A stretch of DNA of 64,000 bases from Marsupella aquatica (lineage: Eukaryota; Plantae; Marchantiophyta), in contig OZ316897.1 in the NCBI GenBank assembly GCA_973895155.1, forward strand, positions 1,080,515 to 1,144,514, written 5' to 3'. The notes beneath the pieces are model-generated. The model saw only the letters and a list, made by a program, of their open reading frames with translations. It ran no database searches and had not been told where the DNA came from. The position numbers and the translations under genes were made by a program. Below, one piece after another: positions 1 through 64,000 of the stretch (within the stretch, counting starts at the first letter, position 1; the number at the start of each line of letters is the position of its first letter).

Positions 1-1228
1 GTCCACTCTCTCCTTCAGTCCTTCGCATTCGCCTTCGCTTTGCTCTGAAGGAGGCGAAAAGCGTTTCGATGTCTATCTAGTTTGGTTACCCTAATGATCG
101 AGGGACGGGGGACAATTAACCTTTCTAACAGTAAAACAAATATGAATTCATGGGGAGCAAGGAGAGATAGTGGCACGGGTTTTTTCATTTGGAATGATTC
201 GGGTGTACTCTTGCCTTGATCAAAAAAATAAAGAATAAAGTGAAGAACTTAGTATAAATTCTTCATGTCTTAGTAATGGCTATGAAGAAAAATAAATTGC
301 AAGGGTTTGAACCAATTTGAAAACATTCAAGATTGGGGACGTACAACATTATGTGTGAGGTAAAGTAACCAAGATGAGTATCCCCACTAAGAAACTCTGA
401 TCACATTAGGGAGTAAGGGCCCCAAAGACAACCTTGCAGATGCTCACACGCATGGGGGTTTGCGTCTCACATGTGCCAAGCATAGGTCCACTGCTAAAAT
501 TAATCAAATGTGGGTTCCTGGCTAAAATTAGTGGAGCATGTATCAAATGCTAAAATTAGTTGAGAGTTGGCCCAATGCTCAAATTTGAATTTCTAAGCTT
601 GCATGCTCAAATGTATGGGGTTTATACTTAAAAAACAATTTTTAACTAGAGAGTTTTGATCTTATGAGTTCTAGTTTAGTTTAGAATGACAATTGAACTC
701 ACTCTCTAGTTCAAATCTCAGGTGAGCTTTAAAGTTTGTATGGAGATCACATCCAAGCTTATGATAATATTCTTGGATTGAAAAGTTTTTGGCAAAACTT
801 GATAAACAAGGGTGTTCTTTCCTTTCGTGGGAATTTTTGCCCAAATTCACTTTTGCTGTCAGTCTTTGGTCTGATTGGCTAGTGTCCTACCAAGTCTGAG
901 GCCTACTAGCAGAATGTGATGGATCTCCTTCAAGCTAATTAAGTAGATCTTATGGTCAGAAACAAATATGGAGAATTGAACTTGGAAAAAATGGTAATTT
1001 GGGTTTCACAACTTTCCAACGGCACTGTAGAAGCAAGCATATATTGGCTTGTGTCAAGGAGGAGACCCTAGAAATCTACCCAAATATACTACCTTTTAAG
1101 CTATACCTTTTAAGCTATATTTAAAATGGGTGGAACCAAGAAGGGAGATCGTGGTACCGTATTTGATGAGGAGTAGTAGCTTTTTGATACTGAAGAAGCG
1201 TAGATGGAGAACAATGTAAAATAGTCAG

Positions 1229-1554
1229 AAAAAACAGGGAAGAAAAGGGCCCTTTGCAATTAAGCAGGCTACGCACTTCTATAGTGTGCACTTAAAGAAG
1301 GGTGTAGGAAGTCTGCCCGTCCAAAACCAATGCCTGTCAAAAAGAACGCGAGGCAAAATCGCACAACAAAAGACAAGAAATTGTAAAATAGTCACGAAAC
1401 AAACAGGGGAAGAAAGGGGCGCTTTGCAATTAGCCAGGCTTCGCACTTCTATCATGTGCTCTGAAAGAGGGGCGAGTGTAGGATGTCTGCCACTCCAAAA
1501 CCAATGCACGAAAAAGAGAGCGCGAGGCAAAATCGCAAAAGGAAAGACAAGAAA
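1229..1554. repeat. Diverged tandem duplication, two ~160-170 bp units
   Basis: The block AAACAGGG(G)AAGAAA..CTTTGCAATTA..CAGGCT.CGCACTTCTAT...CCAAAACCAATGC...CGCGAGGCAAAATCGCA...AAAGACAAGAAA occurs at ~1231-1380 and again at ~1401-1554. Confidence 0.85.
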
Positions 1555-1913
1555 GTGAAGAAGAAGGAAGGAAGGAAGGAAGGAATGAAGGAAGAGCGAT
1601 CGCCACAGAATGATGAGGCCCACTGTAGACATAGAATACCTCGACTGTAGAGGGAGCGAGCTGCTGCTGCTGTAACGTAGTGATGTAGTGGAGCAATGGA
1701 GAATACCCTGTTCGCCATTCCACGACGGTGCCGCGCTCGTGGATTGCGGCTCTGCTTTCTTTGATTCTCATCATTCTGCGGATTGGCGGCGCTGCGGAAA
1801 TCGGAGCAGAAAGTAGGCAGCCCTGCCCAGCCCATTCAGCAGTGGAATGGGCGGATTAAACGGACGCTGTGTGCAGTTGAGATTCACATTTCATTGTATG
1901 TTTTGCGCTTCCT

Positions 1914-1949
1914 CGAGGAGAGGAGAGGAGAGGAGAGGAGAGGAGAGGA
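1914..1949. repeat. (GAGGA)n microsatellite
   Basis: gaggagaggagaggagaggagaggagaggagagg is visible directly. Confidence 0.9.
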
Positions 1950-2095
1950 TGATTATGCTTGAAGGAAAGAATGTGGAGGGAAGGACCTCGGATAGGGCAA
2001 TAATGATGAGCATGACGAGAATTTTTTGAAGGTTTTGAAGGCGGGTAGGAGGAGAAACCGGGAGGGAGGGTCCACCCGCGGGTGGATGGGGCAAG

Positions 2096-2317
2096 GTGGC
2101 GACCGTGAGGGAAGCAGTGGTGGTGTGCTCCAACGTTGACGCAGGAGTCACGCTATGGGATGCTTCCTCCAGAGCGCTTCTGTCCCACCTTCGATCTTGT
2201 GCGGCGCCTCGCAATGCGCTCTGTCCCGTTGGCCCTCATTACCTTGCAGCTTCCCAGTCTCTCAGGTCCTCCTCTTCCTCATCCGGCAGTGCAATTTTGT
2301 TCTGGGCGTGGCATAAG
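2096..2317 (+). pseudogene. RID3: Orphan first exon of a RID3/WDR18/IPI3-like WD40 gene
   Basis: VREAVVVCSNVDAGVTLWD...LRSCAAPRNALCPVGPHYLAASQ...GSAILFWAWHK matches the plant RID3 N-terminus (IASSSIDEGIGSWD..CASP.HGL..VG..FLASSQ...GSIFYWSW.K). It ends at the donor AAG|GT (2317/2318). There is no ATG (GTG instead) and I found no further RID3 exons. Confidence 0.75.
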
Positions 2318-3277
2318 GTGTGTAAGGATTCAATCCTTTTCTGGACAATGAATCCATCCTCCTCCTTTCCCTGTCTTTTTTTCGAAGCAAAATGGTATCA
2401 GCACATACTGGCCTTTGCGAGTTGGTGAATGATCGCATCTGGTGCGCTGACATGAATTCTTATATTGATTCTTTTGTTTCTCCTTCGCTCGACTTAGCAA
2501 GTGTTGCTTCCTTTGCTGCGTTCACGGAATATGAGTGATACTGGTACGATCCTAATTCAAACTGACCGTTATTCCCCGAATAAAATGTCCGTCATAATCT
2601 TACAATTCACTCACAGTATCGCAGCATTTTTTATTTTCCTTGCTTGAGAGTAAGGATCAGAGCAAGCTACTTCTCTCCTCTTTTTGTAGTCTTCGAATGC
2701 CACTGTACGGATTAGACTTCCCAAGAGGAAGCGAGTCCATGGAATATGTCATGGAGGGACTTGAATCAATGTGGCTCTTTTCTAGAACTTGAAATACGTC
2801 ACACTTTTGCTGGTGGTCGGGCGTCGATTTTGCCTTCCGCAGACCTCCACACACAGACCTTTCCTACCTACTTGCTGCTTTCCATTCATTCGGGTACTTT
2901 TGCCAGTTTCTGTTGTTCACAGTGGAATCTCTACATTTGTGTAGAAGCGATTACAAGTTGATTTTACACTCGTTTGTAGGTTCCTGATGAGATTTTTGGC
3001 TTGTATTATCTAATATTCTGAAGTGAATGAGAATACACCCGCTGAGGTGAGATCACATTGCAACGGCTTCAAGAACGGCTCTCTGTCCCCTTGGATGGGA
3101 CTCGTCCTGACCATTAGGCAAGCATCACCCAATTGGTCATATAGTTAAATTCTGCAAACATATACTCCCAAATTTTTATAAGCTCCCACTGCATCGTCGC
3201 AGATCGATTTACGTGCCTGTTGGCCCTTTATCTTTTGACGATTTCTTTGGATTTACATTGTGTTATTTGTAATGCAG

Positions 3278-3393
3278 GAAGCCTTGAAAGCCCTTTGGCG
3301 AGCCGCCTTTAGAAATTGTGAGCTTCCTGGCCTTGTCTGTGAGGAATGGAAAGAGATGGGCTGGCAAGGAGTTGATCCCTCAACAGATTTCCG
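3278..3393 (+). pseudogene. Orphan internal exon of an ELMO-domain (ELMOD) gene
   Basis: TGCAG|EALKALWRAAFRNCELPGLVCEEWKEMGWQGVDPSTDFR|GT. WKEMGWQG.DPSTDFR is the ELMO/CED-12 domain hallmark. The neighbouring ELMOD exons are absent. Confidence 0.85.
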
Positions 3394-3766
3394 GTCTGTA
3401 CTCCCAGTTCCTCTTTCCTGACCTTTATTGATTCGAGGAATAGACAGGCGATCTATCGGTTCTCTAATCATCTTTATTAGTTGAAAGATATACCAGCTGC
3501 AATAAGGAAAATTGTAGGGGTCCGTCGTTTGTGGATGGATATAGTAAAAGGCTGTGAATGGGTCAGAGAAAGCCTACGCTTAGCCTTGACCTTTGGATCA
3601 GTTTACGAGTCTATTCTGTAGGATTTAAGTGCATTTAATTGCACCTGGCCTGCTTGTGCAGTTAAAATGAGCAGCTTGTCATTAGCTGAGATTCTTCAAA
3701 GTGGATCAAGTCCTGAATTCGATTAAGGAAATCTAATACAACTGGACTTCATCTTTTGATCTCCAG

Positions 3767-4630
3767 AAACAGAATATAGAACACTCCATTTACAACTTGA
3801 TGATGGTATTGAAGACCTGGACTCGCTGGTTTTCAGTAACCAGATCACTTTTCAGCCGAGGTTTAAGTTCTTCTTAGTTTTATTTCTTTGAAGGCAATGG
3901 TCAACGTTGCATTTTCATCCAGTGCAACAATTCCCTGTTCAATATTTTAGACAGAACAGACGCAGATTTGTTTGTCATACACTTACTGACGATATTGAGA
4001 CCCTAACGTTATACAGAGCAATTGTAACAATTCTTGTGTGCCATCTAAACAGCAAAGTCCAGATCAAGTATTGATCCCCGAAGCTTGCCCCATCAAATTT
4101 GTGAATTTACAGTATCAACATATCAAGGAACTAATTGAACATTTCAATTGAGAAACGTGGAAGCTTAGGAAAGACTTATCCCAGATGAAGTTCCTGCAAC
4201 CTCTGTGGTTGATATTAACAATAACAAATAGATCGCGGTCGATCGTAAATTGGGAAAATGGTTTGAGCAATTTAGGCAAGTTGTTGACTTGCTCTGCAGA
4301 AATACGAGGAAACAATAATGGTGAACTCGATGATGGTCCGAGATGTTATTAGAGCTCAGTGATTCCTACATTCGAAGTTTATTAGAGCTCAGTGATTCTT
4401 ACATTCGAAGTGCTCGGAGTCAAAGTCGGTCGCCAAGTCTGTCCTCCAGGATTAAAGTTTGTACATCTCTTCTTGCGCGGTTGAATAAGGAGCTGTCACA
4501 TCCAGATAGTTTTCGTATCGATAATTTTGTTCTTGGGCTTAACTGGGAACTGCATCTCCAGGATATTTCAAGCAACAGATCGATTCGTGATGCACTTTCA
4601 TATGAAGAGAATTTCTTTTGCAGTCAACCT
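3767..4630 (+). pseudogene. Orphan exon-like segments of unidentified host gene(s) at 3767-3860 and 4300-4630
   Basis: AG/GT-bounded segments read TEYRTLHLQLDDGIEDLDSLVFSNQITFQPR and ...SPSLSSRIKVCTSLLARLNKELSHPDSFRIDNFVLGLNWELHLQD...FFCSQP|gtaagt. A 33-bp tandem duplication at 4346-4411 gives LLELSDSYIRS twice. Confidence 0.5.
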
Positions 4631-6184
4631 GTAAGTACTGCTTGAATTTTATTCATGAAATCTATTTGTGTAATTTAAGCAGTTGTCACTGCAGGCACGT
4701 CCTTTGTACTTCATAATCATAAATTTTGTTGATCTTGGATCTAGTAGCTCCTTGCAATTCTTCATAATCTCATCTTTGCGACTTCTCTGTCCTCTCTTTG
4801 ACGCTGAGGCAAAGGATCATCCGAGTCCAGCAAATGGGTCTGCGCCTGGAGCAAAAGTACCCCCCAGAGAGCCTATGGATACCGAAACTGCTTCCCAGGA
4901 GACCGAGACAATGCAGACGAAATGAACATTTACTGAGTTAAGGAGATAGGAATATTATGGAACTTTTATCGATGCCAAGTTGTAGACCGGGGAATTCAAG
5001 ATTTGATTTTGGGCATCTCTTTGATGGGGACACAAATCTACCCTTGGTAGCAACTTGCGTTTCTTGTTATTACTCATCAGATTGAACATTCTTCCCCTCC
5101 TTTCTAGTAATTCTAAAGGGGAAGGGGTAACGTGCATCAACATACTCTTTTACTAGTGTGACTGGTGTAACTATCTGTTCACGTGTTTAGTAGTAGGACT
5201 ACAATTATCTGGGAGCTGCACATGCGACAGCGGTATTCATGGTTGTCTTAAAGACGCGTTAACTATCTCATTCTGCTCTATGAGGGGCTCTTGATAACTT
5301 ATCCAGTTAGACCCCAGCAGATGCACGAGTACCACAGGGATGAGATGACACATTTGTAGGTAGTAGAAGCACACCAAGAATAAGTGTCTAATCGGAGTTC
5401 GATTCTGATTAGTATCCACTTGCCTCTTGAGTTCCAATCTATGGTATCTGCTCCCCATAGGGTGGCTTGACTGTGTTGGGTGTTAATATTCATACAAGTA
5501 AGTGCCGGATGTTCTTTCTGGTCTTTTCTTTCGGTCTCATACGCTTGACTTTTCAGATTTAGGATTACCTCTACTTCAAGTGAGGAAGAGGCCTGGCAGC
5601 TAGCCTGTCACAAGCTTGGAGACTGATGACTCATTAGCGTTTGAGGACTCCTCTTTTCACTCAATTGTGGACTGCTTGTGTCAATTGTTCTCTCTACTGA
5701 TTGCGTGAAGCATAGTTTAGAGCCCTAAATTTGGCTCAGTCTATCAATGCCAGCTTGTGGAGAGGTTTTGCCTTGGCAAAATCTATGGTTGCATTAGTTG
5801 TCTTTGGTATGCTGTACCTTAGCGGAGAAGTGTAGTCCTCGGGGGGGACGCAGTTTAGGTGAGAAGATGTGATGTCGTTTTGTTGTTGTCTGACGGTGGT
5901 AATGAATGGCACTGTAGGCACACAGATTATTGATGGGGCGCAACACAGCCTGAGACACAACGATGTGGATTTCATCAAGCTTCAAAGGCTTCTATATTGA
6001 GCTGTATGGATGGCTTGAAGACTTGCCTTTGATCTACTACCGGTAATCTTGAACTACCGGTCATCAATGTCGTTTGCGAGTCCAGAATATGTGTGTAATC
6101 AATCGTAGATTCCTGGACCTTACTACCGCAGCCACTCAGTCTAAAGTAGGTAAATCTCAATGCTGCCAAACTTGAGTCCTAAAA

Positions 6185-9100
6185 ATGACATACGACTGTG
6201 ACATCTGTGGCTGCAAAGGATTTAAAACCAATGGTGGGCTCGCTTCTCACAAGAGTACCAATAGATCATGCAAATTAGCATTAGCCCAGAAGGAGGTTGA
6301 GCCATTTCCCCCATTCTATGTTGGGGAATCTTCTTCTCCACTAGAAGTGCAACAAACTGCTGACGAATTGATCCACATGATTGATGATCCTCAAGATCAT
6401 CCATCCACAGCTAACATTGAGGAAATATTATGTACTCCTGTAAGCAATTTCTGTAGAGCCAGTGATCCAAAGGACAGGTTTGATTCAACATTTCACCTAG
6501 TGGCCTTTTTAAGGCAATGTAGAAATACTCTAGGGATGTCTATCAAGGACACCAGAAGGTTTTTGGGTATGCTTTTTCACCCAAATTTTAATAGAGAAGA
6601 TGTTTCTGTGAAAAATGTAAGTGACCTTCTCGCATATGAAGAAAAGATGGCAAGTGATCATGGTATTGAATGGAAGCAAGCGGTGGTTAGAGAGAAAGAC
6701 CAGCATGTGCACGAGTTGGTGCTGCATTTTCAAGATCCAGTGAAAGTGTTGTCTACTTTGTTTTCAAATTCCAACAACAAGAAAGACTTCAAACTGCTTC
6801 CCGCTGAAGCTGAGGCAACAGACCACTACAGTACTCCGGAAACAGGGCACTGGTGGAGACAGATGCATGTAAGGAAACATACTGTACTTATCTATTCAAT
6901 TGAGCTTTTCTTTTTGTTCCTGGATGAGGTTGGACACTTAGTTTGTTGGTGTTTGCTGCAGACTCTCGTACAACAGAGGTGTCCAGGTGGAGTCATTGCC
7001 GCAATCATCTTGTATTCAGATCAAACTTCCCTGTCTAATAACCAGAGAGTCTCTGGATATCCATTGATGATGTCCTTAGCCAACATTGAATGTGCTGGAC
7101 GGCGGGAGGAGCTTGGCCATGCCTTGTTAGCCATTTTTCCCACTTATGGACCATGTGATCAGGAATTGTTGAACTCTAGAAATCCAACTAGGCTCAAGTG
7201 CTCACTTTTGCACAAGTGTTTGAGCATCTTGTTGGCACCACTCAAGGCATTGAGTTTTACGTAAGTCATTATTTCTTTAACCTAATTTCTCTGTTATTTC
7301 CTATAACCCAAATTACTATCTATGTGGTTGCTGATATATTTTTTAGATCCATTTTATATTACATTTGTGCCAAGACATTGATTGTTCATTGGCATGTGAT
7401 GCGACAGGGGCTTGCCGTTGGAGGATCCATTAGGTTCACAGAAATGGGTATTCCCACTCCTATATGGCTACATCGGTGACCATCCAGAGAGCTGCAAAGT
7501 AACGTGCACTTTTGACTCCAATAGATGCAGTTTTCCATGTAGCACATGCCACTGTCCTCGAGGTCAATTGAGCACAGTTACAGCAAGGCTTGAATATCGA
7601 ACTCAAGAAAACATGAGTGCTCTATATGAGGAGATGAATGAAGTATCAGGAACTGTGGCTGTGATGGATGAATTGTCCAGGAGTAACTCTGTCCATCCCA
7701 TTCAGGTACAAAGTTTATGATATCTGAATTTGCATCATCACTAGTTCTATTTTGCAAATTTATCATTTATTCTTTTGAATTATCAAAGTGAACGTAAATA
7801 CTTATGCAAGTGTGTCTGTGTGTGTTGGCAGTGTGCACTTTGGGGTTTCCTTGGTGGGGATACGATTCTAGGAAACCCGTATAGATGTGTGCATCCTGAC
7901 AAGATGCACCAATTTGATTTAGGTTTGTTTAAAACCCTAATTGGGATCTTGAAAGTCATGGCAGTTGAAGTGCCGGCTGTCACATTCAAACGAAAAGCAT
8001 TACAGGTATTGGACCGGAGGTTGGCTTGGGTGTTAGAGCATCACCGGTATCCAGAGTTCAGACTTCCCTCGTGCAAGGGAAGGACTGGATATTTTACTTC
8101 TAACGCCACTTTCCAGGCATTTGAACATAGGTGTGTGTTTCAGGTTCTAATTCCAGTGATGCTTGGAGTTTACCCGACCCCTGTGTTGCAAGTTGTGATC
8201 TCTATGTGGGATTGGTATACTTTGGCTTTCCGGAAAGCTGTGCACACTGAGGAGACTCTGGCAAAAATGGATCGGCTGATGGTAGTGTAAGTACTTCTTG
8301 CTTTTTACTGGATAGTTCATTCTATTATTGCTCACTGATTATATTAGGCTGCCAAGTTGTTATGAATAAGACAGAATTATTAATAATTTGCACATGATGT
8401 TGTGCAGGATGGTGAGAAAGTTGATAGTGGTGTTAGGAAAGTATCAAAAATCAGAATTTGATACTGTAAAGGTCCACGCAATGGCTCACCTCTCTGATTC
8501 TATTCGGCGGTCAGGGATTCCAGTGGAGTATTCGACTAATCTGTATGAACATTTGCACATTTTGTTGATGAAAGTGCCATATAGAGCCAGCAACAAAAAG
8601 GAATTCGCCAAGCAAATGACTAACCACCACCGAAGGCTACTAGCTCTTAGCCGAAAAAATGCTACCTCCATTTCAGAGGTTGATAAGGCAGATGATCGAT
8701 TCACTGCGTTAGACAAGGTAAGGTGCTTAGGCGGTGAATTATCCATTGAAAATATAATTGGTTTGATATCTGTAATGCAATGCATTCTATTCGTCGACTT
8801 ATAACTGATGTAATGTGAATGGCAGGCTGTGGCAACAGGGTCTAATGTTCTCATGGGCACAAGCCTACGTTTCCATATGGACTGGTTGCAGAGGGAGATA
8901 ACTGATATCCCTCTTAGCGGTAAAGAGGTCTTGACTACACAACCAGAGATATCGTTGCATTTGAAGACATCTTTGCAAGGTTATTGTGTCGTTAATGATT
9001 TGCAGACCATTGAGGTGAGCAACTTGTGACTTGTAAGTAGTTGTGAATAAGGTTTAAGAACTTGCTTAGCTGCATGGTCATCTTTACTAGACACCTCCAT

Positions 9101-9609
9101 ATCTGATGAGGGTTTCAATTGATTGCATCAGACTCTCGGAGTAAAGACAGGGGTGGCCATTGCAGCAGGAGTGGGTGATAGATTTGCGGATTGGCCCATG
9201 ACAGGCAGGGCCACCCCGAGTTTTCATGGTGCCCCTTACTTCAGGTGATGTTGCCATACAGATGGAGAAAGTTGGGGATGAGCCCTTGACATGGTATGCC
9301 CAACTACGACTCCTGTTCACTTGTCCAGTGACCACTAGCAGTGGAGATAAAGCCACCCGGGACATGGCTTTAGTGAGGTGGTATAATAGTCAAACAAGAC
9401 CAGAGAGGACTACTGGGTGCTTGATCCTAAAGCTAGTGGTGGATAGGACTGAGATAGGAGGCCACTCAGGGACCTCTAGCAGGAGGAGACTAGCAGCATA
9501 TGATGTGGTAGAAGTAGCCAACATTCTAAGTGTAGTTCATCTTGTGCCTCATTATGGAGTGGATGAGCACGAGGCAGGAGAATTCCTCTTGAATAGGTTT
9601 AAGTTCTGA
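6185..9609 (+). CDS. Plavaka-family transposase (C2H2 Zn finger + DDE core + C-terminal domain), 7 exons, one frameshift
   Basis: Exons 6185-6868, 6962-7260, 7408-7705, 7832-8286, 8408-8717, 8826-9014 and 9132-9609, joined by GT-AG introns. Motifs: CDICGCKGF....LASH; ILYSDQTSLS...YPLMMSLANI; LLHKCLSILLAPL; FPLLYGYIGDHPE..C..CSTCHC; PDKMHQFDLG; KVHAMAHL.DSIRRSG...YST..YEHLH...K.PYRASN; WYAQLRLLF. An extra G at 9244-9245 breaks RATPSFHGAPYF/SDVAI. Confidence 0.85.
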
Positions 9610-9838
9610 AGCAATTGATGAGCAAGATAAAGTTGGAATAAAATTGTCTACAAACTTTGAAGCCATTAAAAATATGTCATTGTAAGTATGTCTCAAATTT
9701 GAATTGTTTAGTTTTATCTCGAGAGTATCTAAGTCTTTCAAGTTTACAACAACTAAATCCCTCAAAACATCTCAGCCAAGAGTGTTGAGGCACGTCCTAG
9801 ATCTATTTCAATCAATACCACTTTCCAAGGATGTGGCT

Positions 9839-10110
9839 GTACCTAGCAACCTATCATCCACTAACCGACAATGAAACCTTGAAATTTTACTAATGAAGTA
9901 CCTAGCAACCTATTATCCATTTACCAACAATGAAACCTTGAAATTTCACTAATAAAGTACCTAGCAACCTATCATCCACTAACCAACAATGAAACCTTGA
10001 AATTTCACTGATGAAAAGATGACCTTTAAACAATGCATTTGCAATGATTCAACCTAATTTCACTGATGAAAAGATGACCTTTAAACAATGCATTTGCAAT
10101 GATTCAACCT
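9839..10110. repeat. Tandem arrays: three ~59 bp units followed by two ~53 bp units
   Basis: GTACCTAGCAACCTAT.ATCCA.T.ACC.ACAATGAAACCTTGAAATTT.ACT x3; AATTTCACTGATGAAAAGATGACCTTTAAACAATGCATTTGCAATGATTCAACCT x2. Confidence 0.9.
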
Positions 10111-10740
10111 TGGAAAGAGTGGACCATTCCACACTAAATACTGTATCAGTATATAAACATTGTGTCACATATGAGAGGGTAATATGCAATCAAAACACAA
10201 TGAAAAGTTAAAAAGACAACAACAAATATACAAGTCTAACCCCAACAACTAAACCTCAATTAATCAACAGCGCAACCATGAAGTGTCATCAATGAATCTA
10301 TATTATTCAAACAATGCATCCATGGATATGTTATAATGAAAATGGAATTGTTCAATACTGAAATGTTCATAATGTATCAATGTGAAAACATTGCACAACA
10401 TATCTAAGGGTAATATGCAATGAATAGACAATGAAAAACTGAGGGAATTCATTGAATATGTGATACTGAAAAATTACTAAATCATTGTCCATATTTTCAG
10501 CAATGCTTCTATAATGTTTTTCATCGTCTAAACTGCAATTAGTAAACCATCAATGTTTCAACACGCATACAACACTAATACAAGTCATCACAATTTTAGA
10601 CCAATCAACGTCAGTCCATTCAACAATGAACCAATGATGAAACAGACAGTGCAGAAAACAATGATGTTTAAACATTGCAATGAAATCATCATGACACACT
10701 GTTGAAAGGGATGGATCCTAAATTCCTGATGTAAACCCTA

Positions 10741-10975
10741 AACAATACCCAGGGATCCCACAAGGACCACACCAGGAAGGTTGGACTAAGACCACAAGCC
10801 AGGGTAAGGAGAACCAAGTACTCCCATCAGGACAACCCACCCACACACACACAAGGGGGGACAATACCCAGGGATCCCACAAAGACCATACCAGGAAGGT
10901 TGGACTAAAACCACAAGCCAGGGGCAAGGAGAACCCAGTACTCCCATCAGTACACCCCACCCACACATACCCTCC
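10741..10975. repeat. Tandem duplication of a ~120 bp unit
   Basis: ACAATACCCAGGGATCCCACAA.GACCA.ACCAGGAAGGTTGGACTAA.ACCACAAGCCAGGG...GTACTCCCATCAG at 10742 and 10861. Confidence 0.9.
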
Positions 10976-12639
10976 ACACCTTGTTTGTGGAGTGTGTATT
11001 GACCTTGGGACCTATAGGTTCTAGGCTAATCCCCTAGCCAGCAACCCTAAGCCACTTGCTTTTTCCCCAACCGAGAGCACTGGCTTGCTTATGTCATTAA
11101 TACTTCCCAGTTCTATGCCTTATACCAAGTCAAAGTTCTGGTCCCCTAATCAAAATGTTTGAAAAGATACTTTAATGAGTCATACTCATATAACACCTTT
11201 TCCTTCTATAATTGTTCCCATCATACTGATCTAACACCTTTCCTTTTGTAATTGTCCACGTTTTTGGGTTTCAAAAAGCCATTGCAATCCTTACTTAGCT
11301 TAAATGATGGTCCGCCCAAAATATATATCGTGATCAGCATGATTGTCTTGGGCCCACTTCTTGACATCAACTGTCTACTGTAATATGTAATGCCAAAAAT
11401 TTCATTTTCTGGGCTTACAAATTTGGAAATGGAGAGAACAAACCTAGGCCGTCAGATGTTTCCAAAGATTTTTATGGACTCTTGGATCCATTGACCAAGA
11501 GTGTCCAAAGATATACTTTTCATAATAGAATACATAGTATAAGTGATGACTCTTATGTTCCATCGTGTATTTTTTACAAGTAGCAAAGTACGCAAGTTGG
11601 GAGGAGAATCTTTTGGGGCATGAGAAACTTTGAAGTGTATGAGGATTTAAAGGGAGGAAAACTTATGGGTTAATTGGGCCTGGGAAGGAAGGGAATGAAG
11701 AAATGGGACAAAGGGAGAGGAAGAAAATTAAAATGGTTCCCTCCCAATAGTATTGTGCAACCACACCTTGACCCCACAACCCGAGGGGCCATGCCTCTGG
11801 CACTCCCTCTCACACTCCCACCCTCCCATGTCCTCGCCCTCCCAGCAACATCTTTTTCCAAGATAAAGTATAAATGCCAAAGTGAAGGCCAACTGTTTTG
11901 TCTTTACATTTTTTTATTCTTTTTAACTGTTTTACCTTTTGTGAAAACAGTACCAATTTACTTTTTTCCATCTAAACTTCTATTTCTTTTTAAAGAAGGC
12001 TTTTTTTATGAAGGCCTATGAGATCAAACTCAGAACATTTTTTTCTTCACAAGACCCGAAAGTGTATCCACCTCAATTTGACGATAAGGCTTCTCTTCAC
12101 ATTGATTGCTACATTGACATATCCTTTGGAGAGTCGCAGATTCCACAACGCACCATCGGTCAAGCACTGAGAGTTCCCCGGGGAAAAGATCGAGGAAAAA
12201 ACTTTTGGAGATGTAATTCGTTCATTAACGAGGAGAGGATATAAGCGTGTTAATTCCATCTTCACTTGAACTTGAAACAAGAGTCAAGTGCTCAAATCTT
12301 CACACACAATAATCATCGATCGATTCATTGGGTTTGAGTCAAGTGCTCAAATCTTCACACACAATAATATGATCAACAATCGATTCATTGGGTATGAATC
12401 TAGGAATCATCGGTCGATCCAAAACTACTGTACTAGCCTGCGTTCCGCGGTACTGTGTAGCGCCAATGATTTCATCTACACTCTCAAGTACTAATACATT
12501 CGTCCGAGAACCTCGCCAAACTTTCGTGGCAATCTTCGGGGCTGGACCCATGTACGAAGGTGTGCTATATATGTGCAACGAGACAGTACATTCTCGGACG
12601 AATGTATTAGCAAGTTTCTATATCTCTTTGGTTTGTTAA

Positions 12640-15600
12640 TTTGTCCCTAATTTTGTTCGTTTGTGTCCACTTCTCAACGGTCGATCTTTTGGCTTTTGAA
12701 CCAATATATCCCTTGTATCATGGTGAGTCACTTGATTGTTTGAACCACGTTACAGACTGGTCATCTGCTTCCAAAATTAAAGGTGCTGGTTCTGCTATAA
12801 ATGTTACTCAATTTGAAAGGCTTTCGTGCCTTCACAAAAGAAAGGGTGCTCCTTACCCCGTCTCCTTTCTTCCGGGTGGCACGGACCTGTCCACCAGATC
12901 TTTGGTACCTTGAGGCTTGGTAGAGTCTTCTTCTGGTGTAATTTACCTTTTCGAATGAGCTAGGTACGTAGCCGCCAGAACTCGCGCTATGAGTACAATC
13001 CGGCTCGATCTCTGACTTGAGAGAGTTTCAAACTTCGATCATGATATACATGTGGCTGACGTAGTAGGCTGCCACCGTAGTATCCCTTACATTGCATTGG
13101 AATGAAAGCGCATAATTTGAGACTAAAGTTTTCTATATCCCTTGGGTAGCATCCTTTCCTACCTACGTTCTGCACCCTATCATCAGCAAAGTTGTTGAAT
13201 TGTTTTGGATTTTAAATCAAAGATATGGGTAAAGGTCTGGTCCCTGTGAATGCACACTGAGGTCACACACAACAGGAACGAATGGGCAACCTTAGCTAGG
13301 TCAACACAATAATGCACAACGACACAATCATGCATACATTCCGTGTCCGTATCTCATGGACTCTTTCAGAATTGCACGTTTCCTCCGCAGACGTTGTAAC
13401 AAGTTGGATAAATACCAATCAAAACTTTGAGAGCTTTTTATTCTGTGTCATGAAATTATAACCTAGGTTGTCAACTACAAGATCGTCTCACAACTGGGAA
13501 ACACTAACGATATCGTAGAGGACTGATTAGTTGACCAGTGCCTATTAGTTTAGGGATCAGGATCCAAGATCAGGATGTGAACATGAATGTAGAGCTCGAT
13601 CACTCGTATTTTCACTTGTTCATGAAAAATCAACTATACTGCAAAATTCTCAATAGTGTCTTGAGTAGAGAGAAAGGAAATGTACCTTGGTCGGAGGAAG
13701 TAGTGGTACTCAGGATGTACAGTACTATAGAAATCCTAACTGTAATGTTCCCAATCGGACTCTCGACCCTCAACTTTGGATATGAGATTTTGCATTAGAG
13801 TCATAGTCAAACTTGATTGCTGATTGAACACTTTAAGGGCCATAGTAGCCACTACAGAACTGCAATGACTGTATGAGTACGTTGCATTGAATGGATGGAG
13901 GCGGGGATGGAGGAAAATTTAGATTGGCTCTGACTAATATCGAGAAAGATCTGCAGTCATATGAAGCACGTTTGCCAGTATTTTCAATGATTAAATGCAG
14001 AGCACAAGCTGGATAATCAAACGTGAGCACGTTGTATTCAAAGCTTCAAGTCACTTAGCAATTCGCTCGTGATATTGTTTGATTTGTGGGATCTCCAAAG
14101 TCTTGCCAAATATATTTACTCTGTATTATATTCGCACTTGGATATATGATCACCATTACTTTCGTAATTTGCTAACTTTTGATCGTCAGCGATGGTTGAG
14201 AAAAACAATGGATACATGCACATCGTGGCAACGAGAGCTCCCCAGTCATGCACTCGCAATCCTGTTCTCTGGTTCTTTCGTACGGGAAGGGATGGTAGCT
14301 GTGCACAGCTGACTGAAATCAATCATTTTTAATCAGAATCTTACCAGTCTAAACCCCCAGCCCAATTTTGAACAGCCCCTTCGAGAGAATTGAGGAGCTG
14401 GTGATCTTGTTGCAATAAGCAAACTTACTGGAGTCTTAAGTTACTTATCTCTACAGACGGATGCCTTTCCAGACTTTCGTATTACGATCGCTACTGTAGT
14501 TCCACTCACGTTTAAAATGCATCCTGACAGGGCCCGCTGGACGATAAACGGAGCTATTTGGAGGTACCCTCAACCATGTCCACGAACGCATGAAGTTTCA
14601 ATGAGGCCGCCACTACGTACGTAATAGCTGGAGCTCGATCATCACATTTGGGAAGCTGAAGCCTTTCTTGATTTGGCCAAAAGAAGGGATTCATATTGAC
14701 ACTGCCAGTGGCTGGAATAATGCAAATTAATCCAATTTGAAGACAGTTTCGAGGTTCGTAGTATCAATTTCAAAGGTCTGAAAACCCTGTTGTTGATCCT
14801 GGCTGAGATTTAGACCACATCAGGGACGAAGGAACCCGTACCTCCGCAGTCCCCGGACCGCAGATTTTGTATTGTTGAAGAGATTTTGCTACGACAAATT
14901 CTTGCAATATATGAAGCATCCTATGTTGAACTTCATTATTCATCACGGTAATTTATCAATATTGTTTTGCCCGGTCCCTTTCTATCGCAGGAAATGAATT
15001 GGGAAGTGATCCCAAGATTCGTTTGCATGGCTTCCCCTTCGAAAATGAACGGATAGTACCCAGACATTATGTGAACCGTGGTGAATAGTTTCCATTTTCA
15101 GCAGAAAGCAAGCGAGAAAGCAAGCTAGGAAATTAGCGTCAATCCAATGTCACTTCAAACTAGGCTGGTCAGCAAACACAAGGGAAACTCTAGGGAACAA
15201 TCACAAAATGACAAGTTAAAGATAACGAAGTTCTCCGCAGCTGTAGTGGTTCACAAATTATAGATAAGGAAGTTCTCCGCAGCTGCAGTGGTTCACTAGC
15301 CCCGGTAGGAGATCTCAACAGTCATGTTACGAGCCCGCCTTTCCCAGCGATGAGCGCTGGCATCGAGCGATACAATTGATTTATGAATTACGCCAACCAA
15401 CAGCTCTACACATACAAAGTGAGAACGAACGAAGGCATGAATTTGAAGTACGTACAAGGGAACCATGGGCTCGTTCAAGGCACCTGTGTTCAATGAACAG
15501 TATCTGCGCAACACAGAATTTGGCCCGAAATTTGGGCACAACACAGAATGAAGGTAAGACTTTCTGGAGGCTAAGTGGAAACTTGATTTTCTCTTCTCGT

Positions 15601-16170
15601 TTGCATTCCCAGAATCAACTGCCCAACTGATTTCTTGACTGGGATTGTAGCAGAAACCTTAATTCCCAACGCTACAGAAATAATCACTTCATTCCAAAGA
15701 CAGGATGTTGGGAACTAATCAGAGATGGCACCACTATTCTCCACCACTTCCCCTTCATTCGGTCTTCAGTGTATCCGTTGGGACTTGGTCTCCTCGTTTT
15801 TCTTGGTGACCTTCGTTCCCTTCGGTCATTTGGCAGTGGTATACGTAGTACTCCAAGGAGCGATATGGCTTGTGAATTCTCTCTAATAAAGGGTGGATTT
15901 CGTGACAAAAAGACGGATTCACGTCAATGCCGGTGGGCGCTCACTTTCTGTGACTCCTTCAGATTCTCCCCATGTATCAGACGAACAACCCCCATGATCC
16001 GGTCCAGTGCAGTGCTTGGAGACGATTTCGTGATTCATCTTCCCTGGTCACAGCACAGGCTACGAAGGCCAGGGGGGCTGTCCGTTCAACGTATCTGGTC
16101 ACCTTGCTGGGTTACATTCATTGTACTCAGCCCTGCTAAAGGGAGACGTTGCTGTACCTGTACATGATTA
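12640..16170 (-). mobile_element. Highly decayed Ty3/gypsy LTR retrotransposon internal region
   Basis: Minus-strand remnants in gypsy order: basic gag-like tract (~15700-15900), H..DLLPG pre-RT motif (~15310), integrase WEHYS*DF resembling WEDISMDF (~13740), and LPKGYRKL* from the integrase C-terminus (~13135). Many stops and indels; no paired LTRs identified. Confidence 0.5.
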
Positions 16171-16366
16171 ATTTAAACCTCTGGTCGAGTCAAAGAGAGC
16201 CCAGTTCCACGGAACAAGAGGCCCATGAGAAGGGGCCCTCGGTTCTCCCCCTATGAGGGTAAGGAACGACTATGGGACCTCAGGCCCCAGTAGGGGGTTC
16301 CATAGCCGCTCGGGCTCCTGCTTCCTATCTCCTGCTTGCTAAAGGCCATATGATTATGTGAATCTA

Positions 16367-16618
16367 ACTAATAAAGGGCAATCAAAAGCTACTCCATGAG
16401 CCTATGTCTAGAATGGCACCGGTACATGAATCTATGTAATCAAGGGGAATCAAAAGCTACTCAGTGAGCCTAGTGTCTAAAGGAACTTTTAGACCTTGAC
16501 TCTAATTGGGTGCATAATTGAAAGTGAGGTGCAGAGCTACTCCATGAGCCTAATGTGTAGAGCAAAACTTTTAGACCTTGACTCTAACTGAGTGCATAAT
16601 TGAAAGGGAGGTGCAGAG
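16367..16618. repeat. Nested short tandem duplications
   Basis: AATCAAAAGCTACTC..TGAGCCTA occurs 2-3 times and AACTTTTAGACCTTGACTCTAA.TG.GTGCATAATTGAAAG.GAGGTGCAGAG occurs twice. Confidence 0.8.
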
Positions 16619-19044
16619 AAAAAAGATGGGGGCTAAGATGAACAAGAAATAGCATGGAATTATTATTTTTGCAAGGTTTTTTTTTTTACTTGTTTCTATG
16701 AAGGGGTCATCAGACTACAGTAGTACTCTTCTAGAATGAAGAACCATAAAAACTGTTTGAGTGACCCTCTTATGCAATTCACTCCCTAGGTTTGCTGATT
16801 TTTAGTGCTTATCCTGCGTAGTGTACTCCTTAGTTTTACTAACCTTTAGTGTGCTGAGTAGGGCTTTTGTTCCTTTACCACTGAGTGTGATTCTAGGGCT
16901 TTTTGGCTCCTCAGTCTTCTTGAGCTTTTCCAATGTTTTAGTCTTCTTGGGCTTTTCCAATGTCTTTTCTCCTCTATCGGGTGTCCTCATCTTGTCTCTC
17001 AGTCTGGGACTTTTTGTTGTTTGGCAATGTGATATTATATTCATAGTTTTTGTTGTATTTTGCAGCGACTTAGCATATCTGTGTGCGAAAACTTCTCGTC
17101 TAAAATGAAACTTATGGGGGGGTTTATTTTAAGAGTTAAAAACACACACGGACATTTTTCAGTAGGTCTTTTTCACCTCCTCTTAGAAATTATAAGTCCC
17201 GTATCAGAGTTGTCTGGATATAATTCTTTGTTGCACACAATTTTGATTAGCAACCTTTGACTAGGATCCTTTTCAGTTTAGAGTTGTATTGTTTTACTCT
17301 AACACACAGAGATCCAGGAATCACATCTACATTTAAAAAGCTTAGATGGAGATCCATCCAATTCTCGCCTGAGGAAAGTATTCATCATATAATAGTCATT
17401 CACTAACATTGATCAGATGTGAATTGATCAGATGTGAATCTTCTCCCTATTGGAGAGACCAGGTTGCCCGAATCTTCTTCCCCAGAATCCGCTGGTGAAT
17501 CTTTGTGCCATGAGGGCCATCTTCTGCCCTTTCCTCGATCCCCTCTATCCTGTCCTTTCCTCGATCCCCTCCCTCTGCCCTGCCATCGCCTTTTGCCAAT
17601 TCATCAAATTGTCATCGTCTTATATTCATCGGTCTACCCTTCATTGAACTGTAATTTAATTTCCGTCAATGTCCACTGCCTTCTGTGCTATAGATCTTAT
17701 ACTTACGCACGCATTCTTCCTTTCTCTTTCAAATTCCAACCCTGTATGCACCCGACCTTCTCCTTGCCCTCTTTAATTCCTCCTGCTAGTCCCAAACCGA
17801 ATCAGCAATGTGACAGTTCTTCTCCAGTGCTCGATCGTCAGTCCCAAACCGTTCAATTCATCAACATGACAGTTCTAAGTTTCACTGCTCATTAGTCAGC
17901 GAGCGCGTTCGTCTGGTTATGTTCGTTCGGAAGTGATCAAATGGCAATTGAAATGTGTGGCAAGTGTGTGGATCCACCGGACTTACACGAGCTCTCGACG
18001 ACTGCACTCGGCGCATAGCATCATCTATGCTTGACATCATATATGTTCCCAGCTTAGTGACAGGAGGACGAATGATTACTCGAGTTTAGTCGATCCATCG
18101 GCAGTCCCATCTGGTTAAAAACATTTGTAAGTAATCCAGCGATGCTGCAAGTCGCCTGGGTTCAGCAGCACTTGCACGGTCCTCATTCCCGAGGTTATTA
18201 GTGTGAAGCGCCACCTACCCGGCTCCATTCGAGGTATTTTTCTGGCTCAAAAGTTTTCTCTACTCGTCTTTTCTGCCCTTCCGTAGACTTGACGTAGGAA
18301 GATTTATACTTGACGCAGGAAGATCAAGTTCCGGACCGTCCAGATGGTGTAAAGTAGTCTTGTGTAAAGTAGTCTTCCTTTCCGTAGGCACTGAAACTAT
18401 GTGGGCCATACACAAAGGCGGGCGACGCGGAGGCGATGTCCTATAGGTCCCTTGGTATATTTAACGCTCGTGGCGCAGATGTAAGTGGTCAATTGATTAA
18501 AGAGTCAATTCTCCGCGGATTGACTGCCAAATTCTAGTTCTCCTTCTTGCATGGTACTACACAATTACAGGTCAATATACCGCGTATGGGGGTACGAGAG
18601 GTAGAGGAATTTTGATGAGAATCGTGTGCTAGATTTCTCAAATTGTTTAGTTGAGGTCCAGAGGAATGAAGGAATGACCACTAGGAGGAAGAGGAAGTCG
18701 GCCTCGTTTTGTAAGATTTGACTCCAGGCCAGGGCCAGGATACAAGCTATAAACACAATTTCTGTTCAAACATTAGAGACTCCTTTCTCGATCAACTACA
18801 CATTTCCCGTCCGGTGTCATCGATCTTCAGTACGTTTGAATCTTCGATGATACGGCTCGTTTCTTAATAGATTTTGGACTGCAGTCTTTTGGTGGATTTC
18901 TAGGAATTTCAGGTCTCTCGGTCGACCAAAACCGCCTTGTTTGGTTTGTGCCTCTTCTAGTCCTGCTGGCCCTTTTGGTTCTGATTGTGGACTCAATCAT
19001 ATTTTGAGTGTACTTTGTATTGCAGCCGACAGAATTGTAACACG

Positions 19045-22000
19045 ATGAAATTCTGGGAGTTTCGAGAATTCGTGAGAAAAAAAAACCACCTCATCAATTC
19101 GGTTGGTGCCTGCTAAAATTTGGTTCTGATGATGGAATTCTAAACGTTATTTTATGCCCACGCAGTCCTCACGTTCTTTAGTGTTGGTGAGCCTTCTACG
19201 GGAGAGGTGACCGATTTGTCTGGGGTTCAAGATTAATTAGGAAATTATGGAGAGACATCCCAAGAATGGCACGAGGCGAATCAACAATCCATTTCCAACA
19301 CAACCGCCGGGGTTGGAATTTGTGAGTGGGGATCTGTTGTTCAATGCCACAGAGCTAGCGAGCCAATCGTACATAGCCGGGCAAGGATTTGAGGTTCGCT
19401 GGCAGGCGGAAGACGGAGGCGGCTTGCAGATTCACCATCAGAGCGAACCAGATCGAGTTTTATGGGGAACTGTTCCTGGACGATCATTCGTTTCCGCTGC
19501 AGTAGGACGAGATTCTTTCGAAGAGAGTCGAGGCTCCTTCGCCATTCATGACCGGGTGGACATTGTCTGCAGCCACCAGAGCGTCCAACAAATCACATTG
19601 GCATGGCCCTCCGAGACCGCCGTCATGCATCCGGAAATCATGATGGGCGACCAGCCATCACATCCTCTCGTAAAATTAGGCCGAGAAGGAAAACTGGAGG
19701 CAATTAAATTCGCAGAAACTGGATCCAAATCGCAAATGGATGCAGACGGGACTCCAATTGGCAACAGAGGTCCCTCAGTTATAGTCTCAGGGTGTTTGTA
19801 CGCAGATCCCACACTAGCCAGACACAGAACGTTTCCTACCTTCTCGTCTCCCACTACATTTGGCCATACAACTCTGGCAAACGCAGATAATCGACAAGGG
19901 AGGCTGGAAACACTCGTCGGCAAGGATTCCCGATTAGCAGTAGAGGTGCCATACTGGCTCGTGTTTTACGAAGAACGTGAGGAACAGCTCGGATTCTCTG
20001 TAAGGTTGGGGCGATCGAGAACTGTTGCACTTCAAGAGCCGTCCAGAAAAACCATGTTTCAGCCCAGCACGAGAATGACAGCTACAAAAGAAGACCATTC
20101 GATCGATCGAAGACATTGGCTGTGGTCGGAGATACCGGTATCTGCATTTTCTCCTCTGCCGAAGGAAGCAGCTGGAGAGGCTACTACACCGTTCAGACGG
20201 AGGAACAATTCACTGGAAGAATTTGGAACGATTGGTGATCTCTCCGAAAAGAGTTTGACGTCAACGAGATCACCAGCTCCTCCCTTTTTTCTCTCGGGAC
20301 TGAAGTTCAACACGCTCTTCGAGTTTGTGCATCTCCTGCAAGATGTTGTCGACGAGGACCCGCATTTCCAACAACCTGCATTCAACAGGGTGCAACTGAC
20401 TTATTCCACCAGTAAAGACGAGAATTTCTTCGGCTTTGGTGAGCAGTTCTCCCATTTCAACATGAAGGGCAGGAAAGTCCCCATTTTTGTTCAGGAGCAA
20501 GGTGTTGGGAGGGGTGACCAACCTGTCACAGCGCTCGCCAACTTGGTGTCCAACAGGTATATAATTCCAACTCAAATCAAAGTATGGCATACGCCATTCG
20601 TGAGCATTTATCTCTGAACGAGAGGCAGAATAAGCTGATTTTGAATGATCATCTCACGTAGATCATAGGTCCAAGTAACATTTTCGGTTCGTCCGGCCAG
20701 AAATGTAAAGTCCGCGCCGAAATCAATGGTCCTGTTCTTGTCGGTTAAATTGAGAAGAATGAGCTCAGAAAAGTCCTGCAATATTCAATGAATGAAAATT
20801 GATCGAAGATTTGATGTTCAGTGAGCCGTGTGTGAAACCTCTCTAACTTACGGAAAGTAGCTTTAGTGGTCACTTCACGGCGTCATCATGATCGTTTCTT
20901 TGAATGATTGCAGGTCGGGAGGGGATTGGCACACTACATACGCACCTGCCCCGTACTACATGACGTCCGCTATGCGATCGCTGTACCTGGAAGGTTACGA
21001 GTTTGCCGAATTCGACTTGCGGCATAATGATGCTGTCCAATTACAGGTGAGGTGGTACAAGCTATTAACGTAACAATTCGTACAAGAAGCGATTCGTCCG
21101 ATTGTCCGAGTTGTCCGCAATATGGATTTCATATTGGGGGAGGAAGTGAAGAGACGAATGAGTACCGAAAAGCGTGGCGTCATCAATTCAGTTAGATAGT
21201 TTCGAGATTGCAAAATGTTAGTAATCGGTTGATCTGGAGTGGTGTTGGGTTGGAGTATTGGGTTCATTGGAAATTGATGGAGGGGTGGTTGATCCCATGA
21301 AGGTCCATGCGGGATCCGTGAGTGGACGAATTCTTCACGGGAGAACTCCAGCAGAGATTATCCAGCAATATACTGCAGCCACTGGTCGAATGCGTGAGCT
21401 TCCCTCATGGATGTTGAAGGGGGCTATTGTTGGAATGCAAGGAGGATTGTACAAGGTTCAAAAAGTTTGGCAACAGCTTCAAGACCTCGAAGTTCCTCTA
21501 GCTGCATTCTGGCTGCAGGTTAGCGACCCCGAGAAGCTGACTTGGAACAAATGCAAAAGGTTATATGCATGGTCTTGTGGACATGGACTGTTGCTTTACT
21601 CAATGGCCTCTCGTGCCTCATTTGCAGATCCACTGCTTTAGCTCGTTCCAGTTTTCGAGAGGCCGTATCAAATTCGTAGATTTCTGTAAAAAATGTTCAA
21701 ATACCATACGTGATTAGATTTCACGATGATACATCCATTTTTATAACTTGATCACGAGCTGAAGGTGAGTATTCTTCCTGGAAAAGGACGGTGGTTCCCT
21801 ACGCTAACTCGTAATTTCTGTATAGAAACCTTCTCAGTCCTTGAGAATTTTGGTAATGATCACAGGTGTTTTCAATTATCTTTTTTCTGAGTGCCTAACC
21901 TGTACTTGATTTCTTCGTATCCCGTGCGGACGTTGGACAGGATTGGGTTGGGCAGAGAAAGACCAGTGTTGGATGGCAATTATGGTGGAACTGGGAAGTG

Positions 22001-24448
22001 GACAGGGATCACTATCCTGGCTGGGAGCAGCTCGTGCAAGGATTTCGTCGACACGGTATCCGAACCATGACCTACTTCAACCCTCTTCTAGCTCCGGTTC
22101 GTCTTGTCCTCTACATTTAGTGGTGTGAGACAGACTCACAGCATAGGGAAACGGAACGGAACTCGAAAGTGTTTATTACTGAGTCGCACAAAAATTATTT
22201 TTTGGCTAAGGAATTCATGCTCAAAGCTAAGCTTTCACATAGAATTAAGTGGTTGTAGATGAGCTTTCCAGAAAGTATGGCCTGACGGTATGGTTGCGTC
22301 AGTTCAGAATTTGGAAAGGTTTGAACTAGCCGTTTGGTCACATCAAGAGGCCTGACTTCGAATCTTCGTTCAGTTTTACGAGGGAAGCATATTACGGTGC
22401 ACACCTTTTGACGGGAGATTGGGAATGGAATTTTCATGTGCAGAGTCATGAAAAGTTGAACAGGCGAAGGGATCTATTTCAGGAAGCTCAGGATCAGGGT
22501 TTTCTAGTGGGAAGCAAGCTTGGATCCCCATATATGATTCCCAACACGAGCTTCGATGCGGGGATGATTGATTTGACGAATCCTGGTGCTCGAACTTGGC
22601 TGAAAGGCATATTCAACGACATGGTCCAAACGGGCGTCCGAGGCTGGATGGCTGATTTTGGAGAGGCTTTGCCATTGGATTCTTCTCTTTCTTCAGGTTT
22701 GAACCTCTTAACTATGTTTCTAGGAGCTACCTTCAATAGATTATTGTTTTCTCGTCTCTCGTAGGATTTATGCTTGATTGATACTGAAGTGAAAGCCTCA
22801 GAGTTTGCAAAGATTCCAATGGCAAAGCCTCTAAAGAATCTGCCATTCCTGGGTACCTGCTTGAGAAGAAACTCGAAAATTGTGTAAGTGACTGAGGTCT
22901 GACCACTCAATCACTTGTTCGCTGAAGTCAAATTGTTCCTGCAGACCACTCTTGGCAACCTGGTTCTGTTTGATTTGTCTGATTGCGTTCACGGACGTCA
23001 ACTTTCAGACGTTCGTTGTTTCAACTTTCATGAAATAAAGCGAGAATGGATTTGATTGCAGGAGAAAGCCCGAGGACGATGCACAATCGATACCCCGAGA
23101 TGTGGGCCGAGCTGAACCGTGAGTTTGCGGAAGAATGGGAGGCTAAGCAGAAGGAGGGCAAGGAGAGAAAATCGTCAGAGGGCAGAGGTATGTTGATCGA
23201 GGACGAGGACGAGGAAAGGGAAGATGAGGACGATGAGAAGCTTGTGTTTTTCACACGAGCCGGCTACAGGTCAAGCGCTCGCTGGAGCACCCTGTTTTGG
23301 GAGGGAGATCAGATGGTGAGCTGGCAACGCAACGATGGGATTAAGAGTGCCGTGACAGGACTTTTGACAGGGGGATTGTCTGGATTTTCGCTGAATCACA
23401 GCGACATCGGTGGCTATTGCACGGTCGACCTTCCGCTCCTGCGGTACCGTAGAAGCGAGGAGCTACTCTTGCGATGGATGGAGCTGAACGCCTTTTCAAC
23501 CATTTTCCGAACACACGAGGTTGGTGAATGGAGTTCAGACGACGGGGTGGAATTTGTACTGATTAGAGTTGAATAGATGAAACCCATACCAAACAGTCAA
23601 CTAAACCCAACACGTTTTTTCCGACCTGCAGGGTAATGTACCGGAAGCAAACAGTCAATTCTACTCTAACGAGCGAACTCTCTATCATTTCTCGCGTTTT
23701 GCTAAAGTTTACAAAGCTTGGGAATTCTATCGGCGAGCCCTCGTAAAGGTAAGACCGCTTTCTCTATCCCGGAGCCATCTGGGCTCTCTACTGCACCAAT
23801 CTCAAGTCTTCCTTCAAATGCTCAGCTTGCATACAATTTCTTCTTGAACAATTATATCCTTTCTCACATTTTCAGAACTGGCATTGTAGAAATCTGCTTG
23901 AGAATGACATGCAGTTGCATTAGATATGTCCAACTTTCAAGGAAATTTATTGTCAGTCCTACAGCTTTTGAAGCTCAGTGTCAGATGGACTTATCTAACA
24001 GGGTAGCCACTCTCGATTGAAAGGGTCTTGAGGTTGTAGATCAAGTGTTGTCAATGTGGAGCTAGCGCGTTAAAGGGTGATCGGTTTCTTCCAGGAGGCA
24101 GCAGAAACCGGATTACCGGTCGTAAGGCATCTGTTTCTCCACTACCCACACGACATCCGCGTCCAGAGCTTCACATACCAACAGTTTCTCGTAGGTACTG
24201 AGATTCTTGTCGTTCCAGTTCTCGACAAAGGGTGTAGCCGAGTGCAGGCGTACTTTCCAGCCGGAGAGGTTTTGGAGGAATGGGAGCATTTATGGACAGG
24301 GCAAGTTTACGCTTCTTCTCCACAGCAAGGCTTGACGGCATGGATCGACGCTCCACTGGGAGAGCCTGCAGTGTTCACTAGAAGGGGCTCCTCCATAGGC
24401 AACAGATTCAGAAAAAATCTTGTCACTGAAGAAATTCTACCGGCCTGA
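19045..24448 (+). CDS. Glycoside hydrolase family 31, YihQ/sulfoquinovosidase-like alpha-glucosidase
   Basis: Exons: 19045-19071 (tentative; alternative ATG at 19247), 19241-20556, 20914-21046, 21303-21518, 21941-22096, 22444-22696, 23062-23519, 23632-23748, 24095-24448. Motifs: FFGFGEQFS, EQGVGRG, IVGMQGG, WLQDWVGQR, WMADFGE (nucleophile), FWEGDQ (acid/base), HSDIGGY, FRTHEGN, GLPVVRHLFLHYP. Confidence 0.93.
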
Positions 24449-25255
24449 TTGACTGAATCTTCCGTTACAACTCCATTGCATTCTGTATCCATAGGGTTTC
24501 TGATCTTTGGAGGCTCAATTCAACCACAATGTAAATAATTTTTTAATGGATCCATATCAACACAAGCGAAGTAGAGTCTAATTTCAAGTGATGATATCGA
24601 TTTTTCCTGGCCCGCTCTGGTCAGGGCTCCAATTGTAGTGAGTTTGATTGATCCAGTTTGACAGGAGATTTAGCAAATTATGAAGAAGTTCAATGGAGGC
24701 TTAGGACAATTGAAGTTATTCACAGACCAATTTGTCTGTTCAGAGCAGACTTGTTTTGGAACATCAAGTTGAGTGTAAGTAAAAGCCCGCATTGGCTCCA
24801 TTTTGCTGCCGTAGTGGCTAGACGAACTGGAATGATAGACGGCTGGTGTCAAGAGATAGCAATGAGTCCATAACGCTTGCTTGAGCATTCTTCTGTCGCA
24901 ACCTCTTGACATGCCAAACAAGCTTTTAAAACATACTGTTTTACCCTCCCTTATGATCGAAGGGTCATCAATACTATCTAGTCTGTTAAGTGTTAAGAGG
25001 CAGTTTGACACTCCCTACTGGTGCTCTACTTTGGGAAGAAGTGTATGTAAGCTAGAACAGGCAGGAAGCAGATGTCCCGTACAGCTCTAGACTTTTAAAT
25101 TTTGAAACTAGGCTCCCATTCCTCCAAAACGAGAACGCATAGGCGGCATAAGCTGGCTATATCGTTGGAAACGTAACTTGGAAGTCCTTACCAAAAATTG
25201 TACAGGCAGCCTTAGCGCCTCCTCCAATACTAGGTACATGGCAATTAAGCATACC

Positions 25256-27877
25256 TCACTTGTAATCATGCCCGGCATGTTCAGGTCTATGTGAGACCTC
25301 GTAGTCAAGGTGGACAAAAGCACGCTCGATATCAGGTAAGGATTCCAGCTTGTTCTGAAGGGACTCCCCGATATCATGTGCTTCCTCTAAAGTCATGTCT
25401 CTAGGCAGAACAATGTCCACCTCTGCAAAATAATGCTCTCCAAATGTATATGCTCGAACTGTATCTATTTGGCGAATGTGTTTGTGATGGTTCCAACACA
25501 GGTAGGTCAGTTTCTTCAGGTAGTCCGGACTTGCAGTCTTACTCGCCAAAGAATTCACATTCTTCTTCACGGCCATTGACCATGTTCGTATTGTGTACAG
25601 AGCCAGCTGCATAACGACACAAGCAAATGACAATCACTTAGGGAAAATTTTCTCACTCCCTTCAGCTCAAAGAACTTGGAATTGATCTATCTACCACTGG
25701 AAGCAATAGGTGATCCACACATGGGTACATACACACGAAGCGCACCAGCTGAACATGGGAACAAGACAAACTCGCAACGCTTCTGATCCAAGTCAATGCC
25801 AGGATCGGAGACTTACCAAAATAGCTCCCACGGGATCAATCCACCAGCCAAAGAGGGACGCCAAAAGGGCTGCTAGAAGACCGATCACATTGGTGACAAC
25901 ATCAAAGAAGTGATCAAGGGCATATGTTCTGACAATCTCATTATCAAACAGTCGACAATACAACATGAGACACAGCTTCACTACTGATGCTCCCGCCATG
26001 ATTCCCACCACCCAAAATCGTTTGGACCCACGAAGATCAAAAGAGTGATCCTGTAAACAATCATGAGACCCAACGTACAGATAAGTAATAGACCTACAGG
26101 AGAGCAACACGAAAGATACTAAGATGCTATTAGGAGCTTTGTTCTTTGTTTGCAAAGAAGGACAAGCAGCACTTAGCATCTACCCAGACAGTCAAGAGCA
26201 GCATCGATGACCAACAATGACAACGATGCAGCGCTCCTTCAGGCAAGTCAGCTAACACCTACTTTTGATCGAACTTCTAACATGTAAACCAAGCCAAAAA
26301 ACCGTCAGAAAATGGAGAGTTCCGGTACTTGCCGCGGATACGAGTCTTTTAAGAGATTCATAGATAATCAGTAGACCCAATGTCGCCATAACGGATGCAA
26401 AAATCAGAATACCCTGCTTAATGTGTCAAAACCAGGATGTTACATTAATTAGAAACTAAAACTGCAACTCCTGGTTACAGACTCTACAAAATATTTTACT
26501 GGATCGAATGAAACCGTCGCAGATTATAGGCATAGGGTTACAGGGACAAGTTAGGTAGGATATGCAGTCTTTCTGATCGAAGCATGACTCCCTGTCTAGG
26601 AAACCCCTAGTACGGAGAGACCTATCATATGCCTTTCAAGTAACGCTACAGCAGCTAACAGCAACAGGGTTGCCCGTTCTCTTGAAGAAGAAAATCTAGC
26701 CTTAGCCTTTCTGAAACAGCTGAACATTGACTGCCAGGACCTGTGCGCTCCTTTTCACAGGGAGAGTATGTTTGAGCGGCAATCAATGTCTATGCTGAAT
26801 CAATAAACGCGGTCCATGACCAAAAAACTATGGCATTTAGCAACTTTGAAGGTGAAATGGTTAGAAGAACGTACGATTGGTTGCATCCTGTTCTTGCCGA
26901 TTGGATACAGATACGGGTTGGGTCTTCTTATCGAGTGAGACGTGAACCATAGAATGAAGCCTGATAGGAGATCCATGAAGGAATCTAGGGTAGAAGCCAA
27001 GATGGCCAGAGATCCACTCTTGACGGATGCAAATAGTTTTGCTGCAAACAGTATAAGGTTGACTACATTGGAAATTCGAATCGCACGAACTTCTCCCCTT
27101 TCGATTTTTGCCCTTTCGTCCTGCGGCGTTGAGGAGCAAATTTGCAAAAGGACCGATTAGCTTTATTTGACCTTAATGGGAGGGCGGTATCAATCTGTTG
27201 ATAATGCAGACGACTCCACAATATTCTACGACATTTTACGTCTGTGAGTAAAATTATTGGGGTTGAAATCCGGAATTTCTGAGCTCAAAGACTACTCGAT
27301 TTGGTCCACACTCATTTCTGTGAACTTCTTCCGCGTATTTCTTCACTTTCATGCACCTAAGCTTACCTTACCATAGTTATGGTAGGCCGGTATCCATGCT
27401 CTGTGATGTCGTCCATCTCTTTGTACGTATCCAGCATTTCGTCTTGGTGCCGATAATATTTAGCAACTCCATTGTCAAATCCTGCAAACACATGACATCA
27501 GCTTATTACATGCTCGCAATTATATATCATCGCAAATTGATTCGCAAACCTATATATTGACTACTCATTAGAAACAGAAACGGCAAGAAGGTATTCTCTG
27601 TCAAACCCAACACTTTATTTACAGAAATTATCAAATTGGCAAATCATGAACACGGAGTGTGTAGGCACTGGCAGGACGCACCGAACAATTTGAGGCATTT
27701 ATGTAGGCTCGCTTGCAAAGAATCTGGAGAGTTTTCGGACATTCTTTCACGGGGGAATCTGTTGTAATTGAGGCGCCACGTGAGATCATCTGTCCTGCCG
27801 CTGGTCCAGCCCAGCGACTCGTCCTGGATCTCCTCGCCTGCCCTCCCATCTGACCCTAAGGCCTCCATGTCGGCCAT
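25256..27877 (-). CDS. MTP11: Metal tolerance protein (cation diffusion facilitator, Mn-CDF / MTP8-11 group)
   Basis: Exons 27877-27682, 27481-27372, 27120-26875, 26413-26333, 26050-25817, 25606-25256. Motifs: [82 protein letters not shown]. DxxxD in both TM2 and TM5 indicates the Mn clade. The exact paralog number is approximate. Confidence 0.93.
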
Positions 27878-29299
27878 CACAACAGTAACTCCAGTAGTCC
27901 CTTGCCCAGATTTGCCTGTCTGTGCGTCTTTGTAAAAAGTTGAGACTCAGATCGTTCTTTGTGTCCTAATCTACGCCTTCAATTATAAGGTCACTCACGA
28001 ATTTTATGATCTAAACGATCAGTCATTCCTGACAGGGCCGACCTCCATTTGAAATGTTCACTTCCAATTCAAAGGCAAGTGAACTGAAGAGTGATCACTA
28101 CAGGGGCCCGTTGTTCAGGACCGATTTCCCATTCGGATCCGATTCGGAGGCTCAATGTGATCTCTGGAGGGCTCCTTTGCTTGTCCGATCTCCAATTCAA
28201 AGGCTCCTTCCACTTGCATGAATACCCCACTCGACGGCCTTCAGACGGATGTCAGCACAACTTCTTCTGCTCCTCGGAAAGACGCACGTCATCGCCTTGC
28301 ACTCGATCCAGGAATTGATTGGATGCCACGTACATCGGAATCAGACGTCACCTGGGATCGGATACCACCTGCAAAACGAATGACATGGCTGATCAGATCA
28401 ACAATAAAATACCGCCACCACCACATCATGAGCAGGATTGGCACGGTAGTGTCTGTACAGTACTAATAATAATGAGAAAAAGTAATTGTTTCTCGCAGAT
28501 TATTTTGCTATACTCCGACAGTCAAAACGGATTCACGTTCGTGGCGAGATTCTGTCTTCTGGGGCAAGCCTTTCATATCAGGGATTCGTAGGCTGTCTTC
28601 TGGGGCAAGCCTTTCATTCAGGATTAGTAGGGCGTATGCTGCACGCATTGCTGATTCATCCAATGTTTTCGTTTCAGTTTTCCGACAGCAGAATCTTGTA
28701 CCTATCCACAGAGTATGGTTCATTAAGAATTAGGCAAGTGAATAAGATGCAATTTAATGGGTCCTACAAAACAATGGCCGATGATGACCTTTTGAGAGGC
28801 GTGAGAACACTGAACGAGAAGAAGGCTCAAGCATTCACGTGCATCCCCCGCTCAAGCAACTCGTTTAACTCCTAACATACAGTAGTAGTCACCGCGTTGT
28901 GCTGGAGCAACTCCTTCTAAATAAGGTCAATCCCGTCCTGGTGCACGCCGACCTCTGCTTCTCCTGCATTTCTTCTCCGAATCATGCGAGCTGCTTGAAT
29001 TCTTTCAGTGTGGGTGCTCCTGAAGTACTGGAGTGAAGTTTTTCTCATGGCAAAACCAAAAGGCAGGAATCAGCAAGGCTTTGAAACAATCACCGAGACA
29101 TTTGAATGTGAACACAAGCTCTATTTTCAACCGATTGATTCGATAATCAACCGCATGACATCGCCGATCAGACCACCTAGAAAATACCACTCCAGTACTC
29201 TAAATGAACTGGAATGAAGTTCTTCTCATGGCAAAACCGAAAGGCTTGAATCAGCAAACTTTGCGCACTTCGCAGGTACTACTCCCGACTGTCATCTAC

Positions 29300-29510
29300 A
29301 ATACGATTCGCTTCGTGATGTCGTGAGGTAATTGCAATTCTGTGCATCCTGTCTTCTAGAAATCGATTCGCTTTGTGATTTCACGTGGGCTACTTTACTA
29401 TTCTCTACATCCTGTCTTCTAGAAATCGATTCGTTTCGTGATCCTCGCGCAACTGAAGGCTTAGTTTGCAATTCTGTACATCATGTCTTTTAGAAATCGA
29501 TTCGTTTCAT
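29300..29510. repeat. ~63-bp tandem repeat, 3-4 diverged units; paralog at ~58225-58380
   Basis: ATTCT.T.CATC.TGTCTT.TAGAAATCGATTCG.TT recurs at ~29337, ~29400 and ~29471. Confidence 0.8.
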
Positions 29511-29659
29511 CAGCAGAGCTCTCGCTTCGTCGTTGGCTGGCATCATGCAGAAAGCCAAGCTTCTGTAGCAACCCAGCAGATCTCATACACTCCCCTCTTC
29601 CCTCGAATTCCCCCGAACACAACTCGAAAATAAAGAATTTTGGGTCCTGTGACAACAAA

Positions 29660-29850
29660 CATATATGAATTGGAACCCTGGGTCTATTTTCATTTTTTAT
29701 ACTCCCACTCATATATCAAGAGGGTCTATATTCATTTTTTATACTTTGCACTCATATCAACAGGGTCTATAATCATTTTTTATACTTGCACTCATATATC
29801 AAGAGGGCCTATATTCATTTTTATACTTGCACTCATATATCAAAGTGGAA
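29660..29850. repeat. AT-rich ~36-bp minisatellite (copy A)
   Basis: (GGGTCTATA)TTCATTTTTTATACTTGCACTCATATATCAA, about 4-5 units. Confidence 0.85.
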
Positions 29851-30121
29851 AAAAACACAAGGAGCCCCAACCACACAGGCCAAAGACCCAATCAAGGGGT
29901 GAAGGCAAGGAGCGAAATGAGCTATGTATACATCATTGTTGGGCATGGCTGATGAAATAACTGTGACAACAAGATTGAACACCACTGGAAAATGTTACAC
30001 CGTGAATTCAGGGAGCTCTTTCAAATTTAACTTAAAAAAAAGTTTAAAGACACCATGGCTAACTCACCCTCACTCAACAAGAGTGTGGTCCACAAGTCAT
30101 GCTCGAAGTCATGTGGCTAAT

Positions 30122-31193
30122 TTAGATTGCTGCTAGTTCTTGCGGTCCTCTGATCTCCTGGTGTTGTTCCGATCTCTTGTGCGCATGCGATTTGATGGGC
30201 AATGTTGTGGGTGACAAGAGGAAACATTGTCGAACTATGTAGTGCAAAAAGCAATACACTTCAAGAACTTCTTCCTCCTTGTATGCCAAAATATCCAGCA
30301 GATACACTTTACTGACCCAAAGTCGCCCATCATGATCAATGGAGACGAATTTCCAGACTGATGCATTAGAGAAGGTCCCCCACACCATGCAATTGGGTCT
30401 CCTCTCTCAGTGAAGACATGCTGCTCCGGCGTAGCACTGCCAAATGGCCACATTGTCCCAGGAACAGCTTCCCTCTACCGCTATGAGATGGGAATCACAT
30501 GGTTGTGAGTAGTCTTTGATGCCCTCCCTCCAACATGTCCAATCAGGTAATCAAGAACACTACTGAGTTTGCAGTCCTGGCGGTCCACCAATGCTGGACC
30601 AGACTCCATCTTCACTTCACAAAAGATGCGCAGCTTAGACTCAAACTCAGCCTGGCTAATAACATCTTGTAGGAAAACATCTAGAATAGTGCGCAGACTG
30701 GCCTCGGAGCTCATTGACCAAACTCTAGACTTCTGAATGAAAAAGGACATGAAGCACTGAGAAGGGCGAATGTTGTTGTAAAAATCATCAACAATCCACG
30801 TTTTCTCAGTACATATGACACCTGCGATGCCTGCAATTTGATGTAAATTGGCTTCAGTGAAACTCACACTCCATGTTTTGGTCGGGCTAATGGTTTTGAG
30901 GAAATCGAACCCCTGTTCCAACGTCTGAATCTGCCATTGATGCAGCGGGATCCGGCTTTCAAACCGCGAGAGCTGCCTTTGGAGATCTTTGAAGCGCTCA
31001 TTCTCAATGCATTCGAGCTCAGTCTTCTCTTCATCTGTAGAGTTGTTCTTGATCCTTAGCTGTACTGGAGAAATGTGTTGATTTCTATTTCAATGCGCCC
31101 AATTTTGTCGTGAAGTGAGTTGATGAGCGTGATTTGTTCATAAGCGACCTACATTCTACCTTGCAAATCCTCAGGCTTAAAAGAGCCCTCCAT
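30122..31193 (-). pseudogene. Coiled-coil + PD-(D/E)XK restriction-endonuclease-like (Crinkler CR-REase-like) gene, copy A, disrupted
   Basis: ATG at 31193, then an early TAG, deletions and frameshifts. Retains SEASLRTILDVFL, RIFCEVKM, LSSVLDYLIGH, HLIAVEG, WQCY, VWG.FSNA..WKF..ID.DG and LLSPTT. Confidence 0.7.
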
Positions 31194-32028
31194 TTTACCG
31201 TGACGTCCAGTCCTAGCAGAGCCAAAATTGAGACCAGCGAATGCGACAGCAAGAGGTAGAGAATCTGCAATCTGTTTCACCGTGCAAAATTGTCAACATA
31301 GGGCCACTTTGGTACCGACACCTAACCTATTCTGTTCAACTTTACTATGAAACGGAAGGATGCTAGAAGTTGACGCTGAGAAATGAAAGCGAGGAGAGAT
31401 GTAGCGCTCCGTGAAACCCGGTGAGAGGAGAGACAGTGAGAGGCTCGGATGCAGGAACACTTAGTTTTTTCCAGGCTGGCGCATCACGGGTCGGTAAGGG
31501 GAAAGTAACTGGGGCCCCCGTTTTTTACGCTGCTGCGGCCGTTTGGAGTTAATTTTTCAAAACTGGATCACACTGGACCACACAATGGTTTTGTCGCGCG
31601 TTAACAGCTTGAATTAATATAACCAGTTTTTTGTCCCTTATCAACAGCTAGTCTTCGTTTTACACAGGGTAATCACGCGACACCACACACCCTGTGCCAC
31701 TCTACCGCACTCACGTCGACACTGCCCTACGCACCATCCTCCTCCATGTTTTACTAAGAAAATAACCAGAAATTTGAATTTGGTGCGTTTTTTCTTAGTC
31801 TTTCGGCGCTGCACTCCATTTGTGCAATCTATAGACTACTTGGCTCACATTGGAGGTGAGGAATGCGACCGGGCAGTTGCACTCAGTTTCGAATCTGTAG
31901 GGACTGTCTTCACTACATCTTGACTACGCTCTTCTCTGCCTGAACCGCGACGTTTTTTGATAGTACTGGTCATCTGGTGGGGTTTTTCCAAATTTGTTTC
32001 AAGGCGGCAGTCGTCACTTCGGGATAAT

Positions 32029-33759
32029 ATGGCTAGCAGCACATCCAGACGCCCCACACGACATACACCCCAACGATCTGGAAATCCTGCGCAGAATGTG
32101 GCAATTCAAACAGCACCAGCTGGCCGCCCACGTAGTGAAACGGGCCCTCCCACGATTCCCACGGTAAAAAATGCTGAAATCGTATACATTCCAACGGAGA
32201 TCTTGCAGCTGGGAACGAGGAGGATTTTTGGCAATAAGGTGGTTTTAGGCTTCGAATCTGAATTCGATCATCGATTGGCCAAGGACTGGATCTCGGCTTT
32301 CAACCAAGAGAACGAGATTAAATTGACTCTCCACGATGAGCTGGCCCAGGCTCTGTTCGTAGTCCAATTCGACGCCAATGCGGGGGACCATATCAAGAAG
32401 GGCCTCCTGGGTGCCTCCCCTCTGAAAGCTCTTGACAAATTCGCCGCGGTAAACGATTACACGCCTATCTTCGACCCCTGTAACTCAAAAGACTTCAAGC
32501 ATCTGGTCACGGTCTACATTCAGAAAGGCAGCCCCGAAATCTACGAGTACATCAAATTCGTGGTGGCACCGATTGGGCGCTTTATTCGTGCAAAACTTGC
32601 GCCAGGCACTGAAGGTCATCACATTTCCGCCGTTGTTGAAACTACACTCAAAATCTTTCCAGCAAACGGTAAGCTCCAACTCAGTCGTCCAGGAATTACC
32701 ACTGTCACCTTCGATTACCTAGGCAGAAATCTCCGCTGCTGTTTTTGTTTTTCGTATAGGCATCTGGCCTCCAAGTGCACGCAACCACGCCCACCCATTT
32801 ATCAGGGCCACAACTACCAATTCAACGCCCTAGGGGACGAGGCTCAACACCAAATTGCATCAACAAACTCAGCACAACAAAAGGTGCGACTGGACAGCGT
32901 GGTTTTTCACGAATACCAGGAAGCGGCTCGCAAGGCAAGGGCGGAAGCAGACTACTGGCGGGGACAAGCAGAAGAGCAGCAACAACGGGAGGAGGCAGAA
33001 TTACAACATCTCGCAACCCAAGCCGCTACCCTTGAAGCTGAGCAGCCGAATCGAAGTGTAAACAATCCTGCCTCATCTGTTGCTCCAAGCTCATCACGAC
33101 ATCAACACAATCAATCTGCACGACGGAGACACCGGAGAACCGTCCCTCGGTCCCCCCAGCTGCGAAGCAACGACGCTAGCGGCAAAACACCTGGAGCGAG
33201 TGACAGTAAGCTTGTTGACCATCCCTCTCGGAGGGGGGACAGTGTGGAATCCAAGCTAAAACAATCAGTGGTAGCTCCCACTGCACACACTGCACACTCT
33301 TCTGAACACCTATCCAACTACCATAGGCGACCCCTGCGGAAGGTGTGGGTGGTGAGACCCACACAGGCTGGTGGTTCCTCTACACCACAAATTGGAGCAG
33401 TCCAGCTGATCGAAGTGGAGGTGACCTCCTCTGTGACACCTGCAATCCCTCTTGAGACGGTGACACCTCCACACCTCCCTACCGGCAGGGAAAATGTAAC
33501 AATCCGAAAGCGCCCAATTTCAAGGGAATCCTCCGAAACCGACTCCGATTCCTTGCCTCTCTCAATTGGTGACGCCCAGCCCAGAGCCAAGCGACCTCGC
33601 CTGTTGGAGCCCTTACAGCGAGGTATTTATTGCCACAAGATACCCCCGTCACGCGATGTGCAAGCTGACAATTCTCACATACAACCTGCGAGGACTGGCC
33701 TCCAGGAGACGCAGACTCCGAGCCCGTTTCATCCTGGAGGGGCTACAACACACCCCTGA
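32029..33759 (+). CDS. LINE ORF1 (gag-like, CCHC zinc knuckle)
   Basis: Open frame from ATG 32029 with CFCFSYRHLASKC-type CX2CX4HX4C knuckle, a coiled-coil patch and a low-complexity C-terminus. Confidence 0.85.
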   Translation: MASSTSRRPTRHTPQRSGNPAQNVAIQTAPAGRPRSETGPPTIPTVKNAEIVYIPTEILQLGTRRIFGNKVVLGFESEFDHRLAKDWISAFNQENEIKLTLHDELAQALFVVQFDANAGDHIKKGLLGASPLKALDKFAAVNDYTPIFDPCNSKDFKHLVTVYIQKGSPEIYEYIKFVVAPIGRFIRAKLAPGTEGHHISAVVETTLKIFPANGKLQLSRPGITTVTFDYLGRNLRCCFCFSYRHLASKCTQPRPPIYQGHNYQFNALGDEAQHQIASTNSAQQKVRLDSVVFHEYQEAARKARAEADYWRGQAEEQQQREEAELQHLATQAATLEAEQPNRSVNNPASSVAPSSSRHQHNQSARRRHRRTVPRSPQLRSNDASGKTPGASDSKLVDHPSRRGDSVESKLKQSVVAPTAHTAHSSEHLSNYHRRPLRKVWVVRPTQAGGSSTPQIGAVQLIEVEVTSSVTPAIPLETVTPPHLPTGRENVTIRKRPISRESSETDSDSLPLSIGDAQPRAKRPRLLEPLQRGIYCHKIPPSRDVQADNSHIQPARTGLQETQTPSPFHPGGATTHP

Positions 33760-36700
33760 TATAGTATGCATACAGGAGCACAAGCTGCGTGCAGGCAGGA
33801 TAGACAAACTCCAAGAGGTTTGGCGCTCTGCACACTGGATTTGTGCTCCGGCGGCGGATGGAGCTCACTCCATTCGGAATGGTGGTGTACATGCTGGATT
33901 GGGAGGAATGGCAATTGCCATTACACAAAGCATTCACCAAACTGTGATTTCTGAAGGTGTTTTGGATTCCGGCCGCGCTGCTTGGTGCTGCATTGCTCAC
34001 GACGGATTGGGAAGAATGGGCTTCTTGGGTATTTATGCGCCAAATTCAGCCAGAGAGCGGACAGCCCTTTGGAGGGAGCTTTTCAATCGGCTGGACCCAT
34101 CTTTCACCTGGATCTTAATGGGAGATTTCAACATGATAGAGCACCCTTCGGATCATAAGGGGGGATCGGGCACAATCATTGCGGGCTGTGAAGGAAGAGC
34201 TTGGCGCCATCTCATGAGGAGGCTTCACCTTATGGACACTTTCCAGGCACAACCTGGACACCTTCGGTACAGTTGGGATAACAAAAGGAGCTTCCGCCAT
34301 GCACCTGCTATGCAGGACGCATCTACATTAGGAGGTCGGGTGCTCCGGAGGCTCGATAGAATCTACGCTTCCAAGGGGGCTGTTAAAGATGCTTTTGACA
34401 TTTCTTCCACCATCATCCCCGGAATCCCCCTATCTGACCATGCTCCGGTCCTGGCCAGGATTACCCCACTAGTGCCTCTTAAGCGCTACTCCCAGCATCG
34501 TATGAACGTCAGTCACCAGACTCGAAGCGATTATCAGGAACGCATTTCCCGCATGTGGAAACGGGAGGAGGAATTGTGCAACAGGCGAGGGCTCACGGCC
34601 TCCAAGACACTAATCCGATGCCTTGCAAAAACACGCAAATTTGACAGGAGTTGGGGGAAAAGGAAGGCCTTGGAAAGACGCCTGAGGGAGGTAACACTTC
34701 GTGCCTCGCTTACTCACGCACAACTACAACTTGAACGGGAACCACAAGTCACTGCGCATCAAGCTGCACTGCAGGCGGCTGAGGCGTTGCTTCATGAATT
34801 CGAAGCAGAGAAGGTCCAATGGATGGATTACATCCTTCAGTCTCGGTGGATTGGAGAGGGAGACAAATGCTCCCGACTCTTCTTCAGAACATTTAAAGGA
34901 ATGGCCATGAAAAATGAGATCACTCAATTGTTTACCAAGGAGAATCGTTTAATCAGCGACTGGGAGGGGATGGCGGCCACAACAACCAATTTTTTCAAAG
35001 AAATATTGGGCCAATCGGAGGGGGCGCAGTGGGAGACGATTTCGCGGGTCCTGGAGCTTCAACACAAACGCATCACCACGGAGGAGCAGGATTCACTAAA
35101 TGAGCCATTAACGTTGGATGAGCTTAGCAGGGCAGCAGTTGCTTTGGCAAGCCATAAATGCCCCGGTCCGGATGGGGTCCCTGTGGAATTCTTTGTGGCG
35201 CAATGGAACACGGTGGGACGCTCCCTTCTCAGTGCGCTTAATCAAGGTCTGGCCGAGGGGTACTTTTCCTTTGAATACACTCGAGGTTTCATTGTCCTTC
35301 TCCGCAAGAAAGATGACCAGCGCTACTTAACCAATCTCCGCAAGAAAGATGACCAGCGCTACTTAACCAACAAACGACCCATTACCCTGCTAAATGTGGT
35401 TCACAAGATCGGGGCGAAAGCTTTCCAACTGAGATTGATCCCAGTCCTGCAGAGATTCATTTCGCCCCAACAATTTGCTTTTCTACCAGGTCGAAACATA
35501 CACCACTCTTTGATGCTGCTCAATGAAATGTTACATCACGCTAAAACATCCGGATTGGACTACATTCTGATGAAATTGGATGTCGCCAAGGCGTTCGACA
35601 AACTTGAATGGCCCTTTTTGATGTCCATAATGGAGAAAGCTGGTTTTGATGGACTGCTTATGGATTTCCTGAGAGCCACTCATGCATCGGCATCCTCTGC
35701 TGTACTCCTCAACGGCCGTATGGCGGCACCTTTTGGTCTTGCCAGATCGGTTAGACAAGGCTGCCCTCTGTCTCCTCTTCTATTCCTTATCGCTATCGAT
35801 GCTCTCAGCTGGATGATCAATTGGGCAATAGACAGGGGCACTATCCAAGGCATCAACATCCAAACCGTAGCAGTACATAATGTACACAATCTTTACGCAG
35901 ACGACCTCGCCATGCTGATCAGAGCTTACATGGAAAATGTGGAAAGCTGCAAGCGACTCCTTCAACTTTTTGGGGTGGCATCTGGGCTGGTGTGTGTATG
36001 GGAGAAAACAAAGGCAGCGTTCATTTCTCCTCGCAGAATACCCATTGAATTTAGGAGACTCCCTTGGCAGTGGGAAGACGATGCCACAGCCACGAAGCTA
36101 TTAGGCATTCCCATTGCTCAGAACATCTCTGAAGTCCAAATGGTCTCCTCCCTGACCGAAAAGCTTGAATCCAGATTAGACAGGGTCCGGAAGAGCTCGG
36201 GGTCGCTCATCGCCCGGGTCACAGTGGCAAATCACCTCGTCATGAGCACCTTGTGGTTTATGTTGACTATTTGGGCTGGCCAACATAGTACCCTGGTTGC
36301 ACTTCAACGAAAGATCACAACATTCGTATGGGCAGGGCAAAATACTAGAGCTCGATCGAGGGTCGATTTCGCCACGATCACAAGGCCAAAAGGCTAAGGG
36401 GGCCTTGGACTCATTTCAGTTGCAGCACAATTCAGAGCACTGGCCGGGAACTTCATTATTTGGGCACTGTCCGGAGCAGATCACCCCCTACGTCGAATTC
36501 TCCAGCATGAGATCAAGCAGCTTTCTAAGCGGAAATGGGGAGTGGAAGATTATACCTGGGTCTTTTCGCAGTGCCACACTCTTCCACTGAATGGGTCCAA
36601 AGTGTGGACCAATGTATGCACAGGGTGGAACGTCATCAAGAAAAATCTGAGAGCTACATCTCCTGCGCATCTGGAAGGATGGAGTGACCTTCCCCTTTGG

Positions 36701-37984
36701 CAACCGCACATTAACCACATCCACGCAAATCAAGCCAAATGTCGGAGCAATCCACAGAGGAAAATCAGGAGGGCTGGCTTTGTTGTCATGAGAGACGTCT
36801 TGGATGGGAGGGGGCAATTCATCAACTGGGAGGATGGACCTAACGCTATGCTTCCCCCAAATTGCTCCTCTGCGTATCGTAAGTTAATTGCTAACCTTCG
36901 TACTATGCCTGAGCTACACAGGAATCCTGGGGAACTTGTCCCTCTCTTCATGGAGGCCCGACTGCCATGTGGGACTCTTTACATCTGGGAATACCAGGTA
37001 CCCAGACACCGCATTACGTCCCAATGGCAGTGGTTCAATGACATTGCTCACCCCAGACGTACCTTTAGGGTGGTCAATGACACTCTTCGCAAATTGGATA
37101 CCATTGCTCCTCCGACAGATGTCATCTTGCACCGAGTGTTGACCAGGAACGGCAACCGAGCTTCCAACCACATGCACCGCGTTGGAAGGCCCCATGGATT
37201 GTTGGCACCTCTGTTGCAGCACGAATGGAAGGATGGACTCTCCTTTCTGGAAACTAACACCGCCCACTTACGTGAAATTCAGGCGCCACTCAATGGAACA
37301 CTCCACAAAGCGATTCACAAATGGGCCATCAGATTGAATTGGCAGCCCCACCCACGGACGCTCTGGGCTGATACATGGCTACCTTTCCGAGCTGCTAGCG
37401 AGAATTGCTACCTGTGGCAACTGATTTACAGGATACCTGCAACACAGCACTGGAGGTTCCCGAGACTACCATCAACCAATCCGGCCACCTGGTGCACCCG
37501 GTGTGGCACTAACCAACAGGAAGATATCGTTCACTGCATTTGGAGCTGCAATCAGTCGCAGATAGTCTGGAGGTGGGTTCATTTTGTGCTACAGCTATGT
37601 GCCTGTTCTAGGGGAAATCTTATTCACCTACAGCCAGTCCACATTTTTGTTGGGGAGCCCCTACCGGAGCATTGGGACGTCCCCATGAAGCTGTGGCATA
37701 CCTTAAGGGCCATTATCTGCTGGAACTTGTGGAAGGACAGAAGTACCCACTTCATTGAACACACCCGACCCCACCCACAAGGAGTTATCAGAAAATCTTG
37801 GCATCGACTCGGAATCTACCTACGTCGTGATTGGGGCCGGATTAAGGTTCGTATCCAAGTTGGAAAGATCACTTCAAGGGAGGCGCACAACGAGATGGCG
37901 TTTCACTATGGCACCTGGGCTGGCCTTTGGGAACTCCATGAGGAATCCCTTCAAGTCCCACCAGTACCTCTACGACCACCATGA
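33656..37984 (+). pseudogene. LINE ORF2 (APE endonuclease - reverse transcriptase - zf-RVT), interrupted by one nonsense codon
   Basis: Endonuclease motifs TYNLRGL, IQEHK, GDFN, LDRIY, SDHAPV. RT motifs KCPGPDG, RPITLLN, KLDVAKAFD, VRQGCPLSP, YADD. C-terminal CTRC..EDIVHCIWSC. TAA at 36395-36397 sits inside PKG*GGLG and the downstream ORF (36542-37984) is in the same frame. Confidence 0.95.
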
Positions 37985-40290
37985 GTCACTTTGGTTGTTC
38001 AGGTTAGGAAGTTGCACTACAGACTGACTGTTTGGAGCTCTGCTCCCGCACGGATCCACTAGCAGGAACCCCGCCGGAACCTGGTCACTGGCCGGTCTTT
38101 AGGAGTGTGCTGCTCCGACTGTAGTTTCTAAATTACTTGTTTAGTTGCCCCTTATGGGCTCAGCTTTCTCCCTGGTCCCGGCCCCACCGGTTTCTGCACG
38201 CTGACCTCCGGTCCCTTGGGTTGGTGCCCTTTGTGGGCCCCCCCTTTTTGTATGTTGGCTATTTGAATGGAATTCATTTGGTTCTTTCGAGGCAAAAAAA
38301 AAAAAACTTTACTATGAAACTTAATCCAGTGGAACTGGACCGTTAAACCTTCCACCAACGGATCAAGTGATCTACCCGAGTGATCTACCCGAGTTAGATT
38401 GCTGACCTTGAACAAACAGATAAGCAGCTCGGAAAGCAGCTCCTAGTTTCGAATTGGCAACAGCAAACACACTCAAACCGACGACAGTTGAATTGCTCTT
38501 ATTGTATATTCTTGTATATCGAAGAAGCAAGAAAGACATAGCCGAACAGGCAGAGGTTGGAAAATAACGAAGAGTGTTGGGCTCTGCCGTGTGCGTGGGT
38601 TGCTTCGACCTCAACACACGGTTCCAACGTCGTTTTGTGACACACAAGAGGAGACCTTCACTCATTCGTCCAATTCGTCCAACATGATTGACATGACCAG
38701 TGAGGATATGAATTCACAAATAGGGGATACTTTTTGACTTCTGACGGAGAGAGAGTAAAAATATTCCAGTAGAAGACCTTTGTTCCCCTTGCAAGCTATT
38801 GGCACCCGACACTTTGGTAGGTTTCCCACGGGAAAGGCAAACATCTTTTGGAGAGAAAAAGAAAATTCTATGAATACAAAAAATATGTCGGGCGATGCAA
38901 AGAATATACAATGGGCGACAAACATAAATAAAGTTTAAATGATGGCTAAAAAGAAGCATTGTGATATAGGGTTGAATCACCTTAAACAACAAGTATCTGC
39001 ACTCACAAATGGAAAATGAAACACCTCACCTTCAAAAACACGAAAGATGGAAGGGGGTGGGCAAGGGTTCAACTTGGCCCCATAAACTTGACCAAAACCT
39101 AACAGAGAAACAAAAGATAACACCGCCCCCATCCCTCCAACATTATTAAAAAATAGGAAAACAAAGTGACTAAAATTAAAATTAAACTAATCAAAATAAT
39201 ATATGTATGCTCCTTATCATAAACCTCCCATCTAGGCTTTTGTAGGTGTCTCCTATGTAGTAAAGTATATGCGTATAGGTATAAGTGTATCACCTCTATC
39301 ATCATATTTTGATAAATCAATTTATTATTGTATGATATAATTCATACATGTAATGAACTCTAATAACCTATGGTACATAGCTCCCCTCCTCAGATAATAT
39401 GGAGTTCAAGGGCACCCCATTGTACACAATCCAATGGTGACAAAAAAGGCCCAAAATGTCTTTAGTGGCCATTTTTATTCACTGGCTTCACATATCATAG
39501 AAGTAGATTGAGAGACCTACAAATTACCAAGGTTGTCTATCTCCTTTTTTCGTTGGCCTCATCAATGCTAGATATACTCTGCAGAAAAAGAGGGTTTGGC
39601 TGACTTCCATCCGACCTGCAAAAAATCTATCAGAGCATTTTGGCTAACATGGAGGTCCATCTTGGTTTCAATTTCCATTCACCCTCTTCGTTTGAGTTTC
39701 GAGTTTGTCCTCGCTGGCCCTCCTCAAGTTTGACTGGGTTGTACGGTGTTTGGCACTTGTTAATAAATTAGTCTTTTTGGTTGTTCGAATGAAGATAAGA
39801 GGCATAGAGAGGACGATTTGACCAGATCACCACATGATATTTAATCAACCTTAGTCCTTTGTGTTGATTAGTCATCTTTTCTGCCTCAATTGCAGAGTGA
39901 TTTCTATGGATAGGCATACCCCAAGATAAAACCATAGCCCAACGCCATGAATTGTGTTCAAAGCTCTAAAATACAGAATCACAATTTGGCAATAGATCCT
40001 ACATCCCACTTCACAGACCCAATGCGAGGTATAGGCGGGTCAAGTATAACGAGTTGAAGTGTACTCCTGAACTCCTAATGTGCTCCAAGTCGTTCGCTTC
40101 TCTCGTAGACTAAAGATGCAGGCCCTAAAAGTGAAATTTCTCCACCCAGTGCCCATAAGATACGATCAAGTATCATGACACAAAAATGAGGACAAAACTT
40201 TGGCTCTGAAATTTCAACCTTGTATGTTGCACATCTGTGTTTGGGAGGTACACAACTTAGCCCCGCCCATATTCCCAAGAGAACTGTAAC

Positions 40291-43200
40291 TCAGGCCGTC
40301 ACCAGGTTGGGAGAAAATACACCATTCTGCTGGCCATTCGGGACATGTTTCATGCCTGTCTTCGCAGCCCTCCTTTGGGCATGCTCTTCGTAGTGAGCAA
40401 ACGCAGTATCAAGTGCCTTTCATCATATAAAAACAATTGTCTCATCATTCATTCTTCTTTAAGGGGACTGCAAGACCTGGTCCTGGTTAGAAGAAGTTGA
40501 ATAGCAAAAGACAAAGACGAGGCAAGAAGCAATTATAGCAGAAAAAACTCCAAAGAGCAGGCAAAATAAGACTAACCCTCCCTATGACGAATGAAAATTG
40601 CAAACTTGATAACAGACTCTCTGAAGACTTGGAATCGGGGCACTTGCATGTCGCACACCTGAAGCATGGGATGCACAAGCTGCGATATGTGATGCCGGTG
40701 TTCTGCAGGGGCTGCATCCTTGATGCTCTGCACTTTCAATGTGTTATTTCCTTCATCATTTAACTTGAAGAGTAGGCTTGTCAGTAGAGAGGCCAACAGT
40801 AACAGGTTTCGGTTGTAAGTTCATTTTCCCTAGGAAGCAACTCAAAGCCGTCATAACCTCCTAATACTTTGATAACCCCTGGTACGCTTACAACCAGTTC
40901 TGCAATTTGCCGTTTTACGACAACAAAATCTGACAAACCCATCCTCTTACAAGTAATTAAACAGTGAACCATACATTCGCAGCCATCACATTTTGGAGTA
41001 CAACCAACGAGCGTTTTACAAGAAGAGAAGACGCTTGTATATGCACCTGGACTCGACTGTAATGTTGTGACATTGCCTCCTTCAGCCGGTTAACCTAGAC
41101 AGGGCAATTAAAATAGGGGCGTCATACATCAGATTAAAGCAGCTGCTATTCCGAAAGACCATACAATCTGTTGTGCGAGCTTTTAAGAGGGTAACAAGAT
41201 CTATAACTACAAAAAGATTCCTTCAACCCTGGTATAGATCTTCCACGAGATCAAGTTAGAAAAGGCTAAAAAGGTCTCTCACCTTATTTACAAGAGCAGG
41301 TGAGGTCAAAGGATATGATGCCCAAAAATGCCGGAGCAGTTCATTTCCCGTCGCTGATTGCTGCATTGTTAACAACGTTCGCATCAGTATCTCACATAGG
41401 CGATAAGCTATTCGTATCTCAGCAGGGCTTTTAGAATCAAATATGAGATTCTCATGAACAACGTAGGGCTCATCTATCCCTTGAGTATCTTCTCTTCAAT
41501 ACGCTTGGGTACCTGATGTGCACGCTTGTGGTCAATCTACCTTAGTATACTGTGTTTGCTGACTGTTTATTTGCTGACTGTTTGATCATTGCAGCTTTTC
41601 TGGGTAGACTATGTACAGTACTGGTCATAGGATGCTGTGTAGATTAAAATGGCTGTCATTCGTTCAATTTAGCTTTACCTGTAGTATCTCATCTTTCATT
41701 GCCCGAGGAAGATTGTCCAGCACGTTTTTTTCCGCAGTTTTGCCCAAAGTATACCTGGTAGAAGATGCATCTCTATTCAGGTCATTCATAACCTGTCGCA
41801 ACACAAGTCCGAACTCACCAGAATTAAAAGGAGCAATCTTGCATCCTCGGAGAAAAGACTGCTATGTTGTGCAACCAGATCAGGGCCTAGAAAATGAGTA
41901 TAGATTCAAGCTAGGTTGATAATTGAATTAAAAGGTAAGACAGCGAGCAGATTTATGGCTTATCTTGGGATTTAGACTTACTTTCAAAGCTACTTCTGGT
42001 GTCATCACTGTCTCAGGCAATCCGTTTCTTTCGAATGCAGCTAACTGTTCATGAAAGCATTCTAATGCCTCTGAAGGGTCGGATTAAGTTGGTCCTTGTG
42101 GTCCAGCATCTCCAGTAGCACCAGCCTGTTGTGACTCGAAGTATTTTCGGGGATCCTGCATCAGAAAGAATAAAATGACCTCAAAGACCAGATCTCCAAT
42201 TTCCTGCAAGCACAGCCTGTACGAGGCAGCCAAAGTGCAGCTCGTGAAAAAATAGAATAGACTAAAGCCACGGGCACGGAAAAGTAATGCAAGCTACATA
42301 AGAGCTTGGTCTCGCTATCTAGCGATTTCCCCAGGTTACACAACCCTGATCCTTGAAGGCAATACCTTTCTCCACCGACAAAGGAAGCTAAGTAAGGAGG
42401 CAGTTAAAAAAGCTTCGCGTTAAACGGTTGGAGCAAAACGATAGCATCAAAATCCACTTCAACGGATTAGCCACCGTCATGGACAGAGAGAATACAGACC
42501 TGGATGCAAAGAGGAACCAGTTCAGGCTCATGCGGTCCTTCTAAATCTTCATTCACCGTCATTTGGTGTATTCTCTCCAACCGTCGTTTTTTAAAATCAA
42601 CTGTATTCTTCTCTGCCTCAACTGTTCACATTACAAAGGCATCTACGTCAGAACATCCCCATTCAATATCCGACGACTCGCAGAACCAAGGTAAGAGACC
42701 CTGCAGCAAACCTCAAAAACCAATTGTGTCTGACGGCAATGTAAAGACTTTGTGCAACGCTCACAAACAACCCACGATACTACTGACAGCCTCACCTTGC
42801 TGAGCGATAGCAAGTGCCTGTGCCACTGATGCGGTGTCCTTCGCATTCTGTAATGCATCTGACAGGTGACAAGAATCAACACTTCAGACGTTAAAAATAC
42901 GAGTGGCAGAGGTTCACTTCGCAAACCAGATAAAAACATGTGCGACTATTAAGAAATAAACGTTTTTCAGACGTCCAAATGTCTGAACACAGCATGAACA
43001 TGAGACGGGAATCACACAACCTAGCGGACAGCCGTCAAGGACTACAGCAGCATGTCTATTTATGTCGTTCATAATGCTCCTCTTCCTTGGCGCTGTACCC
43101 ATTTCCTCGGGCTCCTTATTTCCATCTCTTAGGATCCCATGCCCCTACAGGTCGCAGATATTTGCACTAGTTAAAAGGACAGCACTTACTACACCAAGCT

Positions 43201-46200
43201 GCAAGAGGGTTGGCAATGTTGCTATTACACCCCTAACGGTCGGTCAGTGTACACGGTCATCAAATGTGAGAGCAATCAACGTTGGGGAACAGGTACTTGT
43301 TTCAGTATTCCTAGAACCTTTGGACATGAGAGCGTAGTATCAACCATGCATCTCCACAAAATTGCCTCATAACATGCTCATGAAACAAACTGGACCGTTT
43401 ACTGACAGATTCCACACATCAGGCACAGCTAATTACTTCATCACGTTAGAGGAGTACTATTATAAATGATGTGTACGACAAACGTTAGTGCCCAGACATT
43501 GAAGTCCGGACCTCCATTATATCAGACCAAAGTTCTAGGGAAAATTCAGGTTGCAAACTACATTGCGCTTATACAGGAAATTTAGAAACGACATTACCGG
43601 CAAGTGTGTGTAGTCGTCTGCTAAGTCTGCTTCCATGTCCAGTGTCGGGTCCACCTTTTTAATCTGTCATCAAGGAAGCTCGAATTATGTGGGAGGTTGA
43701 AGTAAAACCTAGGAGCTAAACTGCTCCATACTGCAGTGATCATTTCAAAACTGAGCTGATCCTCAAACAGACTCCTCTCAACGATCTTGGAGATCGTGTA
43801 GAAGAGCACGGGTCTGCAGTATAGCTATGCAAACGTAAGATTATAAGAGGCCCTCGTAAGGTTAGACACCAAATGGCTGTATCTCATCATTTAGTAAATT
43901 ATAAGCAAAACGATCTCCCTAAACCAGACAACTACCTTTCGCTGCGATTCACTCAAAATGATGTCATCCTCCTTTGTAAAGAGTGCAAGATCCTCATCGT
44001 CTGCTGCCTCAGCTGCTGCAGCTGCTTGGTTTTTGGTTCTATAGAGGTACTCCGCTCTACAATACTTTGTCCAAAACTCGACCTCACTCATCTGCACAAT
44101 TTCCAACAGGGAAAATCCCATTTCAATCATTTTCAAACACACCGTGTGGTATTAACTGTGTTATTAACTGTAGTGAGCACCCCAGAATAGAATCTGGGAG
44201 AAAGAGTCAAAGCAATGCCCTACTCTGGAAGACTGACTCCAAGGACAACACCAAAGAATGTCAAACGCTTCAAAGACAAATCAGTTAATCGAAGGTGAAA
44301 GTTCTAACTCAACTCCTCCAACTTCAAGCAGAAAATTCGAAGCAAAATCGGCCTATAGCCAAGAACCACAGCATTGATCTCCTATGATGATCTCGAGGAC
44401 AATATTTAGGAGCATGCCTTGTTTGGAACGTTCAATAGGAAGGCACGATGCACCGCTGGCTTCTCCGCAAAAATCTGCAAACGAACATCATGGAAGTATC
44501 GCGATATTACTCAAGCTCCTTAAATATAGAGTCCCCAACAAGCTTTATTAGACACAATGAGCAAACTGCTCAAGTGAGAAGCTATTGTAAACCAGATCAA
44601 TCCAACTAACGATTAGCGACCCAAAACATTTAAGGACTTGCATGTAACGTTAGACTCCTTTCTGGCCAGACCAAGCTCAAGACGTAGTCAAATTATTTGC
44701 ACTTGCGCTGCCTTGGGTCTAGACCGAATACCTGATGAATGATCTCTGGCGTGAGATTAAATGTGACTTTGTTGGTCTGCAGTGAACAAACTCTAGCATC
44801 ATCAAACTGCCTGAGAAGGAGATCGCACGAACGCAGATGCCTGCATATTACAAAAGAAAAAGATACAATTGACCATGTTCTGTTCTATGAAGCAAACCTC
44901 AATTTTTGGATCAAAGTTTCTGAAGCCAAGCGTGGGGCTACAAAAGTATACTTACTCGTCCATCGGTCAACGGACGAACATCTGCAAGCATGGCGCTCTT
45001 GAGACCTGTTCTTTGTTTTGGAGCTCGAGCTTCATCATCATCTAGCATATGCTGCACTCCCACCAATTGTGTCAGGAAGCCGCATTTGACCACCATCCTT
45101 CATTACTTAGTGACAGTACTTTCCACATAGTTGTCTATAAACAATTGTCTCAAGAACCATGGATCTGCTGGTCAGGAAATTTACTGCACAAGTCATCAAA
45201 GCCTCCCAGAAGATATTCATGACAAGGGAGCCAGACAAGCCAAAAAACAGATAACCTACGTGACATAGAAAGCTCTAATGGACTTGCAAGAATCAAGCCC
45301 AAGATTCAGATATACACTACAAAATCATTTTGCAGATCACTATTGGGCCCATAAATTGCGAAGTTCCAGCAACATCGTGATTTCTCATTTCCAAGTTCCC
45401 CACTTCTAGGATCAAAATTAACCTGACGACACGTTAAGATCATTTTCAAGATCGGCGAACTTCGTGAAAGAAGCAGAATTTAAGCTATGGTGATTCAGAC
45501 AATTTGAGTCATCAACCTTTCTCGCATTCCAAAAGTCTGCTTCTGAGAGAACTCCGCCGATAACGAGTTGCGAATGCAACTTCTGCAACTCACTGCCAGA
45601 TTTATGCCACAATGAGCGTCTTTCAAAAACAATTTAGACACGCACATAGTATCCATTCGCACTATCGTTCATAGGATGATCCATATCCAACGTTCATGCA
45701 ATTGATCCAAGATCAAATTTCACTTCAACGAAGGAGAATCACAGCCACCAATCCTACCTTCCTTTCGCAAACTCCGTTGTCCTAGCATCACTCTTCCAAG
45801 TATATTTAACTTACCTGTCTGTCTGCAACAGTTTCATCCGGCGCTCCATTTCAGCCTGATCAAATTGATCAAGTTGATGAGACAAGGAGGCCCCAGATGG
45901 CTTTGCAGGTTGACCTCCGGCTTGTATTGTTGTAGACGACTTGGAAGGCTGTCCCCCAGCCTGTACTCCAGATCCATTTTGCTTTCCAAGAATTTTGGCT
46001 ACAAGCACAATAAATCAACTTGTATAGTTGCCACTACGGAATCAGGTGTAACTCATAACATGACTCCTACTAAGCTCCACAGGACTAACAAGAGGAGAGA
46101 AGTGTAAGTTTAAGTAATTATGTGCACAGTTTCAAGTATTCTAGGCTGCATATCAGAGAGAAAACGTAAGAACTTATTTGGTCCCAGAAAACGAGGTGCG

Positions 46201-47590
46201 CTGCTCTTAAACAATACAATCCAAAGAGAGTCCTGTCAATAGGTTCTGAAACAGGACTCACCAACGTGGTCCCGGCAAATATCTCTGTCCGGAAAACCAT
46301 CAAATTCAAAGACGAAACCATCAGCCTGCAAACATGAACAAGGACGAGTACCATCACGCCTAAGCACATTAGGTTCCCAACTGACGACATATAATCAAAT
46401 CAGACCAACAAAGGGTGAAGTTACGACAGTCCGTTTTCGTGGCACAATTTTAGAAGTTTTAGCAATCCGTACGGCAGGCTTGCCAAGTTGCTTGCATACC
46501 TTCGCATCTCCCCCTTTTGACAAATTTAACAGTGCCTTCTTGGTACCCTTGTTGAAGAAATGAGCTGGCACAAGCACTTCTACATTGTAAGAAACCATAA
46601 AGCACATCTCACTTTGCAGAGTCTGGTAAACGAACAGTATCTAATATACTCTCAAGCTAAACCCTAAACCCTTGTCATCCCCTGCTGAAGAAGCAAGAGA
46701 GGGTCAGCAATTAGAGCACTATGCTGGCAATCCAAAAACAAGTGCCACGAGGAGCAGATTCAAAATCTCCTTTCCAATGCTAAATCTGCATATCACCTTT
46801 GATTATTAAAAAAGGATGATCCACCGGAGTCGATATTTTTGGATCATTAGACATCCATTTGAATCGTGTCTCCGTCTGGAAAGACCATATCACAATCAGA
46901 AACAATACTGCATCGCCCCATGTGCCAAAAATTCCTTTCTTGCAATGCAAGTCCATCTGTTTTCAACACCTTAATTATGAGGCTCTACTATCTCGTCAAG
47001 GGAACCGCTACCATTGTCAATGCACAAAGAACACAGTCATGGGTACGGGCACCGATTTCTTCTTATATCCCTCCACCATTATTTCAAACATTCGGTACCC
47101 GTTTTGCACGTATCCCTTCGACCATAAATTTCCTAGACAAGTAAGGAAACTGAGAGTATCAAGAGGGAGAAGGCTGGCAGCACATCTGAGCCAGGAATCA
47201 TGAACTAAACAGCTCCTAGACCTAGTTAGATCCTGGTTGTTCGAGTGAAGGATTGGAGCGGGAAATGCATGAGTCCATGAACGTCCTAAAGTTTGAAGGA
47301 ATTCAACAGAATGATTGGAAGACACAGAGAGGTTATTGAAGTGAGAATAGAAGCACGAATGACAACAACGAAGGCATGAATGAATGGGATTCAAAGTCGA
47401 CGAGGAGCCCAAAGGACCACAAGACCAGCAATGTAGAAGAGGGAGACAGACACAGAGGGAGGAAGAGAGAAAGAGGAACGGAGAGGCGGAGAGGCGGAGA
47501 GGCGGAGACCATCATAAGGACGCCAGGGATGACTGGGCCCTTCTTGACAGGCGCGTACTTCGCTCTCACGGTCAGCACCGCGGGGTCCAT
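40291..47590 (-). CDS. TFB1: General transcription and DNA repair factor IIH subunit TFB1/p62 (PH-like + BSD domains), multi-exon
   Basis: Exon 1 reads MDPAVLTVRAKY..PGVLMM (47590-47510). Later exons: FVFEFDGFPDRDICRDHV; AEMERRMKLLQ; SELQKLHSQLVIGGVLSEADFW; TNKVTFNLTPEIIHQ; IFAEKPAVHRAFL.NVPNK; MSEVEFWTKYCRAEYL; DINRHAAVVLDG; NELLRHFWASYP. Last exon 40416-40291 reads ALDTAFAHY...TA*. Confidence 0.95.
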
Positions 47591-48212
47591 GACTTGATCG
47601 CCGTCGCTGCCGCAGCCAGATTGACAAGATTATCCACAATTCGCAGAAACCTGTAGCATTGTAATGCTGAATCTCGATAGTCTTCACGGGGTCGAGAGGG
47701 TTCGTCAGCAGCTACAAGCACCCACGGAAATCAAAAACCCAAAACCCTTACTAAGTCTGCTCGGGTGGATTTCACAAGCTAACGGCTTAGGCGATCTTGA
47801 GACCGTGTGGCTCAGATGGTGGTCCGTGATCTGGCCTTTCTCCATTGCTTCGCACAACTGTTTCGACTGCCCTTGGAGCCTTAACTACATCCTCCTGCCT
47901 CGATGGTCCCCCTCGATAGTATTCGTGTATTGAGAGCGACTAAACTAACGGGCAAACCACAAAATGTGCTTCTCTGAGCCTCTCAACTGCATGATAGTCA
48001 ATACAAGAATGTCGGGCCTGATGTCGAACTACAGCTTACTATGACACGATCCCAGGCTTCAAGTAGTTAGGTCATTCAAATTGTTGGCAGATGATGCCGT
48101 CATCTTTATTTAGCGATCAGATTGGAATACATCATCAATCCGATACAGCGTACCGGTCCATGAACAAAATCTTGGCGTGGATGTCCATGACACCCACTCG
48201 TAAAAGCATCCA

Positions 48213-48326
48213 TCATTGAGTATCAAATTTGGGGTCCGCTACCACATAGTGGTAAGCCACCACCAACACAAATATGGAGATCCCCAAAAAGTTGGCGAAG
48301 AAGCCCAAGTCCTGATCGTCGATCAT
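48213..48326 (-). CDS. OST4: Oligosaccharyltransferase subunit OST4 (37 aa)
   Basis: [37 protein letters not shown], nearly identical to plant OST4. The ATG directly follows an acceptor (CCGCAG|ATG) of a likely 5'UTR intron with donor GTAAGT at ~48927. Confidence 0.97.
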
Positions 48327-49711
48327 CTGCGGAAAATATCCGATACATCACTTATCAGGAACAGCACTGCACGAAGAAAGGAACATAGAACGCAGCTGTG
48401 AAGAAACAACAAATCAGCAAGGGGAAAGATCGCGGAACAGGGAACAGCGTCTAAAACTGCTAGGCTCCAGAACTCTTCTCCGAATTTTTCGTGAAGTTCT
48501 AAGCCCTACTCGACCTGTTCCAAAGTAAAGTCCAATCGGGGGATTGCTCTGAAACAGCACGACCTAGCAACCCGAAGAAGTGCGAAAACCGATACCAAAC
48601 GAAGCAAACCGAGGATGAAGGAATTCCAAATCCAATTGGACCCAAGAGAGGTGGCTGAAATACAGCAAAAAGCAGCACATGCCAATGCCAGGAAATGACT
48701 AAACCATAGCAGAACCTGATTCACAAAACATCGAACCCGCAATTCATTCACTCGTTCTCATTCACAACAGCAGAGATGAATTCCACCACAACCCTGTCCC
48801 GATCACTGGGAATTGAGGGACAATACAGACGCGTCACTGACACAGAAAAAGAGATATCTGGACCAAAAAAAACAGAAGAGGAAGAAGAGATGACCTCCAA
48901 GAATGAATCTGAGAGAAGGAGACTTACATTGCTGGGCGGGGAGGGGAAGAGCAAGGTGGATTGCAGACCAACGTTCGTTCCTTCTTTCTTGAGTTTCTCC
49001 CTTCGTCTTGCCGATCTGGGAATGTCTCTCTGTTTGTGGCTTGTCACGTTAATAATACTCTGAAGGAAAAGCACTCTGCTGGAGGAAGGAGAAAGGACGG
49101 CGAGCAAGGGCGGCTACTAGCACGATCCGGTTCCATGCGTGAGGGGCTGGACTAAATTAAGGGCCACCTCGTATGTGGGCAGCCCTGAAGAATTCGGCAC
49201 TCAATTTGACTCATGCCAGCATATGATAGGTCATGAGCCCTACACCCGTGCATTGCACGGTGCAAGGAGGGCCGGCCGTGTTTATTTTTTGCTTGTAAAG
49301 TGACTTGATATTTTGTCCATCCAATTCTTGACATGAGCAATTTTATGGGAGTTGGTAGACACATTTTGGCGGAACAACCATAACCTTTCATCAAGGCTTC
49401 AAAAAGAGGTGCGTTTCTCTTTTTGATGGGGTTCAATTAGTGTGATTGCTAAAACTGTTCTCTTGTATAGCTAAATCAATGCATGCACTCTATTCTATAC
49501 TTTCAAATCTAATTTTCACACACATAATATATATCATAACCGTGTTTATTTTAAAATAAATGATGAAAAAGTTAAAAATTATAGCATTATCCGAAAGTAT
49601 TAGTATATTATATATATTCCACAACACTTCAACCTTTTATTTGAATACAATCTTAACAAACCTGTTAAGAATAGAGTCCAAGTGTTTAGGCAAAGCCTGG
49701 TACTTTGGATA

Positions 49712-50366
49712 AGAGTCATGATAAATGATGAGTATTGGTTTTATGTTGTGGCAAACTTGGGTCGGAGCAGGCAAAAACAAGTGAAGGGTGTCAGAACATA
49801 AACTCGAAGTCGATGGCACAAAGTTGATCGAGCCGGGGCATGTGCCAATATGGTAGAGTTTTGGTTCATGTTCTGGCAAACTCGGGCCGGAGTGGGCAGG
49901 ACTGGGACAGGCAGTGTATGGGGTCCCAAGAAGATCGGGGAGCATTAACGCGGTGTAGATTTAACGCGCGGTTGTGTAGGCCTGAGCTTTCATTGCAGAA
50001 TTCAAGACATCACATGAGACATTCAATGTGCTCCACTGAAAGACATTCAATGTGCTGCACTGAAAGACATTGCCATAATTAAGAATTTTGTGCTTCTATT
50101 GGAAGGGAAGTTTGACTTGAGGTACATTATGAGAAACCTTGTTTTAGACTTGAAGAGTGACAATATTCAGAGGGTACTAAAGCAACACCCATCCACACAT
50201 TTGACCTTGAGTCCCTATTCTTGATTGTAAATGCATTGGTTTTATAATGTACCAATTAATGCACCGCAATTTGAAGGCATTGCCAAATCTACTTGTCAGC
50301 TTAGGATGAACAAATAGGAGGGAAAACAATGGAAAACTGAAAAGCCACATTTGAGATAACCAAAAA
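49712..50366. repeat. ~650 bp direct repeat, copy 1 (copy 2 at 60535-61216)
   Basis: Shared from AGAGTCATGATAAAT to TTGAGATAACCAAAAA; the 3' half is nearly identical and includes the internal AGACATTCAATGTGCT.CACTGAA doublet. Confidence 0.92.
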
Positions 50367-50816
50367 AGGATAAAAAGTGGGATAGAAAAGGGAAAAAGAA
50401 AATAACCCTTTGGATGTGTTGTGATTGAGATATATGTTTTTGGGTGAATTTTTTGAATTTTCTATTCAATTGACAAATTTTTGAAATAACCATGGGTAGA
50501 AAGAAACTCTTCATGAGTCATCCAACTGGAGTTGAACCATGAGAGTCGTACTCCAGAGCCTCTAGTCCTATTCTGACCCAGATCTAGATTTGTGAAGCGC
50601 ATGGCACGTGAAAATTTCCTTACGCGCATAAATTGAGTGCAAAGGCTAGTACATCAAAGGGAAGCATCCCAAGGAATGCCAAATACCCTACAAATGATCA
50701 AACCAACCAGCTAGAATAGATACAAGCCAGGTAACTGTACTTAATCTATGGACATCGGAACGCTGCATAAAGTTAAAAAGGAATCAATTTATGTTCGAGT
50801 GCAGGGCACAAGACCT

Positions 50817-51750
50817 CCTTGTCAAAGCTTTCATCACAGTACAATCAAGGAGGAGACACAAAGGAACTGGAAAATGGGGAGGAGGCACAAAAATTATATA
50901 TATCAAACTGCCCTTGTCAAAGCTTTCATCACAGTACAATCAAGGAGGAGACACAAAGGAACTGGAAAATGGGGAGGAGGCACAAAAAATATATATATCA
51001 AACTGCCAAAAAGTATGAAGGGTTGAACCGGGAGACATGAACCCACGGGCCAAAAACCCATTCAAGGGGGGACAAGAAAAAGGCCAAAAAGCTGAAAAGA
51101 GTGGGCACTAGTCCGGTGTAAGGAAAACAAAAGACACACAAACCGAAACTCTACCTATCGCAAACTGAAGACCCTGGTAGAGCTTGGGCGTAAACTGCAT
51201 AGGAGGGTCAAGCAAGGGAATCCAACTAGATGCCCGGATTCCAACTGCCTCTCCCCTACGGAGAAAGGGGAGGGAGGAGGATAGAGGTGGATTTGTCCGC
51301 TGTAATCCTCACGCATGCCCCTCATCCTCCCACCCTTAGGCTAGTACTTTTTGCAAACAATTGCACAAAGTCCAACCATGATCTACCCAGTCAATTTGAC
51401 GTTTGTGACAATTGCCAAAGACTACTAAGGGAAGCTGAAATTATTTATTATAATGTCAAGTAGGTAAATCTGCCACTTTTTTGTATGAAAGCCCAGGCAG
51501 AGGAGAAAAAGACTTGATAAGCTCTTCCAGGGAAACCCATCACTAGGCCCCTAGTAGCTTTCAAAAATGATTGCTAGGCCGGCTTTCTCATCATGGATGT
51601 GGTCACTATTGTGGTCAGGAATTCCGTGACTCCAACATGGTACAACCACACCAAGTACTCTAATCAACCTCCAAATGTAGTACTCCTGATGTGCTCGTGC
51701 ACTTATTCTGGTACTCTGCAAGGGTACAGTCTCTCCAAACACAATTTGAT
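50817..51750 (-). mobile_element. Decayed, 5'-truncated LINE 3' end with a ~95-bp tandem duplication (50817-51008)
   Basis: Minus-strand EYYIWRLI... resembles the ORF2 C-terminus, followed by a LINE-like 3'UTR. CCTTGTCAAAGCTTTCATCACAGTACAATCAAGGAGGAG... occurs twice. Confidence 0.4.
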
Positions 51751-52599
51751 ATTGGCCCGTGGGGCACTCTATTCAAATTGTGCGCTTGGGGCATTGTGTT
51801 TGAGTTTTGATATCTGTTTTTGTTTTTTTTGTACTTGCACGACTTTGTCTCAAATGTTGGCTAATTTGGCAAATATTGGCTAGTTTGGCTAAATTGCCAA
51901 GAAAAATTTAAGAATATACCCATAGTTTCATGGAATAGTCTTGGAATATTCCTAGATTTGGCTTAAAAACCTCCTATGATTCTTATAATTTTCAAAACTG
52001 CATCAAGACACAACTAATATTCTTCAGGATATTCTTTCACAAAAATTTGTGAGTTTTCCACTAAATCCAATAAGAAACCCTATACTTTTTTGTGTATGAT
52101 AGGTCAAAAGTAATTAAATATTAAGTGACTGGGGACCCCGGGCAATGTTATATCTTACACATCTACATCTTTTGCGTAACGAATTCTTTTACGCAACCAC
52201 ATCTTTTCCACAAATGACATCTTTTACAAAACGACATATTTTATGCAAACAACATCATTCTATTGCTCAACACTCAAATATTAACTAGTCTTGCATTATT
52301 ATTGTTGCACCGTGCGCAGGTTTAAGAGATGTCATTGACATCTTTAGTCAGCAATGATGCCCTCCGCAAATGTAAGAACTAGAGGACACGGGAGAGGACA
52401 ACAAACTACTAACATGTTGCTTGGGCGTTAACCATATTTGACTTGATATTTGATCCACTGGTTCACTTAGAATGTCTTGAGACCCTTCCCTTTTATACCC
52501 TCAGATAATGCATTGAAAGGTAGGGACCAAAATTTCTGGACAAGTTTCTCGAAAACTCATCAATGACTCTGAAGTGAGTCCAACAAGACCCAGAGAGGC

Positions 52600-53560
52600 A
52601 TGGCTGTGTGATAGCTCACTTGAGTGGAAAATAGCTCACTTGAGTGTAAACGAACAGGTCTTCGGTCCATTTAGGTGGGGTTTCATAGATTTTCCCGTGA
52701 CAAAAAAATGTGAGTCCACCAAGGACCCACTTCCTCTCCCAAACACATGCTCCCAAAAATACCAAAGTTGTCCAAATAAATGCACAAGTTTGCCAAAAAT
52801 GAAGGTGCCTGGAAAACATATTCAAGGCTTCCTTAGCAAAAGTGAAACATCTTGGCTTCCAAAAGTAGTCATCAGTCTTTTCCTGGTGTAAATTGACTGA
52901 TGACTTTATGCAATCCATGGGGATGAGCAAAACAAACCCCTCAGTCCATCAGGCTTAATACTTGCATGGCATAAGAGCCCGTTTTCAAAGCTTTCATCAC
53001 AACTAGTACGGTTTAGCAATTTAATTTTGCATATCTTGTTTCCAGTTTTTAGTCTGCAGGTGATAGCAAGCTAGCAGGGCATCTCAAACTTTAGGTCTGC
53101 AAAAGGATCCCTGGCCCAAAAGTACCAGTTTCAGTATGAGGTCACAAGTGTGCAGACAAGCTTTTTTGTGTCCACCATTTTAGTTCTGGGAATATGATCT
53201 TGACCGCGACCGGAGGCCAAAGGGACATGTTTGAGGCGCCCTACTAGTAAAGAGAAGAAAACATTGCCAGGATGCATACAATGTTGCATCACAATCAGAG
53301 AGATGAAAAATCTTGCTCTCTTAGTCAATTGTGTCAATAAAATGTTCTCATTTTAGAAAGTGATCTGTATCTTGAACTCGAATAATCCAGATACAGATAA
53401 TTTCCTAACGTTTTAAATATCCTGTCTTTCAAGGATGTAACCAAGTAGTCTGTTCAAAGGAATGAATGTAATTAACTCAATATCGTGTCTTTCAGGGATG
53501 TAACCAAGTATTTTGTTCAAAGGAATGAATGTAATTAACTTTCCATTGTACCATACAGAT
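52600..53560 (-). mobile_element. Decayed Ty3/gypsy reverse-transcriptase fragment
   Basis: Minus-strand remnants in RT order: LYLDY (~53390), KRARFFISL resembling AKYFTKLD (~53310), CIYLDNFGIF resembling VYLDDILIF (~52770). Contains a 60-bp tandem duplication at ~53417-53539. Confidence 0.4.
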
Positions 53561-54100
53561 TGTTCACAGCAGTTCATGAGTTCGTAAAGAACTAGGAACA
53601 GGAATGATTGTTGGCCAAACTCCCAAACAGTGTGCCAAAGGTATGGACTAAGAGCTTGTCGCTTCAGATAAAAACTGCGTATAGGATCGAGACTGTTTAT
53701 ATTAGGCCCAACTCCCATGTGAAGGGTCCCAAGAAATGAGGCCTCAAACTGATATAGTATTGTGATATGTAAGAATGCAAGTTTCCAGGCATTTCCCCCT
53801 CCAACGCTAGTCCTGACGCTGATTTTCCAGGGGTCCCTTGGGCCGGAAAGTTTCCGGCCCTTGCAGGTCGCGACCTCTGAGAGCCTAATAAAACAAAATG
53901 ATTATCGCGACACATATGCAGTGTGTCTCTTCAGTAAACTATGAGTCACCCTGCAAACTGGCCTGCATTCGATAAGCGAGCAAGTGAGGATTCTGTCACA
54001 TCGAACCACTCTTCGACTGCTACCGACCTCGCACCTCACGGAGTGATTGCACCTCAGAGAGTGATCCAAAGAATCCAAAGAAGATGAGATCGTCGCTTCG

Positions 54101-55350
54101 TTTACTAAAATTCTGGACGATGGTTCCTGGAAAACTCATTAATGACTCTTGAGAGGACCCACCAAGGGCCCACTCACTCCTATTCCCATAGAACAAATAA
54201 ATTTGGTAAAATGCCTTCCTTGTTAAGTAACTTCTCAAACAGAGTTCTCAAAAGGCAATTGACAGAAATACATAGTTCCCTGACAGAACTGAACCCCCAT
54301 CTCTTAACCCAACCCAACACAAACCCATCCGTTCACAGTCTAACCCAGGACTGACACCGCGGCCATGATTGCCATGGTTGTGGTCGCTGCAGCGTTCACC
54401 ACTGGTTGTCGCCCTTCTTGAAGACATCCCCCGACATGTCTTCATTCAAATTTTGTTGAATACATGCAACATTATGTCTTCGTTCAAAAAATGGAAAACG
54501 AAAAAGCAGACGCAGTTTTTGTAGCATCATTTCTCAGTTCCGCAACATTTTGATCCGTCGGCCGCATCTCCTCTTGGGTTTTCTGAATCACAATTGTTCA
54601 CTTGGTTGATTTTAGGAGACAGTGGAGCTTGAGAAAGCATCTTTGAATGACTACGTGATCCTTTGATTGGAACTGATTGTTAGCACCGAGATGCAGTTGG
54701 CAGTTGTAATGTAGTTGACAGTTATGAGGCCAATCACTCCGTCTGCCCTTACGCCATGGTCGGGTGTTCTCGTACCTCTGTACTCGTTTAGAATGTACTC
54801 AAGCTTGCACTGCTTCTAGATGTGGTATTCTTCTCTTAGAAATGTTGTTGTTTTACCAGCCTCCTCCAATTAAATCCATGTGAGTAAGTGGTGGCGGAAT
54901 CATCGAGAACATGGAAGAGGGACTAGCTATCTATCATACTTGACTTCCAGGTTCATGTAAATTGCTTAAGGGGAAAAATGAAGTCGCCGGGCAGATGAGT
55001 ATATCGCTCCGGCCCGGAATGATCTTGAAGAATGCCATTTGAAAGAAGACATGCCACTGAATGTCTTCAAAAAGTTCACGTAAAGATCTCAAAATCACCT
55101 TGGGCGACTACGCGATTGCCGTTTGGGTTAATGGAGGGTTAGCAGGACAGAAGTGAGTTTGGTTCCGTCAAGTTCCTCCACTTTCAATTTGTTGCTCATG
55201 GAGGAGAGGACGGAAAGTAAAATGAATTCACTCTTGAAGTGAATTGGTGATATGGTAAGAGAATATAAGAGATGAGAGTGGGCCCTTGGTGGGACCTCTA
55301 TAGAGTCATAAATGAGGTCTCCAGTAACCGTCGTCCAGAATAGACTAAAG
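54101..55350. mobile_element. Non-autonomous TIR element (~1.25 kb) with ~75-85 bp imperfect inverted termini
   Basis: TTCTGGACGATGGTTCCTGGAAAACTCATTAATGACTCTTGAGAGGACCCACCAAGGGCCCACTC (54111-54175) is inverted at ~55276-55340. A third diverged copy lies at ~52525-52590. No TSD recognised. Confidence 0.65.
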
Positions 55351-56348
55351 GTACATATTTTACGCGTTAAAGAAGACGAGATCGAGTTGTCCCCGCAACG
55401 ATCGGAAAAACGTATGAAGGGGATACGTGCAAACGAACCGGACGCTATATCGGTGTTCGCTTCTATTCTGGTGTATTCACTGCTATTTCGATGCGTCTGT
55501 CCCTCTTATTGCTGCTCCGTGCTCAGTGCTGATTTGGCCCTGGATTTGATTTCAGCCTCGGTGTTTGATGCTCAGAGTTTTTGCAGGTGGGCGCTACTGG
55601 GCTGTTGCTCGATGCTAGTTGTGCTGTCTTCTGCTGGATTCTGTAAGGGGCCCTCTATGCTGTTTACTCGTGCTATTCTCGCTTCTGCTCACTTCTTGCG
55701 GCGGCCCTCTATGCTGTTTACTCGTGCTATTTTTCGCTGCTGCTCTCTGTGGGCTCGTTGCTCGCTGTCAGTTAGGAATTTTTACTCTCTCTCCGTCAGA
55801 AGTCAAAAACTATCCGCTATTCGTGAATTCATATCCTCACGGGTCATGTCAATCATGTTGGACAAATGAATGTGTCATCTTGTGTGCCACAAAACGACGT
55901 TGGAACCGAGCGTTAGGTCGAATCGAAGGTTGAGGTCGAGGCAACCACGCACACGGCAGAGCCCAACACTCGTCGTTATTTTCCAACCTCTGCCTGTTCG
56001 GCTATGTCTTTCGTTGCTTCTTCGATATACAAGAAGAGCAATTCAATTGTCGTCGGTTTGCTTGTGTTTGCTGTTGCCAATTAGAAACTAGGACCTGCTT
56101 ATCTGTTTGTTCAAGGTCAGCAATCTAACTCCGGTATATCGCTTGATCTGTTTGTGGAAGGTTTCACGGTCCAGTTCCACTGGATTAAGTTTCATAGTAA
56201 AGTTGAACGGAATAGGTTAGGTGTTGGTACCAAAGTGGCCCTCTGTTGACAGTTTTGCACGGTGAAACAGATTGCAGATTCTCTATCTCCAGCTGTCTCA
56301 TTCGCTTGTCTCAATTTTGGCTCTGCTAGGGCTGGGCGTCACGGTAAA

Positions 56349-57455
56349 ATGGAGGGCTCTGTTAAGCCCAAGGATTTGCAAGGTAGAATGTTGGTCGCTT
56401 ATGAACAAATGACGCTCTTCAACAGACACATCAACTCTCTTCACGACGAAATTGGGCACATCGAAATAGAAATTAGCACATCTCTCCAGAGGAAATTACA
56501 GCTGAGGATCAAGAGCAACTCTACAGATGAAGAGAAGACTGAGCTCGAACGCATTGAGAATAAGCGCTTCCAAAATCTCCAAAGGCAGCTCTTGCGGTGT
56601 GAAAGCCAGATCCAGCTGCATCAATGGCAGATCCAGATGTTGGAACAGCAGCTCGATTTCCTCAAAACAATTAGCCCGGCCAAAACATGGAGTGTGAGTT
56701 TCAGTGAAGCCGATTTACATCAAATTGCAGGCATCACAGGTGTCATATTTACCGAGGAAACGTGGATTGTTGATGATTTTGACAACAACGTTTGCCCTTC
56801 TCGTGCTTCATGTCCTTCTTGATTCAGAAGTCTAGAGTTTGGTCAATGAACTCCGAGGCGAGTCTACGCACTGTCCTAGATGTTTTCCTACAAGATGTTA
56901 TTAGCCAGGCTGAGTTCGAGTCTAAGCTGCGCATCTTCTGTGAAGTGAAAATGGAGTCTGGTCCAGGATTGATGGACGGCCAGGACTGCAAGCTCAGCGG
57001 TGTTCTTGATTACCTGATTGGACATGTTGGAGGGAGGGGGGGCATCAAGGACTACTCACAACCAAGTGATTCCCATCTCATAGCAGTAGGGGGAAGGTGT
57101 TCATGGGACAATGTGGCCATTTGGCAGTGCTATGCCGGAGCAGCATGTCTTCACCGAGAGAGGAGAGATGCATGCAAACCCAATTGCAGGGTGTGGGGGA
57201 TCTTCTCCAATGCATCATTCTGGAAATTCATCTTCATTGACCATGATGGACGACTTCGGGTCAGTAAAGTGTATGTGCTTGATATTTCGGCATACAAGGA
57301 GGAAGAAGTTCTTGAAGTGTATCGCTTTTTGCACTACATAGTTCGACAATGTTTCCTCTCCGTCACCCACAACATTGCCCATCAAGTCGTATGTGCACAA
57401 GAGATCAGAACAACACCAGGAGATTAGAGGACAGCAAGAACTAGCAGCAATCTAA
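56349..57455 (+). pseudogene. Coiled-coil + PD-(D/E)XK nuclease-like (Crinkler CR-REase-like) gene, copy B, two single-base frameshifts
   Basis: MEGSVKPKDLQ... with a ~100 aa coiled coil. A 1-nt deletion at ~56802 relative to copy A (RPSQCF). Then SEASLRTVLDVFLQD..RIFCEVKM..LSGVLDYLIGH..HLIAVGGR..WQCYA..VWGIFSNA..WKFIFIDHDG..S..Y. A 1-nt insertion at ~57360. Coding region intronless. Confidence 0.72.
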
Positions 57456-57677
57456 ATTAGCCGTAGGACTTATGTACCACACTCTTGTTGAGTGAGTGTG
57501 AGTCAAAGTTTAAAGAGCTCCCTGAATTCATGATATACCATTTTCCAGTGGTGATCAATTTGTTGTCACCTCCCTGGTCCCTGGGACTATTTGGCTCCTT
57601 GGCTTTCGCTCCTTGCCTTCCCCCCTTGATTGGGTCGTTTGGCTTGTGTGATTGGGGCTCCTTGTGTTTTTTCCCAA

Positions 57678-58060
57678 TTTGATATATGAGTGCAAGTATA
57701 AAAAATGAATATTGATCCTCATGATATATGAGTACAAGTATAAAAAATGAATGATAATATATGACTGCAAATATAAAGAATGAAATTAATATATGAATGT
57801 AAGTATAAAAAAAGAATGAAGTTGATATATGAAAGTAAATATTAAAAAATGAATGATAATATATGAAAATAAAGAATGAAATTGATATATGAATGTAAGT
57901 ATAAAAAATGAATATTGATCGGTGATATATGAGAGTAAATATAAAAAATGAAGTTGATACATGACTGCAAATATAAAAAATGAATACTGATTCGTTGATA
58001 TATGAATGCATGTATAAAGTTCATATATGAGTGCAAGTATAAAAATTGAAAATAGATCCT
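57678..58060. repeat. AT-rich ~32-40 bp minisatellite (copy B, about 10 units)
   Basis: GATATATGAGTGCAAGTATAAAAAATGAAT variants in tandem. Confidence 0.88.
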
Positions 58061-59778
58061 TTGTTCCAATTCAAATATGTTTCTTGTCACAAGACCCAAA
58101 ATTCTTCATTTTCGAAGAGTGTTCGAGGGAATTCGAGGGAAGAAGGGAGTGCAGAGATCTGCTGGGTGCTACAGATGCTTGGCTTTCTGCATGCTGCCAG
58201 CCAACGACGAAGCGAGAGCTCTGCTAATGAAACGAATCGATTTCTAGAAGACAGGATGTAGAGAATTGCAAACGAACCCACGCGAGATCACAAAGCGAAT
58301 CGATTTCTAAAAGACAGGATGCACAGAATTGCAAACTTACCCTCACGAGATCACGAAGCGAATCGTATTGTAGAGGACAGTCGGGAGTACCTGCGAAGTG
58401 GGCAAAGTTTGCTGATTCAAGCCTTTCGGTTTTGCCATGAGAAGAACTTCATTGCAGTTCTTTCAGAGTACTGGAGTGGTATTTTCTAGTTGGTCTGATC
58501 GGTGATGTCATTCGGTTGATTATCGAATCAATCGGTTGAAAATAATGCTTTTGTTCGAATTCAAATGTCTCGGTGATTGTCTCAAATCCTTGCTGATTCC
58601 TGCCTTTTGGTCTTGCCATGAGAAAAACTTCACTCCAGTACTTCAAGAGCACCCACACTGAAAGAATTCAAGCAGCTCGCATGATTTGGAGACGAAACGC
58701 AGAAGAAGCAAAGGTCGGCGTGCACCAGGGCAACGCGGTGACTACTACTGTATGTTAGGAGTTAAACGAGTTGCTTGAGCGGGGGATGCTCGTGAAGGCT
58801 TGAGCCTTCTTCTCGTTCAGTGTTCTCACACCTTTCAAAAGGTCATCATCGGCCATTGTTTTGTAGGACCCATTAAATTGCATCTTAGTCACTTGCCTAA
58901 TTCTTAATGGACCACACTCTGTGGATAGGTATAAGATTCTTCTGCTGTCGGAAAACTGAAACGAAAACATTGGATGAATCAGCAATGCGTGCAGCATACG
59001 CCCTACTAATCCCTGAATGAAAGGCTTGCCCCAGAAGACAGCCTACTAATCCCGGAATGAAAGGCTTGCCCCAGAAGACAGAAGCTCGCGACGAACGTGA
59101 CTCCGTGTTGACTGTTGTCTGTTGTAGTACTTCAAAATAATCTGCGAGAAACAATTAATTTTTCTCATAATTATTAGTACTGTACAGACTCTTCTGTTGG
59201 TCATGATGTTTGGTGGCGGTATTTTATTGTTGATCTGATCGGTGATGTCATTCGTTTTGCAGGTGGTATCCGATCCCAGGCGACGTCTGATTCCGATATA
59301 GTGGCATCCGATCAATTCCTGGATCGAGTGCAAAGCGATGACGTGTGCGTCGTCTTTCCAAGGAGCAGAAGAAGTTGTGCTGACATCCGTCTGAAGGCCG
59401 TTGAATGGGGTATTCATGCAAGTGGAAGGAGCCTTTGAATTGGAGATCGGACAAGCAAAGGAGCCCTCCAGAGATCACATTGAGCCTCCGAATCGGATCC
59501 GAATGGGAAATCGGTACTGAATGACGGGCCCCTGTAGCGATCACTCTTCAGTGCACTTGCCTTTGAATTGGAAGTGAACATTTCAAATGGAGGTCGTACC
59601 TGTCAGGAAGGACTGATCGTTTAGATCATAAAATTCGTGAGTGAGCTTATAATCGAAGGCGTAGATTAGGACACAAAGAACGATCTGAGTCTCTCAACTT
59701 TTTACAATGACTCACAGAGGCAAATCTGGGCAAGGGACTACTGGAGCTACTGTAGTTACTTAGGTGCAGGTCGTTATG

Positions 59779-60516
59779 ATGGCCGACATGGAGGCCCTAG
59801 GGTCAGATGGGAGGGGCAGGCGAGGAGATCCAGGACGAGTCGCTGGGCTGGACCAGCGCCAGGACAGATGATCTCACGTGGCGTCTCAATTACAACAGAT
59901 TCCTCCGTGAAAGAATGTCCGAAAACTCTCCAGACTCTTTTGCAAGCGAGCCTGCATAAATGCCTCATGGTGTTCGGTGCGTCCTGCCAATGCCTATGCA
60001 CTCCGTGTTCATGATTTGCCAATTTGATAATTTTCTGTAAATAAAGTGTTGGATTTGACAGAGAATACCTTCTTGCCGTTTCTGTTTCTGTTGAGTAGTT
60101 GATATATAGGTTGCTATATAGGTTTGCGAATCAATTTGAGATGATAGGTAATTTGCGATGAGCATGTAACAAGCTGATGTCGTGTGTTCTGCAGGATTTG
60201 ACAATGGAGTTGCTAAATATTATCGGCACCAAGACGAAATGCTGGATACGTACAAAGAGATGGACGACATCACAGAGCATGGATACCGGCCTACCACAAC
60301 TATGGTAAGGTAAGCTAAGGTGCATGAAAGTGAAGAAATACGCGGAAGAAGTTCACAGAAATGAGTGTGGACCAAGTCGAGTAGTCTTTGAGCTCAGAAA
60401 TTCCGGATTTCAACGCCAATAATTTTACTCACAGACGTAAAGTGTCGTGGAGTCGTCTGCACATCTACAGATTGACACCGCCTTCCCATTAAGGTCAAAT
60501 AAAGCTAATCGGTCCT
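59779..60516 (+). pseudogene. Truncated MTP duplicate (exons 1-2 only)
   Basis: ATG GCC GAC ATG GAG... with an extra G (GGGAGGGGCAGG) that frameshifts exon 1. Exon 2 ([17 protein letters not shown]...) at 60195-60304. Homology stops in intron 2 just before the exon 3 acceptor. Confidence 0.92.
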
Positions 60517-60534
60517 ATATGAATGATATGGATG

Positions 60535-61216
60535 AGAGTCATGATAAATCATAGAGTATTGATTTATATTGTGGCAAACTTGGGTCGGAGCAGGCAACAC
60601 CAATGGGGAGTTGGGCCGGAGCGGGCGAAAACAAGTGAACGGTGCCAGAACATAAACTCGAAGTCGATGACACAAAGTTGATCAAGCCGGGGCATTGTGA
60701 CAATATGGTAGAGTTTTGGTTTATGTTCTGGCAAACTCGGGCCGGAGCAGGCAGCAACATCAGGGACTTGGACGGGCAATGCATGGGGTCCCAAGAAGAT
60801 CGGGGAGCTTTAACGCGCGGTTGTGTAGGCCTGAGCTTTCATTGCAGAATTCAAGACATCACATGAGACATTCAATGTGCTCCACTGAAAGACATTCAAT
60901 GTGCTGCACTGAAAGACATTGCAAGAATTAAGAATTTTTGTGCTGCTATTGGAAGGGAAGTTTGACTTGAGGTACATTATGAGGAACCTTGTTTTACACT
61001 TGAAGAGTGACAATATTCAGAGGGTACTAAAGCAACACCCATCCACACATTTGACCTTGAGTCCCTATTCTTGATTGTAAATGCATTGGTTTTATAATGT
61101 ACCAATTAATGCACCGCAATTTGAAGGCATTGCCAAATCTACTTGTTAGCTCAGGATGAACAAACAGGAGGGAAAACAATGGAAAACTGAAAAGCCACAT
61201 TTGAGATAACCAAAAA
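60535..61216. repeat. ~680 bp direct repeat, copy 2 of 49712-50366
   Basis: Direct match to copy 1, beginning about 18 bp after the breakpoint of the inverted duplication. Confidence 0.92.
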
Positions 61217-61252
61217 CTCTTCAATTACCATAACATTTACCAACCAAGGCAT

Positions 61253-62300
61253 TGTGAGAAACCCTTAAGGCCAGAGGAGTCACAAGAAAATGTAAAAAAC
61301 CCTGGGTAGAAATACCAAGGAAATGTAGGAAACTCTTCAGCTACTTTGGACAGATGAACAGTTTACATGGATTGTATGGACATAGTGTTGAACATAGACA
61401 ACATTCACAATGGTAAGCCCATGACACACATCTAATGTGCAAGTAGTGGACAGGTTCACCTCATTGAGGTTACGTCCACAAAAACACACAAGAGAGTTTT
61501 ATTGAACTCTAAAACCTTCAGTCATACGGAGTCTCCACAATGTAAACTCATTTTATCTCTCAAGTGACTCCATAACAATGAACCATAGTTCTATTTATCC
61601 AAGCAAGCACTGCTTATGATATAGTGTGCAACTTAGTTAACCTAACCACGTCTCTGACTATGGTTAACCTAACTATGGTTACATGTTACAATCCTAGACC
61701 TAAGAGTAAATACCTAACACATAGAAATACCATTCAAGGAAAAAAAAATTCATGAGACCAAACCATGAATAATATCCTCCTGTTGTCAATGGAGTTGAAC
61801 ATGTCATCAACTAAAACCCATTGCATTCAGAATCCTCCATTTAATTTTTGTCCTCTCATCTCCATATCCAAGCCTACTCTAATCTGCAACTCTTCATTGT
61901 CGAACCGGAGTTCTCAAATTAATTTTTTAATGGCAAAACGTTGTTTGATGGAGCAACACAGGCAGCACAAAGGATTGGTAGTATTTGGACATAATCTCTT
62001 TATGTTGTAGCCCCCATCCATTGTGTTAAGGGGTCTTGTGTTTGAATAAAGGCCCTCTTTGAATCCTTGGAGCATAATCACTAAATCTTCTCTCTAATTA
62101 TATACAAAACACTCTTGCTAAAGTTGGAACACAACTTGCATGGGCCAAAAGGGAAAACAAAAAGACACCCAAGGGACAATATTTGAATTGGAAGTCTGGT
62201 CTTACTCTTTGAATATGAGGTCCAGGCCTTGTTTTAGGGGGAAAACAGTACACTCCCCCTCAAGACAGGAAATTCTATACCATATATTCATGTATTGGTT
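61253..62300 (-). mobile_element. Possible decayed LTR retrotransposon 3' end (LTR-like segment plus integrase/chromodomain remnant)
   Basis: A TG...AACA-bounded segment at ~61253-61718 and a minus-strand KIKW chromodomain-like trace at ~61840. Weak. Confidence 0.3.
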
Positions 62301-62989
62301 GGAAACAAATTCATTTTTTAGTCCCCCTATCCCTTTAATTTTTTAAGGGGAAATCTTTGATTAAGGGGAAATCTCTGGAAGCTCACTGAGAGAGATAATA
62401 GAAACTAGTTATAACATTTGAACCCAAGACCTAAGAGTCCCTACTCAAGTGAACTACCACACAACTATGGTTTTCACAAAGAGTGAGGTCCGAGAAACCA
62501 GTTACAACATTTGAACCCAAGACCCAAGAATACCTACTCAAGTGAACCACCACAAAACCATTCCTGTTTGGTCTCCATCCTTTTAATTTTAAGTCTCGTA
62601 CATTCTAGCAATTAAAAATGATGGTCACATGGACTGCTTTCTTGGCCCTCCCATTCCACCAAGACGGTTGGCCCTCATTTGTGGGAAAACCGGAGATGGA
62701 ATGGGTACACCCATAGCTTGCTGCTCAGAACCTTGGGGAGATACTTTAGGCCGTCAGACTCAAATGCCACACTTCGCACCATAAATTTGGACTTGCTAGT
62801 TGGCATGCAAGAAGCGGACAATTTACATGTATTGGAGTTAAATTGTAACGATAGTGGTTACCAATTGCATCTTATCTGTAACCCAAGTACATCCCGTTGC
62901 ACAGATATGACTGAGGCAAGTGAAAACCAGTTAAAGCTATTCTTACAAAGAGGATAAGATGTCCAATTTTCTGAAACGTAAGACCCCAC

Positions 62990-63774
62990 TCACCGTCGTC
63001 TCCGTGCAGATATTCGACAATCAAAGCATTTTCTATTGGAGTTGTTAGAATGGCTGTGAAAATTGTGGAAAGTTTCATTTTTTGTCACTACTCTGTGTGA
63101 TGGTGTGACTTCAAGATTTCTGTCTGAGTGCACTTCCTGACCACCTATCTGCAAATGAAATTGTTCTGATAAGACCCGAAGAACTGATGCATTTTGGACT
63201 TTAAGATCGTCAATAAGCTCCTGATGCTTGAGAAGCTGCAAAGAATACACACAATTGAATGTTAGAATTGGCTGCAAGCCAGAGAAAACTGTGTTCGTTC
63301 ATGACCAGTCAGTGATCAGCCAGCTGACTTAGAGGAAACTTCAAAAGCCTTCCATGAAATTGGAGTCCATTCATGTCAAACTTTTTTCGAACTTCTCACA
63401 TTATTGCTTGTCAGCTTTGCGCCTCTGATCCAACGTTGCTATGATTACAGGAAGTGTCAATTTCACATCACATTGCTACTCAAAGGTTGCTTGGAGAAGC
63501 TCCAAACGATGATACTGTACTATTTCGTTGGAAAATGGGGCTCCAAAACATTTGCGTCAAATCGTAAAACACGCCACCGCAGGCCTTCGCCAGACAGAGC
63601 CCTAAACGAGCAAGGTTCACTCTAGATTTGGAAATAGGTGTAGATTTCTTGGTAGAAGAAACAGCAGGTGCTCAAGTTTAGAGGGAGCCCTGGGGCAGCA
63701 AGCATCAAATAGTGCAGCCAAGGTAAAAAATATACCGTGCGAAGGATCTCATTTTCTTGGCGCAATTCGTGTAC
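62990..63774 (-). CDS. Last two exons of an unidentified gene that continues beyond the window (coiled-coil C-terminus ending CFDCRISARRRR*)
   Basis: Exon 63774-63736 (VHELRQENEILRT) and exon 63235-62990 (LLKHQELIDDLKVQNASVLRVLSEQF...) are both phase 0 with canonical AG/GT boundaries. Confidence 0.6.
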
Positions 63775-64000
63775 CTGCGGCCAAGCATCAGTGCAGTTAA
63801 AGGTTAAACTCCACTAGAGTTATAAAAACAAAGTTTTGTTGGACGACCTTGGCTCCTGTAGATAAGAAACAATGTAGGGCACTTTCCTAAAAGCATAAAA
63901 CAACTAAAACATCACAAGGAGACAAACCAGAGGGGTAAATATCCTGCTTCGCAAAGATCCAAATAAACAATTCCTATACTACGGTGTCTTCTGGACACGA

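Follow-up and report, generated by a model that had tools for sequence, protein, structure and literature searches.

The segment at 2.1-4.9 kb of the analysed window (the whole 64-kb stretch of DNA) represents a non-coding patchwork, in which single exons with their intron borders were copied at the DNA level from two or more host genes unrelated to each other; a dynamin-related gene is perhaps a further source. The patchwork is followed on the same strand by a gene of a Plavaka-family transposase. The two are tentatively read here, at rather less than even probability, as one nearly autonomous Plavaka transposon, which would carry about 3 kb of transduplicated housekeeping-gene exons (RID3/WDR18, ELMOD and perhaps others) in its 5' arm.

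Gene fragments upstream of the transposase gene

The following features were annotated in this part of the window:

2081..2317, + strand, first exon of a RID3/WDR18/IPI3-type WD40 gene, present as an orphan (homology to bryophyte-like exon-1 ORFs, frame, splice motifs)
3278..3393, + strand, single internal exon from an ELMOD (ELMO-domain) gene, likewise an orphan (Pfam PF04727, AG acceptor, GT donor)
3767..3860, + strand, exon-like open frame with AG/GT borders, no homology detected (no Pfam match)
4300..4630, + strand, exon-like open frame with AG/GT borders (weak Dynamin_M match)
4809..4925, + strand, terminal-exon-like piece with an AG acceptor and a low-complexity open frame ending in TGA at 4923-4925, no homology detected
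6185..9609, + strand, Plavaka-family transposase gene with introns (Pfam PF18759, collinearity with an 840-aa relative)
9800..10700, + strand, AT-rich, motif-rich 3' flank of the transposase gene (tandem repeats, CAATGA motif)

Exon 1 of RID3, placed at 2096-2317 by the sequence-only reading, was borne out by an alignment over its full length: 74 of 74 codons align with bryophyte-like first-exon ORFs at 68-72% amino acid identity (E about 1e-29), and the homology starts at 2081. The donor GT at 2318 lies directly 3' of the exon. In the bryophyte-like RID3 contigs (L004-L011), WD40 exons come after exon 1, and the best PDB match of their next large ORF is WDR18/IPI3. These WD40 propeller exons are absent from the whole 64-kb window, where tblastn with whole RID3 loci as queries detected nothing of the rest of RID3; accordingly, the piece is not an intact RID3/WDR18/IPI3 gene.

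The single internal ELMOD exon at 3278-3393, also proposed from the sequence, is supported by its AG/GT borders and by a match to Pfam ELMO_CED12 (PF04727) with E 1.5e-10. Its reading phase at the start is 0, and 2 bases are left over at its end. The match covers profile positions 19-63 of the 176 that make up the full ELMO/CED-12 domain, so this is not an intact ELMOD gene either. No further ELMO or WD40 pieces were found by Pfam scans of all ORFs on the + and - strands of 1-6184, and the opposite strand of this region gave no domain match in the Pfam scan of its ORFs. Since the search found no other part of either gene, the RID3 and ELMOD pieces are considered orphans.

For the three remaining pieces, described earlier as exons with splice signals, the AG/GT or AG/stop borders were observed, but no homology was detected for 3767-3860 and 4809-4925, and that of 4300-4630 is weak. 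The latter contains a 33-bp tandem duplication at 4346-4411, and a weak likeness to the beginning of the dynamin central region is seen in roughly its final 25 codons, at about 4559-4633 (Dynamin_M, E 0.002); the word search, PDB and Atlas gave no support for this match.

All five pieces detected share the orientation (+) of the transposase gene, as had been noted, and precede it by 1.3-4.1 kb. Neither host gene is complete here, again in agreement with the sequence-only reading: RID3 and ELMOD are represented by one exon each and nothing more. Its description of the pieces as derived from several unrelated host genes holds for these two, while the others are without confirmed homology.

The Plavaka transposase gene and its 3' flank

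The assignment of the transposase to Plavaka was confirmed by two matches to Pfam PF18759 (E 1.9e-17 and 1.2e-8). The gene is collinear with the 840-aa Plavaka protein P0005 over residues 1-818, and the sole break seen in it is one single-base frameshift near 9243-9246; this degree of preservation suggests that the element is probably of no great age.

The 3' flank contains tandem repeats with units of 59 nt and 55 nt at 9839-10110, and the motif CAATGA occurs in it 13 times (9800-10700), which is an enrichment of about 40-fold. Candidate TGATG termini of the PlavakaB type, represented by CAATGATG ending at 10639 and 10666, are located about 1.0 kb past the stop codon.

Search for element ends and further copies

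Terminal inverted repeats (TIRs) were searched for, as were target site duplications (TSDs), by comparing 1-6185 with 9610-19000, using generic 16-mers, 12-mers with CA/TG starts and a TSD of 2-3 bp, CATCA/TGATG pairs and exact inverted words, with controls; only pairs at chance level were found. Exact inverted matches of at least 10 nt numbered 23, with about 23 expected, and the seven CATCA sites upstream show no pairing with a TGATG candidate beyond 7 nt and no TSD. A TSD of 2-3 bp alone holds too little information, and there was no TIR pair to anchor a TSD search. The pair 5014/13227 (11/12 matches, TSD GG) was rejected: its similarity ends at 12 nt, and controls give such pairs in about one of ten tries. 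As element ends, these sites would leave the fragments outside and the transposase alone inside. No cluster of the inverted counterpart of the 3'-arm motif is present anywhere in the 6.2 kb upstream in the window.

Ends enclosing the fragments alone were also sought. A distinct Helitron or MULE enclosing them between termini of its own, named in the sequence-only reading as evidence against carriage by Plavaka, was not found, which is a weak negative. No TIR pair or long TIR brackets the fragments within 1-6184. No Helitron 3' end (a GC-rich hairpin, then CTRR next to T) was detected in 4800-6300 on the + strand or in 1-2300 on the - strand by a crude scan without a family consensus, so this result is weak as well. 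Because the element ends were not found, the fragments are candidate cargo of the element.

Self-BLAST revealed no second copy of 1-12000 in the 64-kb window. Closer Plavaka copies were represented in the word search by 2 short matches from Logan, and two metagenome scans found nothing. A full HMMER search gave 162 matches, the best with 74% identity over 99 aa; the relatives in the public collections searched do not exceed 74% amino acid identity and lie on short contigs. Upstream non-coding DNA showed no conservation among the relatives compared.

Comparison with a related element

The layout in the window was compared with that of a distant relative:

GCA_965154635.1, contig CBCUJL010000004.1, 14.4 kb, element L001

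L001 is bounded by 13-bp TIRs starting with CATCATC, at 223 and 14611, in agreement with the published termini of PlavakaB, 5'-CATCA..TGATG-3' (those of PlavakaA are TGT..ACA, and the TSD is 2-3 bp) (PMC12730594). A palindromic subterminal motif lies inside both ends (9 matches, 0.4 expected). The L001 transposase, which is 37% identical to that of the window and collinear with it, stops about 1.0 kb short of the element's 3' end, and the 5' arm is 9.8 kb long. The window has the same arrangement on the 3' side: its arm to CAATGATG is of the same length, and a repeat motif fills it. Unlike the window, L001 has clear TIRs of the CATCATC type and motif clusters in both arms.

With a layout of the L001 type, the fragments in the window would be internal to the element, and the long 5' arm of this relative makes the cargo reading plausible. 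In the 5' arm of L001 itself, three unnamed gene calls are present; the Pfam scan revealed no recognisable host domain there, and no similarity to the upstream region of the window was found. Accordingly, L001 offers no precedent for fragment capture in the lineage.

Origin of the patchwork

The likeliest of the readings considered, though at somewhat less than even odds, is that the fragments lie within the Plavaka element, in a PlavakaB-like transposon's long 5' arm. The transposase gene would then be near the 3' end of the element, with the left terminus upstream of the window or degenerate, and the element would be mobile. The fragments may have entered as copies made through template switching or gap repair when the transposon was excised and repaired; this mechanism has been proposed for Pack-CACTA and Pack-MULE. 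In favour of cargo are the orphan state of two exons whose genes are unrelated and whose borders are conserved, the location of every detected piece on the transposase strand, a transposase gene broken by a single frameshift, the L001 layout with its 3' arm of matching length, a right arm with no TIR partner in the 6.2 kb upstream, the lack of separate ends bracketing the fragments in the searches made, and the extra genes known from Plavaka elements of fungi and red algae. Against it are the failure to find TIRs or a TSD, the right-arm motif with no upstream inverted cluster, unlike L001, and the single copy examined.

That the mosaic arose independently of Plavaka is a serious possibility, itself short of probable. 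The pieces would be filler DNA from double-strand-break repair, or part of another, unrecognisable transposon, and Plavaka would have landed beside or in them. This is consistent with the lack of ends enclosing both fragments and transposase and with the motif of the right arm missing upstream, although no bracketing of 1-6184 as a unit of its own, by a TIR pair, a long TIR or a Helitron-like 3' end, was found. The candidate pair 5014/13227, which would bracket the transposase only, is at chance level. A weak FANCL-like ORF at 13300-13458 (+), beyond the motif-rich arm, could indicate that stray exon-like pieces are not one-sided, but its match (19.4 bits against the Pfam cut-off of 23.8) is about what the 300 or so ORFs scanned would yield by chance.

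It is unlikely that the pieces are single exons left over by deletions from a decayed block of adjacent genes, duplicated or ancestral, that included RID3, ELMOD and others, with no transposon capture involved. The single orientation and fixed order of the pieces agree with such a block, as does the upstream region retained by the RID3 piece within the GC-richer 1500-2500. However, exactly one exon per gene, with clean splice borders, is found within 2.8 kb, and no more of RID3 occurs in 64 kb. The bryophyte-like RID3 loci fetched are compact, with exons within 3-4 kb, and have no ELMO or dynamin neighbour; adjacency of RID3 and ELMOD in the loci checked was thus ruled out.

A real expressed chimeric gene with exons from RID3, ELMOD and others is very improbable. 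The splice borders of all five pieces are plausible, and the reading frame continues from RID3 exon 1 into the ELMOD exon. However, frame inspection found no in-frame ATG before the RID3 piece and an in-frame stop upstream of it at 2036-2038; continuing in the phase of the ELMOD exon, the piece 3767-3860 reaches a stop after three codons; and the three other pieces have no homologues. With the RID3 piece lacking a start codon and the splice from ELMOD to the next piece running into a stop, the patchwork is unable to encode one protein.

Comparison with known systems and significance

In seed plants, gene-fragment capture is well known for Mutator, CACTA, hAT, PIF and Helitron elements; to our knowledge, it is undescribed for Plavaka. 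Pack-CACTA and other Pack-TYPE elements of flowering plants contain fragments of unrelated host genes, in the same orientation and bordered by introns, within DNA transposons of the CACTA-related (CMCT) clade, and their origin by copying during transposon repair has been proposed (PMC6379663, PMC8903248). By definition they are non-autonomous, with the fragments between recognisable TIRs and a flanking TSD (PMC8903248). The window shares with them co-oriented, intron-bordered fragments of unrelated host genes. It differs in the nearly intact transposase gene 1.3 kb downstream, in that TIRs and TSD were not found, in the lineage, which is Plavaka, and in the host, which is a liverwort.

Accessory genes are carried by Plavaka elements of other organisms, namely TET/JBP in fungal PlavakaB (PMC12730594) and PAG1-3 in giant Plavaka of red algae (bioRxiv 10.1101/2025.02.11.637652). 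As in these elements, a Plavaka transposase, kilobases of extra DNA alongside and a repeat-rich 3' flank are present in the window; but fungal and red-algal Plavaka carry whole conserved accessory genes, whereas the window holds single pseudo-exons of housekeeping genes, and domain scans of its extra DNA revealed no TET/JBP or PAG-like domain. Plavaka was believed absent from plants until a 2026 report of its presence in algae and moss, which infers its later loss in land plants (PMC13519894).

The cargo reading would add incrementally to the known cases of gene-fragment capture. If the fragments lie outside the element, they are ordinary pseudogene debris adjoining a transposon. If the cargo reading is true, the Plavaka lineage would have its first case of Pack-like capture of host gene fragments, from which chimeric transcripts or small RNAs directed at the parent genes could arise. 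Fragments inside the element would mean that exon shuffling by DNA transposons reaches another CACTA-related branch and plants of bryophyte grade, and would provide a concrete locus for testing cargo-derived chimeric RNAs or siRNAs.

Plavaka transposase gene

The window has a plant-like sequence. The following features, all on the + strand, are considered.
2096-2317 (+), RID3 exon 1
3278-3393 (+), internal ELMOD exon
3767-3860 (+), exon-like piece
4300-4630 (+), exon-like piece
4809-4925 (+), exon-like piece
6185-9609 (+), Plavaka transposase gene
9800-10700 (+), AT-rich 3' arm

The presence of a Plavaka transposase on the + strand, proposed earlier by the sequence-only reading, was borne out by Pfam matches to the family in two ORFs, 6185-7264 (E 1.9e-17) and 7412-7720 (E 1.2e-8), and by collinearity with P0005, an 840-aa Plavaka protein. 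According to tblastx and tblastn against relatives, a single intron-bearing gene extends from the ATG at 6185 to ~9609 and is collinear with residues 1-818 of P0005. All introns within 6185-8284 keep the frame; a one-base frameshift near 9243-9246 is the sole break detected relative to P0005 and to L001, a distant relative (GCA_965154635.1, contig CBCUJL010000004.1), and no further in-exon stop was detected.

One transposase copy was found in the 64 kb. Relatives in protein collections show at most 74% identity and lie on contigs of 1-2.6 kb, while metagenome scans for Plavaka relatives gave no matches. The nearest public relatives of both the transposase (50-74% at the amino acid level) and the RID3 exon (72%) are found in the Logan runs SRR18067302, SRR18067379, SRR18067384, SRR18067441 and SRR18067450, which form one block of sequencing runs; the project behind this block probably holds a related bryophyte. 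Elsewhere in the window, the region 31957-37984 (+) contains long ORFs of 600, 943 and 480 aa, the translations of which read like those of a non-LTR retrotransposon.

Gene fragments upstream of the transposase

The ORF spanning 2096-2317 matches five short proteins with 66-72% identity, and WD40 ORFs are located within 0.4-1 kb after the matching ORF in the contigs of these proteins. Human WDR18 was the best match (E 1.5e-15) for the 201-aa ORF of L008, a bryophyte-like contig with a RID3-type locus, and yeast IPI3 was also matched; these two proteins are the counterparts of Arabidopsis RID3. In the window, 74 of 74 codons were aligned and DNA similarity ended at the donor site, confirming RID3 exon 1 at 2096-2317. 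The gene is incomplete here, as had been suggested: tblastn with all ORFs of three RID3-type loci found nothing more of it in 64 kb. Because an in-frame stop is present upstream (2036-2038) and an ATG is absent, the piece is unable to start a protein.

The domain scan covered all stop-to-stop ORFs of at least 30 aa on both strands of 1-6184, as well as shorter ORFs near the ELMOD exon, with exons searched singly. The predicted internal ELMOD exon was recovered as ELMO_CED12 (E 1.5e-10, profile positions 19-63 of 176), with no second ELMO hit in 1-6184. The only other domain hit on either strand of this region was a weak match to Dynamin_M (E 0.002), encoded at ~4559-4633 and unsupported by word search, PDB or Atlas. 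The pieces 3767-3860 and 4809-4925 are bordered by AG/GT or AG/stop, patterns that can occur by chance, and no origin was detectable for them. A 33-bp unit within the piece 4300-4630 is tandemly duplicated (4346-4411, 97% identical), adding 11 in-frame codons. Accordingly, the proposed derivation from several unrelated host genes is confirmed for two, RID3 and ELMOD; beyond the weak dynamin lead, no parent was found for the other pieces.

The junction of RID3 exon 1 with the ELMOD exon is in frame; the ELMOD exon ends with two spare bases, and the following piece, read in that phase, has a stop after three codons. The pieces fail as one reading frame, and the mosaic 2096-4925 is therefore a patchwork of pseudo-exons rather than a gene.

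Right arm and element ends

The transposase gene is followed by ~1.0 kb of AT-rich, tandemly repeated DNA containing 13 copies of CAATGA (roughly 40-fold enriched) and CAATGATG, ending at 10639 and 10666; it is a credible right arm of the Plavaka element. The region is flanked by two short tandem arrays, one at 1215-1554 (174 bp x 2) ahead of the RID3 piece, the other at 10742-10970 (~120 bp x 2) just beyond the AT-rich arm; they are mutually unlike in either orientation. An isolated ORF at 13300-13458 (+), 2.6 kb past the motif-rich 3' arm, weakly matches FANCL UBC-like domain 1 (E 0.0011; 19.4 bits, below the cut-off of 23.8; profile positions 43-83 of 89); no further FANCL domain was found in 13000-19240, and the ORF may be another stray exon or a chance match.

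No left terminus was found in the window upstream of the transposase. Seven CATCA sites lie upstream; their matches to right-hand TGATG sites extend no further than 7 nt, and none is accompanied by a target-site duplication (TSD). The inverse of the right-arm motif forms no cluster anywhere in 1-6185. Exact inverted words of at least 10 nt numbered 23 against ~23 expected, and generic searches for terminal inverted repeats (TIRs), run with controls, remained at chance level. The best-looking TIR pair, 5014/13227 (11/12 match, TSD GG), would leave the fragments outside; it was rejected, as similarity stops at 12 nt and controls equal such pairs about 1 time in 10.

The layout of such an element outside fungi is seen in L001 (37% identity), which has enough flanking DNA. 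A 14.4-kb Plavaka-like element occupies L001:223-14611, with a 13-bp TIR at 223 and 14611 that starts with CATCATC, the type of start published for PlavakaB termini (PMC12730594); the flanking 2-3 bases give no clean TSD. The palindromic subterminal motif TTCCAGCACTGGAA (9 matches vs 0.4 expected) is clustered inside both ends, at 793-1021 and 13933-14120. The transposase gene lies at the 3' side and ends ~1.0 kb short of the 3' end, similar to the distance between the transposase gene and the candidate right end in the window. The 9.8-kb 5' arm upstream of the transposase contains three unnamed gene calls; it gave no Pfam hit and shows no similarity to the window. We found no precedent in this lineage for fragment capture.

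Origin of the mosaic

The leading, if tentative, interpretation is that the fragments are cargo of the Plavaka element, which needs element ends enclosing both the fragments and the transposase. The left terminus may lie upstream of the window, with the fragments internal; the element may also be 5'-truncated or have very short TIRs, and the fragments could then lie inside or outside it. Nearly as likely is a separate entity, independent of the Plavaka element, although neither a TIR pair or long TIR nor a Helitron-like hairpin-CTRR end brackets the fragments alone, these being weak negatives with no family consensus. Decayed neighbouring genes and a chimeric gene jointly take the remaining, smaller share of likelihood; remnants of neighbouring genes are not favoured, since RID3 is compact in the bryophyte-like loci compared, with no ELMO or dynamin neighbour.

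Comparison with Pack-TYPE elements

A mosaic of intron-bordered gene pieces that share one orientation is the hallmark of a Pack-TYPE element; by definition, such elements are non-autonomous, bounded by TIRs and flanked by a TSD (PMC8903248, PMC6379663). The locus contains host-gene fragments, but a transposase gene is also present, inverted pairs in the window are at chance level, and no CATCA/TGATG pair bears a TSD; the locus is therefore not classed as Pack-TYPE, although it may work like such an element. Plavaka elements with whole accessory genes are described from fungi and red algae (PMC12730594; bioRxiv 10.1101/2025.02.11.637652), and Plavaka elements are recorded in algae and moss (PMC13519894); no literature report of host-exon capture by Plavaka was found. 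At this locus, scans of both flanks of the transposase gene brought up no TET-like domain. If the fragments are indeed Plavaka cargo, the locus would take a well-known phenomenon to a further transposon lineage and plant group, which would be an incremental advance.
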